Shown: positions 1 through 64,000 of the stretch, one piece after another | Layout of the letters: each line of letters opens with the position of its first letter | Position numbering within the stretch: position 1 is the first letter of the stretch | Assembly: GCA_004556055.1 (NCBI GenBank) | Contig: SFIW01000001.1 | Span: 58,996-122,995, forward strand | Source of the DNA: Planctomycetaceae bacterium | GTDB taxonomy: Bacteria; Planctomycetota; Planctomycetia; Pirellulales; Thermoguttaceae | Direction: 5' to 3' | Length of the DNA: 64,000 bases | Made by a program: the position numbers and the translations under genes | The notes under the pieces: generated by a model | Database searches by the model: none | The model's input: only the letters and a program-made list of their open reading frames with translations | Told to the model about the DNA's origin: nothing

Positions 1-94
1 CTTCTATTCATTGGAAAAAGCTCCTAGTCGGACGAGCCGACTTTCATAGTCTTGCGCGAAGCGGATCGGTCTCCGCGTTTGCTACGCGCGACCA

Positions 95-123
95 TTGACG
101 AGCGCGCGCGCTGAGAGTATACT
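95..123 (+). promoter_or_regulatory. candidate sigma70-type promoter
   Basis: TTGACG (95-100), 17-nt spacer, TATACT (118-123). Confidence 0.45.
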
Positions 124-129
124 TTGTCG

Positions 130-211
130 CATCCGCCAACAGTTGGCGAATAACGAAAAAAACTATTGATAGAGTATATTGATTCTTGCTTGAGTTTGCA
201 AGTTTTTTTTT
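130..211 (+). ncRNA. candidate ~80-nt short transcript or attenuator leader
   Basis: Bounded by the 95-123 promoter and the 185-211 hairpin plus T9. Contains the palindrome CGCCAAC-A-GTTGGCG (134-148). No ORF. Confidence 0.25.
185..211 (+). terminator. intrinsic terminator-like hairpin + T9
   Basis: Stem CTTGC (185-189) / GCAAG (198-202) followed by nine T (203-211). Confidence 0.45.
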
Positions 212-290
212 CAACGAAGAGTTTTTTTCGTACAGGTTTTCAGTTTTCCTTGAGGAACGCGAGATTCTTTAAATTCTAACCGAGAAAGTT

Positions 291-629
291 ATGGCAAAGG
301 AAAAATCACCGGCTGATCCGCGTTTGGTCGCGTCGATCGAATTAGAAACGCGTTCCGAGGGCGTCTATCTGCCCGTCAAAGCGCAGCCAGGAGCGGGACG
401 CAACGAACTACGCGGCGTTCAAGACGGCGCCCTAAAGGTATGCGTGACGCAAGTTGCGGAAAAAGGAAAGGCGAATAAAGCGATCGTCGAATTTTTATCG
501 AAGTCCTTGAAATTGCGCAAGTCGCAAATTTCCCTCGCGTCGGGTGAGCTGGCAAGTCAAAAGAAGTTTCTCGTAACGGAAATCGAAGAGTCGGAGCTTC
601 GCGATAAGTTAGCTTTAGCGCTCGCGTGA
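291..629 (+). CDS. DUF167 / YggU-family (UPF0235) protein
   Basis: 112 aa. GALKVCVTQVAEKGKANKAIVEFLSKSLKLRKSQISLASGELASQKKFLV matches the DUF167 core (KG-AN ... G..S..K). Confidence 0.7.
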   Translation: MAKEKSPADPRLVASIELETRSEGVYLPVKAQPGAGRNELRGVQDGALKVCVTQVAEKGKANKAIVEFLSKSLKLRKSQISLASGELASQKKFLVTEIEESELRDKLALALA

Positions 630-905
630 TAATCGTCAAATCGCGACGTTAAGAAACAAAAGATAGAGAAAATGGGAGAAATGTTAAAATCTCGGCGCTT
701 TTCTTTGGGTCACAATCTGGTATAATTGCGAAAAACTTGGTCACCGACGTTCCGACGATTCTTTTTGAGTAGAAAAGAGTCGCCTTGGGGGCGGTTTGAT
801 CGCTTATATGGCGCGCGTTGGAGTTGTAAGCTCACTTCGAAGGCGTTTGTAGTATAGTTGGCGCCGGCATGTTGTAGGGCGGCGTGATTCAGGAGTATTA
901 ACCAA

Positions 906-2438
906 ATGAAAAGTTTGAAGATTACGGCGAGCGCGCTTCTTGTCGCGAGCGCGGCGGCGATCCTCGGCGGTTGCGGCGACGACTATTCCAATGTGACGGG
1001 CACTGTCCTGGTTTATAAGGGCGACGAACTTTCGCCTTCTGTTGCGGACACATCGGATCAGACGCTTTATACGGGCGAATCCGACGCCGTTGATCCGGCG
1101 ATCAAGAAGCTTGCGGAAGTTTACGACGCCACGCACGCGCAGCGCGTTGTCGTAGCGCGTCCTGCGGCTCCCGCTCCGCGTCCTGCGGCTCCCGCCCTCG
1201 ATCCGCCTCTCGCTTCTGCGGAAGATATCGCAGCGGCTAAGGCTCGCGTCGAAGAACTGCGAGGTTCCGTTAAGACGGCGAAGAACGGCGCGATTATCGG
1301 TATTGTCGCTGAATCCCAAGATTTGAATCTCGAGGATATGAAGTTGTTCGGTCGCCTTGGCGATTTGGAATCTTTCGCGTGCCTTGGTTCGAACGTGACC
1401 GACGAACTCTTCGCGCAGTTCAAGGATCTCAAAAAACTCAAGAGCATCCGCGTTCAGAACTCCGAGATCACCGTTGAAACGCTCAAACTCTTCTCGACCT
1501 TCCCTGAACTCGAATCTCTCGACATTCGTCGCGACCTGAAGCTCGAAAACGCCGACCTCGCGCTGATTCCTGAGTTCCCGAAACTCACGAAACTCGCCGC
1601 TTATTACAACTCTTTCACGAACAGCGGCGTCAATAAGATTTCGAAGTCAACCACCCTCAAGAGCGTCGACCTTCGCGGTTGCACCGACGTTTCCGACTCT
1701 TCCGCGAAGTATTTGGCTCGCATGGAATCTCTTGAAGAGGTTTACTTCCGTTTCTATATTACCAACGACGGCGTCGATAAGCTCTCTGCGGCTCCGAATC
1801 TTAAGTTCGTCGAATTCCAAGACTGCCAGATCGACAACGGTTGCGCCGAACTCTTCGCGAAGTTTCCGTCTCTCACCGGTCTGAGAATCTTCCGTAGCAA
1901 GGGCTTCACCGACGACGGAATCAAAGGTCTTGCGAATCTCAAGTTGGAACGTCTTGAACTGCGCGACTTGAGCGCGTCCGACGCGGGAATCGAAGCTCTT
2001 AAGGATATGGATTCTCTCCGTTCCGTCGAGCTTTCTGAACTTGCCGTTTCCCCAGAAGCGATCAACGCTCTCGTTTCCTCTCCCGCGTGGAGCAACATGC
2101 AGAGCCTCAGCTTCTTCTCCGTACCGGTTCCTGATTCCACCGTGAAGTCTATTGCGGAAAACATGAAGGGTTTGACCTCGATTAAGATTCAAGCCGCCGG
2201 CGACGTGACTGACGCCGCGATCGACGAACTCGCCAAGATGGAATCGCTTACGACGATCGACCTGCGCGATAACGCCGGTTTCACTGCGGAAGGTTTCATG
2301 AAGCTTGCCAAGCTCAAGAATCTTCGCAAGCTCTATGTCAAGGGCACGAAGTTCGGCGATTCCTCCGACGCCGTTCAGAAGTTGTGGGAAGAATTCAAGA
2401 AGATCAATCCTAAGTGCCAGATTTCGATCGACGGCTGA
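906..2438 (+). CDS. leucine-rich-repeat (RNI-like) lipoprotein
   Basis: N-terminal signal with lipobox LGGC. Pro/Ala linker followed by repeated ~25-aa L-rich units (LKSL.L....ITD..L..L). Confidence 0.65.
   Translation: MKSLKITASALLVASAAAILGGCGDDYSNVTGTVLVYKGDELSPSVADTSDQTLYTGESDAVDPAIKKLAEVYDATHAQRVVVARPAAPAPRPAAPALDPPLASAEDIAAAKARVEELRGSVKTAKNGAIIGIVAESQDLNLEDMKLFGRLGDLESFACLGSNVTDELFAQFKDLKKLKSIRVQNSEITVETLKLFSTFPELESLDIRRDLKLENADLALIPEFPKLTKLAAYYNSFTNSGVNKISKSTTLKSVDLRGCTDVSDSSAKYLARMESLEEVYFRFYITNDGVDKLSAAPNLKFVEFQDCQIDNGCAELFAKFPSLTGLRIFRSKGFTDDGIKGLANLKLERLELRDLSASDAGIEALKDMDSLRSVELSELAVSPEAINALVSSPAWSNMQSLSFFSVPVPDSTVKSIAENMKGLTSIKIQAAGDVTDAAIDELAKMESLTTIDLRDNAGFTAEGFMKLAKLKNLRKLYVKGTKFGDSSDAVQKLWEEFKKINPKCQISIDG
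1158..1199 (+). repeat. 2 x 21-nt tandem repeat inside the LRR gene (encodes RPAAPAP RPAAPAL)
   Basis: cgtcctgcggctcccgctccg / cgtcctgcggctcccgccctc, read directly. Confidence 0.8.
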
Positions 2439-2484
2439 TCTCTTTCAAAGCGATCTTTTCAAATTTCTGATTCTCAGAAATAAC

Positions 2485-2521
2485 GAAAACGCGGACGATT
2501 TATTCGCCCGCGTTTCTTTTT
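2485..2521 (+). terminator. intrinsic terminator after the LRR gene
   Basis: Stem AAACGCGG (2487-2494) / CCGCGTTT (2508-2515) followed by CTTTTT. Confidence 0.6.
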
Positions 2522-2648
2522 GGTCTCTCTTCGCCGCCTTCCCGCGCTTTCTATTGGCAGAATACGTTTTTCGACTAAAATGAAGAGGAGTTAGGGCGCG
2601 CATTATGCGCGCGGAGCTCTAGAATTTGCGATAGAGGACGATAAAGGA

Positions 2649-3818
2649 ATGGCTAAATCGCGAAAGAAGTCGACACGCGGCGGCGCGCAATTTTTTGAAG
2701 ATTCCACCAAACCGGTAGAATTATCTCCCCAGGACGAGCGCACCCTCGGCAAGGTTTATAATCTTGCGTCTAAGATTACGACGCTAGTGGATCAAGACTC
2801 CGAACCCGTTCTGGCTATTCCCGCGCGATCTTTAAGCAACGTTTCCTTCAACGAGAAGAAACGCGTTCTTCAGATGGGGGCGAAAACGACGAATCGCGAA
2901 CTCTTTAATCTTTCGCAAGCGAAGAGTTTTATGCAAACGGCGCTCGTCGCCGCAGGAGCTAAACGCCTCGTTGAAATGGGCAAAACGACGAGTATTCGTG
3001 GTCTCTACTATATGCTCAAGCACGACGTCAAGGGAACGAAAGAGCCCACTTTTCACGACCAAGGCGAGTGCGACCCTGTCATTGAGGATTGCGAAGTTCT
3101 CCTCGAAGCGCTGCGCGAAGAGCTGCACCTTTTCGCGGACAAACGCGGCGATATGGTCGGCAATATTACGATTGTCGATTCTGGAGACGAGATTGATTGC
3201 TCGCGGATGGGATCGGGGGGGTACGCGATTCCGTCGATCGTCGAACCTTCGGTGATCCAATTTAAAAAATGCTCCGCCGATTTCGTTCTTCATGTGGAAA
3301 AAAATACCGTCTGGCAGCGCTTTAACGAAGATAAGTTTTGGAAAAAGCACAATTGTATTCTAACGCACGGAAACGGCCAGCCTCCGCGAGGCGTTCGACG
3401 CCTCTTAAATCGCTTGCACACGGAACTCAAACTACCGATCTTTTGTCTCCTAGATAACGATCCTTGGGGGTATTATATTTATTCCGTCGTCAAGCAGGGA
3501 TCGATCAATCTTGCGTACGAATCTGAGCGAATGGCGACTCCCGACGCTAAATTTATCGGCGTTCGTAGTCGCGATTTCGAACGCTGCGGACTCTCTGAAG
3601 GCGTGAAAATTTCTCTAAGCGACGTCGACCGTAAACGCGCGAAGCAAATTGCCGACTACCCTTGGTTCGTACACAAAAAAGAATGGCAGCGTGAAATTGA
3701 CACGATGCTTCGAAACGGATTTAAGTTGGAAGTCGAAGCGCTTGTGAGTCGAAGTATCAGTTATATGACGGAAGAATACGTGCCGCGCCTCCTTAAAGAA
3801 GGGGATTTCCTTGATTGA
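2649..3818 (+). CDS. type IIB DNA topoisomerase subunit A-like (Top6A / Spo11 family)
   Basis: 389 aa. Has the catalytic-Tyr motif SIRGLYYMLKH, the Toprim Glu in HVEKNTVWQRF, the DxD in LLDNDPWGYYIY, and a C-terminal KLEVEAL. Confidence 0.8.
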   Translation: MAKSRKKSTRGGAQFFEDSTKPVELSPQDERTLGKVYNLASKITTLVDQDSEPVLAIPARSLSNVSFNEKKRVLQMGAKTTNRELFNLSQAKSFMQTALVAAGAKRLVEMGKTTSIRGLYYMLKHDVKGTKEPTFHDQGECDPVIEDCEVLLEALREELHLFADKRGDMVGNITIVDSGDEIDCSRMGSGGYAIPSIVEPSVIQFKKCSADFVLHVEKNTVWQRFNEDKFWKKHNCILTHGNGQPPRGVRRLLNRLHTELKLPIFCLLDNDPWGYYIYSVVKQGSINLAYESERMATPDAKFIGVRSRDFERCGLSEGVKISLSDVDRKRAKQIADYPWFVHKKEWQREIDTMLRNGFKLEVEALVSRSISYMTEEYVPRLLKEGDFLD

Positions 3819-3968
3819 TCGATCGACATTCGATCGCTTATCTAATCGCCGATAGTTGAAATCTCATTCCATTTTTGATATGATTGTCGTCGTCTTGTGC
3901 GACGCGCGTTTTGCGTCGCGTCGTGCGATTGATCATGACGCTTCACAAACCTATCAAAGGGAACCGAG

Positions 3969-5345
3969 ATGAAACGACGGAATTATTTAAGAAACGCGGG
4001 AGTCCTTTTTGCGGCAAGTCAATTACCCAGCGTAGCGCGCGGCGCGAACGCTTCCGGTAGCGACGAGATTAAGCTTGCGCTCGTTGGTTGCGGGGGGCGC
4101 GGACGCGGAGCGTTGATGCAGCGCCTTGCCGTGAACGACAATGTGCGAGTCGTGGCGATCGCCGATATTTTCGAAGCGGGCGCTCGCTCTGCCGTAGAGG
4201 TTTTCGAACAGACGGGGGACAAGCGTTTTGATCTTAAAGACGGAGTTTTCTTTGGACTTGACGCGTATAAAAAGGCGATTGAGTTATGCGATTCTGTGAT
4301 TCTTGCGACGCCTCCTGGTTTTCGACCTGTTCATTTCGCCTATGCGGTCAACGCCGGTAAGCAGATTTTCATGGAAAAGCCGTGCGCGATCGACGCGCGC
4401 GGGTTCCGAATGGTTCAGGAAGCGGCGCGTATTGCGGACGAGAAGAATCTGAAAGTCGTCTGCGGTTTCCAACGTCACTATCAAAATCCCTATCTTGGAA
4501 TGTTCGAACAGATCAAAGAAGGGAAGATCGGCCAGTTGAAGTATAGCCGCGTTTACTGGAATCAGGGGAATCCTACCCGTCGTCCGAGACTTCCCGGTAT
4601 GACGGAGATGCAGTATCAAGTAAAGTGCTGGTATCCGTTTAACTGGATAACGGGGGACAACATCGTCGAACAGCATTGTCACAATATCGACGTTGGAAAC
4701 TGGATTCATAGCCTTGGCGATCCGACGTGCGCGACGGCGCACCCGGTGAAATGCAACGGCATGGGGGGTAGAGAAGTGCGGAAATATCCCCGATATCTCT
4801 ATGCGGGGAACCGTTACGACCATTTCTGCTGCGAGTTTACGTACGCGGACGGAACGCAGATGTTCAGTCAATGCCGACATCAAGAAAAGTGCTGGTTTAA
4901 CGTGAGCGAAACTTTTGTCGGAACCGAAGGCACCGCAGGTTGCGGTTGGGTTAAGAACCTCAACGGCGAGACGATATGGAAGTTCCAGGGAGAAGACCCT
5001 GATCCTTACAAAAACGAGCATGTCTATCACGCGAAATTTATTCGCGAAGACATTGCGCACAACGACGCGTGGTTCGCGTCGAATTCGTCGATGACGTCGG
5101 TTTTAGGACGCTACGCCGCGTACTCCGGAGCGGAGATCTCCTGGGACGACGCGGTCGCCAACGGCGTCGACGAGTTCCCGTATGATCTTATCGCGGAAGT
5201 CGAAGCGAATGATCCCACGAAATTCTGGGACGTCCTACCTCCGACGCTTCCTGATTCGTTCCCCCCCGCGCAGCCGGGAGCAGGCGAATTCATTTACGAA
5301 AATTCTGTGCCCGTGCCTGGCGAATGGAATTGGAGGAAGGCGTAA
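3969..5345 (+). CDS. Tat-signal Gfo/Idh/MocA-family NAD(P) oxidoreductase (paralog 1)
   Basis: N-terminal KRRNYL twin-arginine-like signal. Rossmann motif LVGCGGRGRGA. EKP motif FMEKPCA. Confidence 0.85.
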   Translation: MKRRNYLRNAGVLFAASQLPSVARGANASGSDEIKLALVGCGGRGRGALMQRLAVNDNVRVVAIADIFEAGARSAVEVFEQTGDKRFDLKDGVFFGLDAYKKAIELCDSVILATPPGFRPVHFAYAVNAGKQIFMEKPCAIDARGFRMVQEAARIADEKNLKVVCGFQRHYQNPYLGMFEQIKEGKIGQLKYSRVYWNQGNPTRRPRLPGMTEMQYQVKCWYPFNWITGDNIVEQHCHNIDVGNWIHSLGDPTCATAHPVKCNGMGGREVRKYPRYLYAGNRYDHFCCEFTYADGTQMFSQCRHQEKCWFNVSETFVGTEGTAGCGWVKNLNGETIWKFQGEDPDPYKNEHVYHAKFIREDIAHNDAWFASNSSMTSVLGRYAAYSGAEISWDDAVANGVDEFPYDLIAEVEANDPTKFWDVLPPTLPDSFPPAQPGAGEFIYENSVPVPGEWNWRKA

Positions 5346-5353
5346 TATCCGCG

Positions 5354-5395
5354 AGGATACGGTGACAACTTTGAAGTCGCCGTATCCTTGTTTTT
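5354..5395 (+). terminator. intrinsic terminator after paralog 1
   Basis: Stem AGGATACGG (5354-5362) / CCGTATCCT (5380-5388) followed by TGTTTTT. Confidence 0.6.
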
Positions 5396-5453
5396 GGAGT
5401 GCGAAGCGCGCCTTTTGTTATGTCGTAAGTCCAATTGCGTTACCGAGTAATAA

Positions 5454-5525
5454 ATTGGCAAATTTCCAAAAAACTGGCAAATTTTTTAAAATAACGCTTG
5501 AAATTGGCCGTAGTAATTGGTAAAT
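5454..5525 (+). repeat. four direct copies of A(T/C)TGG(C/T)nnnn, consensus ATTGGCAAAT, upstream of paralog 2
   Basis: attggcaaat 5454-5463, actggcaaat 5473-5482, attggccgta 5503-5512, attggtaaat 5516-5525. Confidence 0.6.
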
Positions 5526-5676
5526 TAAAGCAAACGACGCACAAATAGTCTAAACGATAGAATTTGTGTAAAATCAACGGTTAAAGAGAACTTGAAGAAA
5601 ATACCGATAACTGTGGCGTCGCAGGCGTCATGCGGCAGCGACGTGCTATATCCATTTAACTCAGGAGTTGAAAATA

Positions 5677-7059
5677 ATGAAACGACGTGATTTTCTGAAG
5701 ACGACCGGCGTCCTCGCTGGCGCGAGCGTAGTAGGCGGCATGAGCGTAGCGCGCGGCGCGAACGCTTCCGGTAGCGATCTTATCAAGCTTGCGCTCGTCG
5801 GTTGCGGCGGTCGTGGTCGTGGCGCTCTCCAGCAGCGTCTTGACGTCGGCGACAACGTTAAAGTTGTCGCGATTGCCGACGCTTTCGAGTCTGCCGCGAA
5901 ATCTGCCGCGGACGCGTATTCCGAAATGGAAGACGATCGCTATGATTTGAAGGACGGCGTTTTCTTCGGTCTCGACGCTTACAAGAAGGCGATTGACAAG
6001 TGCGATTCCGTTATCATCGCGACGGCTCCTGGTTTCCGTCCGATTCACTTCACCTACGCCGTGAACGCCGGTAAGCACGTTTTCATGGAAAAACCTTGCG
6101 CCGTCGACGCTCGCGGTTACCGCATGGCGATCGAAGCCGCCAAGATTGCCGATGAAAAGAACCTCAAGGTGGTCTGCGGTTATCAGCGTCACTATCAGAA
6201 CAACTACATCGGCATGGTCGAACAGATCAAAGCCGGTAAGATCGGTCGCTTGATGTATAGCCGCGTCTATTGGAACGGCGACGGCATCTGGGAACGTCCT
6301 CGTCAGAATGGCGATACCGAAATGCAATATCAGATGCGCAACTGGTATCACTTCAACTGGCTCTGCGGCGACAACATCATTGAACAGCACTGCCACAACA
6401 TCGACGTCGGAAACTGGGTTCACAGCCTCGGCGATCCCAATAGCCCGAACGCGCACCCGATCCGCTGCAACGCGATGGGCGGACGTCAAGTTCGTAAGTT
6501 CCCCCGTTTCAAGAACTCCGGTCATCGTTTCGACCACTTCTATTGCGAATTCACTTTCGCCGACGGAAGTCAGATGTTCAGCCAGTGTCGTCAGCAGGGC
6601 AACTGCTGGAACAACGTCAGCGAAACGTTCTACGGCACCGAAGGCACCGCGGGCGCCGGTTGGGTTAATAACGCCGCTGGCGAAAGCGTCTGGCGCTTCG
6701 AAGGCGACAATCCCGATCCGTACAAGAACGAACATGTTCAGCACGCGAAGTACATCCGCGAAGACATTAAGCACAACGACGCTTGGTGGGCCGCTCACTC
6801 CTCCATGACCGCCGTTTTGGGTCGCTACGCCGCGTATTCTGGCGCTGAAATCAGTTGGGATGACGCCGTTGCGAATGGCGTCGACGACTTCCCATATGAT
6901 CTCGTCGCTGAATTGGAAGCCAATGATCCCGCTAAGTTCTGGGACGCTCTTCCCCCCGTGCTTCCCGATACCACCGCTCCGGCGCAGCCTGCGGAAGGCG
7001 AATTCATTTACGAAAATTCCGTTCCGGTTCCGGGCGAATGGAAGTGGAAGAAGGCGTGA
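5677..7059 (+). CDS. Tat-signal Gfo/Idh/MocA-family NAD(P) oxidoreductase (paralog 2)
   Basis: The ATG at 5677 lies 9 nt after AGGAG (5663-5667). Same MKRR..L start and same motifs as paralog 1, and it aligns along the full length. Confidence 0.85.
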   Translation: MKRRDFLKTTGVLAGASVVGGMSVARGANASGSDLIKLALVGCGGRGRGALQQRLDVGDNVKVVAIADAFESAAKSAADAYSEMEDDRYDLKDGVFFGLDAYKKAIDKCDSVIIATAPGFRPIHFTYAVNAGKHVFMEKPCAVDARGYRMAIEAAKIADEKNLKVVCGYQRHYQNNYIGMVEQIKAGKIGRLMYSRVYWNGDGIWERPRQNGDTEMQYQMRNWYHFNWLCGDNIIEQHCHNIDVGNWVHSLGDPNSPNAHPIRCNAMGGRQVRKFPRFKNSGHRFDHFYCEFTFADGSQMFSQCRQQGNCWNNVSETFYGTEGTAGAGWVNNAAGESVWRFEGDNPDPYKNEHVQHAKYIREDIKHNDAWWAAHSSMTAVLGRYAAYSGAEISWDDAVANGVDDFPYDLVAELEANDPAKFWDALPPVLPDTTAPAQPAEGEFIYENSVPVPGEWKWKKA

Positions 7060-7098
7060 TTTTAGCGCTTTGATCTCTTCTGTTTGAGAATAACTATA

Positions 7099-7135
7099 AG
7101 GCCGTCGAGTCTCCGATTCGACGGCCTTTTTATTT
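7099..7135 (+). terminator. intrinsic terminator after paralog 2
   Basis: Stem AGGCCGTCGA (7099-7108) / TCGACGGCCT (7118-7127) followed by TTTTTATTT. Confidence 0.7.
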
Positions 7136-7260
7136 AGTAACGAGATAAAAGCGAGAAAAGGGTATATTCTATTAGACGGCGACGAACGGCCTTCTTTGCG
7201 CGCGTGAGAAGAAGCGCGCGAATTGAAGAAAACTCTTGCGAATAGAAGAGATGAGCGCGT

Positions 7261-7293
7261 AAAAAAAGGGAACGTTCGGTTTCGAACGCTCCC
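7261..7293 (-). terminator. intrinsic terminator (minus strand)
   Basis: The minus strand reads GGGAGCGTTCG-AAAC-CGAACGTTCCC followed by TTTTTTT (A-run 7261-7267 on the plus strand). Confidence 0.6.
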
Positions 7294-7404
7294 CTAAATA
7301 ATCGCAGGCCGGTGTGTGGTTAGCCCGGATTTATATCCACAATTGTGAGCCAATCACAGAAATGATTCGAAAGCTTGCACAATTGACAGCTGAATTTTGG
7401 AATT
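7261..7404 (-). ncRNA. candidate ~140-nt small RNA (orphan promoter-to-terminator unit)
   Basis: Lies between the 7411-7438 minus-strand promoter and the 7261-7293 terminator. No ATG ORF. Contains repeated ACAATTG / CAATTGTG motifs. Confidence 0.35.
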
Positions 7405-7410
7405 GTCTTT

Positions 7411-7438
7411 AGTATACCCTTTTTCATTATTTTGACAA
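7411..7438 (-). promoter_or_regulatory. candidate sigma70-type promoter (minus strand)
   Basis: On the minus strand: TTGTCA (7438-7433), 16-nt spacer, TATACT (7416-7411). Confidence 0.45.
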
Positions 7439-7524
7439 GGTGTAAGACAGAAAATTTTTACGGTTATTTGACGGAGTTATGATTGTGTAGGAAATAGACT
7501 CTCTATCCCTTTTTGTTTTATTTC

Positions 7525-7557
7525 AATAAAAAAGGGAAACGTCGAAAGACGCTTCCC
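7525..7557 (-). terminator. groEL intrinsic terminator
   Basis: The minus strand reads GGGAAGCGTC-TTTC-GACGTTTCCC followed by TTTTTTATT, about 35 nt after the groEL stop. Confidence 0.7.
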
Positions 7558-7590
7558 TGCTGGCGATTCAAACGCTTAAGGTTTAGCGGA

Positions 7591-9255
<1,665 letters not shown>

Positions 9256-9300
9256 TTAGTTAAAGAACGCGCGACAAGGCGCAATACGAACGCGAATTGA

Positions 9301-9639
9301 TCAGCTGATGATAGCGAGGATATCGCTTTCACGCATGAGGAGGAATTCGCAGTCGTCGAATTTGAAATCTTCGCCGGCGTAAGAGAGGAAAAGAACGCGG
9401 TCGCCCTCTTGAACGGCAAGGGGAGCGCGCGTGCCGTCTTTCAGGAGACGTCCGTCGCCAACGCTGACGACAACGCCTCGCGAAGGCTTGTTCTTAGCGC
9501 TTTCAGGAAGGTAGAGACCGCCCGCAGTAACTTCTTCAGATTCATCGCGACGAACAACAACGCGGTCGCCGAGGGGAAGGATCTTGGCTCCGCAGCAGCT
9601 TTTAGCTTCCGACGCGGCGTCGCACTTTTTCTTAGACAT
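9301..9639 (-). CDS. groES: co-chaperonin GroES (Cpn10) with a Cys-rich N-terminal extension
   Basis: The ATG at 9639 is preceded by AGGAG. The core ILPLGDRVVV...EEVTAGGLYLPESAK...GDRVLF is canonical. About 18 extra N-terminal residues: MSKKKCDAASEAKSCCGA. Confidence 0.9.
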   Translation of the reverse strand: MSKKKCDAASEAKSCCGAKILPLGDRVVVRRDESEEVTAGGLYLPESAKNKPSRGVVVSVGDGRLLKDGTRAPLAVQEGDRVLFLSYAGEDFKFDDCEFLLMRESDILAIIS

Positions 9640-9994
9640 TCTTGAACTCCTGATCTTTTGATCTTGTATAACGCGGCTCGACGCGTTCAACCGCGCCGTC
9701 CTGATAATTACGATTGCGAAAACTCGCGACGTCGTCGGACGCGGCCAAGGCCGTTACTGCGCCGGCGAGACGTCGAATCGCGTGCTTTTTCTGAAAAATA
9801 ATGCATAAATGACGCCAATAGGAATCTTTTTCATCCCGTCGACGCTTTTTAATAGGTTTTAGTTCCATTCTCCCTTAGAATTCCGGCCTTTCTCACTATT
9901 CGACCGGCGGGGTTTTCCGAGCCTGTTTCGTCTTCGCGGCGATCGACCGCGTCCGTCAATCCCCGTTTCAGTCAAATTGGCAGTTCCTTAGGCA

Positions 9995-10025
9995 ATGAAA
10001 AAGGGACGTGGTAAAAACGTCCCTT
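9995..10025 (-). terminator. intrinsic terminator after the HAD gene
   Basis: The minus strand reads AAGGGACGT-TTTTACC-ACGTCCCTT followed by TTTTCAT. Confidence 0.6.
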
Positions 10026-10037
10026 ACTTAAGTCCGC

Positions 10038-10778
10038 TCATTCGTCCTCTTCTGGACCTGGCGCGTCCGACGACTCTTCCTTTTGGGGCTGATTGTCGAT
10101 CGTCCACGCTTGCAGTTTTTCTTTCCAGTCGGCGTCCTTGTAACGCGACGGCAACGGCAAATTCGTCTGTTTGTAATTTTCAAGGAAGCTATCAAAATCT
10201 ACGTAGTGGATCGTCTGGAAGCCAAACTTTGCGGCCCCCTCGATATTCCCTTCCAAATCGTCAATGAATAATACCTCTCCGGGCTGAAGATCTGGAATTT
10301 CTCTTTTGGCTTCCTCGAAAGCCGCCTCGTAAATTTCACGGAACGGTTTAAGGGTCTTTACCTTATGACTTGCGACACGGTGAGCGTCAAAGGCGTTCCA
10401 TATCTGAGGAAAGGCGTTTTCCACATAACTCCAGTGCGCGTCGTTCGTGTTTGAGAGGATTCCTCGAGGAAAATTCAGCTTCGCAAGCTTTTTGAGAATT
10501 GGCATTATCAGGTCGTTTGTCCAGAAAATGTCGTTCATCGCGTTCAAAAAGTCGTCAAGGTTCGGTTTGGCTGACAGTGTTGAACAAACCTCGTCGTAAT
10601 ATTCCTGAGTCGTCGTTTCTCCGCAGGAATAAACGCGGTATCTCTGGTCGTTGAATAGACTTTCACATACCTCCGCCTCCGGTTTGTTCAAGAGTTGCGC
10701 CAACTGAAAACAGAGTCTGTGGAGACTGAAGTGCAATAGAACGTTTCCCAGGTCAAAATATACAAATCGAATCGCCAT
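10038..10778 (-). CDS. HAD-superfamily hydrolase
   Basis: N-terminal FDLGNVL motif I. SNT motif (GILSNTND). FIDD motif near the C-terminus. Confidence 0.7.
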   Translation of the reverse strand: MAIRFVYFDLGNVLLHFSLHRLCFQLAQLLNKPEAEVCESLFNDQRYRVYSCGETTTQEYYDEVCSTLSAKPNLDDFLNAMNDIFWTNDLIMPILKKLAKLNFPRGILSNTNDAHWSYVENAFPQIWNAFDAHRVASHKVKTLKPFREIYEAAFEEAKREIPDLQPGEVLFIDDLEGNIEGAAKFGFQTIHYVDFDSFLENYKQTNLPLPSRYKDADWKEKLQAWTIDNQPQKEESSDAPGPEEDE

Positions 10779-11048
10779 GAGCCGCCTTTCTGCAATTATC
10801 GCAACGGCTTTCAGCGCCGCTACAACCGCTCTAAATTCGCGAAATTAAAACGAAGTACGCCATATTATAAGGATTTTCTACTTCTTTGAAAATAGGGTTA
10901 TAGAGATTTGGACGACAAGTAAAGCCCGATAAATCTTCCCCCTTGTAAATAGGGACGCGGTGATAAAATGAGAAGGATGTACTTCGCATAATTTGCTTTC
11001 GACTTTTCGTTTCGAAGCAAACTAAGGCGACTTATTGAAGGCTATGAA

Positions 11049-11408
11049 ATGAAGTATGCGTTGCAATTTAGTATCATTTTGGCCGTCGCCCTCGTCGGCG
11101 AACTCCTGCGGGCTGTAATACCGGCGCCGATACCTGGGAGCGTCTATGGGCTCGTCGTTCTGTTTATCTGTCTGTCGTGCGGGATTATTCGCGTTTCGTC
11201 GATTGAAGATTCTTCGAAGATCTTGCTGGAATTACTTCCGCTGACGCTTGTTCCCGCTGCGGTTGGAATCGTTGATTCTCTTGACGTCCTTAAAAGCATG
11301 GCGATTCCCGTCGTTTTGCTCGCAACGATAGGAACTGCGCTCGTAGGCGTAGCCGCCAGCGGCGCTGCGGAAGGGATCATACGTTTTTCGAAGAGGGGAA
11401 AGAAGTGA
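11049..11408 (+). CDS. CidA/LrgA-family holin-like membrane protein
   Basis: 119 aa with 4 hydrophobic helices. Immediately precedes an LrgB-like gene, with a 4-nt GTGA overlap. Confidence 0.75.
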   Translation: MKYALQFSIILAVALVGELLRAVIPAPIPGSVYGLVVLFICLSCGIIRVSSIEDSSKILLELLPLTLVPAAVGIVDSLDVLKSMAIPVVLLATIGTALVGVAASGAAEGIIRFSKRGKK

Positions 11409-12121
11409 ATTCAACTTGGGACGCCTTGAAAGTTCTACCCTACGAAAGTCGTTATCTGTGCTTGCTAGTAACGGTTGGAACGTATTTGATCGGTCGCGCT
11501 ATCCAGCGACGCTATAAGAGCTCTGTTGTCAATCCGATCCTCATTTCCATCGGATGTTCTATCCTTGGTTTGGTCGTGTTTAGAATTGACAACAAGACTT
11601 ATCAACAGGCGACCTCCGGACTCTCGCTTCTGATGACCCCCGCGACGATTTGCCTTGCGGTTCCACTGTATCGTCAATTCGAATTGGTCAAGGCGAATTG
11701 GAGAGCGGTTCTTGGCGCATGTTTGACGGGCGTTCTTTGCAACTTCCTGTTGGTTTGGCTTGTTTCGCGCGCCTTCTGTCTTGAATATGAACAGTATGTG
11801 ACGCTTCTTTCGAAATCGATTACGATCCCTATCGGCGCCGACGTAACGCAAGAGCTCGGCGGGGTAGTCCCGATTACCTGCGGAATCATTTCTTTCACAG
11901 GAATTATGGGAAATGTTTTAGGTTCGTCGATCATGAGCCGTTTGGGTATTGTCTCGCCCCTTGCTCAAGGGCTTGGAATCGGCGTCAGTTCCCACGCGAT
12001 GGGGACGGCGAAGGCGCTTGAACTGGGGGAGACGCCAGGCGCCTTCAGCGGACTCGCGATCGGTCTAACGGGCGTTTGCACGGTTCTATTAGCTCCCCTT
12101 GCGGCGTCGCTTCCCTTATGA
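11405..12121 (+). CDS. LrgB/CidB-family membrane protein
   Basis: 238-aa polytopic protein. The GTG start overlaps the stop of the preceding gene, the classic LrgAB pairing. Confidence 0.75.
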   Translation: MNSTWDALKVLPYESRYLCLLVTVGTYLIGRAIQRRYKSSVVNPILISIGCSILGLVVFRIDNKTYQQATSGLSLLMTPATICLAVPLYRQFELVKANWRAVLGACLTGVLCNFLLVWLVSRAFCLEYEQYVTLLSKSITIPIGADVTQELGGVVPITCGIISFTGIMGNVLGSSIMSRLGIVSPLAQGLGIGVSSHAMGTAKALELGETPGAFSGLAIGLTGVCTVLLAPLAASLPL

Positions 12122-12176
12122 CGAAGGATCAAATTTAACAAACAAAACCTCTTTATCTTGAAAGGTGTTGTAGCTT

Positions 12177-12845
12177 ATGTCGAATCGTTTCGTAGCGGCG
12201 AAGCGCGTGGCGCTTTGCGCTCTCGGAATTTTATTAGTGAGTTTTGGCGTTGCCTTGACGGCGAGTAGTAATCTTGGAACGTCCCCGATCTCTTCTGTCG
12301 CGTGGGTGGCGCACTGCGTTTCGGTCGAATCGGACTACTTACCTCGACTCACATTCGGAACGACAACTCTCATACTCAATTTACTCTTTTTCTTCGTCCA
12401 ATGGGCGATACAAGGGCGGTCTTTTGGGAAACTTCAATTCTTACAGATTCCCTGTACCTTTCTTTTCGGAATTCTGATCGACCTAAGCATGGCTTTATGC
12501 GCGTACCTCCCCGCGTCGTATTATCCGCTCAAGGTCATGGAGGTTGTCGTTGGATGCGCGTTCGTCGCAATGGGTTTGGCTTGCGAATTCGCCGCCGACG
12601 TCCTCTATCTCCCAGGAGACGGCGTCGTCAAGACGCTTGCAAACGCCATTAAATTGAAGATGGGCGTTATGAAGATTACTTTTGACGCGTTTCTCACCGT
12701 CTCCGCCGCCCTGATTTCCTTTCTTTTCATTGCGAAAGTTGTGGGGATTCGGGAAGGAACGTTGATCTCAGCCTTTGCGGTGGGATTCTTTTTGCGCCTC
12801 TTGCAGCCGACCTTGGATAAATTGCGCGTTTTGACGCGTCGTTAG
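12177..12845 (+). CDS. polytopic membrane protein (YczE/YitT-like, assignment tentative)
   Basis: 222 aa with about 6 TM helices. Has the LGTSPISSV and LPGDG motifs typical of this family. Confidence 0.5.
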   Translation: MSNRFVAAKRVALCALGILLVSFGVALTASSNLGTSPISSVAWVAHCVSVESDYLPRLTFGTTTLILNLLFFFVQWAIQGRSFGKLQFLQIPCTFLFGILIDLSMALCAYLPASYYPLKVMEVVVGCAFVAMGLACEFAADVLYLPGDGVVKTLANAIKLKMGVMKITFDAFLTVSAALISFLFIAKVVGIREGTLISAFAVGFFLRLLQPTLDKLRVLTRR

Positions 12846-12958
12846 TCCCCGCTTTCTTGCTTTTCCCGGCGTTGCCCGGTATATTTTCTTTAAATAGCGG
12901 ATCGTATCGAAGTGCGATCGTTTTTAGCTCCATGTTGTGAAGAGAAAGCGAGTTTTCA

Positions 12959-15163
12959 ATGCTGTGGAATACTGGAATTCGACGCGTTGCGTTATGGACG
13001 ATCGGCGTTTTAGCGGCGTTCGGTAGTTGCAGCGCGGCGCTAGCGCAAGACGCGACTCAAAAAGCGGAGAAGGTCGAAACGATCTTTGCCGATTTTAACG
13101 GGAACGATTACGGAGATTGGAAAGTTGAAGGGAGCGCCTTTGGCGACGCCCCCGTGAAAGGAACGCTTCCCGGACAAATGCAAGTTTCAGGCTTTATCGG
13201 CGACGGTCTCGTCAATTCATTCTATGGCGGGGACAAAGCAACCGGAAAGATGACTTCTCCCGAATTCCAGATTGCCCGAGATTATATCAACTTCTTGATC
13301 GGCGGTGGCGGAGTTCCCGGCGTTTGCCTTGAGCTCGTCGTCGACGGGGAAGTCGTCCGCAAGGCGTCGGGGCCCAACCTTGTACCCGGCGGAACGGAAG
13401 CTTTGGAGTGGAGCTCGTGGAACGTCGCTGATTTGAAGGGGAAAAAGGGCTTTTTCCGCATCGTCGACGAAGCGACCGGCGGTTGGGGACATATCAACGT
13501 CGACGAGATTTCCTTCAGCGATAAACGGCGCGGATTTGTCGAGTTGACGCGCGATTTGAACGTCTCGGGGCGCTATTTGACTTTGCCAATTAAGACGGGT
13601 GGCGCGGAGTCGTGGGTGCGGATCGAATGCGACGGCAAGGTTGTTCGCGAATTCACTGCGGCGATTTCTTCCTCGAATGACGAGAAGAAACCCGGCGACT
13701 TCGTTTCCTACGTCGATATGGCTCCGTATCGCGGCCAAAAGATTCGCGTCGTTGTCGAACGAATTCCCGCCGATTGCGAACTGGCTCCCTTTGGATTCGA
13801 AGAAGAATTCCATCATGGCGAAGTTGCGTACGGAGAAAAATATAGGCCGCAATTCCACTTTTCACCGCGCGTTGGGTGGATGAACGACCCGAATGGACTC
13901 GTTTTCCACGACGGCGTTTACCATCTTTTCTACCAGCACAATCCGATGAGCGTCAACTGGGGGAATATGACTTGGGGACATGCTGTTAGCCCCGATCTAC
14001 TTCACTGGACGGAAGTTGCCGACGCGCTTTATCCCGACGAACTTGGCACGATCTTTTCAGGAAGCGGGGCCGTAGACGTCAACAATACGACCGGTTTTCA
14101 GAAGGATCCCAACGGCTCTGCGCCTCTTGTTTTCATGTTTACCTACAATGGGCCGAGCATGCGCTATGGCAACCTTGCTTCTCAAGCGCTCGCCTATTCT
14201 CTGGACGGCGGCAAAACGCTCGTGAAATACGAAGGGAATCCAACGATCCCACATATCGTCGGCGGAAACCGCGACCCCAAAATTTTTTGGCACGATCCTT
14301 CTCAAAAGTGGGTATGCGCTCTCTATCTCGACGGAGAGGACTACGCGCTCTTCGGTTCGAAGGACTTGAAGAAGTGGAATGAATTATGCCGCATCGAGCG
14401 ACTTGGTTGTTCAGAATGTCCTGATATTTTCGAACTTGCGATCGACGGCGACGAAAATAATAAGGCCTGGGTGTTCTGGGGTGGAAATGGCAAATACCTT
14501 GTCGGCGATTTTGACGGACGCGAGTTTAAGAGTCGTACCGCTCCTCTTGACGCCAAATGGGGCGGCAACGACTACGCCGCGCAGACCTATTCCGACACGC
14601 CCGGACGTCGCATCCAGTTTTCATGGATGCAAGGAGGCGTTTATCCCGATAGCCCCTTCAATCAGCAGTTCACCGTGCCTCGCGAGTTGACCCTTCGTTC
14701 GACTGCGGACGGACCGCGCCTTTGCATTAACCCGGTCGTTGAAGTTGAAACCTTGAGAGGAAACGCTCTGCAACTTCAAAAGTCTGGATCCGCCGCCGAT
14801 TTTACGCTCGTTCCCCAAGAGGGCGATTCGAAAGATTACGAACTTCTCGACTGCGAAGCGGTAATTACGCTTGGCGACGAGCCTGCCGTCGTTGAACTGC
14901 GCGGACGTAAAATCTTGCTTGATCCCGCTGAGAAAAAGATGACCCACGACGGCGTCGTCGCGCCCCTCGAAGTCGTTGACGGAAACGTGAAGTTGAGGTT
15001 GATCCTCGATCGCGTTTCGCTCGAAATTTTTGCGAACGACGGCCTTTCTCAAATTGCCAAATGTTTCGTGCCTGAAGATGAAAACGACGCGCCGTTATTG
15101 CGCGTGCAGGGCGCCAAGGAGGCAAAAGCGACTATTTGGCCGATGAAGAGCGTTTGGAACTGA
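12959..15163 (+). CDS. secreted glycoside hydrolase family 32 (fructan/sucrose hydrolase type) with an N-terminal accessory module
   Basis: Signal peptide. GH32 catalytic signatures WMNDPNG, RDP (GGNRDPKIFW) and EC (CSECPDIFEL). About 290 aa of extra N-terminal sequence. Confidence 0.85.
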   Translation: MLWNTGIRRVALWTIGVLAAFGSCSAALAQDATQKAEKVETIFADFNGNDYGDWKVEGSAFGDAPVKGTLPGQMQVSGFIGDGLVNSFYGGDKATGKMTSPEFQIARDYINFLIGGGGVPGVCLELVVDGEVVRKASGPNLVPGGTEALEWSSWNVADLKGKKGFFRIVDEATGGWGHINVDEISFSDKRRGFVELTRDLNVSGRYLTLPIKTGGAESWVRIECDGKVVREFTAAISSSNDEKKPGDFVSYVDMAPYRGQKIRVVVERIPADCELAPFGFEEEFHHGEVAYGEKYRPQFHFSPRVGWMNDPNGLVFHDGVYHLFYQHNPMSVNWGNMTWGHAVSPDLLHWTEVADALYPDELGTIFSGSGAVDVNNTTGFQKDPNGSAPLVFMFTYNGPSMRYGNLASQALAYSLDGGKTLVKYEGNPTIPHIVGGNRDPKIFWHDPSQKWVCALYLDGEDYALFGSKDLKKWNELCRIERLGCSECPDIFELAIDGDENNKAWVFWGGNGKYLVGDFDGREFKSRTAPLDAKWGGNDYAAQTYSDTPGRRIQFSWMQGGVYPDSPFNQQFTVPRELTLRSTADGPRLCINPVVEVETLRGNALQLQKSGSAADFTLVPQEGDSKDYELLDCEAVITLGDEPAVVELRGRKILLDPAEKKMTHDGVVAPLEVVDGNVKLRLILDRVSLEIFANDGLSQIAKCFVPEDENDAPLLRVQGAKEAKATIWPMKSVWN

Positions 15164-15180
15164 ATTTAGGCGGATGATTG

Positions 15181-15217
15181 AGACGCGCGCTTTTTTAAAA
15201 AACGCGCGTCTTTTTTA
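15181..15217 (+). terminator. intrinsic terminator between convergent genes
   Basis: AGACGCGCG (15181-15189) / CGCGCGTCT (15203-15211) followed by TTTTTT. Confidence 0.65.
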
Positions 15218-15220
15218 TGG

Positions 15221-16294
15221 CTAGTTCTCGTCGAGTTCAATCTCTACGAGGGGATGAACTCCTCGAGTTGAAATGAATTTGCCGAAGAGAAAATCAGAAA
15301 GAAGATGACGCCCCAGGATTGAACGGACGGCAGGCCGTTCCGACGTCGAAGCGTAAAGTACGTACTGTTCCGCGCCGAGTTGTAATTTCGCGCCGAACGC
15401 GTCTTTTTTGTCGGCGACCGTTAAGTTTTCGCCCACAGTGAGAGGCGTCCAAGAGAAGTCGCGCAACGCTCGGCGTCGGTTAAAGTCGAAAAGGAGAGGG
15501 CAGAAGAGCGTCGACGTCGTGGAGACGACTCGAAAAGAGACTTTCCTCAAGTCTGCGTAAAACCTCAGATCGCCATGAGTGGATTGCTCTTGGTCGAAAG
15601 AAGGAAGACCCAGCGGAAATAAACGTGCGACGATCGTCGAAGGCGTTGACGGAACGATCTCCTTCTTCCCCTTGGACGTTTCTTTCTCTTGGTCGCTTGC
15701 CATTTCGTACGGCGAGTTTTGAGCGCGGAACAAGAGAAGGGGAGAGCGGGGATCGCGCTGAACCTTAATTTCGGAAGGAACGTCGAAGAACGCGCGTAGT
15801 TCCCGCGGAACAGGATTGGCGCGGTCCGCCGCGCTCGGAAGGAGTTCGTCGACAAGGAGAAGAATCTTTTCAGCGTACGAGAGAAGGATTCGTCTCGAAA
15901 GGAGTCGACCTCCTTCAAGCGAAAGAGACCGTTCGCAGAAGACGTACGACTTATCCAGGTCCACGCACAGCGTTTCCCAGTTTCCGACAGGGGCAAGTTT
16001 GCGTCCGTCAACTACAACGTCGACTTTCCAGTCTCCCAGAAAGATTCCTTCTCCATTTGACGCGAGTTCAATCGGAAGGCTGAGAGCGCCCGCAGAGCTC
16101 CCCGACTCTGTGAATTCGAGCAACATTTCAACTCCTTTGCCGTTTCCCTCAAATGAGTCGGAAAAGAGGCAGAAGCGTTCGTTTTGGGCAAACGCCGAGC
16201 GCACGGCGTCCTCGTGGAGTTCGCTGTTAATAGCTTCCAAAACGCGTTCGCGAAAGATTGGCGAGGAAAAAAAGGGTGTGGCGTCGTTCGACAT
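15221..16294 (-). CDS. hypothetical protein (possibly heparinase II/III C-terminal-like beta-sandwich)
   Basis: 357-aa ORF with AGGAA 6 nt upstream of the ATG. No diagnostic motif recognised. Confidence 0.5.
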   Translation of the reverse strand: MSNDATPFFSSPIFRERVLEAINSELHEDAVRSAFAQNERFCLFSDSFEGNGKGVEMLLEFTESGSSAGALSLPIELASNGEGIFLGDWKVDVVVDGRKLAPVGNWETLCVDLDKSYVFCERSLSLEGGRLLSRRILLSYAEKILLLVDELLPSAADRANPVPRELRAFFDVPSEIKVQRDPRSPLLLFRAQNSPYEMASDQEKETSKGKKEIVPSTPSTIVARLFPLGLPSFDQEQSTHGDLRFYADLRKVSFRVVSTTSTLFCPLLFDFNRRRALRDFSWTPLTVGENLTVADKKDAFGAKLQLGAEQYVLYASTSERPAVRSILGRHLLSDFLFGKFISTRGVHPLVEIELDEN

Positions 16295-16392
16295 ATCGAT
16301 TCCTAGACTAGAGGAGGCGCGGCGCGCGCGTCATGTGCCCTTCCATTGTATCAGTAAGCTCCAAGACTGAAAGAGGTTGCATTTGTCGAGCC

Positions 16393-16421
16393 TTGCGGCG
16401 ACGACGATAGCGTGGTATACT
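16393..16421 (+). promoter_or_regulatory. candidate hemL promoter
   Basis: TTGCGG (16393-16398), 17-nt spacer ending in TGG, TATACT (16416-16421). Confidence 0.4.
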
Positions 16422-16491
16422 GACGCGAGTAGCGCGGCTAATAACGCCGCGCGATTTGACATTTAGGTGAAAGAAAAGGCAGGCTTAGGCG

Positions 16492-17787
16492 ATGAATCGT
16501 AATAAGAGTCGTGAGATTTTCGAAAAAGCGTTAACTTTGATTCCGGGCGGCGTCAACAGCCCCGCGCGAGCTTTTGGCGGCGTTGGGGGAACCCCTGTGG
16601 TTTTTGAACGCGCGGAAGGTCCGTGGATGTATGACGTCGACGGTAATCGCTATATCGATTACGTCCTTTCGTGGGGCCCCATGATTCTGGGACATTGCGA
16701 TCCTCGCGTCACCGAGTCTCTTAACGCGGCGGTTGCGCACGGAACGAGCTTTGGCGCGCCGACCCTTGCGGAAAATACGCTTGCCGAACTTATTATTCGC
16801 TTGGTTCCCTCTATTGAGCGCGTTCGCCTCGTTAATTCGGGTACGGAGGCGACGATGAGCGCGATTCGCTTGGCGCGCGGTTATACAGGCCGCGACAAAA
16901 TCGTAAAATTCATCGGCTGTTATCACGGACATGTCGACAGTCTTCTCGTTGCGGCGGGAAGCGCGTGCGCGACGCTTGCCGTTCCCAACTCTCCCGGCGT
17001 TACGGCGGGTACTGCGGCGGATACTATCCTTCTCAATTACAACGACGTCGAAGGGGTTCGAAAGACGTTTGAGGAGAACGGCGATCAGATCGCGGGAGTG
17101 ATCGTCGAACCCGTCGCGGGGAATATGGGGTGTGTTCCCGGTACGCGCGAGTTCCTTGAAACGCTGCGCGAAGAGACGAAAAAACACGCCTCCGTCTTGA
17201 TTTTCGACGAGGTGATGTCCGGTTTCCGCGTCGCGCGCGGCGGAGCGCAGGAGTTTTACGGTATTACCCCTGATCTTACGACGCTCGGGAAGATCGTCGG
17301 CGGCGGATTGCCCGTGGGCGCATATGGCGGTCGCAAAGAGATTATGGACGCCGTGACGCCCGTCGGGAAAGTCTATCAAGCGGGAACGCTAAGCGGCAAT
17401 CCTCTCGCTACGGCGGCTGGGATCGCGACTCTGCGAGTCTTAGAAGCGGAGTCTGATTTCTATACGAAACTTAACGCGACGACGGCTCGTTTGGCGAAGG
17501 GTATCGAAAGGGAAGCCGCAGACGCGGGCGTCAAAGTTTCCGTCTCTCATATCGGCGGCATGTCGACAATCTTCTTCCTTTCGGAGGATGACGATTCCGT
17601 CAAAGATTGGGATTCTTCGTCGCGTTGCGATAAGAAACGTTTTGCCAAATTCTTCTGGAGCATGCTTGATTCCGGCGTCTATTTGCCGTGCAGCCAATTC
17701 GAAACGATGTTCACGTGCTCGGTTCACTCCGACGAAATCGTCGACGCGACAATCGCCGCCGCAGGAAAAGCATTCCGTTCTTTGTAA
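16492..17787 (+). CDS. hemL: glutamate-1-semialdehyde 2,1-aminomutase
   Basis: 431 aa. GGVNSPARAF, FDEVMSGFRV, PLP-lysine context TLGKIVGGGLP. Confidence 0.95.
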   Translation: MNRNKSREIFEKALTLIPGGVNSPARAFGGVGGTPVVFERAEGPWMYDVDGNRYIDYVLSWGPMILGHCDPRVTESLNAAVAHGTSFGAPTLAENTLAELIIRLVPSIERVRLVNSGTEATMSAIRLARGYTGRDKIVKFIGCYHGHVDSLLVAAGSACATLAVPNSPGVTAGTAADTILLNYNDVEGVRKTFEENGDQIAGVIVEPVAGNMGCVPGTREFLETLREETKKHASVLIFDEVMSGFRVARGGAQEFYGITPDLTTLGKIVGGGLPVGAYGGRKEIMDAVTPVGKVYQAGTLSGNPLATAAGIATLRVLEAESDFYTKLNATTARLAKGIEREAADAGVKVSVSHIGGMSTIFFLSEDDDSVKDWDSSSRCDKKRFAKFFWSMLDSGVYLPCSQFETMFTCSVHSDEIVDATIAAAGKAFRSL

Positions 17788-17809
17788 TAGCGCCGTTAAG
17801 GAGATCCTA

Positions 17810-18562
17810 GTGACTACGTCCGTTGATAACTCGCCTTCTGCCGTCGTTTCAAAACGGCGTCGAGATCTTCTAGCTCTTCTTTACACCCTCGTCTATCCGA
17901 CGCTCTTAACGTGGGGGTATTTTGTTTTAGGCAAAGGGCTCGATCCTTCAACCTCGCGACTCTGCTATACCGTGGGGAAAACGTTGCAGTTCGCTTTCCC
18001 CGCGCTCTATGTCGCTTTCGCGCTCAAAGAACGTTGGTTTATTCGACGCTTCAATACGCGCGGGCTCCTCGTCGGCGGCTTATTCGGCGTTGCGGTCGGG
18101 CTTGTCATCTTTTTAGGGGGACGTCATTTCATGACTTCTCCCGGCGTCTTCGCGGATCTTGTGGAAAGAACCGGCGTCGAGTTTCAGGAACGTTTGACGA
18201 GTTTCGGACTCGAATCAAAGGCCCTTTTTACGGTCGTTTTTCTCTTCTACTCTTTCTGTCATTCAGGTTTAGAGGAGTATTACTGGCGTTGGTTTGCGTT
18301 TAGGAGTCTAGAAAAAAGGTTTAGTTGGCTTACGTCCGCGTTGACGGCGAATATCGCTTTCGTTTTTCATCACGTCGTTATTCTTGGCGTCTATTTCGGA
18401 TACGATTCCTTCGTGACCTGGTTGTTCTCGATGAGTATAGGCGTCGGCGGATTCGTATGGCAGCTTATTTATAAGAAGACCGATTCTATCTACGGCGCGT
18501 GGCTAAGTCATGCTCTTATTGACGCAGGGATTTTTGGTCTAGGATTCTATATGCTTCCTTAA
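17810..18562 (+). CDS. CPBP-family (CAAX/Abi) intramembrane metalloprotease
   Basis: The GTG at 17810 follows AAGGAG. Motifs EEYYWRWF, FVFHHV and SHALIDA. The upstream in-frame stretch overlaps hemL and is not used. Confidence 0.75.
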   Translation: MTTSVDNSPSAVVSKRRRDLLALLYTLVYPTLLTWGYFVLGKGLDPSTSRLCYTVGKTLQFAFPALYVAFALKERWFIRRFNTRGLLVGGLFGVAVGLVIFLGGRHFMTSPGVFADLVERTGVEFQERLTSFGLESKALFTVVFLFYSFCHSGLEEYYWRWFAFRSLEKRFSWLTSALTANIAFVFHHVVILGVYFGYDSFVTWLFSMSIGVGGFVWQLIYKKTDSIYGAWLSHALIDAGIFGLGFYMLP

Positions 18563-18603
18563 TGTGAAGGAGGACTCCATAACGACGGGAAAAGAGGTTC
18601 TTT

Positions 18604-20739
18604 ATGACGAACGTTTCTGAAGAGGGATACGACTCGAAATTTGCCGAATTGCGAGCTCGACAAGGTATAATGACGCGATTAACGCCGTTTTTAGAAGTCG
18701 CGCTGATAGTCGCCGTTTTTGTCGCGTATGGCGCATGGCCAACTCCCGACGTCAACGAGCAGTATTACGTCGGCAAGGCGATTCACTTTTGGAATCATGA
18801 TTGGCTCGGAAACGATCCTTTCCTTAATACGCCCGATTCACACTGGCTCTTTTATGCGACGTTCGGCCTCTTCTCTTTTCTCTTCTCTCAGAACGTTATG
18901 GTTTGGGTGGGGCGCGTTCTCGTTTGGTTGGCGACTGCGTGCGCTTGGCGGCGTCTCAGTCGCGTCCTGTTGCCGATTCCTTTCCTCTGCGTTTTAACCG
19001 CGATGGGGTTTGCGTTTTATTTGGAGTCTTTTCACCTCGCGGGGGAATGGATAATAGGGGGCGTCGAGGGGAAGAGCTTTGCGTTCCCGCTGGTCTTTTG
19101 GGGGTTGTCGTTCTTTTTTGAAGGAAAGTACAACCGCGGCTGGATTCTGATGGGACTGGGCGCGGCGTTTCACGCGCTCGTTGGCGGTTGGACTGTTTTG
19201 GCGTGCCTTCTATCGTGGATATTGGAGCGCCTTTTCAATCGCCGTTTACGCGGTACGAAAACCTTTTTTAAGAACTTGACGCGGATGCTTCCCGGTCTCT
19301 TGCTCGGGGGACTCGTTTCTCTTTTAGGCGTCGTTCCCGCGCTTCGTCTGGATCAGGGGGCGACCCGTGAAATCATCGCCGAGTCACGGCGGATTTATGT
19401 TTACGAACGATTGTCGCACCATCTTGTGGCGTCGTCCCTTCCATGGACCTTTCTTGGTCGTTTTTCGTGTCTCGTTTTGGCGTTCGCGCTCGTCGCGGTA
19501 TTGGGGGCGCTCCTTACGAGACGAAGGCGCGCCGAACATGACGCCGAGGCGTTGGAGGCGACTTCCGTCGAAAGAGAACGTTTTTTCAGGCTCAACGCCT
19601 TCGTATGCGCGGCGTGCCTCTTTGCCGCGTTTGGAGCAACCGTCGACTGGGGATCAAAATGGCTCGCCGAATCGGGACGCATCGCCGATTATCACGAAGC
19701 CGCCGGGATTTTAAGATATTATTGGTATAGACTCTCCGACTGGGCCGTTCCCTTCGGTTTGGTCTTTGGCGTCGCGCGTCTTGCTAAGTTCTTTTTTGAC
19801 GTTCTTTTGAAGAAGATCGACGAGAAGCGTCGCGCGGGAGACGGAACGCGTCTTCTTTACGACGCGACCGCTAGCGGCTTTTTAACGCTATTAGGCGTTC
19901 TCGCGGCGTATTGGGGGTTCCGATTCGTCTTTTATCGTCACGCAGTCGCCGTGGCGAAGGCGACTGCGACGGACGCGCTCCTGCCCCTTCCTAAACCGAC
20001 GGAGGGCCTCTCGTTCATCGCTACAGTTGATTTTTTCGGCGCGTTCCTTCTTTTGGCGCTTGCCTTTTTCTGGTTTTTCAAAGGGCGGCGTTTGTCAAAG
20101 GACGACGCGAACGTCCCGCGCGTTCCGTCGACTCCGCTCCTAACCGCTTTCATCCTTTGGGTCGCGATTATCGGGTTCGTCGGCCCTATGTGGAGACTGG
20201 CCTATTATGTCGATATGCGCGGCGTTAAGGTGATTCCGCGCAGCGCGCCGCCGAAAGAATCAATCGCCGACGGCTGGATCGACGCATGTAAGTGGGCGCG
20301 CGACAATACGCCCCAAGAAGCGGTTTTTTTAGTTCCTCGAGGATGCGAGTCTTTTAAATGGCACGCGCATCGCGCCGAGGCGGGAAATTGGAAGGAAATT
20401 CCGCAAGACGCAAAGTCAATTGTCAAATGGAATCGCAAGATGGAGCATTTCTACGCCAACCCCGGCGAGGCCAAGGATTCGCCGACGAGATGGAATCAGG
20501 CTCTGAACGTCGTCTTCATTAACAAGGGGCTGGATCGGATCCTCAAAGAAAGCGAACGTTACGGCTATCAGTACGCAGTCGTCGAAACTCCCCCGTATAC
20601 GATCTTTTCTGTTCCTGAGGCCGCGCGTCGATGGCAAATCTTCATCGACAATTGTTGCGTTTACTCCAATCCGCAATTTGTCGTCCTGAAATTGCATGAT
20701 CTTCCTTCTGAGGAGAACAATTCGTCAGCGGAAGAATAA
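18604..20739 (+). CDS. large polytopic membrane protein, GT-C-fold glycosyltransferase-like
   Basis: 711 aa. First-loop acidic motif PDVNEQYY, more than 10 TM helices, soluble C-terminal domain. Confidence 0.55.
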   Translation: MTNVSEEGYDSKFAELRARQGIMTRLTPFLEVALIVAVFVAYGAWPTPDVNEQYYVGKAIHFWNHDWLGNDPFLNTPDSHWLFYATFGLFSFLFSQNVMVWVGRVLVWLATACAWRRLSRVLLPIPFLCVLTAMGFAFYLESFHLAGEWIIGGVEGKSFAFPLVFWGLSFFFEGKYNRGWILMGLGAAFHALVGGWTVLACLLSWILERLFNRRLRGTKTFFKNLTRMLPGLLLGGLVSLLGVVPALRLDQGATREIIAESRRIYVYERLSHHLVASSLPWTFLGRFSCLVLAFALVAVLGALLTRRRRAEHDAEALEATSVERERFFRLNAFVCAACLFAAFGATVDWGSKWLAESGRIADYHEAAGILRYYWYRLSDWAVPFGLVFGVARLAKFFFDVLLKKIDEKRRAGDGTRLLYDATASGFLTLLGVLAAYWGFRFVFYRHAVAVAKATATDALLPLPKPTEGLSFIATVDFFGAFLLLALAFFWFFKGRRLSKDDANVPRVPSTPLLTAFILWVAIIGFVGPMWRLAYYVDMRGVKVIPRSAPPKESIADGWIDACKWARDNTPQEAVFLVPRGCESFKWHAHRAEAGNWKEIPQDAKSIVKWNRKMEHFYANPGEAKDSPTRWNQALNVVFINKGLDRILKESERYGYQYAVVETPPYTIFSVPEAARRWQIFIDNCCVYSNPQFVVLKLHDLPSEENNSSAEE

Positions 20740-20767
20740 CGACGATTAAAAGCGCGTCGACCTGAGA

Positions 20768-20808
20768 CAACATAAAAGCGTTCTCTTGCGGAGAACGCTT
20801 TTATGTTG
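20768..20808. terminator. bidirectional terminator, perfect 18-bp inverted repeat
   Basis: CAACATAAAAGCGTTCTC (20768-20785), 5-nt loop, GAGAACGCTTTTATGTTG (20791-20808). Sits between convergent genes. Confidence 0.75.
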
Positions 20809-20874
20809 CGTACGTTAAAACAAAGAAAGCTAAACTGGTCGTTCGCCGATTATAACCCGCTGTCGAAGAACGCG

Positions 20875-21432
20875 TTAAGGCGTTCGCAGACGCCGCTGTT
20901 CTTTCGGTATGAAAAAGCGGCTCGTGTCGACTTTCTCTAGCGCCAGCAAGCGACTCTTCTTATCTAGCCCTCCTGCATATCCTGTTAGAGAGCCGTTGGC
21001 GCCTACGACTCGGTGACAGGGAATAATGATCGAAATCTCATTATGTCCTATCGCTCCGCCGACCGCTTGCGCCGACGTCCGATCGACTCCCAGCGTCGTT
21101 TTTAATTGACGCGCGATTTCGCCATACGTCGTCGTTTCCCCGTAGGGTATGCCCAAAAGAAGATTCCAAACGGCAAGTCGAAAAACAGTTCCTTGCGGGC
21201 GCAGCGGAGGGGTGAAATCAGGTTCCACTCCTTTGAAGTAGAGGTCGAGCCAGCGAACGGTATCGGAGAGAATCGGCGTTTTCCTTTTCGAATGGTTCTC
21301 TGGTAGAGAATTCGCATAAAACTTTTCGCCTTCAAACCATAGACCGATTAATCCGAGATCGTCCGCAGCTATTAGAATAACTCCCAGGGGCGAGTCGTAA
21401 TTCCAGACGGAGACCGTCGGAGAAAGCGTCAT
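20875..21432 (-). CDS. ogt: methylated-DNA--protein-cysteine methyltransferase
   Basis: Active-site IIIPCHRVV. The ATG at 21432 forms an ATGA overlap with the stop of the upstream gene. Confidence 0.85.
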   Translation of the reverse strand: MTLSPTVSVWNYDSPLGVILIAADDLGLIGLWFEGEKFYANSLPENHSKRKTPILSDTVRWLDLYFKGVEPDFTPPLRPQGTVFRLAVWNLLLGIPYGETTTYGEIARQLKTTLGVDRTSAQAVGGAIGHNEISIIIPCHRVVGANGSLTGYAGGLDKKSRLLALEKVDTSRFFIPKEQRRLRTP

Positions 21433-23675
21433 AGAGGACGGCTGAATCCTTCCCATTTAACGTTCCATCCTTCAGGGAATCCAGGCGCAGAATCACCAGA
21501 TTTAGGTAGGGGAGCGTCTCCTTCGGTTTCCGCAAATCCGACGCACATTCCAGCGACGGCATGGAGAAGTCCGCCGTTTCCGGGCAGATAGGGACCGGAA
21601 CCTCCGTCTCTGCTAGGACCGCCAAGATTTACGCCGAGCGCGTTAAAGACATTCTTGCTCGAGTTGGTAAAGAGCGCCTCAATCGCGAGATCGGGTCGTC
21701 CTAATCTTGCTCCTTCCATCGCCGCCATGGGATAATCCCACCCCCACGTGCGATCCCATTGCCACTCTTTTAGGACGCGTTCAAGGGTTCGTTCCGCAGT
21801 CGCTTTGTCGACAAATTTCGTCGGGGGAACGACTCCGTAAATACCAACAAGATCGGGATGTTCCCAATTCCAGTTCTCAAACGTGTCGAGCCACTCGGGT
21901 GAACGAACATAAACGCCGTCTTGTTGAGGGAGCGGCGAAAGATGTTCGACGATTTCCGTCCATTGATCGTTGGGGGCTTCGCCGAGTCGTTCTCGCCATT
22001 GATTCGCCTTGTCGAGTCCCCAGCGCCAATACTCCAGGTCAAAAAGGTCGTCGCGAGTGAATCCTACTTCGCTTGGGGGCATCGCGGGGTCAAGGTGATA
22101 AACGCCTTGTTCGTCTTTTGTGGCGAAATCAGCCATGTGGACTGCGGTTCCTTCGACGATATCCGCCCACTTCTCGAGGGTTTCGCGCGTAGGAGAATAC
22201 AGGTAATCCATCTCGGCAAAATAGATTGGGTGAGGTTGTTTCCACAGAAGCGCTAGGTTTCCTTCCCAAGGGGCGGTGCGTCCGTCGGGCGCGACTTCTT
22301 TTTGCCATTTATACCCTTGATAATCAAGTTGCTCGGCTAATAACTTAGCGCCGTCTTTGATTTTATCGAAGATTCGAATCGACTTTTGCGCATATTCGAC
22401 GCGATTCCAGCTCCACCAGTGAATCATGTGCCACCAGACCATTTCCATATGGAAACGACCGCTCCAAGGACAAATGGCGAGGAGTCCGGACTCCGAACAT
22501 GGCCAGCTTCCCGTCGCGTTGACGCCCATAAGGAATTGCGAGAGAACGATGCGACGTTCCAGCTCGAACCAGCGCGGGTCGGAACTACCGGAAAGATCGA
22601 TCGCCGCGCCGGAGTTCCAATATTTCTCCCATCGCGCGCGCGATTGAGACTCAATATCGGAGAAAGAGACATGGGGAGAGGATACGACTGAGTCGTCGCA
22701 AATTTTTTCTGAATAATCGCCGCCGTCAAAGGAGATCGTCAACTCGAGAGAATCGTTAGCGGCGGCGTCGACATGAATCGACGAGTTCCCTTCGGACGTC
22801 GCGACCTTTCCTCCAAGGGCGTCCACGCGGATCGCGTATGAATAATCGCCGACGACGCCTTCGTTATATTCGTTTTTGAGTTCGCGTTTTAAAATAACGG
22901 ATGAAACGTTTTCCGGAAGATTGGACGGGGTGGTGAACGAATAAGGCGTTTGAGGCGCGGAGTCGCTAAAATTGCCGGTCCATGGGCCGTTCGTGAGATC
23001 CGGATAAGGGACTGAAATCGCGATCGACAGATCACCCGAGGCAAGAAGCGCGGAATTCACTTTAATCGCAACGGTCGAATCGAGTTCCACGTCGTCGCCG
23101 ATACATGTCGTCACTTCGACTTTTTCTCCATTGACGACGAAGGTCGTTTGGTGAATTCCCGTCCACGGATCGAGAGTTCGTTCGTACTGCGACGCGGTGT
23201 TAGCGTCAAGCGCTTTTCCGTCCGAACCAACGAATTGAACTCGAGCAAGATTCATTTGACTTGGCGTCTGACGATGCCACGCGTAAAGATCCATCTTGTC
23301 GCTCGGCCAGGAATCTTTCCCTTTCAGTCGTCCCTGCCAATACGTTCCGGTGAGCGTAACGTCTTTCCACGTTCGAGCGTTCGGGAGGGGAGTGGAGAAC
23401 CAGCCCCAATGGGAAAGGACGTCCCCTTTGAAGGTTTGGAGGCCTGTTCCGTCGACGTTGAAACAAAGATTGCCGTTTCCCACGGGCAGAAGGAGCGTCG
23501 GGTCGTCCGTCTTAACGACGTGACGCGCTACGATCTCCTGTCGATTTAGAGGCTTCGTTAGTTCCGCCGCAACGGATACGACGTTTGACGCCAATAAGGC
23601 TCCCGTCATGAGAAGAAAGAAGGGCGCTAATCGGCGTCGTCTCTTTGGGAGAGAAAAGATTCTTAGTTGTTTCAT
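21429..23675 (-). CDS. secreted (alpha/alpha)6-type glycoside hydrolase-like protein (GH95/GH65-like, tentative)
   Basis: Signal peptide. N-terminal PVGNGNL motif. Trp-rich central region (GRFHMEMVWWHMIHWW). Confidence 0.55.
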   Translation of the reverse strand: MKQLRIFSLPKRRRRLAPFFLLMTGALLASNVVSVAAELTKPLNRQEIVARHVVKTDDPTLLLPVGNGNLCFNVDGTGLQTFKGDVLSHWGWFSTPLPNARTWKDVTLTGTYWQGRLKGKDSWPSDKMDLYAWHRQTPSQMNLARVQFVGSDGKALDANTASQYERTLDPWTGIHQTTFVVNGEKVEVTTCIGDDVELDSTVAIKVNSALLASGDLSIAISVPYPDLTNGPWTGNFSDSAPQTPYSFTTPSNLPENVSSVILKRELKNEYNEGVVGDYSYAIRVDALGGKVATSEGNSSIHVDAAANDSLELTISFDGGDYSEKICDDSVVSSPHVSFSDIESQSRARWEKYWNSGAAIDLSGSSDPRWFELERRIVLSQFLMGVNATGSWPCSESGLLAICPWSGRFHMEMVWWHMIHWWSWNRVEYAQKSIRIFDKIKDGAKLLAEQLDYQGYKWQKEVAPDGRTAPWEGNLALLWKQPHPIYFAEMDYLYSPTRETLEKWADIVEGTAVHMADFATKDEQGVYHLDPAMPPSEVGFTRDDLFDLEYWRWGLDKANQWRERLGEAPNDQWTEIVEHLSPLPQQDGVYVRSPEWLDTFENWNWEHPDLVGIYGVVPPTKFVDKATAERTLERVLKEWQWDRTWGWDYPMAAMEGARLGRPDLAIEALFTNSSKNVFNALGVNLGGPSRDGGSGPYLPGNGGLLHAVAGMCVGFAETEGDAPLPKSGDSAPGFPEGWNVKWEGFSRPL

Positions 23676-23687
23676 TTTCTTATTGCT

Positions 23688-24830
23688 TTAGTCGCTAGGG
23701 TTGATCTTTTTCGAAGTGGCGAGGGCGATGCAGCGTCCCTCCGTTCCTACTGCGTTGTAAAAATGGTAAACGACGCCGTTGTGCTTAACGACCCATGGCT
23801 TATGCGCAAAGGTTTGATCGAAAGGCTCCGAGGGCTCGACAAGGTGCGGTCCTTCCCATTTTCGCCAGCTTTTGAGATCGCGCGATACCGCAAAGGTTTC
23901 AAAAGCGTTCGGCTTCCAGAAGGCGCCAAAGTAAAACATCACCCAAAGATCGCCGATCTTGACAACTTGCGGATCGCCTGAAATTCCCGAATGATTGTCG
24001 ATCACCGGTTGCGTCCCATAGCGTTTCCAGTTTTTCATATCGCGAGAAACGGCGATTCCGATTCTCTCAATAGAGCTTCCCGTCGCCGTCGACTTTCCGT
24101 TGTAGAAGCACACAAAGGGATAACCGAGCGTTTCGTCGCGATCCCAAATGACAGAAGTTTTATACATCGTCGTTTTTTCAAAGTCGCGCGCGTCGGGATC
24201 CTCCGGCGTCATGATCGGATCGGCAAGACGAGTCCATTCTTTGGCGGAAGTTGGATCAGACGTGTAGGCGAGCCCTATTTTTAAGGGATCCGGTTCATAA
24301 CCTTTTCCTGCGCCGCCGATATACGTAAACCAATATTTTCCATCATAGGGATGAATTTCATAACCGCCCCCCCATTCATGATCTACAAGCGCCGCCGAAG
24401 GGGAACATTGCCAGGCGTCCCAGCCTTTTTCTCGAAATGGCGCGACCGTTCCGCAAGAGGTCCAGTGAAGAAGATCAGGGCTCTTCGCGAGTCGCGCGAT
24501 GTAGCCCGTCCCGCGGAGAAAACGAAGGTATATCATATACCAGACGTCGTTGACGCGGAAAATATTGGGAGAGTCGACGGGATCGCCGTCCTCTTGGGGA
24601 AGAACGATTCCGTATTTGTACGGGGTTTTAATCTCTTCGTAGATCGCCTTCATTTCATCGTCTGTCACGTCGGAAGGCGTTGAGAGATCCGCCTCGATCG
24701 GACTGTCGTTTTCCGCGGCAAATAGCGTGGAGGAGGGGATCTTAAAAGAAGGGAGCGCGCTTATGAGGCCCAACGAGGCAAGGCTTCCGAGGAAGTTGCG
24801 TCGCGAGTTGATTAAGAGATTCTTTTCCAT
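23688..24830 (-). CDS. Tat-signal five-bladed beta-propeller glycosidase-like protein (GH43/GH130/GH32 clan, tentative)
   Basis: The start at ATG 24830 gives MEKNLLINSRRNFLGSLASLGL (Tat-like). Repeated W..Y/F blade motifs. Confidence 0.55.
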   Translation of the reverse strand: MEKNLLINSRRNFLGSLASLGLISALPSFKIPSSTLFAAENDSPIEADLSTPSDVTDDEMKAIYEEIKTPYKYGIVLPQEDGDPVDSPNIFRVNDVWYMIYLRFLRGTGYIARLAKSPDLLHWTSCGTVAPFREKGWDAWQCSPSAALVDHEWGGGYEIHPYDGKYWFTYIGGAGKGYEPDPLKIGLAYTSDPTSAKEWTRLADPIMTPEDPDARDFEKTTMYKTSVIWDRDETLGYPFVCFYNGKSTATGSSIERIGIAVSRDMKNWKRYGTQPVIDNHSGISGDPQVVKIGDLWVMFYFGAFWKPNAFETFAVSRDLKSWRKWEGPHLVEPSEPFDQTFAHKPWVVKHNGVVYHFYNAVGTEGRCIALATSKKINPSD

Positions 24831-24904
24831 TTGTTTTCTTCTGATGTAGTGGGATAAAAGGATAGTTACTGGCTTGATTATCAAGATTTAGATGCGGACG
24901 TCAA

Positions 24905-24938
24905 GAAAAAACAAGCCGCGCGACATGCGCGCGCGGCT
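24905..24938 (-). terminator. secDF intrinsic terminator
   Basis: AGCCGCGCG (24914-24922) / CGCGCGGCT (24930-24938). The minus strand follows it with TGTTTTTTC. Confidence 0.65.
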
Positions 24939-24974
24939 GTTTAAAGGAAAGACAAGTCTTTATCTACGCTTCGC

Positions 24975-27900
24975 TTAGTTTTTGGTGCGAAGGGAAGGCG
25001 TCTTCGACTGCTGACGCTGAAGGAGCCAGTAGAGGAACGGCGCGCAGATGAAGATGGAGCTGTACGTACCGACGATCACGCCCACGAGCATCGCGAAGGC
25101 GAAGGTGTGAATTCCCGCGCCGCCGAAGCAGTAGAGAACGAGGACGGAGAAGAGGGTCGTGCAGGAGGTGAGGAGCGTACGAGTCAAGCATTGATTCGTC
25201 GCTTTGTTGATGATCTCTTTCGTCAACGCTTCAGATTTGCCGCGAACTTCGCGCATACGGTCAAAGAGAACGATCGTGTCGTTCAAGGAGTAACCGATGA
25301 GCGTGAGGAACGCCGCGACGGTGGAAAGACCAATCTTAAATTGGACGATTCCAAGGAAGGCGAGGAAGGAGGCAAGCCAGTAGCTCAACGCGACCAGACC
25401 CAAGGTGAAGCAAACGTCGTGAATCAAACCGACGACCGCAGAGAGACCGAAAACCGCGCGACGGAATCTGAACCAGAGGTAAGCGATGATTCCGACAAGG
25501 CTTCCCAAGATCGCGAGAATACCTTGAACGCGCGCGTAACCCGCGACGGAAGAACCAACGGTGTTGGAAGCTTCGAAAACGGACTGTTCTGAGACGGCTG
25601 CCTGAGCCTTCTGAGCGAGTTCCGTGACGGCGGCGACGTCGGAGGAATGGAAAACCACGTTCCAGTCGGTCGACGCGGCGTCCGAACCCGATTGATACGC
25701 TTCATTGGTAACGTCGAAGGTCAAATCGGAATCTTCTCCGAGGACGTCGGAGAAGTAACCCTCGACGACTTCGCGACCAAGAGCCGGATTCGTTTTGACG
25801 GCGACGGTGATCTGAGATTCAGGAGTCGTGGCTCCGGAAGGAATAACCTCGGCGACTTCGCCGACCGTGTACTCCATGGTGTAACGACGAAGCTTATCCG
25901 TGAATTTTTCCTTGAGCATCTGTTCGACTTGCAGACGGAACTCGTCGGCCTGGACGTCGGTCGGGCACGAAGCGCTGATCGTATAGCACGTTCCAGGCTT
26001 GACTTCGTTGCCGTCGCGATCTTTCGCCAAAGAGAGTTCGCTGACGGAGAGGTCGGGAAGTTCGCTGAGGTTGGAACGAATCTCGGAAATCTGGACGGGT
26101 TCGGTGAAGACGGTCTGGATTTCCACGCCGCCGACGAAGTCGACGTCGAAGATACCTTTACCGCGCGCGCAAACGGCGACGAGACCAATGACGATAATCG
26201 CGATCGAAATCTTGTAGAACTTCTTGGCATAGGTGAAGAAGTCGAAATTCGGAGCTTTAAAGGGCTTCAAACCGGGAATGATGGGATTGACGCAGTTCTT
26301 GGTGAGCCAACCGGCCTTTTCACAGGATTGGAAGATGATGCGGCAAACGTAAGTTGCGGTGAACATGCTGAAGAGAACGCCGAGGAAAAGGGTGACGGCG
26401 AAGCTTCTGATCTGCTCGGAACCAACTAGGTAAAGGATGCCGGCGGTGAGCATCGTGGTGACGTTCGAGTCGACAATCGCCGACAACGCGCGCTGATAAC
26501 CGTTTCGAATCGCCATGCGGAGAGTCGCGCCGCCCTGAAGTTCTTCACGAATACGCTCGAAAATAAGGATGTTGGCGTCGACGGCCATACCGACGGTCAG
26601 GACGAGACCTGCAAGACCGGGGAGGGTGAACGCGGCGCGAATCGCGATCATCGAGGCAAGGATGAGCACGAGGTTGAGGAAGACCGCGAACGCGGCGACG
26701 AGACCGCCGTAACCATAGTAAGCGATCATGAAGAGGAGGACTAGGACGCCGCCCCAAAGAAGCGCGTTCTTACCCTTGGCGATCGTATCGGCGCCGAGCG
26801 TCGGGCCGGTAACCATCTTCGTGACGGGCTTGGAGGATAACGTCGCGGGGAGAACGCCGGCGTGCATGACGGCGATCAAGTCGCTGACTTCTCCTTCGAT
26901 GCGCTTACGCGACTCAGGAGAGAGGTCGTCGCCGAAGGTGATCTGTCCGCGATCGCTAATCGTGCTCTGAATGTTAGGAGCGTTGAAAAGTCTGTTGTTG
27001 AAAACGACGCCAAGCTGTCGGCCCTGGTTGCGACCGGAACCGGCCTTATAACGTTCAGTGAGGCGCTGCATATTCTTGGCGCCTTCGGGACGCATCGAGA
27101 AAACGACTTCCGGCTCGCCCATTGAGCCAAAGCTTTGCTGGACGTATTCGATATGATTACCGTTGACGTCGTAACCCTCGGCAAGTTCAAGAACGAGAAC
27201 GTCGTAGAGGGGGACGGAATCCGTGCCGATCTCGTCTTCTCTGGGCTTATATTGGCTCGGACGAGCGACGCAATCTTGACGAATGACGTTCGTTTGAGTC
27301 GGGTCGACAGGGAGCCACGTAGCTCCGACGACGACGCCGTCTCCGAGAGTAACGTCGTCAAGCTTTAAGCTCTGTTCGTGTTCGTACTCGGGGCGACGAG
27401 CCTCTTCGATGATTCTCTTTTCGCCCGCGTCGGTGGAAGCGGTCGAAGCGAGAATACGGAATTTCAATTGACCCGTGTCGTTGATGACGCGTTCAAGACG
27501 AGCGACTTCGACGTCGTCCGCTTCTGGAATCGTGATTTTGATCTCGGTGTTGGCGCCAAGCTCTTGAATCGCGATTTCACGCACGCCGCTGGGGTTGACG
27601 CGCTTCATAATCGCTTCTTTAAGCCCGTTCATGTCCTCGTTGGTAACGACGTCGTGCCCGGATTCTTTGTTAGGAGAAACCGAGTACACGAGGATAGATC
27701 CGCCTCGCAGATCGACGCCAAGGTTGACTCGGTGCTCTAGGAGACCTTTGACGGAAGAGATCGTGGCGCCCAGTAGGCAGAAGCAGATAATGAAATACCC
27801 GAAGGCGTTTTCGGGCATACGGAATTTTGCGGAGCAAGCGCGTGAAAAGAAGAAGGAAACGACGCAGAGGAGCACGAACAATCCGAAAATGATAATTCGC

Positions 27901-28211
27901 TGCGTCATAGCGCCGTCTTTAACTTCGGCAACCGTTGTTTCGGAAGCGACGGGCGCTTGGGTTTGATCCGATTCGGACGCGACCTCTTCCTGCGGCTGAG
28001 CGGCGTCGGCGACGGATGAATCATCGGAAGGCGCCGATTCTTCGACTGCGTCCGCTTCGGGGACGACAGCGTTATCGGTCGCGACGGCGGTTGCTTCTGC
28101 AACTGGTTCGTCTTGCGCGTAAGTCGCCGTCGACGATATGCCGACGCCGAGCGCTAACAACGTGACAAGGCCTAAGAACATAGACCTCAGCGAAAGTTTT
28201 TCGTTAGTCAT
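24975..28211 (-). CDS. secDF: fused protein-export membrane protein SecDF
   Basis: LGVDLRGGS SecD start motif, two 6-TM RND-like halves, SecF-like C-terminal half. Start uncertain: ATG 28211, TTG 28220, or the internal ATGs at 27908 and 27818. Confidence 0.9.
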   Translation of the reverse strand: MTNEKLSLRSMFLGLVTLLALGVGISSTATYAQDEPVAEATAVATDNAVVPEADAVEESAPSDDSSVADAAQPQEEVASESDQTQAPVASETTVAEVKDGAMTQRIIIFGLFVLLCVVSFFFSRACSAKFRMPENAFGYFIICFCLLGATISSVKGLLEHRVNLGVDLRGGSILVYSVSPNKESGHDVVTNEDMNGLKEAIMKRVNPSGVREIAIQELGANTEIKITIPEADDVEVARLERVINDTGQLKFRILASTASTDAGEKRIIEEARRPEYEHEQSLKLDDVTLGDGVVVGATWLPVDPTQTNVIRQDCVARPSQYKPREDEIGTDSVPLYDVLVLELAEGYDVNGNHIEYVQQSFGSMGEPEVVFSMRPEGAKNMQRLTERYKAGSGRNQGRQLGVVFNNRLFNAPNIQSTISDRGQITFGDDLSPESRKRIEGEVSDLIAVMHAGVLPATLSSKPVTKMVTGPTLGADTIAKGKNALLWGGVLVLLFMIAYYGYGGLVAAFAVFLNLVLILASMIAIRAAFTLPGLAGLVLTVGMAVDANILIFERIREELQGGATLRMAIRNGYQRALSAIVDSNVTTMLTAGILYLVGSEQIRSFAVTLFLGVLFSMFTATYVCRIIFQSCEKAGWLTKNCVNPIIPGLKPFKAPNFDFFTYAKKFYKISIAIIVIGLVAVCARGKGIFDVDFVGGVEIQTVFTEPVQISEIRSNLSELPDLSVSELSLAKDRDGNEVKPGTCYTISASCPTDVQADEFRLQVEQMLKEKFTDKLRRYTMEYTVGEVAEVIPSGATTPESQITVAVKTNPALGREVVEGYFSDVLGEDSDLTFDVTNEAYQSGSDAASTDWNVVFHSSDVAAVTELAQKAQAAVSEQSVFEASNTVGSSVAGYARVQGILAILGSLVGIIAYLWFRFRRAVFGLSAVVGLIHDVCFTLGLVALSYWLASFLAFLGIVQFKIGLSTVAAFLTLIGYSLNDTIVLFDRMREVRGKSEALTKEIINKATNQCLTRTLLTSCTTLFSVLVLYCFGGAGIHTFAFAMLVGVIVGTYSSIFICAPFLYWLLQRQQSKTPSLRTKN

Positions 28212-28383
28212 TTGGGTCAAAATAGCTATGAGTTACACGTGTTTTCCCGACGCGTTCTTGTGCGACCGATCCGCGTGCGAACGGACGCGGGAAAACCGCG
28301 TCAATCGGGTTAAAAAATTACAACGCGCCGAGTTCTGCCCGGCGTATTGGCTCAGAATATCTGTTACGACGGATTGAAAAGGT

Positions 28384-28773
28384 TTATTTTTTCGATTTAT
28401 CCTTTTCCTTATCCTTTTCCGCCGTTTCCTTGTTGAAAACGTAATAAACCGAAGAGATCGCAAAGTGAACTTTAACGTTGTTGTTATCGTCGACTCTCAA
28501 AACGACTTCTCCCGCCTGACGGTCAATCGAATAAACAGTTCCGATGACGCCGCCAGTCGTAAGGACGCGGTCGTTGATCTTTATCGAATCGAGAAGCTTC
28601 TGCATCTGTTTGTCGCGCGATTTCGCCGGCAAAATGAAAATGAAGAAGAGCGCGATCAAAACGACAAAAATCATAAGAACCGCCTGGAAGGGCCCGCTTC
28701 CGGCAGGCGCAGCCGTTGGCTCCGCATCCATGAAGAGCGACGCCGCAACGGCGTTCAACAACAAGACGTTCAT
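28384..28773 (-). CDS. yajC: preprotein translocase subunit YajC
   Basis: The ATG at 28773 follows AAAGGAAG. Single TM followed by RDKQMQKLLDSIKINDRVLTTGGVIGTV. Confidence 0.85.
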   Translation of the reverse strand: MNVLLLNAVAASLFMDAEPTAAPAGSGPFQAVLMIFVVLIALFFIFILPAKSRDKQMQKLLDSIKINDRVLTTGGVIGTVYSIDRQAGEVVLRVDDNNNVKVHFAISSVYYVFNKETAEKDKEKDKSKK

Positions 28774-29111
28774 AGTCTTCCTTTCTACAAAATAGACGTC
28801 GAAACGAGCGCTAAATCCTTCGCGTCGCAATACTTCGATCATAGGCGGCGCCAGCGGTCGCCTAAAATCCACTTTTTATCGAACTTAAACTATAATCATA
28901 CTATTGAAACGCTTTAGATTCAAGGGCCCAAGGCGTAATTATGACCGTTTTTTCTTCTATATGTTTCTTTTTCGATATTACTTTTGAAAAAAATGTTTAT
29001 TTTTTACGAATATGCATTATGTAGCGGCTTGCGCTGAATTGACGTTGCGTCGGAACTCCTTTTTGGTTAACTTTCTTCCATAAGACGCAGCGTTACCGCT
29101 TGCGCCTACAA

Positions 29112-29666
29112 ATGCGAGATGTCCATTGTTACTTTTGGAGCGCCACTTTGAATCATTACGACCTTTTATCTTTTGACTCCTCCTATGTGCAAGAGGATGA
29201 CGAGTTGATCTGCCGCTGGGCTGACGAGCGCGATTACGAAGACGTCCTCAATATTGAAGCTGAAGCTTTTGAATTTCCATGGTCTCGTCGGGAATTTGAA
29301 TTTCTTCTTAATTTGGATCGTTGCGGGGCTATTGTGGCGCTACGAGGAGGTCGCGTGGTTGGATATCTTGTGTATGAATTGCGAAAGACGTCAATTCGTC
29401 TATTGAATTGCGCCGTGGCTAAATCGGAACGTCGATCTGGCGTCGGCGCCTTTCTTTTGGAAGAGCTCGCCGATCGTTTTGGAACTCTTCACGACGAAAT
29501 CATCTGTCTAGTGCGCGAGAGAAACGTCGCGGCGCAACTCTTTCTACGTCGCGTCGGGTTTCGCGCTCAGTGGATCAAACGCGGGTATTACGCCGAAGCG
29601 GAAGAGGACGCTTATCGCATGTCATGGCGTTTTAAAGAGAATTTGGAAATGCGCAAAGCGTCATGA
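29112..29666 (+). CDS. GNAT acetyltransferase, RimI-like
   Basis: AFEFPWSRREFEFLL and the acetyl-CoA motif RRSGVGAFLLEEL. Confidence 0.7.
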   Translation: MRDVHCYFWSATLNHYDLLSFDSSYVQEDDELICRWADERDYEDVLNIEAEAFEFPWSRREFEFLLNLDRCGAIVALRGGRVVGYLVYELRKTSIRLLNCAVAKSERRSGVGAFLLEELADRFGTLHDEIICLVRERNVAAQLFLRRVGFRAQWIKRGYYAEAEEDAYRMSWRFKENLEMRKAS

Positions 29667-29692
29667 AACGCGCGTAGTCTTTAAGTAATGAA

Positions 29693-29721
29693 AAGGGCGC
29701 CTTCCTTAGGCGCCTTTTTTA
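29693..29721 (+). terminator. intrinsic terminator after the GNAT gene
   Basis: GGCGCC (29696-29701) / GGCGCC (29709-29714) followed by TTTTTT. Confidence 0.6.
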
Positions 29722-29781
29722 TTGCTTTCGCATATCAGTTAGACTCAGATTAGAGTTGATAGCGCGAGAAACTCGCTTGGG

Positions 29782-29809
29782 AAAAAAATCGACGCTTGGG
29801 AGCGTCGAT
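29782..29809 (-). terminator. intrinsic terminator after the TPR gene
   Basis: ATCGACGC (29788-29795) / GCGTCGAT (29802-29809). The minus strand follows it with TTTTTTT. Confidence 0.6.
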
Positions 29810-29848
29810 TTTCAATCTTGACCTTTCTCTTGGCAGGTTTCTTTACGA

Positions 29849-31330
29849 TCAGAAGAAGGAGCCGGCTTGGAGGCGAGGCGGCCCGGAACGAAATTCTGCT
29901 CGCTGTTTTAGCGCAGGCGTTGCTATAACGCTTTCCTGTCGAACGTTTACGTCCGTTTGGGAAAGGGGAAGGGGGGACGCTTGGCTCTGAGAAGGCGTCG
30001 TTGCGTGCGCTTGCTCGACGCTTGACGATTGGGGGATTGAAGCTTGTGACAGCTGTTGGTTTCTCGCAAACGCTGGCGCTTCAAATTGAGCCGATGTAAC
30101 CCTAGAACCTTTCCAATCGTTTTTTGACGCGCTTGTCGTCGCGCTTTCATAACCGACTGCGGAGATTTGCGAATCTTGGTTCTGGTTCGCCGCTACGGCG
30201 CTTCGACGATTTTTTTCTGCGGCGGGGGGCGTAATCCAGTGTAATTCGTCTTTTTCGACGTCTTGCTTCTTTGCCGAAGTCAACCCGTTGCTAAACGAGG
30301 CGGCGGATCCAAAACCAAGCTCAGAGTTTAAATCCGTCGATGTTGGAGCGTCAGGAAGCGACGAAGGTTCATTCTCGTTCTCCGTTGCGTCGCTTGGAAG
30401 GTAGAGCGTTCCGTCATCTTGATCGGACGGGTTGATCATAGACTGCGCCGCCGTGGTTTGAACAGGCGTCGTTTGCAGAACGTTGGAGTTTTGCGACAAC
30501 TTCGATTCGTTCGTTTGCGCAGGGTCGCGCGCCGCCTGCAAGCGTTCGTTTGATTCCGACGCGGATGGAGTTTCTTTCTGCGCTTGCGCCGCAATTTGAG
30601 CTTCTACGGAACTCGCTCGTCGCGCGACAAGGGCGTCCGTCGGATTTAATTTACGCGCTGTTTCTATTTGTTCTCTCGCGTCCGCGAGATCCCCCGCGCG
30701 TTCGGAGAGCGTTCCGAGTTTGTAAAACGCTCGATAATCGTTAGGCGCAGCGCTTGCGACCTGCTTGAGAACGTCGTAGGCTTCAGCGTCTTTTTGTTGC
30801 GCTTCCAATAGATAGGCGATTTCAAGTTGAGGTTCTATCGACGTAGGGTTTCTATCTCGCCACGCCTCTAGAGTTCTCAGGGCGCCTTCCGAATCGCCGC
30901 GCGCCTCTGCAGACGTTGCGAGGCCGCGATAACAACAAACGATCGTTTCCGGTTTAGGATTATGTTCAAGAGCCGTCCAGTATGAATCTTCCGCTTGGGC
31001 GAGGTAGGTCGTATCCCCCGTCGCCGCGGCTTTTCGCTGGTATGCCGAGGCAAGATTGTAATAGGTCTCGGCGGATTCCGGATTTTCATTGAGAGATTCT
31101 TGAAAGTACGCTATTGCGTCGTCGTAACGTCCCGCCGTGAAGGACTGGACGCCTTGAGCGTTTCGCGCGGAGGCGGAAGTCCCGCTCGAAGCGCAACCTG
31201 CGCCCGAGACGACGGCGGCGGAAGCAAGCGCAATAAGCGCCGCGCCGACTTTCCATGACGGAGAAGAGGTTGCTCTATCTGTTCGGGCCTTGCCCTTAGC
31301 GCTCGAAAGGAACGCAATTTGGAAAGACAT
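29849..31330 (-). CDS. TPR-repeat lipoprotein with a long disordered C-terminal tail
   Basis: Lipobox SGAGC. Several TPR units (AIAYFQESL..., AETYYNLASAY...). Low-complexity S/T/Q/A-rich tail. Confidence 0.7.
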   Translation of the reverse strand: MSFQIAFLSSAKGKARTDRATSSPSWKVGAALIALASAAVVSGAGCASSGTSASARNAQGVQSFTAGRYDDAIAYFQESLNENPESAETYYNLASAYQRKAAATGDTTYLAQAEDSYWTALEHNPKPETIVCCYRGLATSAEARGDSEGALRTLEAWRDRNPTSIEPQLEIAYLLEAQQKDAEAYDVLKQVASAAPNDYRAFYKLGTLSERAGDLADAREQIETARKLNPTDALVARRASSVEAQIAAQAQKETPSASESNERLQAARDPAQTNESKLSQNSNVLQTTPVQTTAAQSMINPSDQDDGTLYLPSDATENENEPSSLPDAPTSTDLNSELGFGSAASFSNGLTSAKKQDVEKDELHWITPPAAEKNRRSAVAANQNQDSQISAVGYESATTSASKNDWKGSRVTSAQFEAPAFARNQQLSQASIPQSSSVEQAHATTPSQSQASPLPLSQTDVNVRQESVIATPALKQRAEFRSGPPRLQAGSFF

Positions 31331-31651
31331 CGTTAAATCCTTTTAACTGTTACGACAAATGGAACCTTTATAATTGCGTAATTACGCGAGTTACCCCCTT
31401 TAAGCGTCAATTCCTTTTGACGCCTCCGGCGGAAGGAGCGTTGAATCGGTTTCGTTGAACCGACGTCGCTAACACTGCGTATCCGGCTCCCGCATGTTAT
31501 ATTATTCTGATTATTTTTGCAAGCGTGTTTCTATGTCAAACGTCTTTAAATCGCAAGGGACTCCTACTCTTCCTAGTTCTCTGTATAATCGACGAAGTTG
31601 ATCACACCAGAACCGTTAAGCGCCTTTTAGCAAATGAGAGTGACGGACGTT

Positions 31652-33454
31652 ATGTTTAATAAAATATTTCGCAATTTCCTCGTGACGACTTTTTTTATTC
31701 TTGGCGCGTGTGGGGAACGGACCCCCTTGGAAATGGGAAACGTCTGCGCTTCCAACATTAAGCTGAAAGAGAACGCAATTTCTTCAGAAGGGAACGACGG
31801 TGCGAACCAGACAAACTTTTTACCTTCGTCTACGGAAAGGAACGACGGCTCTTTACCCCCTTCCGAGTATGAGCCCGCGATATTAAACGAACGCTCCAGG
31901 ATCGCTGAAAATTGGCTTGACGAGTCTGTCGGCCCCGAAATCAAAAAATTGGCTCTCCAAATAGCGAAGGAAAGACGATCAAACTGGCCTAAATTTTCTT
32001 CCGTCGACGAATCTAAAATGAAGAGTCTGGGAATCAGAAAGATAGAATCGGGACGCGTTTCGCTATATACCGATATGCCAAAATCGGTCGACGTCGACGA
32101 AATCCCCAAGGCTCTTGACTCTATTATCCCGCTTTTATGCGATTTTTTCCACGTCGACGTTTCCGCATACGAGAATTGGCGCGTTCAGGCCTTTCTCATG
32201 AACGATTCAAACGCGTTCATTCGGCTTGGCGTTTTAGACGGTCCGCCGCGTTTTCTGCATGGATATTCTGACCGAGATAGAATTTTTGCCAAAGATCACG
32301 GGGAGGCATACTACAACCGGTTTCTGCTTGCGCATGAGTTGGTTCATACGTTCATGCATGATTTATTTGGAGATTTGAGGCCGCGTTGGTTTTCGGAGGG
32401 AGCGGCTGAATATTTGGCGTTGCATAAGTATGAGTCGAATGGCAAATTACGAATTGCGCTTATTCCTGACGCAGAGGAGGACACTCCGGGATTTGCGCGT
32501 TTACGAATCGTAAAAGAAGCGATAAAAAATAATGAAGCGCCGACGCTTTTGGATATTTTGAGATTTGAGCCGCGCGATTTTGTAAACGATACGACGTACG
32601 CATGGAGTTGGGCGCTCGTCATGTTTCTCTATAACTCGCCAAAATATTCGGAAATAGCGGAGCTACTTCCATATTGGATGATAACGGCAGATCCTAATCG
32701 TCTGTTTGTCGACTCTATTGGAGAAGGCTGGGAAGAATTTGAGAATGATTGGGCCGCTTTTTTGTATGACCTAGATTACGGTTACGATTTTAAAAGTTCT
32801 TCAATCGTAGCGTCCGGTGAAATTCGGAGCGCCGATTCATTAGATTTTGTAAAGGGCGTTGTGGTCGAAGTCGATCCAGCGAAGGGATGGCAGTCGACGG
32901 GCGTCGAGCTAGAAAAGGGGAAGAAATATAGGCTGACGGTCGGCGGACGTTTTGACTTTTATCTGCCGATAGCCGATCGGGTGATGAAATTCGAAGGGAC
33001 AGGCGCGTCAGTTCAGTATTATAACGGGAGTCCCGTAGGGCGAGTTCAGGCGGTAGTCGCGCCGAGGCTTGAGGGAAAGACTTTTGAGGAAACGTATGGT
33101 TTTGCGCCGGTAGGAGAAGAGTCAACCGCGAAGGTTCCTTTTTTTATGTTGGACCGAAGGAGGAGAACTCGTTTAGATGCGGAAGAATTTGAAAATGGCC
33201 CGAAGCGACAGGCGTTAGCAGAGAATCGCACGAATGTGAATCAACAGCGCAACCAAGGCGGAGCAAAAAACGTCGCGAGATTTCCCGATTATGACGCATG
33301 TTATCCTTGGAATCGTCATGAAGAATTCTTTTTGAAGAGCTTGACGTTGACGGCTGAAGTGGACGGGACGCTTTATCTGAGGGTTAATTGCGCTTGTCGA
33401 TATCGGAAGCGCAACGGGGGCTCTGTGAAGGTTCAGATTAAGAGCGTTGAATGA
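31652..33454 (+). CDS. HExxH lipoprotein, DUF1570 / peptidase-MA-like
   Basis: Lipobox ILGAC. HELVHTFMH followed by WFSEGAAEY. C-terminal beta-sandwich-like region. Confidence 0.6.
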   Translation: MFNKIFRNFLVTTFFILGACGERTPLEMGNVCASNIKLKENAISSEGNDGANQTNFLPSSTERNDGSLPPSEYEPAILNERSRIAENWLDESVGPEIKKLALQIAKERRSNWPKFSSVDESKMKSLGIRKIESGRVSLYTDMPKSVDVDEIPKALDSIIPLLCDFFHVDVSAYENWRVQAFLMNDSNAFIRLGVLDGPPRFLHGYSDRDRIFAKDHGEAYYNRFLLAHELVHTFMHDLFGDLRPRWFSEGAAEYLALHKYESNGKLRIALIPDAEEDTPGFARLRIVKEAIKNNEAPTLLDILRFEPRDFVNDTTYAWSWALVMFLYNSPKYSEIAELLPYWMITADPNRLFVDSIGEGWEEFENDWAAFLYDLDYGYDFKSSSIVASGEIRSADSLDFVKGVVVEVDPAKGWQSTGVELEKGKKYRLTVGGRFDFYLPIADRVMKFEGTGASVQYYNGSPVGRVQAVVAPRLEGKTFEETYGFAPVGEESTAKVPFFMLDRRRRTRLDAEEFENGPKRQALAENRTNVNQQRNQGGAKNVARFPDYDACYPWNRHEEFFLKSLTLTAEVDGTLYLRVNCACRYRKRNGGSVKVQIKSVE

Positions 33455-33603
33455 ATCCTGGGGATTATGATTTTTGTAAATGCACCCCTTGAAAGCAAGT
33501 GAAAACAAAGTAATATTAATAATTCAATGGATCAATATCCATGTCAAGGCGCTTGACGCCCAGGCATTGGATTCATGTATGTAAAAACAAAGTGAGGATG
33601 AAA

Positions 33604-34359
33604 ATGCGTCGTCTCTTGATTGCCGGCAATTGGAAGATGAATTTGAAGCTCGACTCAGCGAAAGCGCTCGCTCAGGGTCTCAAGGAAGCCGCCGCTGGCG
33701 TTAGCGAAGTTGATATCGCTGTTTGCCCCTCTCCCCTTTATGTTCAGCCTGTCGCTGAAATCCTCAAGGGTTCGAACATTGGCGTTGGCGCTCAGAACGC
33801 CTATTTTGAAAAGGCTGGCGCCTTTACCGGCGAAATTGAAATGGCGATGCTTACCGACGTCGGTTGCCAATACGTTATTCTCGGCCATAGCGAACGCCGT
33901 CACATCATCGGCGAATCCAGCGAATTGATCAATCTTAAAGTTCGCGCCGCTCTCGCCGCCGGTCTCATCCCGATCGTCTGCATTGGCGAACTTCTTAAAG
34001 AACGTGAGGCGGGCGTAACGAACGAAGTCAATCGTCGTCAGCTCGACGGTTCCTTCTCCGGCGTTTCCGCTGAAGATATGAAGAAATGCGTTATCGCCTA
34101 CGAACCTGTTTGGGCGATCGGCACTGGCAAAGTCGCGACTCCTGATCAGGCGCAAGAAGTTCACGCCGACGTCCGCGCGTGGATTACTGAACGTTACGGC
34201 AAGGAAGTTGCCGACGTCGTTCGAATCCAATATGGCGGAAGCGTCAAGGGCTCTAACGCTAAGGAAATTCTTAGCAAGCCCGACGTCGACGGCGCTCTCG
34301 TCGGCGGCGCGTCTCTGAAAGTCGACGCCTTCATGGAAATTATCAACAACGTTCGTTGA
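33604..34359 (+). CDS. tpiA: triosephosphate isomerase
   Basis: AGNWKMN, GHSERR, AYEPVWAIGTG, YGGSV. The ATG at 33598 or 33604 follows GAGG. Confidence 0.93.
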   Translation: MRRLLIAGNWKMNLKLDSAKALAQGLKEAAAGVSEVDIAVCPSPLYVQPVAEILKGSNIGVGAQNAYFEKAGAFTGEIEMAMLTDVGCQYVILGHSERRHIIGESSELINLKVRAALAAGLIPIVCIGELLKEREAGVTNEVNRRQLDGSFSGVSAEDMKKCVIAYEPVWAIGTGKVATPDQAQEVHADVRAWITERYGKEVADVVRIQYGGSVKGSNAKEILSKPDVDGALVGGASLKVDAFMEIINNVR

Positions 34360-34495
34360 GAACGGCATAGCTTTTGACGCGCGGCGTCTTTACGGGCGTC
34401 GCCCGTTTAATTATTTACCTGTTTCATTTTATCCGCAAACTGAGCTGCGGGTCATCAGCTCTCGGAGTAATTTCCGAGGTACGGAGTTTTGAAAT

Positions 34496-34960
34496 ATGTT
34501 AAGCGCCATCCTCCAGTCGCTCCTTTTCATCTTCATGGTCATCCTCTCCCTCTTCTTGATCCTCATTATTCTACTTCAAAGAGGCAAGGGGGGTGGACTC
34601 GTGGGCGCCTTTGGCGGCATGGGTGGCAGCAGCATGTTTGGAACTAAAACCAGCGACGTTTTTCTCAAGATTACTATTTGGACAACTGTCGTTTGGTTTG
34701 TGGCGTGCTTCGGCGGTCGCTACATCTTGAGCATGAAAAGCGGAAATTCTCTCGCTGATCGCGCGTCTGAAAACGCTTTGACCGTGCCCGCTCCGACGAC
34801 GGGCGCCGAAGTCCCGGCTCTTCCGAGTTCTGAATCTGTCACGACCGGCGATGAAGCGCCTGCTTCTGAAGACGATGGAAAAGCCGTTCCTGATACCGAA
34901 GCTAAGGACTCCGGAGCAGAGCAACCCGCCCCTGAACCCGAAGCGAAGAATGCGGAATAG
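34496..34960 (+). CDS. secG: preprotein translocase subunit SecG with an acidic/Pro-rich C-terminal extension
   Basis: The N-terminal 75 aa are typical SecG (LILIILLQRGKGGGL, second TM). About 80 aa of extra low-complexity tail. Confidence 0.8.
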   Translation: MLSAILQSLLFIFMVILSLFLILIILLQRGKGGGLVGAFGGMGGSSMFGTKTSDVFLKITIWTTVVWFVACFGGRYILSMKSGNSLADRASENALTVPAPTTGAEVPALPSSESVTTGDEAPASEDDGKAVPDTEAKDSGAEQPAPEPEAKNAE

Positions 34961-35004
34961 TCGCTTAGCGCGCTTACGACTCGAATTCATCATAAGACAA
35001 CGCT

Positions 35005-35907
35005 ATGTTAGTAAGTATGACAGGTTTTGGGTCATGTACGACCCAAGGTGACGATTACATAATCTCCACTGAAATTAAAGCCGTCAATAATCGTTTTCTG
35101 AAGACGTCTATTAAGTTGCCGGAAGGTTTTAGCGCGCTTGAGACGAAGATTGACGAATTGCTGCACGAAAAGATTGCGAGAGGCTCTGTTAATTTCAATC
35201 TTAAGGTGACTCGTCAATCAGACGCGCTAGATTTTGAAATCAATTTTCCGACTCTACGAAAATATATTTCCGAAGTTTTTCGATTCGAGCGAGGAAACCA
35301 GGACTTGCCTGCCTTAAAAGGCCACAGTTCCGTGACAGATTTCTTGCGTTTGCCAGGAGTCATTCAGGATAAGGCGCGGTGTGACGATTCGAATCTCCCC
35401 GAGCTGTTATGGAACAGAATAGCCGAGAATATTCGGACTTCGTTAAAAGAATTACAGGCAATGCGTGAAGTCGAAGGCGCGTCCACTCAGGAATATTTGG
35501 CGCAAAATATTTCTGGGTTGGGAACGATGATCGAAGAGATTAAGCGGATTGCTCCTACCGTAGTTGAAAATTATCGCGCTAAATTGACCGAACGCGTTTC
35601 TAAAGCGTTGCAAGAATCTTCGGTTGAGCTTGATCCATCTGTTTTGATAAGAGAAGTGGCGATCTATACCGACCGAGTCGATATTTCGGAAGAAATTGCG
35701 CGTTTCATTTCGCATTTGTCTCAGTTCAGCAATGCGATGGAATGCGAAAAGGTCTGCGGTAAGAAACTCGATTTTCTCACTCAAGAGATGTTCCGTGAGA
35801 CGAATACGATTGGATCGAAAGCTAATTCCCAAGACGTTCTTCGTTTGGTTGTCGAAATGAAGTCCGTTATTGAGCGTATCCGTGAAATGGTGCAAAACGT
35901 AGAATAG
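35005..35907 (+). CDS. yicC: YicC-family stress-induced protein
   Basis: MTGFG start and C-terminal GKKLDFLTQEMFRETNTIGSKAN. Confidence 0.85.
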   Translation: MLVSMTGFGSCTTQGDDYIISTEIKAVNNRFLKTSIKLPEGFSALETKIDELLHEKIARGSVNFNLKVTRQSDALDFEINFPTLRKYISEVFRFERGNQDLPALKGHSSVTDFLRLPGVIQDKARCDDSNLPELLWNRIAENIRTSLKELQAMREVEGASTQEYLAQNISGLGTMIEEIKRIAPTVVENYRAKLTERVSKALQESSVELDPSVLIREVAIYTDRVDISEEIARFISHLSQFSNAMECEKVCGKKLDFLTQEMFRETNTIGSKANSQDVLRLVVEMKSVIERIREMVQNVE

Positions 35908-36521
35908 TGTGGTTTAGCGTGGCGCATGAGGATTCATCTAAAAATGTCAGCCCTCAGAAGAGAGGGAAAGTTGTAATTATTTCCGGACCTTCTGGCGTGG
36001 GGAAAGGTACGCTCGTCAAAAGACTGATTAGCGAATCCTCCTTTCCTCTCGTTTTAAGCGTTTCAGCGACAACTCGGCCACCTAGGCCTGGAGAAGTGAA
36101 CGGTCGCGATTATTGGTTTATTTCAAGGGACGAGTTCCTCGAAAAACGCGCTAACGGTGAATTTCTGGAGTCTTTTGAAGTATATGAAGGAGGAGCCCTT
36201 TACGGAACCTTGCGTGAGACAGTGGAGACTCAAATTCGGCAGGGAAAGTGGGTCTTGCTCGAAATTGACGTTAAGGGCGCGCTCTGCGTGATGAAGGAGT
36301 TGCCCGAATCGCTGTCAGTTTTCATTCTGCCGCCAAGCCTGGAAGCGTTAAAGGAAAGACTTCTAAACCGTGGAACAGAGAAAGGCGAGGATCTCTCAAG
36401 AAGGCTCGAACAGGCTGAGAAAGAAATATCCTTCAATAAATTCTATAAAGAGCGCATAGTCAACGACAACCTTGACAAAGCTTTTGAAGAGTTGGTCAAA
36501 GTACTCGCTTCTTATAACTAA
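35907..36521 (+). CDS. gmk: guanylate kinase
   Basis: P-loop GPSGVGKGT and TTRPPRPGEVNGRDYWF. The GTG start abuts the yicC stop, so the exact start is uncertain. Confidence 0.9.
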   Translation: MWFSVAHEDSSKNVSPQKRGKVVIISGPSGVGKGTLVKRLISESSFPLVLSVSATTRPPRPGEVNGRDYWFISRDEFLEKRANGEFLESFEVYEGGALYGTLRETVETQIRQGKWVLLEIDVKGALCVMKELPESLSVFILPPSLEALKERLLNRGTEKGEDLSRRLEQAEKEISFNKFYKERIVNDNLDKAFEELVKVLASYN

Positions 36522-36566
36522 GATGTGAATTCTGATCCTATAAAGATCGGAGCAGAGGAGGTAAAG

Positions 36567-36878
36567 ATGATAGAAGAGCTTAAAGATGAAAATTTGATTA
36601 GAAAGGCCGGAGGGCGTTTCCGTCTTACTTCATTGATTCAGAAAAGACTCGCGCATCTGAACCGTGGCGCCGTCCCCTTCGCAGAGGATCCTACTGGCAA
36701 GGAGGACAAACTTCAGATCGTTGTTCGTGAGATTTTGGAAGACAAAATCTCCTTGGATTTGGATGGGAACTTAGAAATATCCTCGCGGGATAAGGCAGGA
36801 ACTGGAGACGTCGCCGCTTTCAGTAGCGCGATCTCTTCCGGCAGCGATTCGACTGGATGGTCTTCCAATTCAATCTGA
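36567..36878 (+). CDS. rpoZ: DNA-directed RNA polymerase subunit omega
   Basis: The ATG follows GAGGAGG. GGRFRLTSLIQKRLAHL and VVREILEDKI match the omega core. Conserved gmk-rpoZ context. Confidence 0.8.
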   Translation: MIEELKDENLIRKAGGRFRLTSLIQKRLAHLNRGAVPFAEDPTGKEDKLQIVVREILEDKISLDLDGNLEISSRDKAGTGDVAAFSSAISSGSDSTGWSSNSI

Positions 36879-36953
36879 GGACAAAGAGCGGCCTCGGCGA
36901 GTTCTAACCGCGCTCTACTCATATCGATAAAATTTTAGGGACGATTGACGGAA

Positions 36954-37496
36954 ATGGACAAGGACAAAAGCGTATTGCTTGGAGTCAGCGGAGGAATTGC
37001 AGCGTTCAAAGCTGCGACTCTTACCAGTCGTCTTGTCAAGGCAGGAGTCGAAGTTTCGGTCGTCATGACAGAGGCCGCGACTCGCTTAGTCGCCCCTAAA
37101 ACTTTTGAAGCCTTGAGCGGACTCCCTGTTCTTACGTCTATGTGGGATCCGAGGTTTATTCATCCTCATATTGAAATGTCGCGACGTGCGAAAGTTTTCT
37201 GCATAGCGCCGGCGACTGCCAACGTGATAGGCAAGGTTGCAAACGGAATAGCCGACGATCTTGTTACCTCCGTATACCTTGCCTTCTCTGGTAAAATCAT
37301 TATTGCCCCCGCGATGAATTCCGTGATGTGGTCTAAGCCTAGCGTCCAGCGGAATTGTAAACAACTCCAAGAGGACGGCGTAACCCTTGTAGGGCCTACG
37401 ACGGGAAGATTGAGCTGCGGTGAATCGGGGCCGGGAAGAATGGTTGAGCCGGAGGAGATTTTCGAAAAGATAATGTCAGAATTGGAGAAGGCGTAA
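36954..37496 (+). CDS. coaC: phosphopantothenoylcysteine decarboxylase flavoprotein (CoaC domain only)
   Basis: GVSGGIAAFK, PAMN, and CGESGPGRM align with the N-terminal half of bifunctional CoaBC. The ORF stops at 183 aa. Confidence 0.85.
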   Translation: MDKDKSVLLGVSGGIAAFKAATLTSRLVKAGVEVSVVMTEAATRLVAPKTFEALSGLPVLTSMWDPRFIHPHIEMSRRAKVFCIAPATANVIGKVANGIADDLVTSVYLAFSGKIIIAPAMNSVMWSKPSVQRNCKQLQEDGVTLVGPTTGRLSCGESGPGRMVEPEEIFEKIMSELEKA

Positions 37497-37543
37497 AGAT
37501 TTCTTCCAATATAGAAAATTTTCTAAAATTTTTCAAAACTATC

Positions 37544-37571
37544 TTGCGTCCTTATGAAGTGTCTATATAAT
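37544..37571 (+). promoter_or_regulatory. candidate S10-operon promoter
   Basis: TTGCGT (37544-37549), 16-nt spacer, TATAAT (37566-37571). Followed by a ~250-nt leader. Confidence 0.45.
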
Positions 37572-37827
37572 TTATTGGACGTTGCAAATTACCGACAACG
37601 AAGTGTCTGGATCGCGCCGCTAACTTCTCTTTAAAGTTATGCGCAGCACAAGGAATGCATCTAGGTACTTGGTTCAAGAGTTCCCCTTCTAGGGTTGACG
37701 TAAAGTCGGCGACTGCGATGTTGTATCGTTTTATACTGCTGCTTAGAGCTAATAATCTGACGAAAAGTTTTTAGGAATTAAAAGGCGTCAGATAAGATAT
37801 TTGTCAACTGAGGTAACGGAGAGTAAA

Positions 37828-38157
37828 GTGTCAACTCCAGAAAATGTTATTCGTATTAGAATGGAAGCGTATGATCACGTTGCGTTAGATCAAAGCGCTA
37901 TGGAAATCGTTGAAACTGCGAAGCGTACAGGTTCTATGGTTCATGGTCCGATTCCGGTTCCAACCCGAATTGAAAGGTACACTGTTCTGTCTAGCCCTCA
38001 TGTCCATAAGAAAGCTCGTCAGCAGTTCGAAATCAGAACTCATAAGCGCATTATTGACCTTGTTCAAGCGACAGCTAAAACTATTGAAGCTCTTAACAAG
38101 CTTAGTCTGCCTGCTGGCGTTGATATTCGTATCAAAGCCTCGAATGGAACTCGTTGA
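37828..38157 (+). CDS. rpsJ: 30S ribosomal protein S10
   Basis: [10 protein letters not shown]...ETAKRTG...GPIPVPT. The GTG at 37828 follows GGAG (the track start TTG 37801 is less likely). Confidence 0.93.
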
Positions 38158-38249
38158 CAAGGTGATTTAAATACCGTATCGGCCTTCACGAAAATATATC
38201 GGGCCGCAATGCGGGGAAAACTGTCTGAAAAGACGAAGGAAAAATAGAC

Positions 38250-38957
38250 ATGAGTATCGGTTTACTTGGTCAGAAACTCGGTATGAGTCAGCTCTACACA
38301 GAACAGGGAGAAGTGATTCCTGTTACCGTAATTAAAGCGGGACCGTGCGACGTTTTGCAGGTTAAAACCGTTGAACGTGACGGATACGAAGCTGTTCAGC
38401 TTGGTTTTAAAGATAAGCGCGTTTCGCTCGCAGGGAAGTGCGAAAGAGGACATGTTGCGAAGATTGACAGCAAGCGTCAGGCGAAGGGTCTTGCTCTCGC
38501 TCCTAAAGCGGGTTGCAATCCTAAGTCCTTCATTCGTGAGTTCCGCGTTTCTGTTGAAGGCGTTGAGGTTGGTCAACAGTTTAACGTCGAAGTTTTCAAC
38601 GACGTTATTGCCGTTGACGTCACCGCCAATAGCAAAGGACGCGGTTACGCTGGCGCGATGAAACGCCACAACTTCAGCGGTCAAAGAATGACGCACGGCG
38701 TTAAGAAGTGCCATCGTCACCTTGGCGGTACGGGTTGTAGCTCCTATCCGAGCCGCGTTCTTAAGGGTAAGCGAATGCCTGGCCATTATGGAAACGCGCG
38801 TTGCACGGTTCGTAATCAGAAGGTCGTTGTTGTCGATAAAGAAAACAACTTGCTAGTGATCCGCGGCGCCGTTCCTGGTCCGACGGGCGCGTACGTCTCG
38901 ATTCGTCCAACGAATAAATTGCCGGCTCCGAAGCACAATAAGTGGCGACTTGCCTAA
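38250..38957 (+). CDS. rplC: 50S ribosomal protein L3
   Basis: MSIGLLGQKLGMSQ...; operon position. Confidence 0.95.
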   Translation: MSIGLLGQKLGMSQLYTEQGEVIPVTVIKAGPCDVLQVKTVERDGYEAVQLGFKDKRVSLAGKCERGHVAKIDSKRQAKGLALAPKAGCNPKSFIREFRVSVEGVEVGQQFNVEVFNDVIAVDVTANSKGRGYAGAMKRHNFSGQRMTHGVKKCHRHLGGTGCSSYPSRVLKGKRMPGHYGNARCTVRNQKVVVVDKENNLLVIRGAVPGPTGAYVSIRPTNKLPAPKHNKWRLA

Positions 38958-39016
38958 TTATTACGCATATGCGCGGCGCTTAACCACATTGAAATAATAA
39001 GGCTTATGGATAAAAG

Positions 39017-39646
39017 ATGGCAAATTTAAATATACTTGACAAGACAGGCGCGAAGGTTGGCGATTTCGAGATCGACCTCGATGCTCTCGCCCCTAAAATT
39101 AGTAAGCAACTGCTTCATGACGCTGTCGTAATGTATCAAGCGAACTTGCGTCAGGGTTCTTCGAAGAGCAAGACTCGCTCTGAAGTTTCCGGTTCAAGGA
39201 AAAAAATGTACAAGCAAAAGGGCACGGGTAACGCGCGTGCTGGTCATAAGCGTAGCGGCATCCGTCGTGGCGGCGGGCATATCTTCGCCAAGACTCCTAA
39301 GGATTGGTCTTACAGACTTCCGCGAAAGGCCCTTAAACTTGCTACTACGATGGCTATGGCCGAAAAGATTCGCGGCGAATATGTAAAACTTATTGATACG
39401 ATCGCCCTAGAAGCTCCGAAGACCAAAGAGGTCGCCACGATTCTCGCGAAGCTCGATCTTAACAAGACTGTCCTCGTGGTTGTTGATAAGTGCGATAATA
39501 ACGTAACGCTGAGCGTTCGTAATATCCCAACGGCAAAAGTGCTTCCTGTTACCGATTTGAACGCTTGGGAAATTCTTCGCCCGTATCAGGTTCTCATGAC
39601 GAAGTCGGCGATCGAAACCTTTGTTAAGACTCGTATAGCCGAGTGA
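39017..39646 (+). CDS. rplD: 50S ribosomal protein L4
   Basis: KQKGTGNARAGHKRSGIRRGGG motif; operon position. Confidence 0.95.
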   Translation: MANLNILDKTGAKVGDFEIDLDALAPKISKQLLHDAVVMYQANLRQGSSKSKTRSEVSGSRKKMYKQKGTGNARAGHKRSGIRRGGGHIFAKTPKDWSYRLPRKALKLATTMAMAEKIRGEYVKLIDTIALEAPKTKEVATILAKLDLNKTVLVVVDKCDNNVTLSVRNIPTAKVLPVTDLNAWEILRPYQVLMTKSAIETFVKTRIAE

Positions 39647-39701
39647 TTCGTTCAAATCCATCTGAGTCAACAATAGCAAAGGTATAAGAGGAAGTTGAAC
39701 A

Positions 39702-40019
39702 ATGGCTCAATGCAAAGACATTACTGATACGAAACTCGTCCTTGAACCGTATCAGATCATCATTCGCCCGATCGTAACCGAAAAAGGTTTCCATAATTCG
39801 TCGGCGCGTAACACATACACATTCGAAGTTCATAAGCTTGCTTCGAAAACTGATATCAAAGAAGCGATCGAAACCTTGTATGACGTGAAGGTCGTTTCCG
39901 TTCATACTCAAAATCGTCAAGGCAAAAAAAGACGAACACGAAAGGGTATCGGCGTCACGCGTTCATGGAAAAAGGCCATGATCAAACTTGATGCGGATCA
40001 TCGTCTTGATATCTATTGA
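39702..40019 (+). CDS. rplW: 50S ribosomal protein L23
   Basis: IIIRPIVTEK...YTFEV...; operon position. Confidence 0.93.
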   Translation: MAQCKDITDTKLVLEPYQIIIRPIVTEKGFHNSSARNTYTFEVHKLASKTDIKEAIETLYDVKVVSVHTQNRQGKKRRTRKGIGVTRSWKKAMIKLDADHRLDIY

Positions 40020-40072
40020 GATTAGCCGACACTTTACGGTAAAAGATAACGAAATACGATTGGAGAAATACA

Positions 40073-40930
40073 ATGGGTATTCGACGATATAGACCGAATA
40101 ATGCGGGTCGGCGAAATATGAGCGTGAGCGACTTTGCCGAACTGACGAAGGGCGCGAAGCCGGAAAAAAGTTTGCTCCGTCCAAAGAAACGTTGTAGCGG
40201 TCGAAACAATAAGGGTATTATTACTGTTAGACATCGTGGCGGCGGTCACAAGAGACATCTGCGCTTGATCGACTACCGACGTAATCTTGACGGAATGGTT
40301 GCGGTCGTAGATTCGATTCAGTACGATCCTAACCGTAGCGCTCGCATTGCTCTTCTCGTGTATGAGAATGGCGAAAAGCGATACATTATCGCCCCTGAAG
40401 GAATTCAGGTTGGTCAGAAGCTCATGAGCGGTGAGAACGCTGAACCTCTGGTCGGCAACTGCTTGCCTCTTTCCAAGATTCCGCTCGGTTCGACGATTCA
40501 TAATATCGAGCTTCGTCCTGGTCGTGGCGGATGCATGTGCCGAAGCGCTGGTTCAAGCGCGAAGTTGGTTGCGCGTGAGGCGGAGTGGGCTCTATTGAAC
40601 CTTCCTAGCGGCGAACTTCGTCGCGTTCCCGCTTCCTGTCGCGCCGTCATCGGCGTCGTGGGCAACGCCGACCATATGAACATCGTGATCGGTAAAGCTG
40701 GTCGTATGCGATGGTTGGGACGTCGACCTTACGTTCGTGGTACCGCCATGAACCCGATCGACCACCCGCACGGCGGTGGTGAAGGTCGAACCAAGGGTGG
40801 TCGCCATCCTGTTTCGCCTACTGGTAAGCCGACCAAGGGTACTTCGACTCGTAAGCATAAGAAGGCTTCGAACAAGGCTATTGTTCGTCGTCGTCGTAGC
40901 CGTCGTTATGGCGTGCTTAAACTTTCGTAG
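40073..40930 (+). CDS. rplB: 50S ribosomal protein L2
   Basis: [15 protein letters not shown] and HPHGGGEG motifs. Confidence 0.96.
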
Positions 40931-40996
40931 TCCAATGGGCTCTTCAAGCGTAAGCTTGAAGTAAATATATGAATCCTATTTTCAACTGGGAATACA

Positions 40997-41263
40997 ATGA
41001 GTAGATCAATTAAAAAAGGCCCAGCCTATGATGCTAAGCTTCTGGCAAAGGTCGAAAAAATGAACCAGACAGGGAAGAAAGAGCCCATTAAGACTTGGTC
41101 TCGCGCGTGCACTATCCTTCCTCAATTTGTTGACTACACTTTCCTTGTCCATAACGGTAAAGTCTTCTTGCCAGTCCTTGTGACCGAGGATATGGTAGGC
41201 CATAAGCTCGGGGAATTCTCCTTGACTCGACGCTTCAACGGGCACGGTGGTAAAGGCAAGTAA
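40997..41263 (+). CDS. rpsS: 30S ribosomal protein S19
   Basis: MSRSIKKGP...[19 protein letters not shown]. Confidence 0.95.
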
Positions 41264-41280
41264 TTTCGATAGGCGTTACA

Positions 41281-41652
41281 ATGGAAAAGAATATTAACGA
41301 CACAAACTCCGAAAAGGTCGCCCAGTATCGCGCGATCCATAAGTTTGCGGACGTCAGCGCTCAGAAGGTGCGAGTTTTTGCGGACTTAATTCGTGGAAAA
41401 TATGCCGACGAGGCGGTGACGCTTCTCGAATGCTATCCGAATCGCGGAGCTCGATATCTCGAGAAAGTTCTCAAAAGCGCCATGAGCAACGCGGAAGATC
41501 GTTTGAATCAGGACGCTCGCGATCTTAACCTTAAGATCGTCGACGTCAGAATTGACGGCGGTCCAATGCAGCGACGTTGGCGAGCCGGTTCTCGTGGGGT
41601 TTCAGTGATCATTCGTCGTCGCTCGAGCCACATCAGCGTCGTGCTTGAATAA
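41281..41652 (+). CDS. rplV: 50S ribosomal protein L22
   Basis: SAQKVRVFADLIRGK...; operon position. Confidence 0.93.
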   Translation: MEKNINDTNSEKVAQYRAIHKFADVSAQKVRVFADLIRGKYADEAVTLLECYPNRGARYLEKVLKSAMSNAEDRLNQDARDLNLKIVDVRIDGGPMQRRWRAGSRGVSVIIRRRSSHISVVLE

Positions 41653-41706
41653 TAATCATCACCAGTCGACTAGATTATTAGCGACTATAACATAGGACTA
41701 CGCTAT

Positions 41707-42435
41707 ATGGGACAGAAAGTTAATCCCGTCGCGCTTCGAGTAGGCGTAATGGAAGGCTGGAAGAGCCGCTGGTACTCCCCTAAAAAGGAGTTCGCCGACC
41801 TGTTAGTCGAAGACGCCAAGATTCGCGAATTCATTAAGAAGCACAAGGAAGACAAAGACAAGAATAAAGGCGTCTTGAGTTTTCCCGGCGTTGCGAAGAT
41901 TGAAATTGAACGCACGCGCGATGAAGTTCGCGTCATCATCACCACAGCTCGACCTGGTCTTTTGATCGGTCGTAAAGGTGAAAAGATCGAAGAACTCCAG
42001 GCCGAGCTTCAGAATCTTACCGGTCGTCGCATCAATCTCAAGATTGAAGAAGAAAAGAATCCCGAGTTGGTTGCTCAGCTTGTCGCAGAAGACATCGGCG
42101 ATCAGCTCGTGAAGCGCGCAAGCTTTAGACGCGTCATCAAACACGCGATGTCTAAGGCGATGGAAAAGGGCGCTAAGGGTATTAAAATTCAACTTTCCGG
42201 ACGTCTTGGCGGCGCTGAAATGGCGCGTTGCGAAAAGCAAGCCGAGGGGTCGATTCCGCTTTCAACTCTCCGCGCTAAAATTGATTACGGTTTCCATGAA
42301 GCCAAAATTGCGCAAGGGCATATCGGAATTCAAGTTTGGATAAATCAGGGCGAATATAACGAGGAAGATAACAATGGCCAGAATGCCGAAAAGGGTCAAG
42401 CACCGAAAAATTCAAAGAGGGCGTATAAGAGGTAA
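41707..42435 (+). CDS. rpsC: 30S ribosomal protein S3 with a low-complexity C-terminal tail
   Basis: MGQKVNPVALRVG..., KH domain, GRLGGAEMAR. Confidence 0.95.
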   Translation: MGQKVNPVALRVGVMEGWKSRWYSPKKEFADLLVEDAKIREFIKKHKEDKDKNKGVLSFPGVAKIEIERTRDEVRVIITTARPGLLIGRKGEKIEELQAELQNLTGRRINLKIEEEKNPELVAQLVAEDIGDQLVKRASFRRVIKHAMSKAMEKGAKGIKIQLSGRLGGAEMARCEKQAEGSIPLSTLRAKIDYGFHEAKIAQGHIGIQVWINQGEYNEEDNNGQNAEKGQAPKNSKRAYKR

Positions 42436-42790
42436 TGCCACTCGAGGACAGGCCGTAAGCTTTGGTGATTTCGGTCTGCAAACTCTCGAAGGGGGATGGA
42501 TTAGCGCCGCTACTATTGAAGCTGGTCGTATCGCCGCGCAACAATATCTGCGCACGGAAGGTAAGCTTTACATCCGTATCTTCCCCGATAAATCAATCAC
42601 CTCTATTCCTCTTGAAACTCGTATGGGTAAAGGTAAAGGTGAACCGGAATACTGGGCAGCAGTCGTCCATCCGGGAACGGTTATGTACGAAGTCGGCGGC
42701 GTTCCTGAAGAAACCGCTAAGCTCTGCTTTAACCGTTTGGCACACAAGATGCCTGTTAAATGCCGTTTGATTCGTCGCAAGGCGATCTGA
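42374..42790 (+). CDS. rplP: 50S ribosomal protein L16
   Basis: MARMPKRVKHRK...GDFGLQ. The ATG at 42374 lies 6 nt after GAGGAAG. Overlaps the rpsC 3' end out of frame. Confidence 0.93.
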   Translation: MARMPKRVKHRKIQRGRIRGNATRGQAVSFGDFGLQTLEGGWISAATIEAGRIAAQQYLRTEGKLYIRIFPDKSITSIPLETRMGKGKGEPEYWAAVVHPGTVMYEVGGVPEETAKLCFNRLAHKMPVKCRLIRRKAI

Positions 42791-42803
42791 TAGCTAATAT
42801 CGC

Positions 42804-42829
42804 GAGTCGTCGTTGAAAGACGACGACTC
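42804..42829 (+). other. perfect 10-bp stem / 6-nt loop hairpin between rplP and rpmC
   Basis: GAGTCGTCGT (42804-42813), TGAAAG, ACGACGACTC (42820-42829). No T-tract follows. Confidence 0.7.
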
Positions 42830-42881
42830 ACTCCCGCCTATAATCAAACGACGGCTCTTGTCGTCCTTAAGGATTGAAAAT

Positions 42882-43064
42882 ATGAAGGCTAAAGAAATTC
42901 GAGAAATGAGCGCTGAGCAGCAGAACAGCTTGCTCAAAGAAACAATCGAAAAGCTATACAAGCTTCGTATCCAGGCCAATATGGAACGTTTGGATTCTCC
43001 GAGTGAAGTTGGAAAAGCGAAGAAGTTGATCGCTCAGATTAAAACCATTCAAAGAGAAAACTAA
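42882..43064 (+). CDS. rpmC: 50S ribosomal protein L29
   Basis: MKAKEIREMSAEQQNSLLKE...LRIQ; ATG at 42882. Confidence 0.92.
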   Translation: MKAKEIREMSAEQQNSLLKETIEKLYKLRIQANMERLDSPSEVGKAKKLIAQIKTIQREN

Positions 43065-43120
43065 GGAATGCTACAAAGTTCACTTTGTGAGACTTTAGAC
43101 GCATTGACTGCGAGGTACAT

Positions 43121-43378
43121 ATGCCTAAGATGAAGTTAGTTGGCGTTGTCAAAACCGACAAAATGAGTAAGACTCGTCGGGTCGAAATTCCCCGTATTAA
43201 GAAGTATCCCAAATACGGTAAATATGTTCGTACTCGCACCGTCTGCTATGTTCACGATGAAAATAACGAATCCTCCTGCGGCGATGTTGTCGAGATCGAA
43301 GAAAGCCGTCCGACGTCTAAGCTCAAGAGATGGAATTTGGTAAGTATCGTGAGAAAAGCTGAGAAGATCGGCGAATGA
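43121..43378 (+). CDS. rpsQ: 30S ribosomal protein S17
   Basis: GVV.TDKM.KT..V...R...HP.YGK; operon position. Confidence 0.94.
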   Translation: MPKMKLVGVVKTDKMSKTRRVEIPRIKKYPKYGKYVRTRTVCYVHDENNESSCGDVVEIEESRPTSKLKRWNLVSIVRKAEKIGE

Positions 43379-43452
43379 CGCGGATCGCTCGGTTGCGAAA
43401 ATCGTAGAGCGGTTTAAGCAGAGAATAAAAGTTAAGAAAGCGAGTAAGAATC

Positions 43453-43821
43453 ATGATTCAAATGCAGACTCGTTTGGAATCCGCCGACAACACTGGCGCT
43501 CGTGAATTGCAGTGCATCAAAGTGTTAGGTGGAACTCACCGTCGGACAGCTCGACTCGGAGACATTATTGTTTGCTCTGTAAAGTCGGTCATCCCCGGTA
43601 GCCAAATTAAAAAAGGACAAGTAGTTAAAGCGGTGATTGTTCGTACAAAGCAACCTACGCGTCGTCCCGACGGAAGTTATATCCGTTTTGATCGTAACGC
43701 CGCCGTCCTTGTCGATAACGATAAGAATCCTCGCGGCACCCGTATTTTTGGGGCCGTTGGTCGCGAGCTTCGCGATCTTGGATTCATGAAGATTATTAGC
43801 CTTGCTAAAGAGGTGGTCTGA
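43453..43821 (+). CDS. rplN: 50S ribosomal protein L14
   Basis: [26 protein letters not shown]. Confidence 0.96.
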
Positions 43822-43822
43822 G

Positions 43823-44161
43823 ATGCGTATTAAAACTAACGACGAAGTCGTCGTGCTCTCCGGTAAAGATCGCGGAAAGAAGGGTAAAGTTACGGCTGTC
43901 GATCTTGAAGCCTCTAAAGTTACCGTCGAAGGCGTCAATGAGGTTAAGCGCCACGTTCGTCGCTCCCAACGTAACATGCAGGGCGGACGCCTTTCAAAAA
44001 TGATGCCCGTTCCGGTCGCCAAGGTAATGCTTGTATGTCCAACTTGCTCGAAGCCTACCCGTGTTGGTTACAAGTTTGATGAAGCAGGGAAAAAGAATCG
44101 CGTCTGCAAGAAGTGCGGCGCAGTTCTCCCTGAAGCGCCGTATAGCAAGAAACGTAACTAA
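43823..44161 (+). CDS. rplX: 50S ribosomal protein L24 (CxxC...CxxC form)
   Basis: MRIKTNDEVVVLSGKDRGKKG (KOW). C-terminal CPTC-x19-CKKC. Confidence 0.94.
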   Translation: MRIKTNDEVVVLSGKDRGKKGKVTAVDLEASKVTVEGVNEVKRHVRRSQRNMQGGRLSKMMPVPVAKVMLVCPTCSKPTRVGYKFDEAGKKNRVCKKCGAVLPEAPYSKKRN

Positions 44162-44172
44162 AGGTATCCTAA

Positions 44173-44727
44173 ATGACGCCAAGACTACAAGAAAAATATA
44201 ACAATGAGATCGTAGCCGATCTCGAAAAGAGACTCGGAAAGACGAATGTTCATTCTATTCCGAAGCTCCAGAAGATCGTCGTTAATATGGGCGTTGGAGA
44301 AGCCATCAAGGATAAAAAGAACCTTGAAGAGGCGCTCGACATTCTTACAAACATTACCGGTCAGAAACCTGTCGTTACCAAAGCTAGAAGGTCTATTGCG
44401 AATTTCCGCCTTCGAGAAGGTATGAATATCGGTTGCAAAGTCACTTTGCGTGGAGCTCGCATGTACGAGTTCATGGATCGCCTGATCTCCATTGTTTTGC
44501 CCCGTGTTCGCGACTTCCGTGGATTGAACCCCAACAGTTTTGATCGTCGTGGAAATTATAACCTCGGTCTGCAGGAACAACTCGTTTTCCCCGAATTGAA
44601 TCCTGACAAATACACGAAGTCCCAAGGTATGAATATCACGTTCGTCACTAATGTTGACAGCGACGATGACGCGCGCGAACTTCTTCGCGCCTTCGGCATG
44701 CCTTTCAACACCGGAAAAGTGAGCTGA
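44173..44727 (+). CDS. rplE: 50S ribosomal protein L5
   Basis: PRLQEKYNNEIV...; operon position. Confidence 0.95.
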   Translation: MTPRLQEKYNNEIVADLEKRLGKTNVHSIPKLQKIVVNMGVGEAIKDKKNLEEALDILTNITGQKPVVTKARRSIANFRLREGMNIGCKVTLRGARMYEFMDRLISIVLPRVRDFRGLNPNSFDRRGNYNLGLQEQLVFPELNPDKYTKSQGMNITFVTNVDSDDDARELLRAFGMPFNTGKVS

Positions 44728-44743
44728 TTAAGGGTGATCTAAT

Positions 44744-44929
44744 ATGGCTAGTAAATCAAAAATTGCAAAAGGAAATAGAGAGCCGAAGTTCAGCACTCGT
44801 CGCGAAAATCGTTGCAAGCTATGCGGTCGTCCGCGCGCTGTCTATCGCAAGTTTGGTTTGTGCAGAATTTGCTTCCGCAAACTTGCGAGCCAAGGACTCA
44901 TTCCAGGCGTTCAAAAGGCGAGTTGGTAA
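44744..44929 (+). CDS. rpsN: 30S ribosomal protein S14 type Z (zinc-binding, 61 aa)
   Basis: [20 protein letters not shown]. Confidence 0.95.
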
Positions 44930-44946
44930 TAAAGGAGAACAGAGCT

Positions 44947-45342
44947 ATGATGACCGATCCCATTGCCGATATGTTAACTCGTATCCGCAACGCTATAAAA
45001 GTCGAAAAAGTTATTTTGGACGTTCCTTACTCCAAAATTAAAGAAGGCGTCGTCGACGTCCTCAAAAGAGAAGGTTACATCTGGAGCTACCAGGTGGTCG
45101 AAGGTTCTCCCGCGAACACGATTCGTATTCAACTCAAGTATAGCAACAGCGGCGAACGCGTAATTCGTTCCATCCGCAAGATCAGTAAACCTGGTCGTCG
45201 TTGCTACGCCAGCCCTAAAGATCTCAAGCCCGTTCTTAACGGATTGGGAATTTATGTCCTGAGCACCAATAAGGGAGTGATAAGCGATCGCGAAGCGCGA
45301 GAGCAAAATGTTGGCGGTGAAATCATCTGCGAAATCTGGTGA
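44947..45342 (+). CDS. rpsH: 30S ribosomal protein S8
   Basis: MMTDPIADMLTRIRNA. The ATG at 44947 follows AAAGGAG. Confidence 0.95.
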   Translation: MMTDPIADMLTRIRNAIKVEKVILDVPYSKIKEGVVDVLKREGYIWSYQVVEGSPANTIRIQLKYSNSGERVIRSIRKISKPGRRCYASPKDLKPVLNGLGIYVLSTNKGVISDREAREQNVGGEIICEIW

Positions 45343-45354
45343 TATCTAAAAATG

Positions 45355-45385
45355 GCGCGCTTATAATAAAAAGCGCGCTTTTCTT
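45355..45385 (+). terminator. intrinsic terminator directly after rpsH, inside the spc cluster
   Basis: GCGCGCTT (45355-45362) / AAGCGCGC (45371-45378) followed by TTTTCTT. Confidence 0.6.
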
Positions 45386-45386
45386 A

Positions 45387-45413
45387 TTGACAAATATTTG
45401 TTGCGCGTAAAAT
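45387..45413 (+). promoter_or_regulatory. candidate internal promoter for rplF-rplR-rpsE-rplO
   Basis: TTGACA (45387-45392), 15-nt spacer (short), TAAAAT (45408-45413). Confidence 0.35.
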
Positions 45414-45681
45414 GAAACTTATGCGTATTATGAAATTGAACGTCGATGACGAGCGTTTTATTTCATAACAGATATAACGTCGCGCGTTTCGAAAGACGCG
45501 CCCGGTTCCCGGATAATTCATAGTCCAGTATTTTTTACAGGCATTTCAGGGGCGAGGGGCGGTATGCGCGTCGATGCGCCGACCGACGAATTAAGATTCG
45601 TCAAGTCCTGTACGGTAGGCGCTAAACGTCTGGAATAAAGATTGCTTTAAAGCTACACATTTCAGCCTTAGGAATTTAATT

Positions 45682-46233
45682 ATGTCACGAATTGGTAAAA
45701 AACCGGTCGTTCTTCCCGACGGAGTCACCGTCGATATTAAGAACGATCGCGAGCTCACGGTCAAAGGGGCTAAGGGCGAACTTTCTCAGACCTTCCGTCC
45801 CGAAGTGGCTTTGAAATTGTCCGAAGATTCAAAGTCCATTATCGTAGAGCAGTTGTACGATACGCGCGTTGCCAACGCCATGCATGGTCTGACGAGAGCT
45901 CTTGTTCAGAACATGGTTATCGGCGTTTCTGCCGGATATGAGAAAAAGCTCGAGATTGTCGGCACGGGTTATCTGGCTGCCGTAAGCGGCCAAAACCTCG
46001 AGGTTCGAGCCGGTTTCGCTAATGAAATTCGACTCAACATCCCCGCTGGCGTCAAGGTCGTTTGTCCCGACCAGTTGCACGTTGTCGTCTCTGGCTGCGA
46101 TAAGCAGATGGTCGGTCAATTTGCCGCCGACGTGAGAGCTGTTCGTCCTGCTGAACCCTATAAAGGTAAGGGTATCAAGTATGAAGGCGAAGCCATCCGT
46201 CGTAAGGAAAATAAGACGGCCGGTAAGAAATAG
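45682..46233 (+). CDS. rplF: 50S ribosomal protein L6
   Basis: MSRIGKKPV.LP.GV...; operon position. Confidence 0.95.
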   Translation: MSRIGKKPVVLPDGVTVDIKNDRELTVKGAKGELSQTFRPEVALKLSEDSKSIIVEQLYDTRVANAMHGLTRALVQNMVIGVSAGYEKKLEIVGTGYLAAVSGQNLEVRAGFANEIRLNIPAGVKVVCPDQLHVVVSGCDKQMVGQFAADVRAVRPAEPYKGKGIKYEGEAIRRKENKTAGKK

Positions 46234-46334
46234 TATTCAACAACTATTTCAGATAGTCGATCTGGTTTCACTTACGCTAAGCGTATAGCAAGTCGACGCA
46301 ACTGAAAGATTAACATTTAACATCCGGTAAGAAT

Positions 46335-46724
46335 ATGAAAAAACAACTTCGTCTCAATAAACAACGCCAGACTCGCAAATTCCGAGTCTCTAATGCGGTT
46401 AAAAGAGTTAGCACTCGCCCGAGATTGTGCGTTTTTCGTAGTTCTCGACACATCAGCGCTCAAGTCGTTGACGATTCGTGCGGCAAGACTATTGCAAGCG
46501 CCAGCACCTACGAAAAAGATTTCCGCTCCTCTAACGCCAACGGTGGAAACGTTGCCGCTGCGTCTGTCATTGGCAAGCTGATTGCTGAAAGAGCGTTGGC
46601 CGCAGGCGTTACTGCCGTTGCTTTCGACCGTAAAGGTTACAAGTACCATGGTCGCGTAGCCGCCCTTGCCGACGCCGCTCGTGAAGCTGGTCTTAATATT
46701 GGCGGTAACTCTGAACAAGAATGA
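46335..46724 (+). CDS. rplR: 50S ribosomal protein L18
   Basis: [17 protein letters not shown]... [21 protein letters not shown]. Confidence 0.95.
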
Positions 46725-46804
46725 GCGATAGGCAGACGAAAATTTGTCCCTTGACAAAAGATCGTTGAATCGATAGAAACAATCCCGAATAGGATATAAA
46801 TAAA

Positions 46805-47290
46805 ATGTCCGATAATACACGTGAAAACGGCGAAATCATCGATAAGGTCGTAAAGATTCGTCGATGCTCAGCGACTGTTAAAGGCGGTCGTCGATTTACT
46901 TTCACCGCATTAGTCGTCGTTGGCGACGAAAAAGGCAAAGTCGCTTGGGGGTATGGAACAGCGAATGAAGTGCCTCCCGCAGTCAATAAAGCGGTTCAGG
47001 ACGGCGTTCGAAAGTTGGCCTCCGTCTGCCTCGATAACAATACCATTCCTCATGCGGTCGAAGGCTCTTTCGGTTCTTCTTCTGTGAAGTTGATCCCTGC
47101 GCGACCTGGTACAGGCGTAATCGCCGGCGCCGCTGTTCGCGCCGTATGCGAAGCCGCCGGAATCAAAGACATTCTGACGAAATCTTATGGAAGCGCGAAT
47201 TCTACGAACCTTGTTAAAGCGACTATCGTCGCTCTTAATAATCTTCGTTCTAAGGAACAAATTGAGAATTTGCGGGGAGTGAAACTCTAA
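46805..47290 (+). CDS. rpsE: 30S ribosomal protein S5
   Basis: VVKI.R.S.TVKGGRRF.F.ALVVVGD..G.VG.G.G. Confidence 0.95.
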   Translation: MSDNTRENGEIIDKVVKIRRCSATVKGGRRFTFTALVVVGDEKGKVAWGYGTANEVPPAVNKAVQDGVRKLASVCLDNNTIPHAVEGSFGSSSVKLIPARPGTGVIAGAAVRAVCEAAGIKDILTKSYGSANSTNLVKATIVALNNLRSKEQIENLRGVKL

Positions 47291-47781
47291 TGAATATCAA
47301 TACAGTTAACACGGGCGTTAATAAAAACGTTCGTAAAGACCGAGTTGGTCGCGGTCCTGGATCCGGAAATGGTAAGACTGCTGGTCGTGGTTCCAACGGT
47401 CAACGTTCCCGCGCTGGTTCTTCTGTTTCGCCTTTGTTTGAAGGCGGTCAGAATCCCCTTTCTCGCCGTATCCCGAAGCGCGGATTCAATAACAAAGTCT
47501 TCGCCGACGTTGTTGAAAGCGTATCCCTCAAGTCGATTTTACGCAAAATCGATCCCTCTGTCGAAGTTACCCCAGAAGTTCTCGAGACTAGAGGATTGAT
47601 CAAGAGCGCTAAGTCCTTTGTGAAGTTAATCGGTTCCGACGAACTCAATGCGGCTTATAAGTTCAAGGTTCATCGAGTTTCCGAAGGCGCGAAAGCCGCA
47701 GTCGAAAAAGCAGGCGGCGCGATCGAAATTCTTCCTGGAAAGAAACCCGTCGTTAAGAATAAGATGAAGTCAAAGAAGTGA
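47290..47781 (+). CDS. rplO: 50S ribosomal protein L15
   Basis: RVGRGPGSGNGKTAGRG.NGQ. The ATG overlaps the rpsE stop (TAATG), so there is no rpmD between them. Confidence 0.94.
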   Translation: MNINTVNTGVNKNVRKDRVGRGPGSGNGKTAGRGSNGQRSRAGSSVSPLFEGGQNPLSRRIPKRGFNNKVFADVVESVSLKSILRKIDPSVEVTPEVLETRGLIKSAKSFVKLIGSDELNAAYKFKVHRVSEGAKAAVEKAGGAIEILPGKKPVVKNKMKSKK

Positions 47782-47796
47782 TTTCAAACTAAGAAG

Positions 47797-47828
47797 AACG
47801 TCCAACGATGTTGGACGTTTTTTTTTAT
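47797..47828 (+). terminator. strong intrinsic terminator after rplO
   Basis: AACGTCCAAC (47797-47806) / GTTGGACGTT (47810-47819) followed by a T-run of at least 8. Confidence 0.8.
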
Positions 47829-47855
47829 TAATTCGTTAATTTAGGTCGTTAAGCC

Positions 47856-47883
47856 TTGTTGATTTCTAAATAAATATTAAAAT
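47856..47883 (+). promoter_or_regulatory. candidate secY promoter
   Basis: TTGTTG (47856-47861), 16-nt spacer, TAAAAT (47878-47883). Confidence 0.35.
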
Positions 47884-48148
47884 CATTATCTAGTATTTGT
47901 GGATTGACGCCGGTAGCGTAGCTATCATGGTTGTCCTTAGAGGTCGACAAGCCGCCTCCTTTCCTGCATTCAAACGTCGCTTGGTGTAGCGAGCCGTTAA
48001 GGATTTTCAGCGTCTTGCGATATGTTTTCTCCGAAACGGAGTTTCGGATTAGTCGCGTTGATACGAATGGTCTGCGATCGTGCTTACGTTCGTTTGACGT
48101 ACGTCGCGTAGCGCATCGTAAAAGCGCAACATTTTAATCGAGGTTTCG

Positions 48149-49546
48149 ATGATAGATAAAATTCGGACAATGTTCTCAATCGCTGAATTGAGAAAAAAGA
48201 TAATGCTGACGATCGGCCTTATCGCTATCTATCGTCTTGGTTGGAATATCTTCCTTCCAATGGTCGATAGTAATATGGTATCTGCTTTTGGCGGAGCGAA
48301 CGGCTTTGGCGATCTTCTTAACCAAGTAGCTGTTTTTTCCGGGACGCAGTTGGATCAAATGACTATTTTTGGTCTGGGGATCATGCCATATATTTCGGCG
48401 TCTATTATATTCCAACTTCTCGCGACCGTCTATGAGCCTCTTGAAAAACTCCAGAAAGAGGGTGAAAGCGGGCGCAAGAAGATTAACGAATACACTAGAT
48501 ATGCAACTATTGTCATATGCATCATTCAATCGATGGCATATCTGTCGATGCTTAACGCTCAAGCGGCTCAGCAAGTCGCTTCGAACGGTTATCAACAAAT
48601 GTTTTTGAGCAGTTGCGTTTCTGAGAACGGTCACTTGACTTTCGCTTGGTACTGGTTGGCGATTCTTATTATGACGACCGGGACGGCGTTTCTTATGTGG
48701 CTCGGCGAACAGATAGACGAATATGGCATAGGCAATGGTATCAGTTTGTTGATTATGGCCGGTATTCTCGCACGAGCGCCGGGCGCCATTATGGAATTGT
48801 GGGTTGCCGCGGCCAGCGACGGCGGTCTCAAGCTTGGCGGCGCTTTCGGCGTTGAAACGTTGTGCTTCCTTGTCGCTCTATTCTTCCTAGTTGTACTAGC
48901 CGTCGTCTTCGTTACGAAGGGACAGCGCCGAATTCCTACTCAAAGCGCGAAACATGTTAGAGGTCGTCAGGTTTATGGCGGAAGCCGTCAATATCTTCCG
49001 CTTCGCGTCAACCAGGCTGGCGTTATGCCGATCATCTTTGCGAGCAGCCTTTTGCTGTTCCCCCAATTCCTTTTCGCCTATTTGAATTCAAATCTTGCGT
49101 CTGATTCCTCTTCGTTCTGGATTTCCTTCGTACGAGGCGGTTACGAGATTTTCAGCGGAAGTCAGTCTTTCACGTACGTAATTCTTGACGTTGCGCTTAT
49201 TTACTTCTTCTGCTACTTCTGGACGGCGGTTACGTTCAATCCCAAGGATATGGCTGACAATCTCAAGCGAAGCGGTACCTTTATCCAAGGTTATCGTCCC
49301 GGTAGCAGCACCTCCAATTATCTCGAAAAGGTGATGTTGCGTATCACGTATGTTGGCGCTTCTTTCCTTGCGATCATAGCGATCGTTCCGACGCTTATTA
49401 CGAATTCGCTTCACGTCGGCTATAGTCTAGCGAGTTTCTTCGGCGGCACGAGTTTATTAATCGCCGTTAGCGTTGTTCTCGACCTCGTTGATAAGATCGA
49501 CGCGCACTTGATCATGCGTAATTACAAGAGTCTTCTCGAAAAATAA
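48149..49546 (+). CDS. secY: preprotein translocase subunit SecY
   Basis: 465 aa, 10 TM helices, GIMPYISASIIFQLL motif. Confidence 0.96.
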   Translation: MIDKIRTMFSIAELRKKIMLTIGLIAIYRLGWNIFLPMVDSNMVSAFGGANGFGDLLNQVAVFSGTQLDQMTIFGLGIMPYISASIIFQLLATVYEPLEKLQKEGESGRKKINEYTRYATIVICIIQSMAYLSMLNAQAAQQVASNGYQQMFLSSCVSENGHLTFAWYWLAILIMTTGTAFLMWLGEQIDEYGIGNGISLLIMAGILARAPGAIMELWVAAASDGGLKLGGAFGVETLCFLVALFFLVVLAVVFVTKGQRRIPTQSAKHVRGRQVYGGSRQYLPLRVNQAGVMPIIFASSLLLFPQFLFAYLNSNLASDSSSFWISFVRGGYEIFSGSQSFTYVILDVALIYFFCYFWTAVTFNPKDMADNLKRSGTFIQGYRPGSSTSNYLEKVMLRITYVGASFLAIIAIVPTLITNSLHVGYSLASFFGGTSLLIAVSVVLDLVDKIDAHLIMRNYKSLLEK

Positions 49547-49577
49547 TTACCTATAAACTTTGTTAAATCTAGGAAAC

Positions 49578-49612
49578 GGCGTTGAACGTTTTTTACGTTG
49601 GACGCCTTTTTG
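49578..49612 (+). terminator. intrinsic terminator after secY
   Basis: 12-bp stem 49578-49589 / 49595-49606 (one mismatch, one G-U pair) followed by TTTTT. Confidence 0.6.
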
Positions 49613-49666
49613 TAATTTATTTGAGGCCCATTCAGATCGATTTGTCGATCAGTTAAAGGATTCAAT

Positions 49667-50218
49667 ATGCGAGTAGTTTTTGTAGGTCCTCCAGGAGCTG
49701 GTAAAGGAACGCAGGCTGAAAATATCGTTCGCGATTATGGTTTATTTCACCTTTCGACCGGCGACGCTCTGCGAGCCGCCGTGAAGGCGCAGTCTCCTAT
49801 TGGAATCGAAGCCGACAAATATATGAAAGCCGGCGCGTTGGTTCCAGATGAAGTTGTCATTGGCGTCGTAGTCGAAAGGCTTGAAGAAGCGAAAGACGGC
49901 TGTCTACTCGACGGTTTTCCGCGCACTATCGCTCAAGCTGAAGCCCTCGATAAAATCTTAGCGGAAAAGAACGCCCCTCTCGACGTTGTTCTTGAGTTGG
50001 CCGTTCCTGAAGAGGAATTGTATAAGCGTCTAGCGTCTCGCGGTCGCGCCGACGACAATCCTGACGTTATCAAACAGAGACTTGTCGCCTATCACAATCA
50101 AACGGAACCTTTGGTCGGATATTATAGCAAAGCCGGTATCTTGAGAAAGATCGACGGTCTTGGTACTATCGACGAAATTTACGCTCGTATCCAAAAAGTT
50201 CTAGACGAATATAAATAA
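49667..50218 (+). CDS. adk: adenylate kinase (short-LID type, 183 aa)
   Basis: GPPGAGKGTQA. No Cys4 and no long LID insertion. Confidence 0.94.
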   Translation: MRVVFVGPPGAGKGTQAENIVRDYGLFHLSTGDALRAAVKAQSPIGIEADKYMKAGALVPDEVVIGVVVERLEEAKDGCLLDGFPRTIAQAEALDKILAEKNAPLDVVLELAVPEEELYKRLASRGRADDNPDVIKQRLVAYHNQTEPLVGYYSKAGILRKIDGLGTIDEIYARIQKVLDEYK

Positions 50219-50238
50219 TCTCTTTTACTTAAGCGTCG

Positions 50239-50266
50239 ACCGGGACTGTAGTCCCGGTTTTTTTTG
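50239..50266 (+). terminator. intrinsic terminator after adk
   Basis: ACCGGGAC (50239-50246) / GTCCCGGT (50251-50258) followed by a T-run. Confidence 0.75.
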
Positions 50267-50319
50267 AATTCGAGACGAAAAACGTATCGTCATGATAATA
50301 CAAAATGAAGGGTAAATAT

Positions 50320-51150
50320 ATGCTCTCGCTTAAGACAGAAAAAGATATTTGGAAGATGAGGAAAGCTGGGCTCCTCACCTGGTCCGCTCACGAACTGGTG
50401 CGCCAAATTATTCGCCCCGGTATGACGACCGCTGAATTGGACAGGGAAGTAGAAAATCTTTTCACGCGCAATTATGCGGTTGGGATGTTCAAAGGCGTTC
50501 CCGGACGCGTCCCATTCCCGGCCGTTACGTGCGTCTCAATCAACGAACAAGTTGTTCACGGGATCCCTGGCGACCGCGTGATCAAAGACGGCGATCTTGT
50601 GAGCGTCGACCTTGGATGTAAGATTGACGGGTGGTGTGGCGACGCCGCGTACTCAAGTCTTGTAGGGAACGTGTCAAAAGAGGCGGAAGACTTGGTGAAG
50701 TGTACGCGCGACGTTCTCAACCTCGCGATCAAGCGCCTCGAGACGGCGAGATATTGGAGCGAAGTAGCTCGCGATATGGAGAAATTTGTCCGGGGGCACG
50801 GATATTCGGTAGTGGAATCTTTCGTTGGGCATGGTATAGGCAGAACGATGCATGAAGCGCCGCAGGTGCCTAACTTTGTCTACAGCGAATTCGTCAAGCA
50901 TGAGGACTTTCAGATTAAACCTGGTTTAGTCATAGCGGTCGAACCGATGGTGAACGCCGGGGGCAAACGAGTTAGACAGCTGAACGATTATTGGACGATC
51001 GTCACGGTTGACGGACGTTTGAGCGCGCACGAAGAACACACGATCGGAATTCTTAAAACAGGTCCGCTTGTTTTAACGGGGCCTCCGCAAACGCAAGAAG
51101 AACAAGAGCAAGTAGACGAGTTTTTCCGACGTTATCGAGAAAACAAGTAG
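50320..51150 (+). CDS. map: methionine aminopeptidase type I
   Basis: MLSLKTEKDIWKMRKAG... aligns with the Map N-terminus. The ATG at 50320 follows AAGGG. Confidence 0.92.
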   Translation: MLSLKTEKDIWKMRKAGLLTWSAHELVRQIIRPGMTTAELDREVENLFTRNYAVGMFKGVPGRVPFPAVTCVSINEQVVHGIPGDRVIKDGDLVSVDLGCKIDGWCGDAAYSSLVGNVSKEAEDLVKCTRDVLNLAIKRLETARYWSEVARDMEKFVRGHGYSVVESFVGHGIGRTMHEAPQVPNFVYSEFVKHEDFQIKPGLVIAVEPMVNAGGKRVRQLNDYWTIVTVDGRLSAHEEHTIGILKTGPLVLTGPPQTQEEQEQVDEFFRRYRENK

Positions 51151-51211
51151 TCGTTCCAATGGAAGGGAAAGAGAGCAGGGTCAAGAAAAGAGAAAAAATC
51201 CATTTGTCCAC

Positions 51212-51239
51212 TTGATTATATCTGTTTATCCCTTAGAAT
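51212..51239 (+). promoter_or_regulatory. candidate promoter for rpmJ-rpsM-rpsK-rpsD-rpoA-rplQ
   Basis: TTGATT (51212-51217), 16-nt spacer, TAGAAT (51234-51239). Confidence 0.45.
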
Positions 51240-51318
51240 AAACTACAATTCGGCTAGTTGCGGGAGACGTTCAATTGTGCGTCGCCCGCTTGGCTCGTTT
51301 TTAGTAAGGAACGAAATA

Positions 51319-51432
51319 ATGAAAGTTCAAGCTAGTGTTAAACGAATTTGCGAGAACTGCAAAATCGTTAAGCGTAAGGGCAAGGTCTACGTTATTTGTG
51401 TTAATCCACGACACAAGCAACGACAAGGCTGA
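51319..51432 (+). CDS. rpmJ: 50S ribosomal protein L36 (zinc form), absent from the ORF track
   Basis: Manual translation gives [37 protein letters not shown]. The ATG follows AAGGA. Confidence 0.93.
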
Positions 51433-51550
51433 GCGTGAGAGAGGCGTAGCCACAGTAGACGGAAGACGACGATCGGGTAATGTTTTAAACGTCTACGGCG
51501 CGCTGGAAGTCGAACATGCGTTCGAGTATTAAGTAATTAGGAGAAGTTAA

Positions 51551-51931
51551 ATGCCTCGTTTATTGGGCGTTGATATTCCAAACGATCGTCCGACCGTGGT
51601 CGCTCTAACGTATCTTTACGGCGTTGGACCCAAGATCGCGAGCGAACTTTGTTTGAAAGCTGGGGTTGATCCTACGGCGCGAGCGAAGGAGCTCAAAGAG
51701 GACGAAATTGCGAGATTGGCCGCTCTTCTCGATAACGAATATGTTGTCGAAGGTCAACTTCGTCGCCAAGTTCAGCAAAATATTGCCCGTCTTAATGCCA
51801 TTAAGTGTTATCGCGGTATTCGCCACCGTAAGGGCCTCCCCGTTCGTGGTCAACGAACAAAAACCAATGCTCGTACCCGTAAGGGACCCAAGAAGACCGT
51901 TGCCGGAAAGAAGGGCGTCAAGGATCGATAA
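51551..51931 (+). CDS. rpsM: 30S ribosomal protein S13
   Basis: MPRLLGVDIPNDR...GIRHRKGLPVRGQRTKTNART. Confidence 0.96.
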   Translation: MPRLLGVDIPNDRPTVVALTYLYGVGPKIASELCLKAGVDPTARAKELKEDEIARLAALLDNEYVVEGQLRRQVQQNIARLNAIKCYRGIRHRKGLPVRGQRTKTNARTRKGPKKTVAGKKGVKDR

Positions 51932-52084
51932 TTTTTCCTTGTCGGTTATTCGTCTCGGCGTTTAATGATTTTCTTATTTATAGGAAAGTTGCGACGAGAC
52001 GGAAAGAAGGTATTGGAATTTATTAGACTAAGAATCAAATATTCCGTTCAGTTAGATACGGAATAAAAGTCTGGAGATAATACT

Positions 52085-52468
52085 GTGGCTAAGGTTTCTA
52101 AGAAACGTAAGATCAAGAGAAGCGTTGCGAGCGGGATCGTACACATCAAAGTCACGTACAATAATACGATTGTGACGATCACCGACATGAAAGGCGACAC
52201 CCTTTGTTGGGCGACCGCCGGTACTTGCGGTTTCAAAGGTAGCCGTAAATCTACGGCTTTTGCTGGACAAATGGCTGCGCAGCAGGCGGCTGATAAAGCT
52301 AAAAAGTTCGGTATGAAAGAGGTTGACGTTCGCGTAAAGGGCCCCGGAAGCGGTCGCGATTTGGCTATTACGGCTATCGCGCAGTCTGGCCTCACTGTCA
52401 AAACGTTAGAAGACGTGAGCCCGTTGCCCCATAACGGTTGTCGTCCTCCGAAGCGTCGCCGTGTCTGA
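52085..52468 (+). CDS. rpsK: 30S ribosomal protein S11
   Basis: [19 protein letters not shown]...W...[13 protein letters not shown] start after GGAG. Confidence 0.95.
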
Positions 52469-52579
52469 TCTTATTCTTTTGGACGCGCTTTGTTTATTAG
52501 GTAACGGCAGTCCAAAGAAGATCAAATTGACGCACTTTTAGAAAACAAATATCGAATTTTAAAATATTGGAGCAAAATA

Positions 52580-53251
52580 ATGGCTCGAACTTTAGGACCC
52601 GTCTGCAAAAGATGCCGTCGTGAAGGCGTAAAGCTCTTCCTGAAGGGAACTCGTTGCGATTCTCCGATGTGCCCCTTTGAAAAAGCTGGCGCGAACAAAA
52701 AACCTCTTCCTCCTGGAATGCATGGTTTCAAACGTGGAAAAATGACGGAATATGGCGAACAGCTTCGTGAAAAGCAGAAGGTCAAGACCTTCTATGGCGT
52801 GCTTGAAACGCAATTCCGTAAGTATTATCAAATGGCCGAACGTTCAAAAGGTAATACGGGTTTGGTCTTGATGTCTCTTCTCGAAAGACGTCTTGACAAC
52901 GTAGTGTACCGTCTTGGCTTTGCGACGTCTCGCAGCCAGGCTCGTCAGTTGATTGCGCACGGTCATATTTGCGTGAATGGACGTCGTCTTGACGTAGCGA
53001 GTTATCTGACTCGTCCGGGCGATTCCATCGCTATCAAGGTTTACAAGCGAGAAGGCGAAAAGTCGAAGCGTCAGGGCCCCATGGGGATTGCGAAGTTCTC
53101 TCTCGAGAACCTTGGCGCTCGCCAGACTCCCGATTATCTCGTCCGTAACGACGGCGACGTTCCTAGCGGCGTCGTTCTTCGTTACCCGCTCTTCGACGAC
53201 GTCTCCTTGCCCGTCAATCCGCAACTTATCGTCGAACTTTGCTCGAAATGA
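52580..53251 (+). CDS. rpsD: 30S ribosomal protein S4 (Cys-cluster N-terminus)
   Basis: CKRCRREG...CDSPMC, and the S4 domain RRLDNVVYRLGFA.SR.QARQLI.HGHI.VNG. Confidence 0.95.
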   Translation: MARTLGPVCKRCRREGVKLFLKGTRCDSPMCPFEKAGANKKPLPPGMHGFKRGKMTEYGEQLREKQKVKTFYGVLETQFRKYYQMAERSKGNTGLVLMSLLERRLDNVVYRLGFATSRSQARQLIAHGHICVNGRRLDVASYLTRPGDSIAIKVYKREGEKSKRQGPMGIAKFSLENLGARQTPDYLVRNDGDVPSGVVLRYPLFDDVSLPVNPQLIVELCSK

Positions 53252-53401
53252 TCCATATAGCGGCGTTTGCAACGGAGAGACTCTGAGTTTCTTCGTTTGC
53301 ATACGCGCTCTTTTTGCGTCTATTCTTATTGGGGTATGCGCGAGAAGAGAGAGGGTCATATCTTTGTTTAACACGTCATTAACACTGGAGCGGACTGTAA
53401 C

Positions 53402-54418
53402 ATGAGAATCAGATGGAGGGGACTTGAGCTTCCCAGCAAAGTGAAATGCGAGCAAGCGACGCCAACTTTTGGGCGTTTCACCTGCGAGCCGTTTGAACGC
53501 GGTTTCGGCATCACTGTCGGCAACAGCTTGCGCAGGGCGCTTCTTTCCAGTCTAGAAGGAAGCGCGGTCACGAAGATTAAACTTCGAGGAGCTCAGCTTG
53601 AATTCACTTCTCTCGAGGGCGTCGTAGAAGACGTTACGGAAATCGTTTTGAATGTGAAATCGCTCATAGTGCGTTCTCACAACGAAGGTCCGAGCGTCAT
53701 TCGTATCGTGAAGACTGGTCCGGGCGAAGTGACCGGGCATGACGTAGTTTCAGATCAGAGTCATGTTGAAATCATCAACCCTGATCTTTTGATTGCGACC
53801 TTGACTCAAGACGTAGAGTTCGAACTTGAACTTGTCGTTGAAAACGGAAGGGGTTATGTTCCGGTAGGAGCTATGACTTCTGGTCGCGATCGCAATACAG
53901 AATCAGGTTATATTCCGATTGACGCATCCTTCAGTCCTGTCGTTAAAGTTAAGTACGACGTTCAAGAGACGCGCGTAGGTCAAAAGACGAACTATGAACG
54001 TTTAAACCTCGAGATTACGACTGACGGATCGATAACTCCGGAAATGGCTTTGGTTGAGGCGGCGAAGATTCTTCGTAAACATCTCAATCCGTTTATTCAA
54101 TACGATAGACCTGAGGGCGACGTTTTCTGCCGTCCGAAGTCTTCTATTGTCGACGGAGTTGATCCAGCGCTTGAGCAAAAGCTCGCGATGACGCTTTCCG
54201 ATTTAAAACTTTCCGTTCGTGCTTCGAACTGCCTCGAAAATGAGAATATCACTACGGTTGGCCAATTGGTGAGTCGTAACGAGGACGACCTCCTAGATCT
54301 TCGTAATTTCGGCGAAACTTCGTTGAACGAAGTCAAGCAGAAGCTTAACGAGATCGGTCTTCGTCTTGGAATGAGAGTTCCAGGAACCCAGGGTTCTCAA
54401 ATCGGTAAGTACAACTGA
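53402..54418 (+). CDS. rpoA: DNA-directed RNA polymerase subunit alpha
   Basis: [14 protein letters not shown], and a C-terminal domain with [19 protein letters not shown]. Confidence 0.96.
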
Positions 54419-54450
54419 AACAACCGTAAATAGAAAAATAAGATAATACA

Positions 54451-55026
54451 ATGCGACATAGAAGAATTGGACGTAAATTTGGGCGCAATCCTAATCATCA
54501 GCGCGCCCTTCTGCGCAATCTCGCGATCTCGTTGATCCTCACGGAACGCGACGTCGAAGATTTCGATACGAAAGAACAGGCTCCGAAAACTGCTGGTCGT
54601 ATCACTACGACTCTTCCCAAAGCCAAGGAACTTCGTCCTTTCATCGAAAAGCTTATTACGAAAGCTGTCCATGCTCAAGCCTCTATCAAAGCGGCTGAGG
54701 AATTGGCCTGCAAAGCTGAAAAGAACACTGAAGAATGGAAGGCTTGGCGCCAAGGCGAAGGTTGGAAAGCTTGGGTTAAAGCTTCAGCTCCCGCTGTCGC
54801 CGCTCGTCGCGCCGTTTACGAAAAACTCAATAATCGTGAGGCCGTAACCCTTCTCTTTGACCGTATCGCTCCTCGTTACGTCGAACGTTGCGGCGGTTAC
54901 ACCCGTATCTACAAGCTCGCTAAGCCGCGTCTCGGCGACGCTGGTAAGCAGGCGATTATCGAGTTCGTCGGTGAAAACGATCGTCGTAATGTCGTCGCCG
55001 CTTCCGTCGTTCCTACCGTTGAATGA
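54451..55026 (+). CDS. rplQ: 50S ribosomal protein L17 (with internal insertion, 191 aa)
   Basis: MRHRRIGRKFGRNPNHQRALLRNL...GGYTRI.KL..R.GD. Confidence 0.93.
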   Translation: MRHRRIGRKFGRNPNHQRALLRNLAISLILTERDVEDFDTKEQAPKTAGRITTTLPKAKELRPFIEKLITKAVHAQASIKAAEELACKAEKNTEEWKAWRQGEGWKAWVKASAPAVAARRAVYEKLNNREAVTLLFDRIAPRYVERCGGYTRIYKLAKPRLGDAGKQAIIEFVGENDRRNVVAASVVPTVE

Positions 55027-55054
55027 TTTCTTCGACCATAAATTTCGGTCTAAT

Positions 55055-55086
55055 AAAGACGCTCGTTTCGGGCGTCTTTTTTATTT
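55055..55086 (+). terminator. intrinsic terminator after rplQ
   Basis: AAAGACGC (55055-55062) / GCGTCTTT (55072-55079) followed by a T-run. Confidence 0.7.
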
Positions 55087-55141
55087 ACTCGGCGATCCAA
55101 GAGCGCTAGGATATTATTTCAACATCTTCTCGGGAAATTTT

Positions 55142-55828
55142 ATGAGCCATTCTTCTTCTTCCGATAAGTATTTTGATTATCTGCAAGCTGTCAAAGATCT
55201 TTGCGGCAATCTTTGCCTGTCGCTTCGCGTCTTTCGTTCGATTAAGATTGACGAAGTCGGCTTCGCTCTTGCTCACGCTCAGAATAAAGATTCTCGATTT
55301 GGAAGATGGGCGTCAATGACCCCGCTTCGCTTTGAAGACGGCGCTCTCGCGACGCGAGTTACCCGACCCGTCAAAGCTCGGCTCCAAGGCAAAGTAATCG
55401 CCGTCGGGACTTCCGAACGCTACTATAAGACTCCTCGCGTCCTTTCGAGGGATGGTAAAACCGAACTCAAATACATTCTGACCATTGTTCAGCCGAGGTT
55501 CCATAATCTTTCCGTAGAAGAGAAAATCGACACTCTCATCCATGAACTCTATCATATCAGCGCCGATTTCAACGGCGACGTCAGACGTTTTCCCGGTAGA
55601 AACTGGCAACACGGTTCCAAAGCGCGCTATAACTTAATTTGCCAGAGCTTGCGTAAGGAATGGCTTCAAAGCGATCCTGAGCCGCGATACTACGAATTCT
55701 TGCAATGGCGTTTCAACGAGTTGTTAGAGCGGTTCGGAGGTATTCGAGGGTATACCTACCCGCAAATCAAGTTGGTCGAAATATCTAGAGAAGAAGCTAT
55801 TCGACTCAATCCCAAGTTGCGACAATGA
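55142..55828 (+). CDS. hypothetical protein with an HExxH motif (putative metallopeptidase)
   Basis: The ATG at 55142 lies downstream of the rplQ terminator. Motif TLIHELYHISADFNGDVRRF. Confidence 0.55.
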   Translation: MSHSSSSDKYFDYLQAVKDLCGNLCLSLRVFRSIKIDEVGFALAHAQNKDSRFGRWASMTPLRFEDGALATRVTRPVKARLQGKVIAVGTSERYYKTPRVLSRDGKTELKYILTIVQPRFHNLSVEEKIDTLIHELYHISADFNGDVRRFPGRNWQHGSKARYNLICQSLRKEWLQSDPEPRYYEFLQWRFNELLERFGGIRGYTYPQIKLVEISREEAIRLNPKLRQ

Positions 55829-55906
55829 CTCTCTGGCGCTAAAATCTTGACATGTTAAATTTTTTTTGCGCTTGCACTGGATAGTTTATTTCACGTTGGT
55901 AGCGAC

Positions 55907-56698
55907 ATGATTATATATGAGGGCGGGCAACTCGATCGCGCTGAATTTTCCGAAATCGTCAAGGACATTAAAACGATTTCCGACCGTCACGGGGCGACTT
56001 TAGTCACAAGCGGTCTGATTCAACCCGAAAAAGGGCTTCGAAACGTCGATTTTTTCTTTTTATTTCGTTCTTTTCCTCATGAATTTTTGCAGAGCGACGT
56101 CGAGGGATACCGAATGATATCCCCTCTTGCGCCGATCGTCGTCATAGCGGGGAAGTTTTGTGAAGGAGAAGATTATCACGGCGAGCTGTTTTCCGGGACG
56201 CGACGCTTTTATGTGGACGACTGGCGTTCTTTTGGACGAGAGGAATTTGAGAATTTCTTCCAGGGGAAGGGACTTTTTATGGAATCGCCCCTTACGCCGA
56301 CGTCAGCGCTTCCAGAATTTCGTATATTTTCACGGCGAGAGGGAGGGGGGAGAGAATCTATTGTGCTTTTGACCGACGATGAGAGCATAGCGACTCTCTG
56401 TCGAGAGACGATCCCTCCGGATACGCTTTGCGCCGTAGGCGGCTTGTTTTCTACGAAGGAGGAGCGCCCGCTTTGTTTGCCTATGAAACCAACGCGCATT
56501 ATAGTCGACGTGGCGGAGCTTTCCGATAGACGACTACCGGGGAAGATTGTCAAGCTTTGCAAACTTTACCCGTCGGCGAGAATAACAATTTGGGGATTTG
56601 CGCCGACCGATTCTGAGCGACGCGCATTCCAGAGTCCTGAGTATGAAGGAAGGGTAAATATCGCCGCCAAGCCCTTTAATCTTTGCGATCTATTTTAG
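55907..56698 (+). CDS. hypothetical protein, receiver (REC)-like C-terminal domain
   Basis: IVLLTDDE ... IIVDVAEL ... ITIWGFAP ... AAKPFNLCDLF follows the order of CheY-like landmarks. The N-terminal half may be a degenerate REC. Confidence 0.45.
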   Translation: MIIYEGGQLDRAEFSEIVKDIKTISDRHGATLVTSGLIQPEKGLRNVDFFFLFRSFPHEFLQSDVEGYRMISPLAPIVVIAGKFCEGEDYHGELFSGTRRFYVDDWRSFGREEFENFFQGKGLFMESPLTPTSALPEFRIFSRREGGGRESIVLLTDDESIATLCRETIPPDTLCAVGGLFSTKEERPLCLPMKPTRIIVDVAELSDRRLPGKIVKLCKLYPSARITIWGFAPTDSERRAFQSPEYEGRVNIAAKPFNLCDLF

Positions 56699-56873
56699 CG
56701 AGGTCAACGAGCCGACTAAATAATTTATCAAAAGGCGCTTTGTAGGGTTGTATTTGTTTGACACGGGTTGTCTAACGAATATTTTAAATTAGAATGATAG
56801 GGTTAAAGAGGACGAAACGCGCGCTTAGTGAGCCTTGCGCGTACTATTCCGCAAGACAGGAGAGAAGAAGGTT

Positions 56874-57977
56874 ATGCCTGTAGAACGCGAACAGATAGAC
56901 CGAGCCGAACAGATTCGCAACGGACTCGATCAGTTGAAAGTTTCGTTAGACTACGACGCGAAGAAGCACGAGATTGAAGAGCTAGACGCGCAGATGACGG
57001 CGCCTGGCTTCTGGGACGATCAGGAGAAAGCCCAGAGCGTCGTCGCTAAAATCAAGGCGTTGAAGACGCTGGTACGTCCGATGGACGAGATTCTGAGCGA
57101 GCTTGAAGAACTCGACGTTTTTTTTGAGTTGGGACGCGAGGACGAGGAAACTGCGGCGGAAATACCCGCCAAGCTCCAAGAGATTGAAAAGACGCTTGGC
57201 GATTTACAGACGGCCGCGCTTTTGAACGGTCCCTTTGACGCGAACGACGCGATTCTTACGATCAATGCGCGCGACGGCGGAACCGACGCCAACGACTGGG
57301 CGGAGATGCTTTTGCGCATGTATATCAACTGGGCGCAATCGCGCGGTTATCAGGTTGAGCTTCTCGACCGGCAGGACAACGAAGAGGCGGGTATTAACAG
57401 CGCGTCGTTGATGGTGCGCGGGCCGATGGCTTACGGATACTTAAAGAGCGAGATTGGGACGCATCGTCTTGTCCGAATAAGTCCTTTCAACTCGGAAGGA
57501 AAGAGGCAGACGAGCTTTGCCGCAGTCGACGTCAACCCAGACGTCGACGATTCGATCCACGTGGATATCAATCCTGAAGACGTTCGCGAAGACGTATTCC
57601 GTTCGAGCGGAGCCGGCGGTCAGCACGTTAATAAGACGTCGAGCGCGATTCGCTTGACGCATATACCGACGAATACGGTAGTTCAGTGCCAAAACGAGCG
57701 GAGCCAGCATAAAAACCGCGCGACGGCGTGGAAGATGCTTAGGGCGCGTTTGCTTCAGCGCGAGGAAGAAAAACGCGAACAGCAGATGTCCGAGAAATAT
57801 AAGAATCTTTCGAAGGTTGGGTTTGGTTCTCAGATACGAAACTATTTCTTACATCCAGATCAACGCGTGAAGGATTCGCGCACGGGTTATTCCGTCGGTA
57901 ATTTTCACGAAGTTCTTGACGGAGGCGTTCAGCCTTTTATGGAAGAATATCTTCGTTGGCGCGTTAAGACGGATTGA
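56874..57977 (+). CDS. prfB: peptide chain release factor 2 (single in-frame ORF)
   Basis: SPF tripeptide (VRISPFNS) and GGQ (SGAGGQHVNKT). The ATG at 56874 follows GGAGAGAAGAAGG. LKVSLDYDAKK is read in frame. Confidence 0.93.
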   Translation: MPVEREQIDRAEQIRNGLDQLKVSLDYDAKKHEIEELDAQMTAPGFWDDQEKAQSVVAKIKALKTLVRPMDEILSELEELDVFFELGREDEETAAEIPAKLQEIEKTLGDLQTAALLNGPFDANDAILTINARDGGTDANDWAEMLLRMYINWAQSRGYQVELLDRQDNEEAGINSASLMVRGPMAYGYLKSEIGTHRLVRISPFNSEGKRQTSFAAVDVNPDVDDSIHVDINPEDVREDVFRSSGAGGQHVNKTSSAIRLTHIPTNTVVQCQNERSQHKNRATAWKMLRARLLQREEEKREQQMSEKYKNLSKVGFGSQIRNYFLHPDQRVKDSRTGYSVGNFHEVLDGGVQPFMEEYLRWRVKTD

Positions 57978-58058
57978 TATGAGAGAGATTCGTGCGGCTC
58001 ATGCGGCGTATCGAACCGCAGGGCCGCGTCAGGCTTTATAGCAACGAGGAGTTCAGCG

Positions 58059-59777
58059 ATGCCTACGTCGCTCTTTCAGTACGAAATGCTGCCGACGTCA
58101 TGGTTTTATCTTTCTTCGATTCTGATCATTGCGCTTTTTTTTCGCTTTAATCGACTAGCAAGCGTCAGAAACCTCGACGTTTTAGGCTTGATAGCGCTGA
58201 CTCCAGGTTTAGTTTATGTCGCGATGGGATCGGCGCTCCAGGGTTATCTATGGCTTTTTGTCGTCGGAGCGTTCATTTTTGTTCGATTGACGCTTGACGT
58301 TTTCTTTTGTCGACGTCCGATCCTTTCTCCGAACTTAAATTTTGAAGGATTGGCGTTTTCGTGCGTGGCGTCTTGCGCGTTTTTGATTCCGAACCTTTTC
58401 CTAAATCGAGGCGACGCTTGCGAATCTCCGCGCGCCTGGCGTTTGGAGCAGATCCTTGCCGCGTCAGAAGAGTCGCGTCACGAAGAGACCAAGAAAACGG
58501 TCTGGCCCGGCTATCCGCCGTTTCTTCAAGCGACCCAAGACGTAAACCGTTTCTTTTCACCGTCGCAAACCGCGTGGAAACGCGCCGTTACCGAGGCGTT
58601 GATTCGCAAACAATCGGAAGACGAACTGAATCTTTTCGGTTTTACGATCCGCGTCGGTTCAGAACGGGAGAAAAAGAGACCCGCGGCTCGCGCGGTGCGT
58701 TGGGCGTCGGGCGCTTCGGAGGAGAGCTTTTACGATCTGAATCGTTCGGAGCTAGAAGACTCGCAATTCGATTCGGACGATTACAGACCGCAAGGTTTGA
58801 ACGGAGTGGAACCTGCGGCGTCAATCCCGACGGCGGAAACGACGCCGCAAGCGACGCGCATGGGAGACGAGGAGACAGACGACGTTTTTTCTCGATCGTC
58901 GGGGATTCGAACGCCGCAAATCGGCGTCGAAGGGGGCCGTTCTTCAAATTTAGAGACTGAGGAAGAGCTCGGTTCGGAACGGATCAAAGCGGGCGATTCC
59001 GCCACCTTCCGCTGGCAGCCCCTTTCTCAAGAGGGATTGCTCCTTGTTCTTTGCGTGATCTTTTTGCAACTTGGGATCATTGCGACGATCGTCTTGATCG
59101 GTCATGTTCATTTTGGTTCCCTTCAAGCGGGGCTTGCCGCGGCGCTCCTATACCTTCTCCACCCCTATATCAATCAGTTTACCGGTCGTCTCGATCATAT
59201 TGTCCCCGCGCTTTTGCTCCTCTTAGCGATCCTCCTCTATCGCCGTCCCTTCCTTTCAGGCTCCGCGCTCGGAGCCGCGGGCGTCCTGGTCTTTTATCCT
59301 TTTTTTCTCTTCCCATTATGGATCGGGTATTATTGGCGAAAGGGATTGGGACGTTTCCTTACGGGAAGTAGCGCGGTGATTCTCACGTTGTCTGTCGGAC
59401 TTCTCCTTTATCCGGTGGAAGGCGTCAGTTTTGGAGAGTCTTTGGCGTTGACTTACGGTTGGCATTCGATTTTTTTGGCGGACGCCGACGGTATATGGGA
59501 GTATTTACCGCGATTTTACAGGATTCCGATCATATCCCTTTTTGGGGTATTTTGTTTTGGTTACTCTCTTCTTATTCAGCAGAAAACGCTTGGTTCGCTC
59601 ATGTCCTTGTCCGCTGCGTTAATGCTTGGCGCGCAATTCTGGATGGGGCGTCAGGGGGGATTGTATATGGCGTGGTATCTCCCGCTGATTATATTGACGA
59701 TATTTCGTCCCAACCTTTCAGATCGAACGGCGACGGCAGCCGTTGTCGATTTGCCAGGCGCGGAGGGAACGACTTGA
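58059..59777 (+). CDS. polytopic membrane protein with a central acidic disordered region (function unknown)
   Basis: 572 aa. AGGAG before the ATG. N-terminal TM cluster, about 180 aa of charged linker, and a C-terminal bundle of about 8 TM helices. Confidence 0.6.
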   Translation: MPTSLFQYEMLPTSWFYLSSILIIALFFRFNRLASVRNLDVLGLIALTPGLVYVAMGSALQGYLWLFVVGAFIFVRLTLDVFFCRRPILSPNLNFEGLAFSCVASCAFLIPNLFLNRGDACESPRAWRLEQILAASEESRHEETKKTVWPGYPPFLQATQDVNRFFSPSQTAWKRAVTEALIRKQSEDELNLFGFTIRVGSEREKKRPAARAVRWASGASEESFYDLNRSELEDSQFDSDDYRPQGLNGVEPAASIPTAETTPQATRMGDEETDDVFSRSSGIRTPQIGVEGGRSSNLETEEELGSERIKAGDSATFRWQPLSQEGLLLVLCVIFLQLGIIATIVLIGHVHFGSLQAGLAAALLYLLHPYINQFTGRLDHIVPALLLLLAILLYRRPFLSGSALGAAGVLVFYPFFLFPLWIGYYWRKGLGRFLTGSSAVILTLSVGLLLYPVEGVSFGESLALTYGWHSIFLADADGIWEYLPRFYRIPIISLFGVFCFGYSLLIQQKTLGSLMSLSAALMLGAQFWMGRQGGLYMAWYLPLIILTIFRPNLSDRTATAAVVDLPGAEGTT

Positions 59778-59845
59778 AAAGAACGGCTCTGGGGATATAT
59801 TTAGCGTTTAGGGGTATCGCGACAGGGCGTTGAATCGGTCGTCTT

Positions 59846-62800
59846 TTGGTAGTGAATTTTCGCACGGGGAAAAGAATAGTGAAAGAACGAAAAACGAGAC
59901 AGACCAAGACGACAATCTACGATTGGCTTATGATTCAATGGGCGCGCGAGTGCGAAGAAAATCGTCTGTTTCGTCTGCCCGAGACGACAGACGTCTCAAG
60001 CGAACGCGATTCAGAAGGGCGTTTTGTCGATCCGACGTCGTTTTTGAGCGTTCGAGCCGAATCGGCTCTTAACGCGCTTGGAATCTCAGCGCGGTCTTGG
60101 GTCGAGCGCGCCGGGTGGATTTGTCGCGGGACATTCTTTTTCACAATAGCGTTGGGAGCTTTAGCTTTTCCCTTCGCGCGCGTTGAGACGATCCTTGGGA
60201 ACGGAGTCAACCTTGCCGGTCCCTTTCTCTTCTTTCTTTTAACGCAGCTCTTCTTTTTGTCGTGCGCCTTGGTTTTTCTTGTAATCTTGCTGATTTCCCT
60301 TGCTTGCAGGCGACTTTTGGGGAGAGGGCGTTCGGCCACATGGGGCGAAAGGGTTGCGATTCTACTTTCGGGTCTTGTTGGCCGGGTCGCAATTTGGGTT
60401 TTTCATCATGTGATTCCGATGACGTCTTCTTTTTTCGGCGCGCGATTTCGGGAACGATTCGGCTGGCATAAACACAGCGGAGCCGCGCGCCGCGCGCGTT
60501 TGGACGATCCAGAAAGCGTCCAAAGGGAAGAAGAGGCGGGACGACGTCTTCGCGAGGGAGGGGCGTTATTTTGGAATATGCTCTTTTCACGGGCGCAAGT
60601 TGCGGGACGTTGGAGTTGCGTTTTAACTCATTCGTTTTGGGCGTCTTGCTCCCTGTGCGTTCTTGTGATCCTTGCGGCGCGAATGCAGGGGAACCGTTAT
60701 GATTACTGTTGGCACACTTCTCTTGAAGACGAGAGGGTAGTTAAAGCGGGAGTCGACTTCCTTGGCGCGCCAATAGCCGCGCTAGGGGGGCGCGTACCCT
60801 CTGCCGTCGACGTCGAGGCGCTTTTTTCAGACGATCTTAACGCGTCGAAGCATAAAGTCGGCGTTGGAGGGAAGAACGCGCCGGTTGACGAATCCGTCGC
60901 TACGCGTCAGACCGCTGCGGCGACGCGATCACGCTGGTCGTATTTTTTGCTGTCTCTTGTCTTTATTTGGTGCGTTGTCCCGCGCGTTCTTTTCGCTCTC
61001 TTGTACTATTACCTCTACAAAAAGGCGCTGAACGATTATCGTCCCGATTTCCGCGAGTCATATTTTCGAGAGATTTTGGCGGAGGCGGAAGATTATTCAA
61101 CGACGACTCTCGCTGCGGAACGAAAAGACGACGCAACCTTGGCCGCCATTGAAGGCGTCGAGGAAGAAAAGGCGCCGATTGCGGAGCCTTCGCGCCCGAT
61201 CTGGAAGTCTCAACCCAAGATCGAGGAGGTTGTCGCTTCCATAAAGACGACGCCGGAGCCTGATAGCGATAATCGTCCAGCGTTGATTGAAGAGGAGAAA
61301 ACGGAGGCGGAACAAGCGAAGGAGCTCCCTCAAGTTGCGCCTGTCGAGCCCCAAAAAGAGAATTCCGCTTTCACGTCCGCGACGCGTCCAATGCAAGCGT
61401 CCCTTCCGGCGCTTGACGACGGGGACGGGACGAAGTCTATTTTGACGGAAATCCACGACGATTCGAAAGAAGGAGCGGCGGAAGAGGAAGTTCTTCAAGA
61501 CGCGACGCCGGAACCTGTTCTTTGCGTCGATAATGAAAGCGCAACGCGCGTCGGCGATCAAGAAGAGACGGAGGAGCCGATCTCCAACGACGTTTCCGAA
61601 GAATCCGCCGACGTTGTAGAGTCAACGCCGCCCGTCGACGTCTTGCGTCAAGAGGAGACTCAAAGTCGCCTTCAAAGCGCGCTAGTAAAACTGTCGACCG
61701 CTTTCGGCGCGCCCGAGAAGGAATCTTCCAAACTCGCATTTTCCTACGACTCCACGATTTCCCCCGAGCTCTTCGGAAAACTCCTGCATTGCCGCGACGC
61801 CTCCCGTCTTTTCGGCGACATAGCGAGCGAGCCCGCGCTGAAACGTAGCCTGAAAGCGCTTCTTGACTCCGTCGGAACGGAAATTGATCTATGCGTGATC
61901 GGCGTCGACGTGGGTCTTTCTCCCGCGAGACATTTTGTTCGTTTTCTCCGCGACGATCTCTTCCCGAAACTGACCTCCGCGCGTATTGTCTTAGTGGCGT
62001 CTGGGGGCGAACGGATGAGAAAACGTTTTGCTACTTCACCGTCGGCGATTTCTCAACGTCTTGAAGATTGGACTAAGACGATTGCGGCGATTAAGGAGAC
62101 GTCGGGACGAGACATAGAACCCGTTTTTTCCTACGACTCCGAACTCGATTTGCCCGAGGAGCGTCAGCGCCTTGAGAGAATCTTGGAAGGCGCGGAAGAA
62201 ACATCAGCGTCCGATGGAAAACGAACGCTGGAGAAATGGGACGCGGCGACTGAACGCATCGAGAACGCTTGTCGCGAGATTTTCTCAGAGGGAGACGAAG
62301 AGGGTTTGAACGAGGAGTCGACGCGTCTTCGCGCGAGCGTTCTCTGCGCGGAGATCTTTTCCATTTATCGAGAAGAGACGGCTCGTACGACGCGACTTTT
62401 GGCGAAAGAGAACGTCGACGGCGGAACGCTTTGGAAGAGTCTCGCCGAGGGCGCGCGCAACATTTCAAGCGAAGCGGGGAAGAGCTTCGTTTCGCAGGCG
62501 GAAAAACTGGGTCTCTCTCCCGACTATCTGGGAGAACGTCTGTTGTACGCGTGTCGGCTGGGGGATCGTTTCCGGTCTTTCACGGGGAAGTTGAGTCCGA
62601 AATGCGGGCTCGCCGCGGCGACCTTGGGCGTGGCGGCGCCGTGCGTCGTCGCGTTGTCTCCTCTTCTGGGGGGCGCGGTCACCGCGACGACAATCCTTTC
62701 GTCCATCGGAGCGCTTGGGGGCGTTCTTCCAACTTCTCTCGCGTCGGGTATGGTTACGGGCGTTTTGGGGTCGATGGCTCCTGAAGCGCTGCGTCATGTT

Positions 62801-63088
62801 GGGAGTAAAATTGCCGCAAAGCTTCGCGCGAACGGAACTGAAACGGAGGGGGCGACGCCCGAGGAACGCCTAGAGGAGACGAATACGGAGTCCGTTAGCG
62901 CGTTGGCGCGAGCGACGACGGCGTGGAGCGTGGTTCTGGAGCTACAGGGATTTGACGAAGCGCAGATCTCCGAGAGGGCGGCTCTTATCATGGAGCCTCT
63001 GGAAAGCTCGTCCCTTTCCACCCTCGAAGAGATTAAGAGCGCGATTTCCGCCGCGCGCGAGATTTTATTAGCGACTCCAAAGGTATAA
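59846..63088 (+). CDS. giant membrane protein, DUF2868-like (tentative)
   Basis: 1080-aa ORF. Start uncertain (TTG 59846, GTG 59879 or ATG 59930). About 5-6 TM helices, about 210 aa of acidic linker, a globular region with IDLCVIGVDVGLSPARHFVRFL, and a Gly/Ala-rich hydrophobic hairpin near the C-terminus. Confidence 0.6.
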   Translation: MVVNFRTGKRIVKERKTRQTKTTIYDWLMIQWARECEENRLFRLPETTDVSSERDSEGRFVDPTSFLSVRAESALNALGISARSWVERAGWICRGTFFFTIALGALAFPFARVETILGNGVNLAGPFLFFLLTQLFFLSCALVFLVILLISLACRRLLGRGRSATWGERVAILLSGLVGRVAIWVFHHVIPMTSSFFGARFRERFGWHKHSGAARRARLDDPESVQREEEAGRRLREGGALFWNMLFSRAQVAGRWSCVLTHSFWASCSLCVLVILAARMQGNRYDYCWHTSLEDERVVKAGVDFLGAPIAALGGRVPSAVDVEALFSDDLNASKHKVGVGGKNAPVDESVATRQTAAATRSRWSYFLLSLVFIWCVVPRVLFALLYYYLYKKALNDYRPDFRESYFREILAEAEDYSTTTLAAERKDDATLAAIEGVEEEKAPIAEPSRPIWKSQPKIEEVVASIKTTPEPDSDNRPALIEEEKTEAEQAKELPQVAPVEPQKENSAFTSATRPMQASLPALDDGDGTKSILTEIHDDSKEGAAEEEVLQDATPEPVLCVDNESATRVGDQEETEEPISNDVSEESADVVESTPPVDVLRQEETQSRLQSALVKLSTAFGAPEKESSKLAFSYDSTISPELFGKLLHCRDASRLFGDIASEPALKRSLKALLDSVGTEIDLCVIGVDVGLSPARHFVRFLRDDLFPKLTSARIVLVASGGERMRKRFATSPSAISQRLEDWTKTIAAIKETSGRDIEPVFSYDSELDLPEERQRLERILEGAEETSASDGKRTLEKWDAATERIENACREIFSEGDEEGLNEESTRLRASVLCAEIFSIYREETARTTRLLAKENVDGGTLWKSLAEGARNISSEAGKSFVSQAEKLGLSPDYLGERLLYACRLGDRFRSFTGKLSPKCGLAAATLGVAAPCVVALSPLLGGAVTATTILSSIGALGGVLPTSLASGMVTGVLGSMAPEALRHVGSKIAAKLRANGTETEGATPEERLEETNTESVSALARATTAWSVVLELQGFDEAQISERAALIMEPLESSSLSTLEEIKSAISAAREILLATPKV

Positions 63089-63108
63089 GGATTGTTCGGA
63101 GTGTGAGA

Positions 63109-64000
63109 ATGGAAGGCAACGAATCCTATTTAACGCAAGACGAGTTAAATCGAGTCACACCCCTTGTGGTGGCGATCGTCGGACCGACCAACGAGGGTAA
63201 AACGTCGATTCTCCGAACATTGACGAACGATCCTGAGTTCGGGTGCGTGAACGCGTATACGGGGACGACGATACGCGCGGAGATGCAACGCGTTTTTTGT
63301 CGAGGAGCCGCGGAGATTCTGCAATTGATTGACACGCCTGGTTTTCAGACGTCGAGCGAGATTCTGGAGAATGTGACGGAGAATTCTCTGGCGCAAGATC
63401 AGGACGGTGAGTATACGCTTTCCGATATTCTAGCGGCGATTCCGACGGAGGACGAAGATTTTCGTCACGATCTTCGGGCGTGGCGAGAGATCGAGAAGTG
63501 CGACGTGGTCTTGTTTGTCGCGAACATAGCGGAAGATCCCCGACGTTCCCTTTTGAAATCGACAATTACACTCTTACAGCATATCGGTAAGCCGACGCTT
63601 GTCGCGTATAACAATTTAGGAGTCCAAGGGGACGCAGGGGGAACGAGCGCCGATTTTCGGAAAGAATGGGACGCGACGCTCTTTCAGAAGAGATTTTTCC
63701 TGGTTCAGTGTTACGACGCGCACCGTCGCGTTTTTTCGGACGAGGTAGCGCTCTTTGAAAAGCTCGTCGCTTTGTCGCGCGATCCTTTGACGCGCCGCGT
63801 TTTACGAATGGAGTTAGAGGATCGCAAAGCTCGAGAACGACGTCGACTTGAAGAGTCGCGTCGGATCATTGCGGAATTGCTTTTAGACGTGGCGACGTGT
63901 CGTTACGAGGCGTCGAACGTCGACTCTTCGCAGCTCCAAGGTCTTCTCAAGCAGCTTCAAGGGCGATTGACGGAAAGCGTGATGCGCCGTGAGTTGAAGG
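63109..64000 (+). CDS. P-loop GTPase, DUF3482-family-like (partial, runs off the window)
   Basis: Manual translation gives MEGNESYLTQDELNRVTPLVVAIVGPTNEGKTSILRTLTNDPEFG...TGTT...LIDTPGFQ. G1, G2 and G3 are present. Lies 20 nt after the upstream stop. Not in the ORF track because no stop falls inside the window. Confidence 0.75.
   Translation, partial: MEGNESYLTQDELNRVTPLVVAIVGPTNEGKTSILRTLTNDPEFGCVNAYTGTTIRAEMQRVFCRGAAEILQLIDTPGFQTSSEILENVTENSLAQDQDGEYTLSDILAAIPTEDEDFRHDLRAWREIEKCDVVLFVANIAEDPRRSLLKSTITLLQHIGKPTLVAYNNLGVQGDAGGTSADFRKEWDATLFQKRFFLVQCYDAHRRVFSDEVALFEKLVALSRDPLTRRVLRMELEDRKARERRRLEESRRIIAELLLDVATCRYEASNVDSSQLQGLLKQLQGRLTESVMRRELK

Follow-up and report, generated by a model that had tools for sequence, protein, structure and literature searches.

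A lineage-specific variant of the uncharacterized DUF2868/DUF3482 gene pair in a Planctomycetaceae bacterium

Gene layout and the upstream neighbor ORF1

At the end of the 64,000-nt stretch of Planctomycetaceae DNA analyzed here (the window), the RF2 gene prfB (56874-57977) is followed by ORF1 (58059-59777), ORF2 (59879-63088) and ORF3 (63109-64000); these genes, and all features given below with window coordinates, are on the + strand. The first-pass annotation had reported three same-strand ORFs behind prfB with gaps of 81, 68 and 20 nt, and these ORFs are real and lie where it placed them. The 68-nt gap is measured to a TTG at 59846, from which ORF2 would encode the 1080 aa given at first pass; an ATG at 59930, used by gene callers, would give 1052 aa. 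The most likely start, as judged from homologous sequences, is GTG 59879 (1069 aa; ORF1/ORF2 gap of 101 nt), because the close homologues P0001 and P0004 begin, with MKERKTRQTKT, at the equivalent codon and because the residues TKTxxxDW, upstream of ATG 59930, are conserved.

The window edge cuts ORF3 after the first 297 of its 513 aa; the full protein was recovered from identical metagenome contigs (L007). On these contigs the context comprises SecY, adk, rpsM, rpsK, rpsD, rpoA, rplQ and prfB (with PCRF and RF-1 domains), and the operon ends after ORF3, where a convergent DUF4416 gene comes next. The ORF1/ORF2 gap holds a sigma-70-like promoter match, TTGAAA-16-TATATT, at 59774-59801 (5620-5647 of L007; L007-to-window offset +54154), which is a consensus match only, one of 6 such sites in 9 kb where 3.1 are expected. 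A Shine-Dalgarno-like GGAG, read directly from the sequence at 63098-63101, lies inside the 20-nt gap, 7 nt ahead of the ORF3 ATG.

ORF1 encodes a 572-aa polytopic membrane protein with, as first described, a central charged segment: its two TM clusters (residues 10-116 and 321-507) are separated by a charged loop of approx. 200 aa. No match to ORF1 was found in Pfam, NCBIfam or PDB, and it belongs to a large unnamed Planctomycetota family with 953 representative clusters at E <= 1e-3. When ORF1 was considered as a GT87/DUF2029 GT-C glycosyltransferase, neither ORF1 itself nor any other member of the ORF1 alignment (A3) gave a Pfam GT87 match; one relative, P0314, was borderline (24.8 bits; cut-off 25). 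Two ORF1 relatives carry the NCBI name DUF2029, yet do not score for GT87.

The three ORFs had initially been read as one module. Their common strand and short gaps would fit joint action, as would the retention of the order prfB-ORF1-ORF2-ORF3 at some planctomycete long-form loci (L010, L014, L090-L092, L170 and L171), at two of which (L170, L171) ORF2 is only 36-37% identical to that of the window. However, 77 of 80 metagenome loci with an ORF1 homologue lack the ORF2/ORF3 pair, which lies downstream only in the three closest, and ORF1 is missing from seven planctomycete loci with long or intermediate forms (L011, L013, L015, L172, L173, L058 and L078) and from all proteobacterial pair loci. 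ORF1 adjoins the pair only in close Thermoguttaceae relatives, with prfB alongside; as prfB travels with ORF1 in the same arrangement, this points to local synteny by inheritance and not to a functional link. The promoter-like site between ORF1 and ORF2 also speaks against a single module. On distribution alone, a three-gene module is largely refuted, and we regard joint action of ORF1, ORF2 and ORF3 as very improbable; ORF1, a member of a large independent family, is not part of the unit, and ORF1 and prfB are only its neighbors.

Family membership and distribution of the ORF2/ORF3 pair

ORF2 matches Pfam DUF2868 (PF11067; E = 8.8e-22, 78.5 bits, cut-off 26.8) over profile positions 13-198, or 14-313 of 315 if a linker described below is deleted. 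The ORF3 fragment in the window matches MMR_HSR1 (PF01926; E = 7e-14, 52.3 bits vs. 21.9) and DUF3482 (PF11981; E = 1.7e-10, 41.3 bits vs. 29.2), and the full 513-aa protein reaches E = 1.6e-36 (126.7 bits) for DUF3482. Recognition of ORF2 as DUF2868 and of ORF3 as a GTPase/DUF3482 protein, proposed at first pass, is therefore upheld by scores above the curated cut-offs. No functional paper on DUF2868/DUF3482 was found in the full-text literature searched, where the domains are mentioned only as hypothetical proteins, in line with the earlier statement that no function has been published. As the family is already annotated, the window pair is a lineage-specific variant of an uncharacterized family.

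In a sample of 80 genomes, including Neisseria, Bordetella, Moraxella, Pseudomonas, Planctomycetota and Verrucomicrobiota, the DUF2868 gene abuts a DUF3482 GTPase gene on the same strand in 69, so that the two genes are indeed a recurrent unit, and in several phyla. Across the sampled pairs the DUF2868 gene comes first with the GTPase gene directly downstream, as in the window (20-nt gap), and at many loci the DUF2868 stop and the DUF3482 start share 4 or 8 nt. Across the 80 sampled loci, the pair has no conserved third gene beside it. The pair is thus shown to be near-universal across phyla, and ORF2 and ORF3 probably form a translationally coupled two-gene unit. The suggested tie to the elaborate membrane invaginations of planctomycetes is not supported, since Neisseria, Bordetella, Moraxella and Pseudomonas carry the same pair as a core chromosomal feature and have no such membranes.

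The idea that the window carries an expanded version of the unit, on the other hand, is supported by its distribution. The form of DUF2868 with approx. 1000 aa occurs only in Planctomycetia/Thermoguttaceae, which account for all long-form ORF2 homologues (n = 32), and intermediates of 740-750 aa occur in other Planctomycetota. Proteobacterial DUF2868 proteins have 450-530 aa, as compared to 1052-1080 aa for ORF2 (depending on the start). Gene order and tight coupling are common to the proteobacterial and window pairs, as are the G motifs, a glycine-zipper hairpin and a DUF2868 core of TM helices, signature loop and C-terminal alpha/beta domain; ORF2 differs by a 174-aa acidic linker that splits the DUF2868 domain and by a Planctomycetota-specific extension of approx. 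300 aa (helices, hairpin and helical end domain). Proteobacterial DUF3482 GTPases are 24-31% identical to ORF3, in which residues 82-130 form a helical insert.

Architecture of the two proteins

The N-terminal region of ORF2 (59930-61102) comprises a conserved head on the cytoplasmic side, 4-5 TM helices (rather than the 5-6 first counted) with invariant polar residues and, between the last two of these helices, the loop that is the signature of the family, MQGNRYDYCWxTSLEDE... (hydropathy, AlphaFold2 [AF2] pLDDT of 80-90 and invariant columns). TM topology was assigned from hydropathy and charge only; by the positive-inside rule, the signature loop is probably on the outer face. A profile (A2) matches this N-terminal core in approx. 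50 proteobacterial partners. The acidic, Pro-rich linker that follows (61103-61624) had been noticed at first pass and is real: at 174-213 aa, with 24-26% Asp+Glu, 8.5% Pro and a net charge of approx. -30, it is disordered as judged by composition and pLDDT < 50. Profile alignment places it within the DUF2868 domain, as an insertion, and loci L015, L058 and L078 lack a long linker.

The alpha/beta, helical and Gly/Ala-rich hairpin regions originally described downstream of the linker were all seen in the AF2 model and the hydropathy scan. The alpha/beta domain (61712-62149; beta-alpha-beta, pLDDT 80-90) corresponds to the canonical DUF2868 C-terminal domain (hhalign probability 88%, E = 3.5e-6). 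The Planctomycetota-specific extension includes a helical region (62231-62584; AF2 helices at residues 768-885) that is present at L058 and L078 and absent from the 450-530-aa proteobacterial proteins. Next comes a Gly/Ala/Pro-rich hydrophobic hairpin (62585-62794), recognized by composition and by hydropathy at residues 891-924, in a region with invariant P890, C892, G900, P904, P911, G915, G940, G947 and P951. A C-terminal helical domain (62858-63073; AF2 helices at residues 977-1048, pLDDT 76-89), which was also matched at L055 and L078, carries an invariant W..LELQG motif (W999, L1003, E1004, L1005 and Q1006). The extension showed no significant similarity to DUF3482 (E = 0.02-0.04).

In the AF2 model of ORF3 (pLDDT 82.8, pTM 0.82), a G domain (residues 1-205) is followed by a stalk of two long antiparallel helices (226-263 and 273-305) and by a hydrophobic hairpin (334-377, low confidence). 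The GPTNEGKTS, TGTT and DTPG motifs originally listed are all present, and G1-G3 (GxxNxGK[ST], GTT and DTPG) show little or no variation across 78 sequences: in the G1/P-loop (63181-63207), G25, G30 and K31 are invariant and N28 is found in 77/78 sequences; in G2 (GTT, 63262-63270), T54 is invariant; and G3 (DTPG then Phe, 63331-63345) is followed by a hydrophobic residue that replaces the catalytic Gln (F79; Phe in 69/78, Leu in 8/78). Of G4 (NKxD), only the Asn is conserved, as N168 (63610-63612; Asn in 78/78), and the K and D positions are not. The ORF3 G domain is thus of the small Era/Der/FeoB type, with G1-G3 intact and G4 degenerate. According to the criteria for K+-dependent GTPases of the MnmE, FeoB and Der class (P-loop Asn and a second Asn; PMC3466195), ORF3 has the G1 Asn and, among HAS-type features, the hydrophobic residue after DxxG, but not the second Asn, as the position five residues after the P-loop Lys holds R36 (Arg in 67/78, Ala in 8/78).

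The hairpin provides the C-terminal membrane segment that had been sought in the GTPase beyond the window edge. It contains 8 GxxxG motifs (a double glycine zipper), the glycines of which are invariant across phyla, and should insert into the cytoplasmic membrane.

These features also bear on whether ORF3 might be a ribosome-assembly or translation GTPase. Among PDB sequences it matches Der, TrmE and Era best (E = 4e-18 to 1e-8), the family name MMR_HSR1 refers to 50S ribosome binding, and the gene follows a ribosomal-protein cluster and prfB. The PDB matches, however, cover only G1-G3 (residues 7-130), and ORF3 did not resolve to a known GTPase of this kind, since all NCBIfam equivalog scores were 10-30 bits (12-30 bits for the ribosome-assembly GTPases Era, Der, YihA, Obg, HflX and YqeH) against cut-offs of 116-631. 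Pfam found no KH or similar RNA-binding domain in the full protein, the C-terminal 300 aa of which are DUF3482 with its membrane hairpin, and in 69/80 genomes its gene accompanies that of a membrane protein, in unrelated contexts. A ribosomal role is hence the most improbable of the explanations considered here.

When the two partners were compared, canonical and merged DUF2868 C-terminal profiles matched GTPase residues 122-204 (hhalign E = 1.9e-5, 3.8e-5 and 7.6e-5; controls E = 0.2-0.4), with an observed score of 38.4 that was attained by none of 250 shuffles (maximum 29.5). The matched part of the G domain is its second half, beta4 to beta6, and the DUF2868 domain has no P-loop. As direct profile comparison of the window ORF2 alpha/beta domain with the GTPase was not significant (E = 0.2), the link runs through canonical proteobacterial intermediates; in the Foldseek search with the ORF2 model, flavodoxin-like folds matched this domain about as well as G proteins. 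These comparisons suggest that the cytoplasmic alpha/beta domain of DUF2868 may be a pseudo-GTPase, i.e., a candidate degenerate G domain.

Possible functions of the pair

According to PMC6104087, genes for bacterial dynamin-like proteins commonly occur as pairs within operons. Like the window pair, bacterial dynamin-like pairs (BDLP, IniA/IniC, LeoA/B/C, Campylobacter DLP1/DLP2, DynA) place two related, architecturally similar partners side by side. They feature a large membrane-associated GTPase with G domain, helical stalk and hydrophobic membrane-inserting tip, a layout that ORF3 may share, and both ORF2 and ORF3 show weak whole-chain Foldseek matches to IniA, BDLP and LeoA. For the GTPase model, matches included Era (1.4e-6), GIMAP7 (9e-6), IniA (1e-5; 616 aligned columns) and BDLP (2.6e-4); for the ORF2 model, which had no match at E <= 1e-3, the best were IniA (4.5e-3), BDLP (0.05) and LeoA (0.075), followed by small GTPases. 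Matches to dynamin-like proteins had TM-scores of 0.1-0.27 and rmsd > 30 A; the GTPase model shows a two-helix stalk and a hydrophobic hairpin, with TM-scores of 0.22 and rmsd of approx. 30 A against IniA and BDLP. ORF3 did not score as a dynamin-type GTPase (Dynamin_N 22.2 and 18.8 bits, cut-off 27) or as a LeoA-type dynamin (NCBIfam DLP_LeoA_gen 10.9 bits vs. 325). Unlike bacterial dynamins, ORF3 has a small, Era-like G domain (approx. 205 aa) and a stalk built as a two-helix hairpin, after which comes a mixed alpha/beta region, and its partner ORF2 has no P-loop and contains a fused polytopic membrane domain.

GIMAP/AIG1 proteins combine, as ORF3 does, a small TRAFAC G domain with helices and a hydrophobic membrane anchor, and GIMAP7/GIMAP2 are among the best Foldseek matches of the GTPase model (9e-6 to 3e-4), but ORF3 scores only 13-14 bits for Pfam AIG1 (cut-off 27). 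GIMAPs are eukaryotic proteins and are not known to have a DUF2868-like partner.

A third comparison is with FeoB, which shares with ORF3 an Era/MnmE-class G domain, the P-loop Asn typical of cation-dependent GTPases and the hydrophobic residue after DxxG. Among the G-domain families of Pfam, FeoB_N ranks second for ORF3, just under the cut-off (E = 1e-5; 25.5/23.8 bits vs. 27). The unit might accordingly be a GTP-gated membrane transporter, channel or sensor in which the DUF2868 TM domain or glycine-zipper oligomers do the work under regulation by the GTPase, like a split FeoB. In FeoB, a G domain of this kind is coupled to a polytopic membrane protein (PMC3153494). A comparable functional coupling to a membrane protein is proposed for the pair. 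The invariant polar TM residues and the conserved loop between the last two TM helices of ORF2 would suit a transporter or channel. Glycine zippers are, moreover, common in oligomeric channels. Against this, ORF2 has only 4-5 TM helices, no transporter family was matched in Pfam, NCBIfam, PDB sequences or Foldseek, and no substrate-related gene is conserved nearby in the 80 sampled loci. Pfam detected no FeoB_C or Gate domains in ORF2 or ORF3. In the window, the G and membrane parts are encoded as two polypeptides, Arg takes the place of the second K+-site Asn, and ORF3 has its own membrane hairpin and stalk, needless for a simple regulator. We thus consider a transporter, channel or sensor unlikely, though well ahead of a ribosomal role.

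We favor, tentatively and with a probability of about 0.4, the interpretation that ORF2 and ORF3 form a membrane-anchored GTPase/pseudo-GTPase heterocomplex, loosely dynamin- or GIMAP-like; membrane remodeling by the pair is offered as a hypothesis only. In such a heterocomplex, with the two proteins in a 1:1 ratio, the G-like domain of DUF2868 would dock the GTPase at the membrane, and GTP binding and hydrolysis, probably activated by dimerization, would shift stalk and hairpins with respect to the TM domain. In this way the complex would alter the shape of the cytoplasmic membrane, tether it or stabilize it, acting much as bacterial dynamin-like pairs or GIMAPs do while being a member of neither family. 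The DUF2868 protein of Planctomycetota has gained the helical region, a hydrophobic hairpin of its own and the C-terminal helical domain, and that of Thermoguttaceae the long acidic linker as well, which brings it closer in architecture to its GTPase partner.

A more far-reaching proposal, which we consider doubtful, is that DUF2868/DUF3482 represents an unrecognized class of bacterial membrane GTPases distinct from dynamins, in which an Era/FeoB-type GTPase, anchored through its glycine-zipper hairpin, would heterodimerize with a P-loop-less G-domain relic carried by a polytopic membrane partner, for remodeling, tethering or repair of the cytoplasmic membrane; as part of the same doubtful proposal, the Planctomycetota long form would have kept, or re-created, a near-symmetrical two-headed architecture. 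If this were true, the pair would define an envelope function that is new, widely conserved and present in major pathogens, given its chromosomal location in Neisseria, Bordetella, Moraxella and Pseudomonas.

Anti-phage or stress-induced membrane protection, as for DynA or LeoABC, is appreciably less probable. DynA is reported to guard membranes against phage and pore-forming agents, and PADLOC models for LeoA (E = 3e-10) and LeoBC (E = 6e-8) match the N-terminal half of the ORF3 G domain; these matches, however, are confined to G1-G3, approx. 90 of 560-600 profile positions. In whole genera, most of the sampled species have the pair, which adjoins housekeeping genes in the window and is absent from true plasmids. 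Homologues do occur in 15 phage-database records, but these are mostly prophage predictions in which the match lies near the record end, and therefore probably represent host flanks.

Gene coordinates, start codons and family assignment

The open reading frame listing of the window placed three same-strand genes downstream of prfB where the first-pass annotation had put them, i.e., ORF1 (58059-59777, + strand, 572 aa), ORF2 (59879-63088, + strand, 1069 aa from the preferred GTG) and ORF3 (+ strand, from 63109 to the window end, 297 codons inside the window). The gaps of 81, 68 and 20 nt reported for these genes hold if ORF2 begins at TTG 59846, but this TTG is probably not the true start. ORF2 has three candidate starts (TTG 59846, GTG 59879 and ATG 59930), and public gene calls differ (1052 vs. 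1069 aa). As two close ORF2 homologues (P0001 and P0004) begin with MKERKTRQTKT, corresponding to GTG 59879, and as the motif TKTxxxDW, located 5' of ATG 59930, is conserved across the ORF2 family, we used the 1069-aa gene; conservation thus supports GTG 59879 as the start. Residue numbers for ORF2 follow the 1052-aa form (from ATG 59930), on which the alignment and the model are based.

For ORF2 beginning at TTG, an exact-sequence look-up returned no match, and look-ups of the ATG form and of ORF1 matched metagenome contigs that are identical to the window and reach past its edge. On these contigs the full GTPase encoded by ORF3 has 513-515 aa and is directly followed by a convergent DUF4416 gene; the transcription unit therefore ends with the GTPase. 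A sigma-70-like site, identified by consensus match only, is present in the gap between ORF1 and ORF2 (near 59774-59801). Scans of the 56.5-64 kb region found no Rfam RNA family and only chance-level repeats.

Both proposed family assignments proved correct, with ORF2 matching Pfam DUF2868 at 78.5 bits (cut-off 26.8) and the window fragment of ORF3 scoring above both the MMR_HSR1 and the DUF3482 cut-offs; the full GTPase matches DUF3482 over residues 195-451 (E = 1.6e-36). A ribosomal role of the GTPase might be considered from its PDB sequence matches (Der, TrmE, Era). However, these are confined to residues 7-130, no NCBIfam model reaches its cut-off, and the models for Era, Der, MnmE, HflX, YqeH, YihA and Obg give only 12-30 bits against cut-offs of 116-631. 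The protein is thus not a known ribosome-assembly GTPase such as Era, Der or YihA, the outcome which the first-pass annotation had named as fatal to its assignment, and a ribosomal role is unlikely.

Relatives in Thermoguttaceae and Planctomycetia metagenome-assembled genomes (MAGs) are named DUF2868 or DUF3482 domain-containing protein, which assigns the window to a Thermoguttaceae-like planctomycete associated with the gut or rumen. The family is already known as two Pfam DUFs, of which the window carries a lineage-specific enlarged variant, and the window-level finding is modest, as the public annotation of related MAGs already states both domains. New here are the exclusion of ORF1 from the unit, the corrected ORF2 start, the recognition of the ORF2 linker as an intra-domain insertion, the delimitation of a Planctomycetota extension, and statistical evidence from profile comparisons for a putative G-domain relic in DUF2868. 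Searches of a literature library found no functional study of the DUF2868/DUF3482 pair, which is among the more widespread conserved two-gene units without a reported experiment.

Distribution and synteny of the gene pair

The GTPase alignment was scanned against one genome per GTDB species, which yielded at least 205 relatives, and neighbourhoods were counted in the best 80 of these. The best 80 include Neisseria gonorrhoeae, N. meningitidis, Bordetella, Achromobacter, Moraxella and Stutzerimonas/Pseudomonas as well as a Desulfocapsaceae MAG, Planctomycetota, Phycisphaerales and a Puniceicoccaceae; Verrucomicrobiota are also among the phyla with the pair in the scan of at least 205 relatives. 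A same-strand ORF matching the DUF2868 profiles abuts the GTPase gene in 69 of the best 80 loci, and the two genes often overlap by 4 or 8 nt; the remaining 11 loci mostly have a DUF2868-type ORF within 1 kb or no upstream sequence. Tight linkage of the two genes holds across phyla; the first-pass annotation had described them as a recurrent two-gene unit in Proteobacteria. A suggested link to the membrane invaginations of planctomycetes is unsupported, since Neisseria, Bordetella and Pseudomonas conserve the pair equally well. No third gene recurs around the pair in the 80 genomes; the largest neighbour cluster (11 loci) represents local Alcaligenaceae synteny.

ORF1, which had been put forward as a third member, does not belong to this unit. 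Among 80 metagenome loci found with a profile of the closer ORF1 sequences, the pair lies 3' of the ORF1 homologue in only 3, which are the closest ones (56-62% identity); the other 77 loci lack the pair, even though many of them extend 4-8 kb further downstream. No conserved neighbour of ORF1 is shared by more than 14 of 73 loci. Among planctomycete long-form loci, L010, L014, L090-L092, L170 and L171 retain the order prfB-ORF1-DUF2868-GTPase, even at 36-37% ORF2 identity, and ORF1 is missing beside the pair in L011, L013, L015, L172, L173, L058 and L078. As prfB is retained in the same arrangement, we read this gene order as inherited synteny within one sub-clade; a three-gene module is unlikely.

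The genome record with the closest GTPase (L010, CAVGEG010000028.1; 83% identical) is filed as Paratractidigestivibacter sp., an actinobacterial genus, despite a planctomycete-type locus, and this contig is probably mis-binned; its DUF2868 gene is broken into ORFs of 340 and 747 aa by a frameshift or an assembly error. A plasmid search for the pair returned only chromosomes mislabelled as plasmids, including two N. gonorrhoeae chromosomes in PLSDB, and one megaplasmid. DUF3482 GTPases also occur inside the unannotated record "Pseudomonas phage Y10" (OQ572411.1; 80% identical to the Stutzerimonas GTPase) and in each of 14 Moraxella "phage Mcat" records (KR0936xx), mostly close to one end of the record; such hits probably represent host DNA flanking predicted prophages.

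Anatomy of the two proteins

The AlphaFold2 model of ORF2 (mean pLDDT 65.7) comprises a well-predicted N-terminal membrane domain (pLDDT 80-90), a disordered stretch (residues 392-565), a well-predicted alpha/beta domain (approx. 595-740; pLDDT 80-90), helices of moderate confidence (768-885), a low-confidence hydrophobic hairpin (890-932) and a well-predicted C-terminal helical domain (977-1048). The sequence-based description of an acidic, Pro-rich linker holds (24-26% Asp+Glu, 8.5% Pro, net charge approx. -30, pLDDT < 50). Hydropathy and charge suggest four membrane-spanning helices and one amphipathic helix, from which we infer cytoplasmic N- and C-termini and a signature loop (251-335, MQGNRYDYCWxTSLEDE...) on the outer face.

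Canonical DUF2868 proteins (450-530 aa, proteobacterial) cover the whole Pfam profile (positions 4-314), while ORF2 natively matches positions 13-198 and, after deletion of the linker, positions 14-313. In addition, a 120-aa C-terminal profile from 43 proteobacterial DUF2868 proteins aligns with the ORF2 alpha/beta domain (probability 88%, E = 3.5e-6). By these profile matches, the linker has been inserted into DUF2868, and the family normally ends on the cytoplasmic side with the alpha/beta domain. The helices, hairpin and end domain C-terminal to this domain constitute a Planctomycetota-specific extension, which is also found in the proteins of two further loci (L058 and L078; 737-753 aa). 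The long form (approx. 1000 aa with the acidic linker) is useful as a natural variant that reveals addable modules. A PDB sequence search with the ORF2 profile gave nothing useful. Either end of the alpha/beta domain has a strand (KLAFSYDS and EPVFSYDS) encoded by one copy of a 23-nt direct repeat within ORF2 (87% identical; window positions 61731-61753 and 62118-62140). The Asp is invariant in both strands, with a corresponding YDA past the last GTPase strand. This repeat may be an internal duplication or may be due to chance.

The GTPase was modelled on P0033, a protein 97% identical to that of the window's lineage (pLDDT 82.8, pTM 0.82). In this model a helical insert (82-130) lies within the G domain (residues 1-205). 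Next come a pair of long antiparallel helices (226-263 and 273-305) and a charged disordered segment, then a hydrophobic hairpin of low model confidence (334-377), and finally a small beta-hairpin and helix ahead of the C-terminal helices. The hydrophobic hairpin has 52% Gly+Ala and eight GxxxG motifs, and 78 sequences, including those from Proteobacteria, show little or no variation at G341, G345, G349, G358, G362, G368, G372 and D353. The motifs GPTNEGKTS, TGTT and DTPG noted in ORF3 are present; G1, G2 and G3 are intact, and only the Asn of G4 (NKxD) remains. DTPG is followed by Phe, as is characteristic of HAS-GTPases. Given that the first Asn expected of a K+-activated GTPase is found in the P-loop, and that the second K+-site position (five residues past the Lys) has Arg instead of Asn, K+ dependence is possible without being confidently predicted.

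A possible G-domain relic and the function of the pair

The C-terminal profile of canonical DUF2868 aligned with GTPase residues 130-203 (probability 71%, E = 3.8e-5, score 38.4), which represent the second half of the G domain (beta4, alpha3, beta5, alpha4, beta6). This score was reached by 0 of 150 column shuffles (maximum 18.5) and 0 of 100 block shuffles (maximum 29.5), and the reversed-profile control scored 13.7. With a merged profile of canonical, intermediate and long forms, the whole GTPase aligned at E = 7.6e-5 and its G domain at 1.9e-5, compared to 0.2 for the DUF3482 part and 0.42 for the ORF2 membrane domain as controls. The aligned conserved positions include a Pro after beta4, a Trp in alpha4 (W187 in the GTPase, W714 in ORF2) and the YDA past the last strand (D203-A204 and D736, respectively). 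DUF2868 has no equivalents of the P-loop, G2 or G3, direct profile comparison of the window's own alpha/beta domain with the GTPase was not significant (E = 0.2), and in Foldseek this domain fits flavodoxin-like folds about as well as small GTPases. Overall, these data place the reading of the DUF2868 alpha/beta domain as a pseudo-GTPase at about even odds.

The best whole-chain Foldseek matches of ORF2 are bacterial dynamin-like proteins (IniA, 4.5e-3; BDLP, 0.05; LeoA, 0.075); no E-value falls to 1e-3 or below, and the transmembrane domain is unmatched. Comparisons of the ORF2 C-terminal half with the GTPase by BLASTP were not significant, nor were hhalign comparisons of this half and of helical, hairpin and end-domain slices with the GTPase or DUF3482 (E = 0.02-0.4; 0.02-0.04 for the extension against DUF3482). 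The ORF2 extension and the GTPase share three collinear motif resemblances (GLSPDYLGERLL and GFRPSVLNRELL; the hairpins; LELQG and HLQTRG); as the hhalign results were not significant, we do not claim the extension as a DUF3482 paralogue. The long form hints at mimicry of the GTPase by the membrane subunit.

The DUF2868 product is polytopic, and its partner, by its motifs a GTPase, retains the catalytic motifs intact and has a conserved hydrophobic segment of the glycine-zipper type. In the model that we favor, with a probability of roughly 40%, the pair serves membrane remodelling or maintenance: the DUF2868 G-like domain would dock the GTPase, nucleotide-dependent dimerisation would then shift the stalk and hairpins, and the complex would act on the cytoplasmic membrane. 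Bacterial dynamin-like pairs have a similar layout (G domain, helical stalk, hydrophobic tip and an adjacent partner of similar build), and their genes are described as usually operon-paired in PMC6104087. The GTPase architecture likewise recalls GIMAPs. Foldseek searches of the GTPase model against the PDB matched Era (1.4e-6), GIMAP7 (9e-6), IniA (1e-5; 616 aligned columns) and BDLP (2.6e-4), with TM-scores of only 0.2-0.27. As the GTPase does not match the profiles that define dynamin G domains, the likeness would be a functional analogy and not family membership.

The main rival to the remodelling model is a FeoB-like organisation, with the membrane subunit gated or regulated by the GTPase; we consider such a gating or sensing role less likely. 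A defence role is unlikely; in a defence-system library, LeoA and LeoBC match the N-terminal half of the G domain only. The pair represents a real, widespread membrane GTPase system with a testable model, although the window alone yields no experimental handle. Its testable anatomy now includes the membrane part, the linker insertion site, the invariant residues and a probable catalytically dead G-like domain in DUF2868.

The ORF1 family and neighbouring genes

ORF1 has no Pfam or NCBIfam match, and a PDB search with its profile gave nothing useful. It belongs to a large Planctomycetota membrane-protein family that lacks a Pfam model (953 representative clusters at 50% identity, E <= 1e-3). 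The first loop region has the invariant residues D40, R76, D80, R85 and N92, and a conserved motif reads RxDHxxPAAL...YRRP...FYPxFLLPLW. A single relative (P0314) matches GT87 at 24.8 bits (cut-off 25), and two relatives bear the NCBI name DUF2029; ORF1 may be a divergent GT-C-type glycosyltransferase.

The DUF4416 gene lies 3-4 nt past the GTPase stop in the window's own lineage, and is convergent at this place in several Thermoguttaceae relatives (L001, 16603-17178; L007, the contig identical to the window, 10500-11075; L011; L013; L172). Type II secretion pseudopilin-like genes (N_methyl/SBP_bac_10) come after it. In L171, the gene after the pair (10853-14731) encodes a 1292-aa TIR_2/TPR/Sel1 protein with a conflict-system architecture, and the corresponding 1293-aa gene in the window's lineage has no recorded Pfam match.

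Many bacteria use a programmed +1 frameshift in prfB. In the window, prfB (RF2; 56874-57977) encodes a 367-aa protein with the domains PCRF and RF-1 in one uninterrupted frame and, judged from the reading frame only, shows no sign of such a frameshift. The rplQ-prfB interval (54857-56698) holds two genes, encoding a 228-aa protein with a weak PhageMetallopep match (PF18894) and a 263-aa protein without a match; their place is kept on all near-identical contigs, where they form an odd insertion ending the ribosomal-protein/rpoA cluster.
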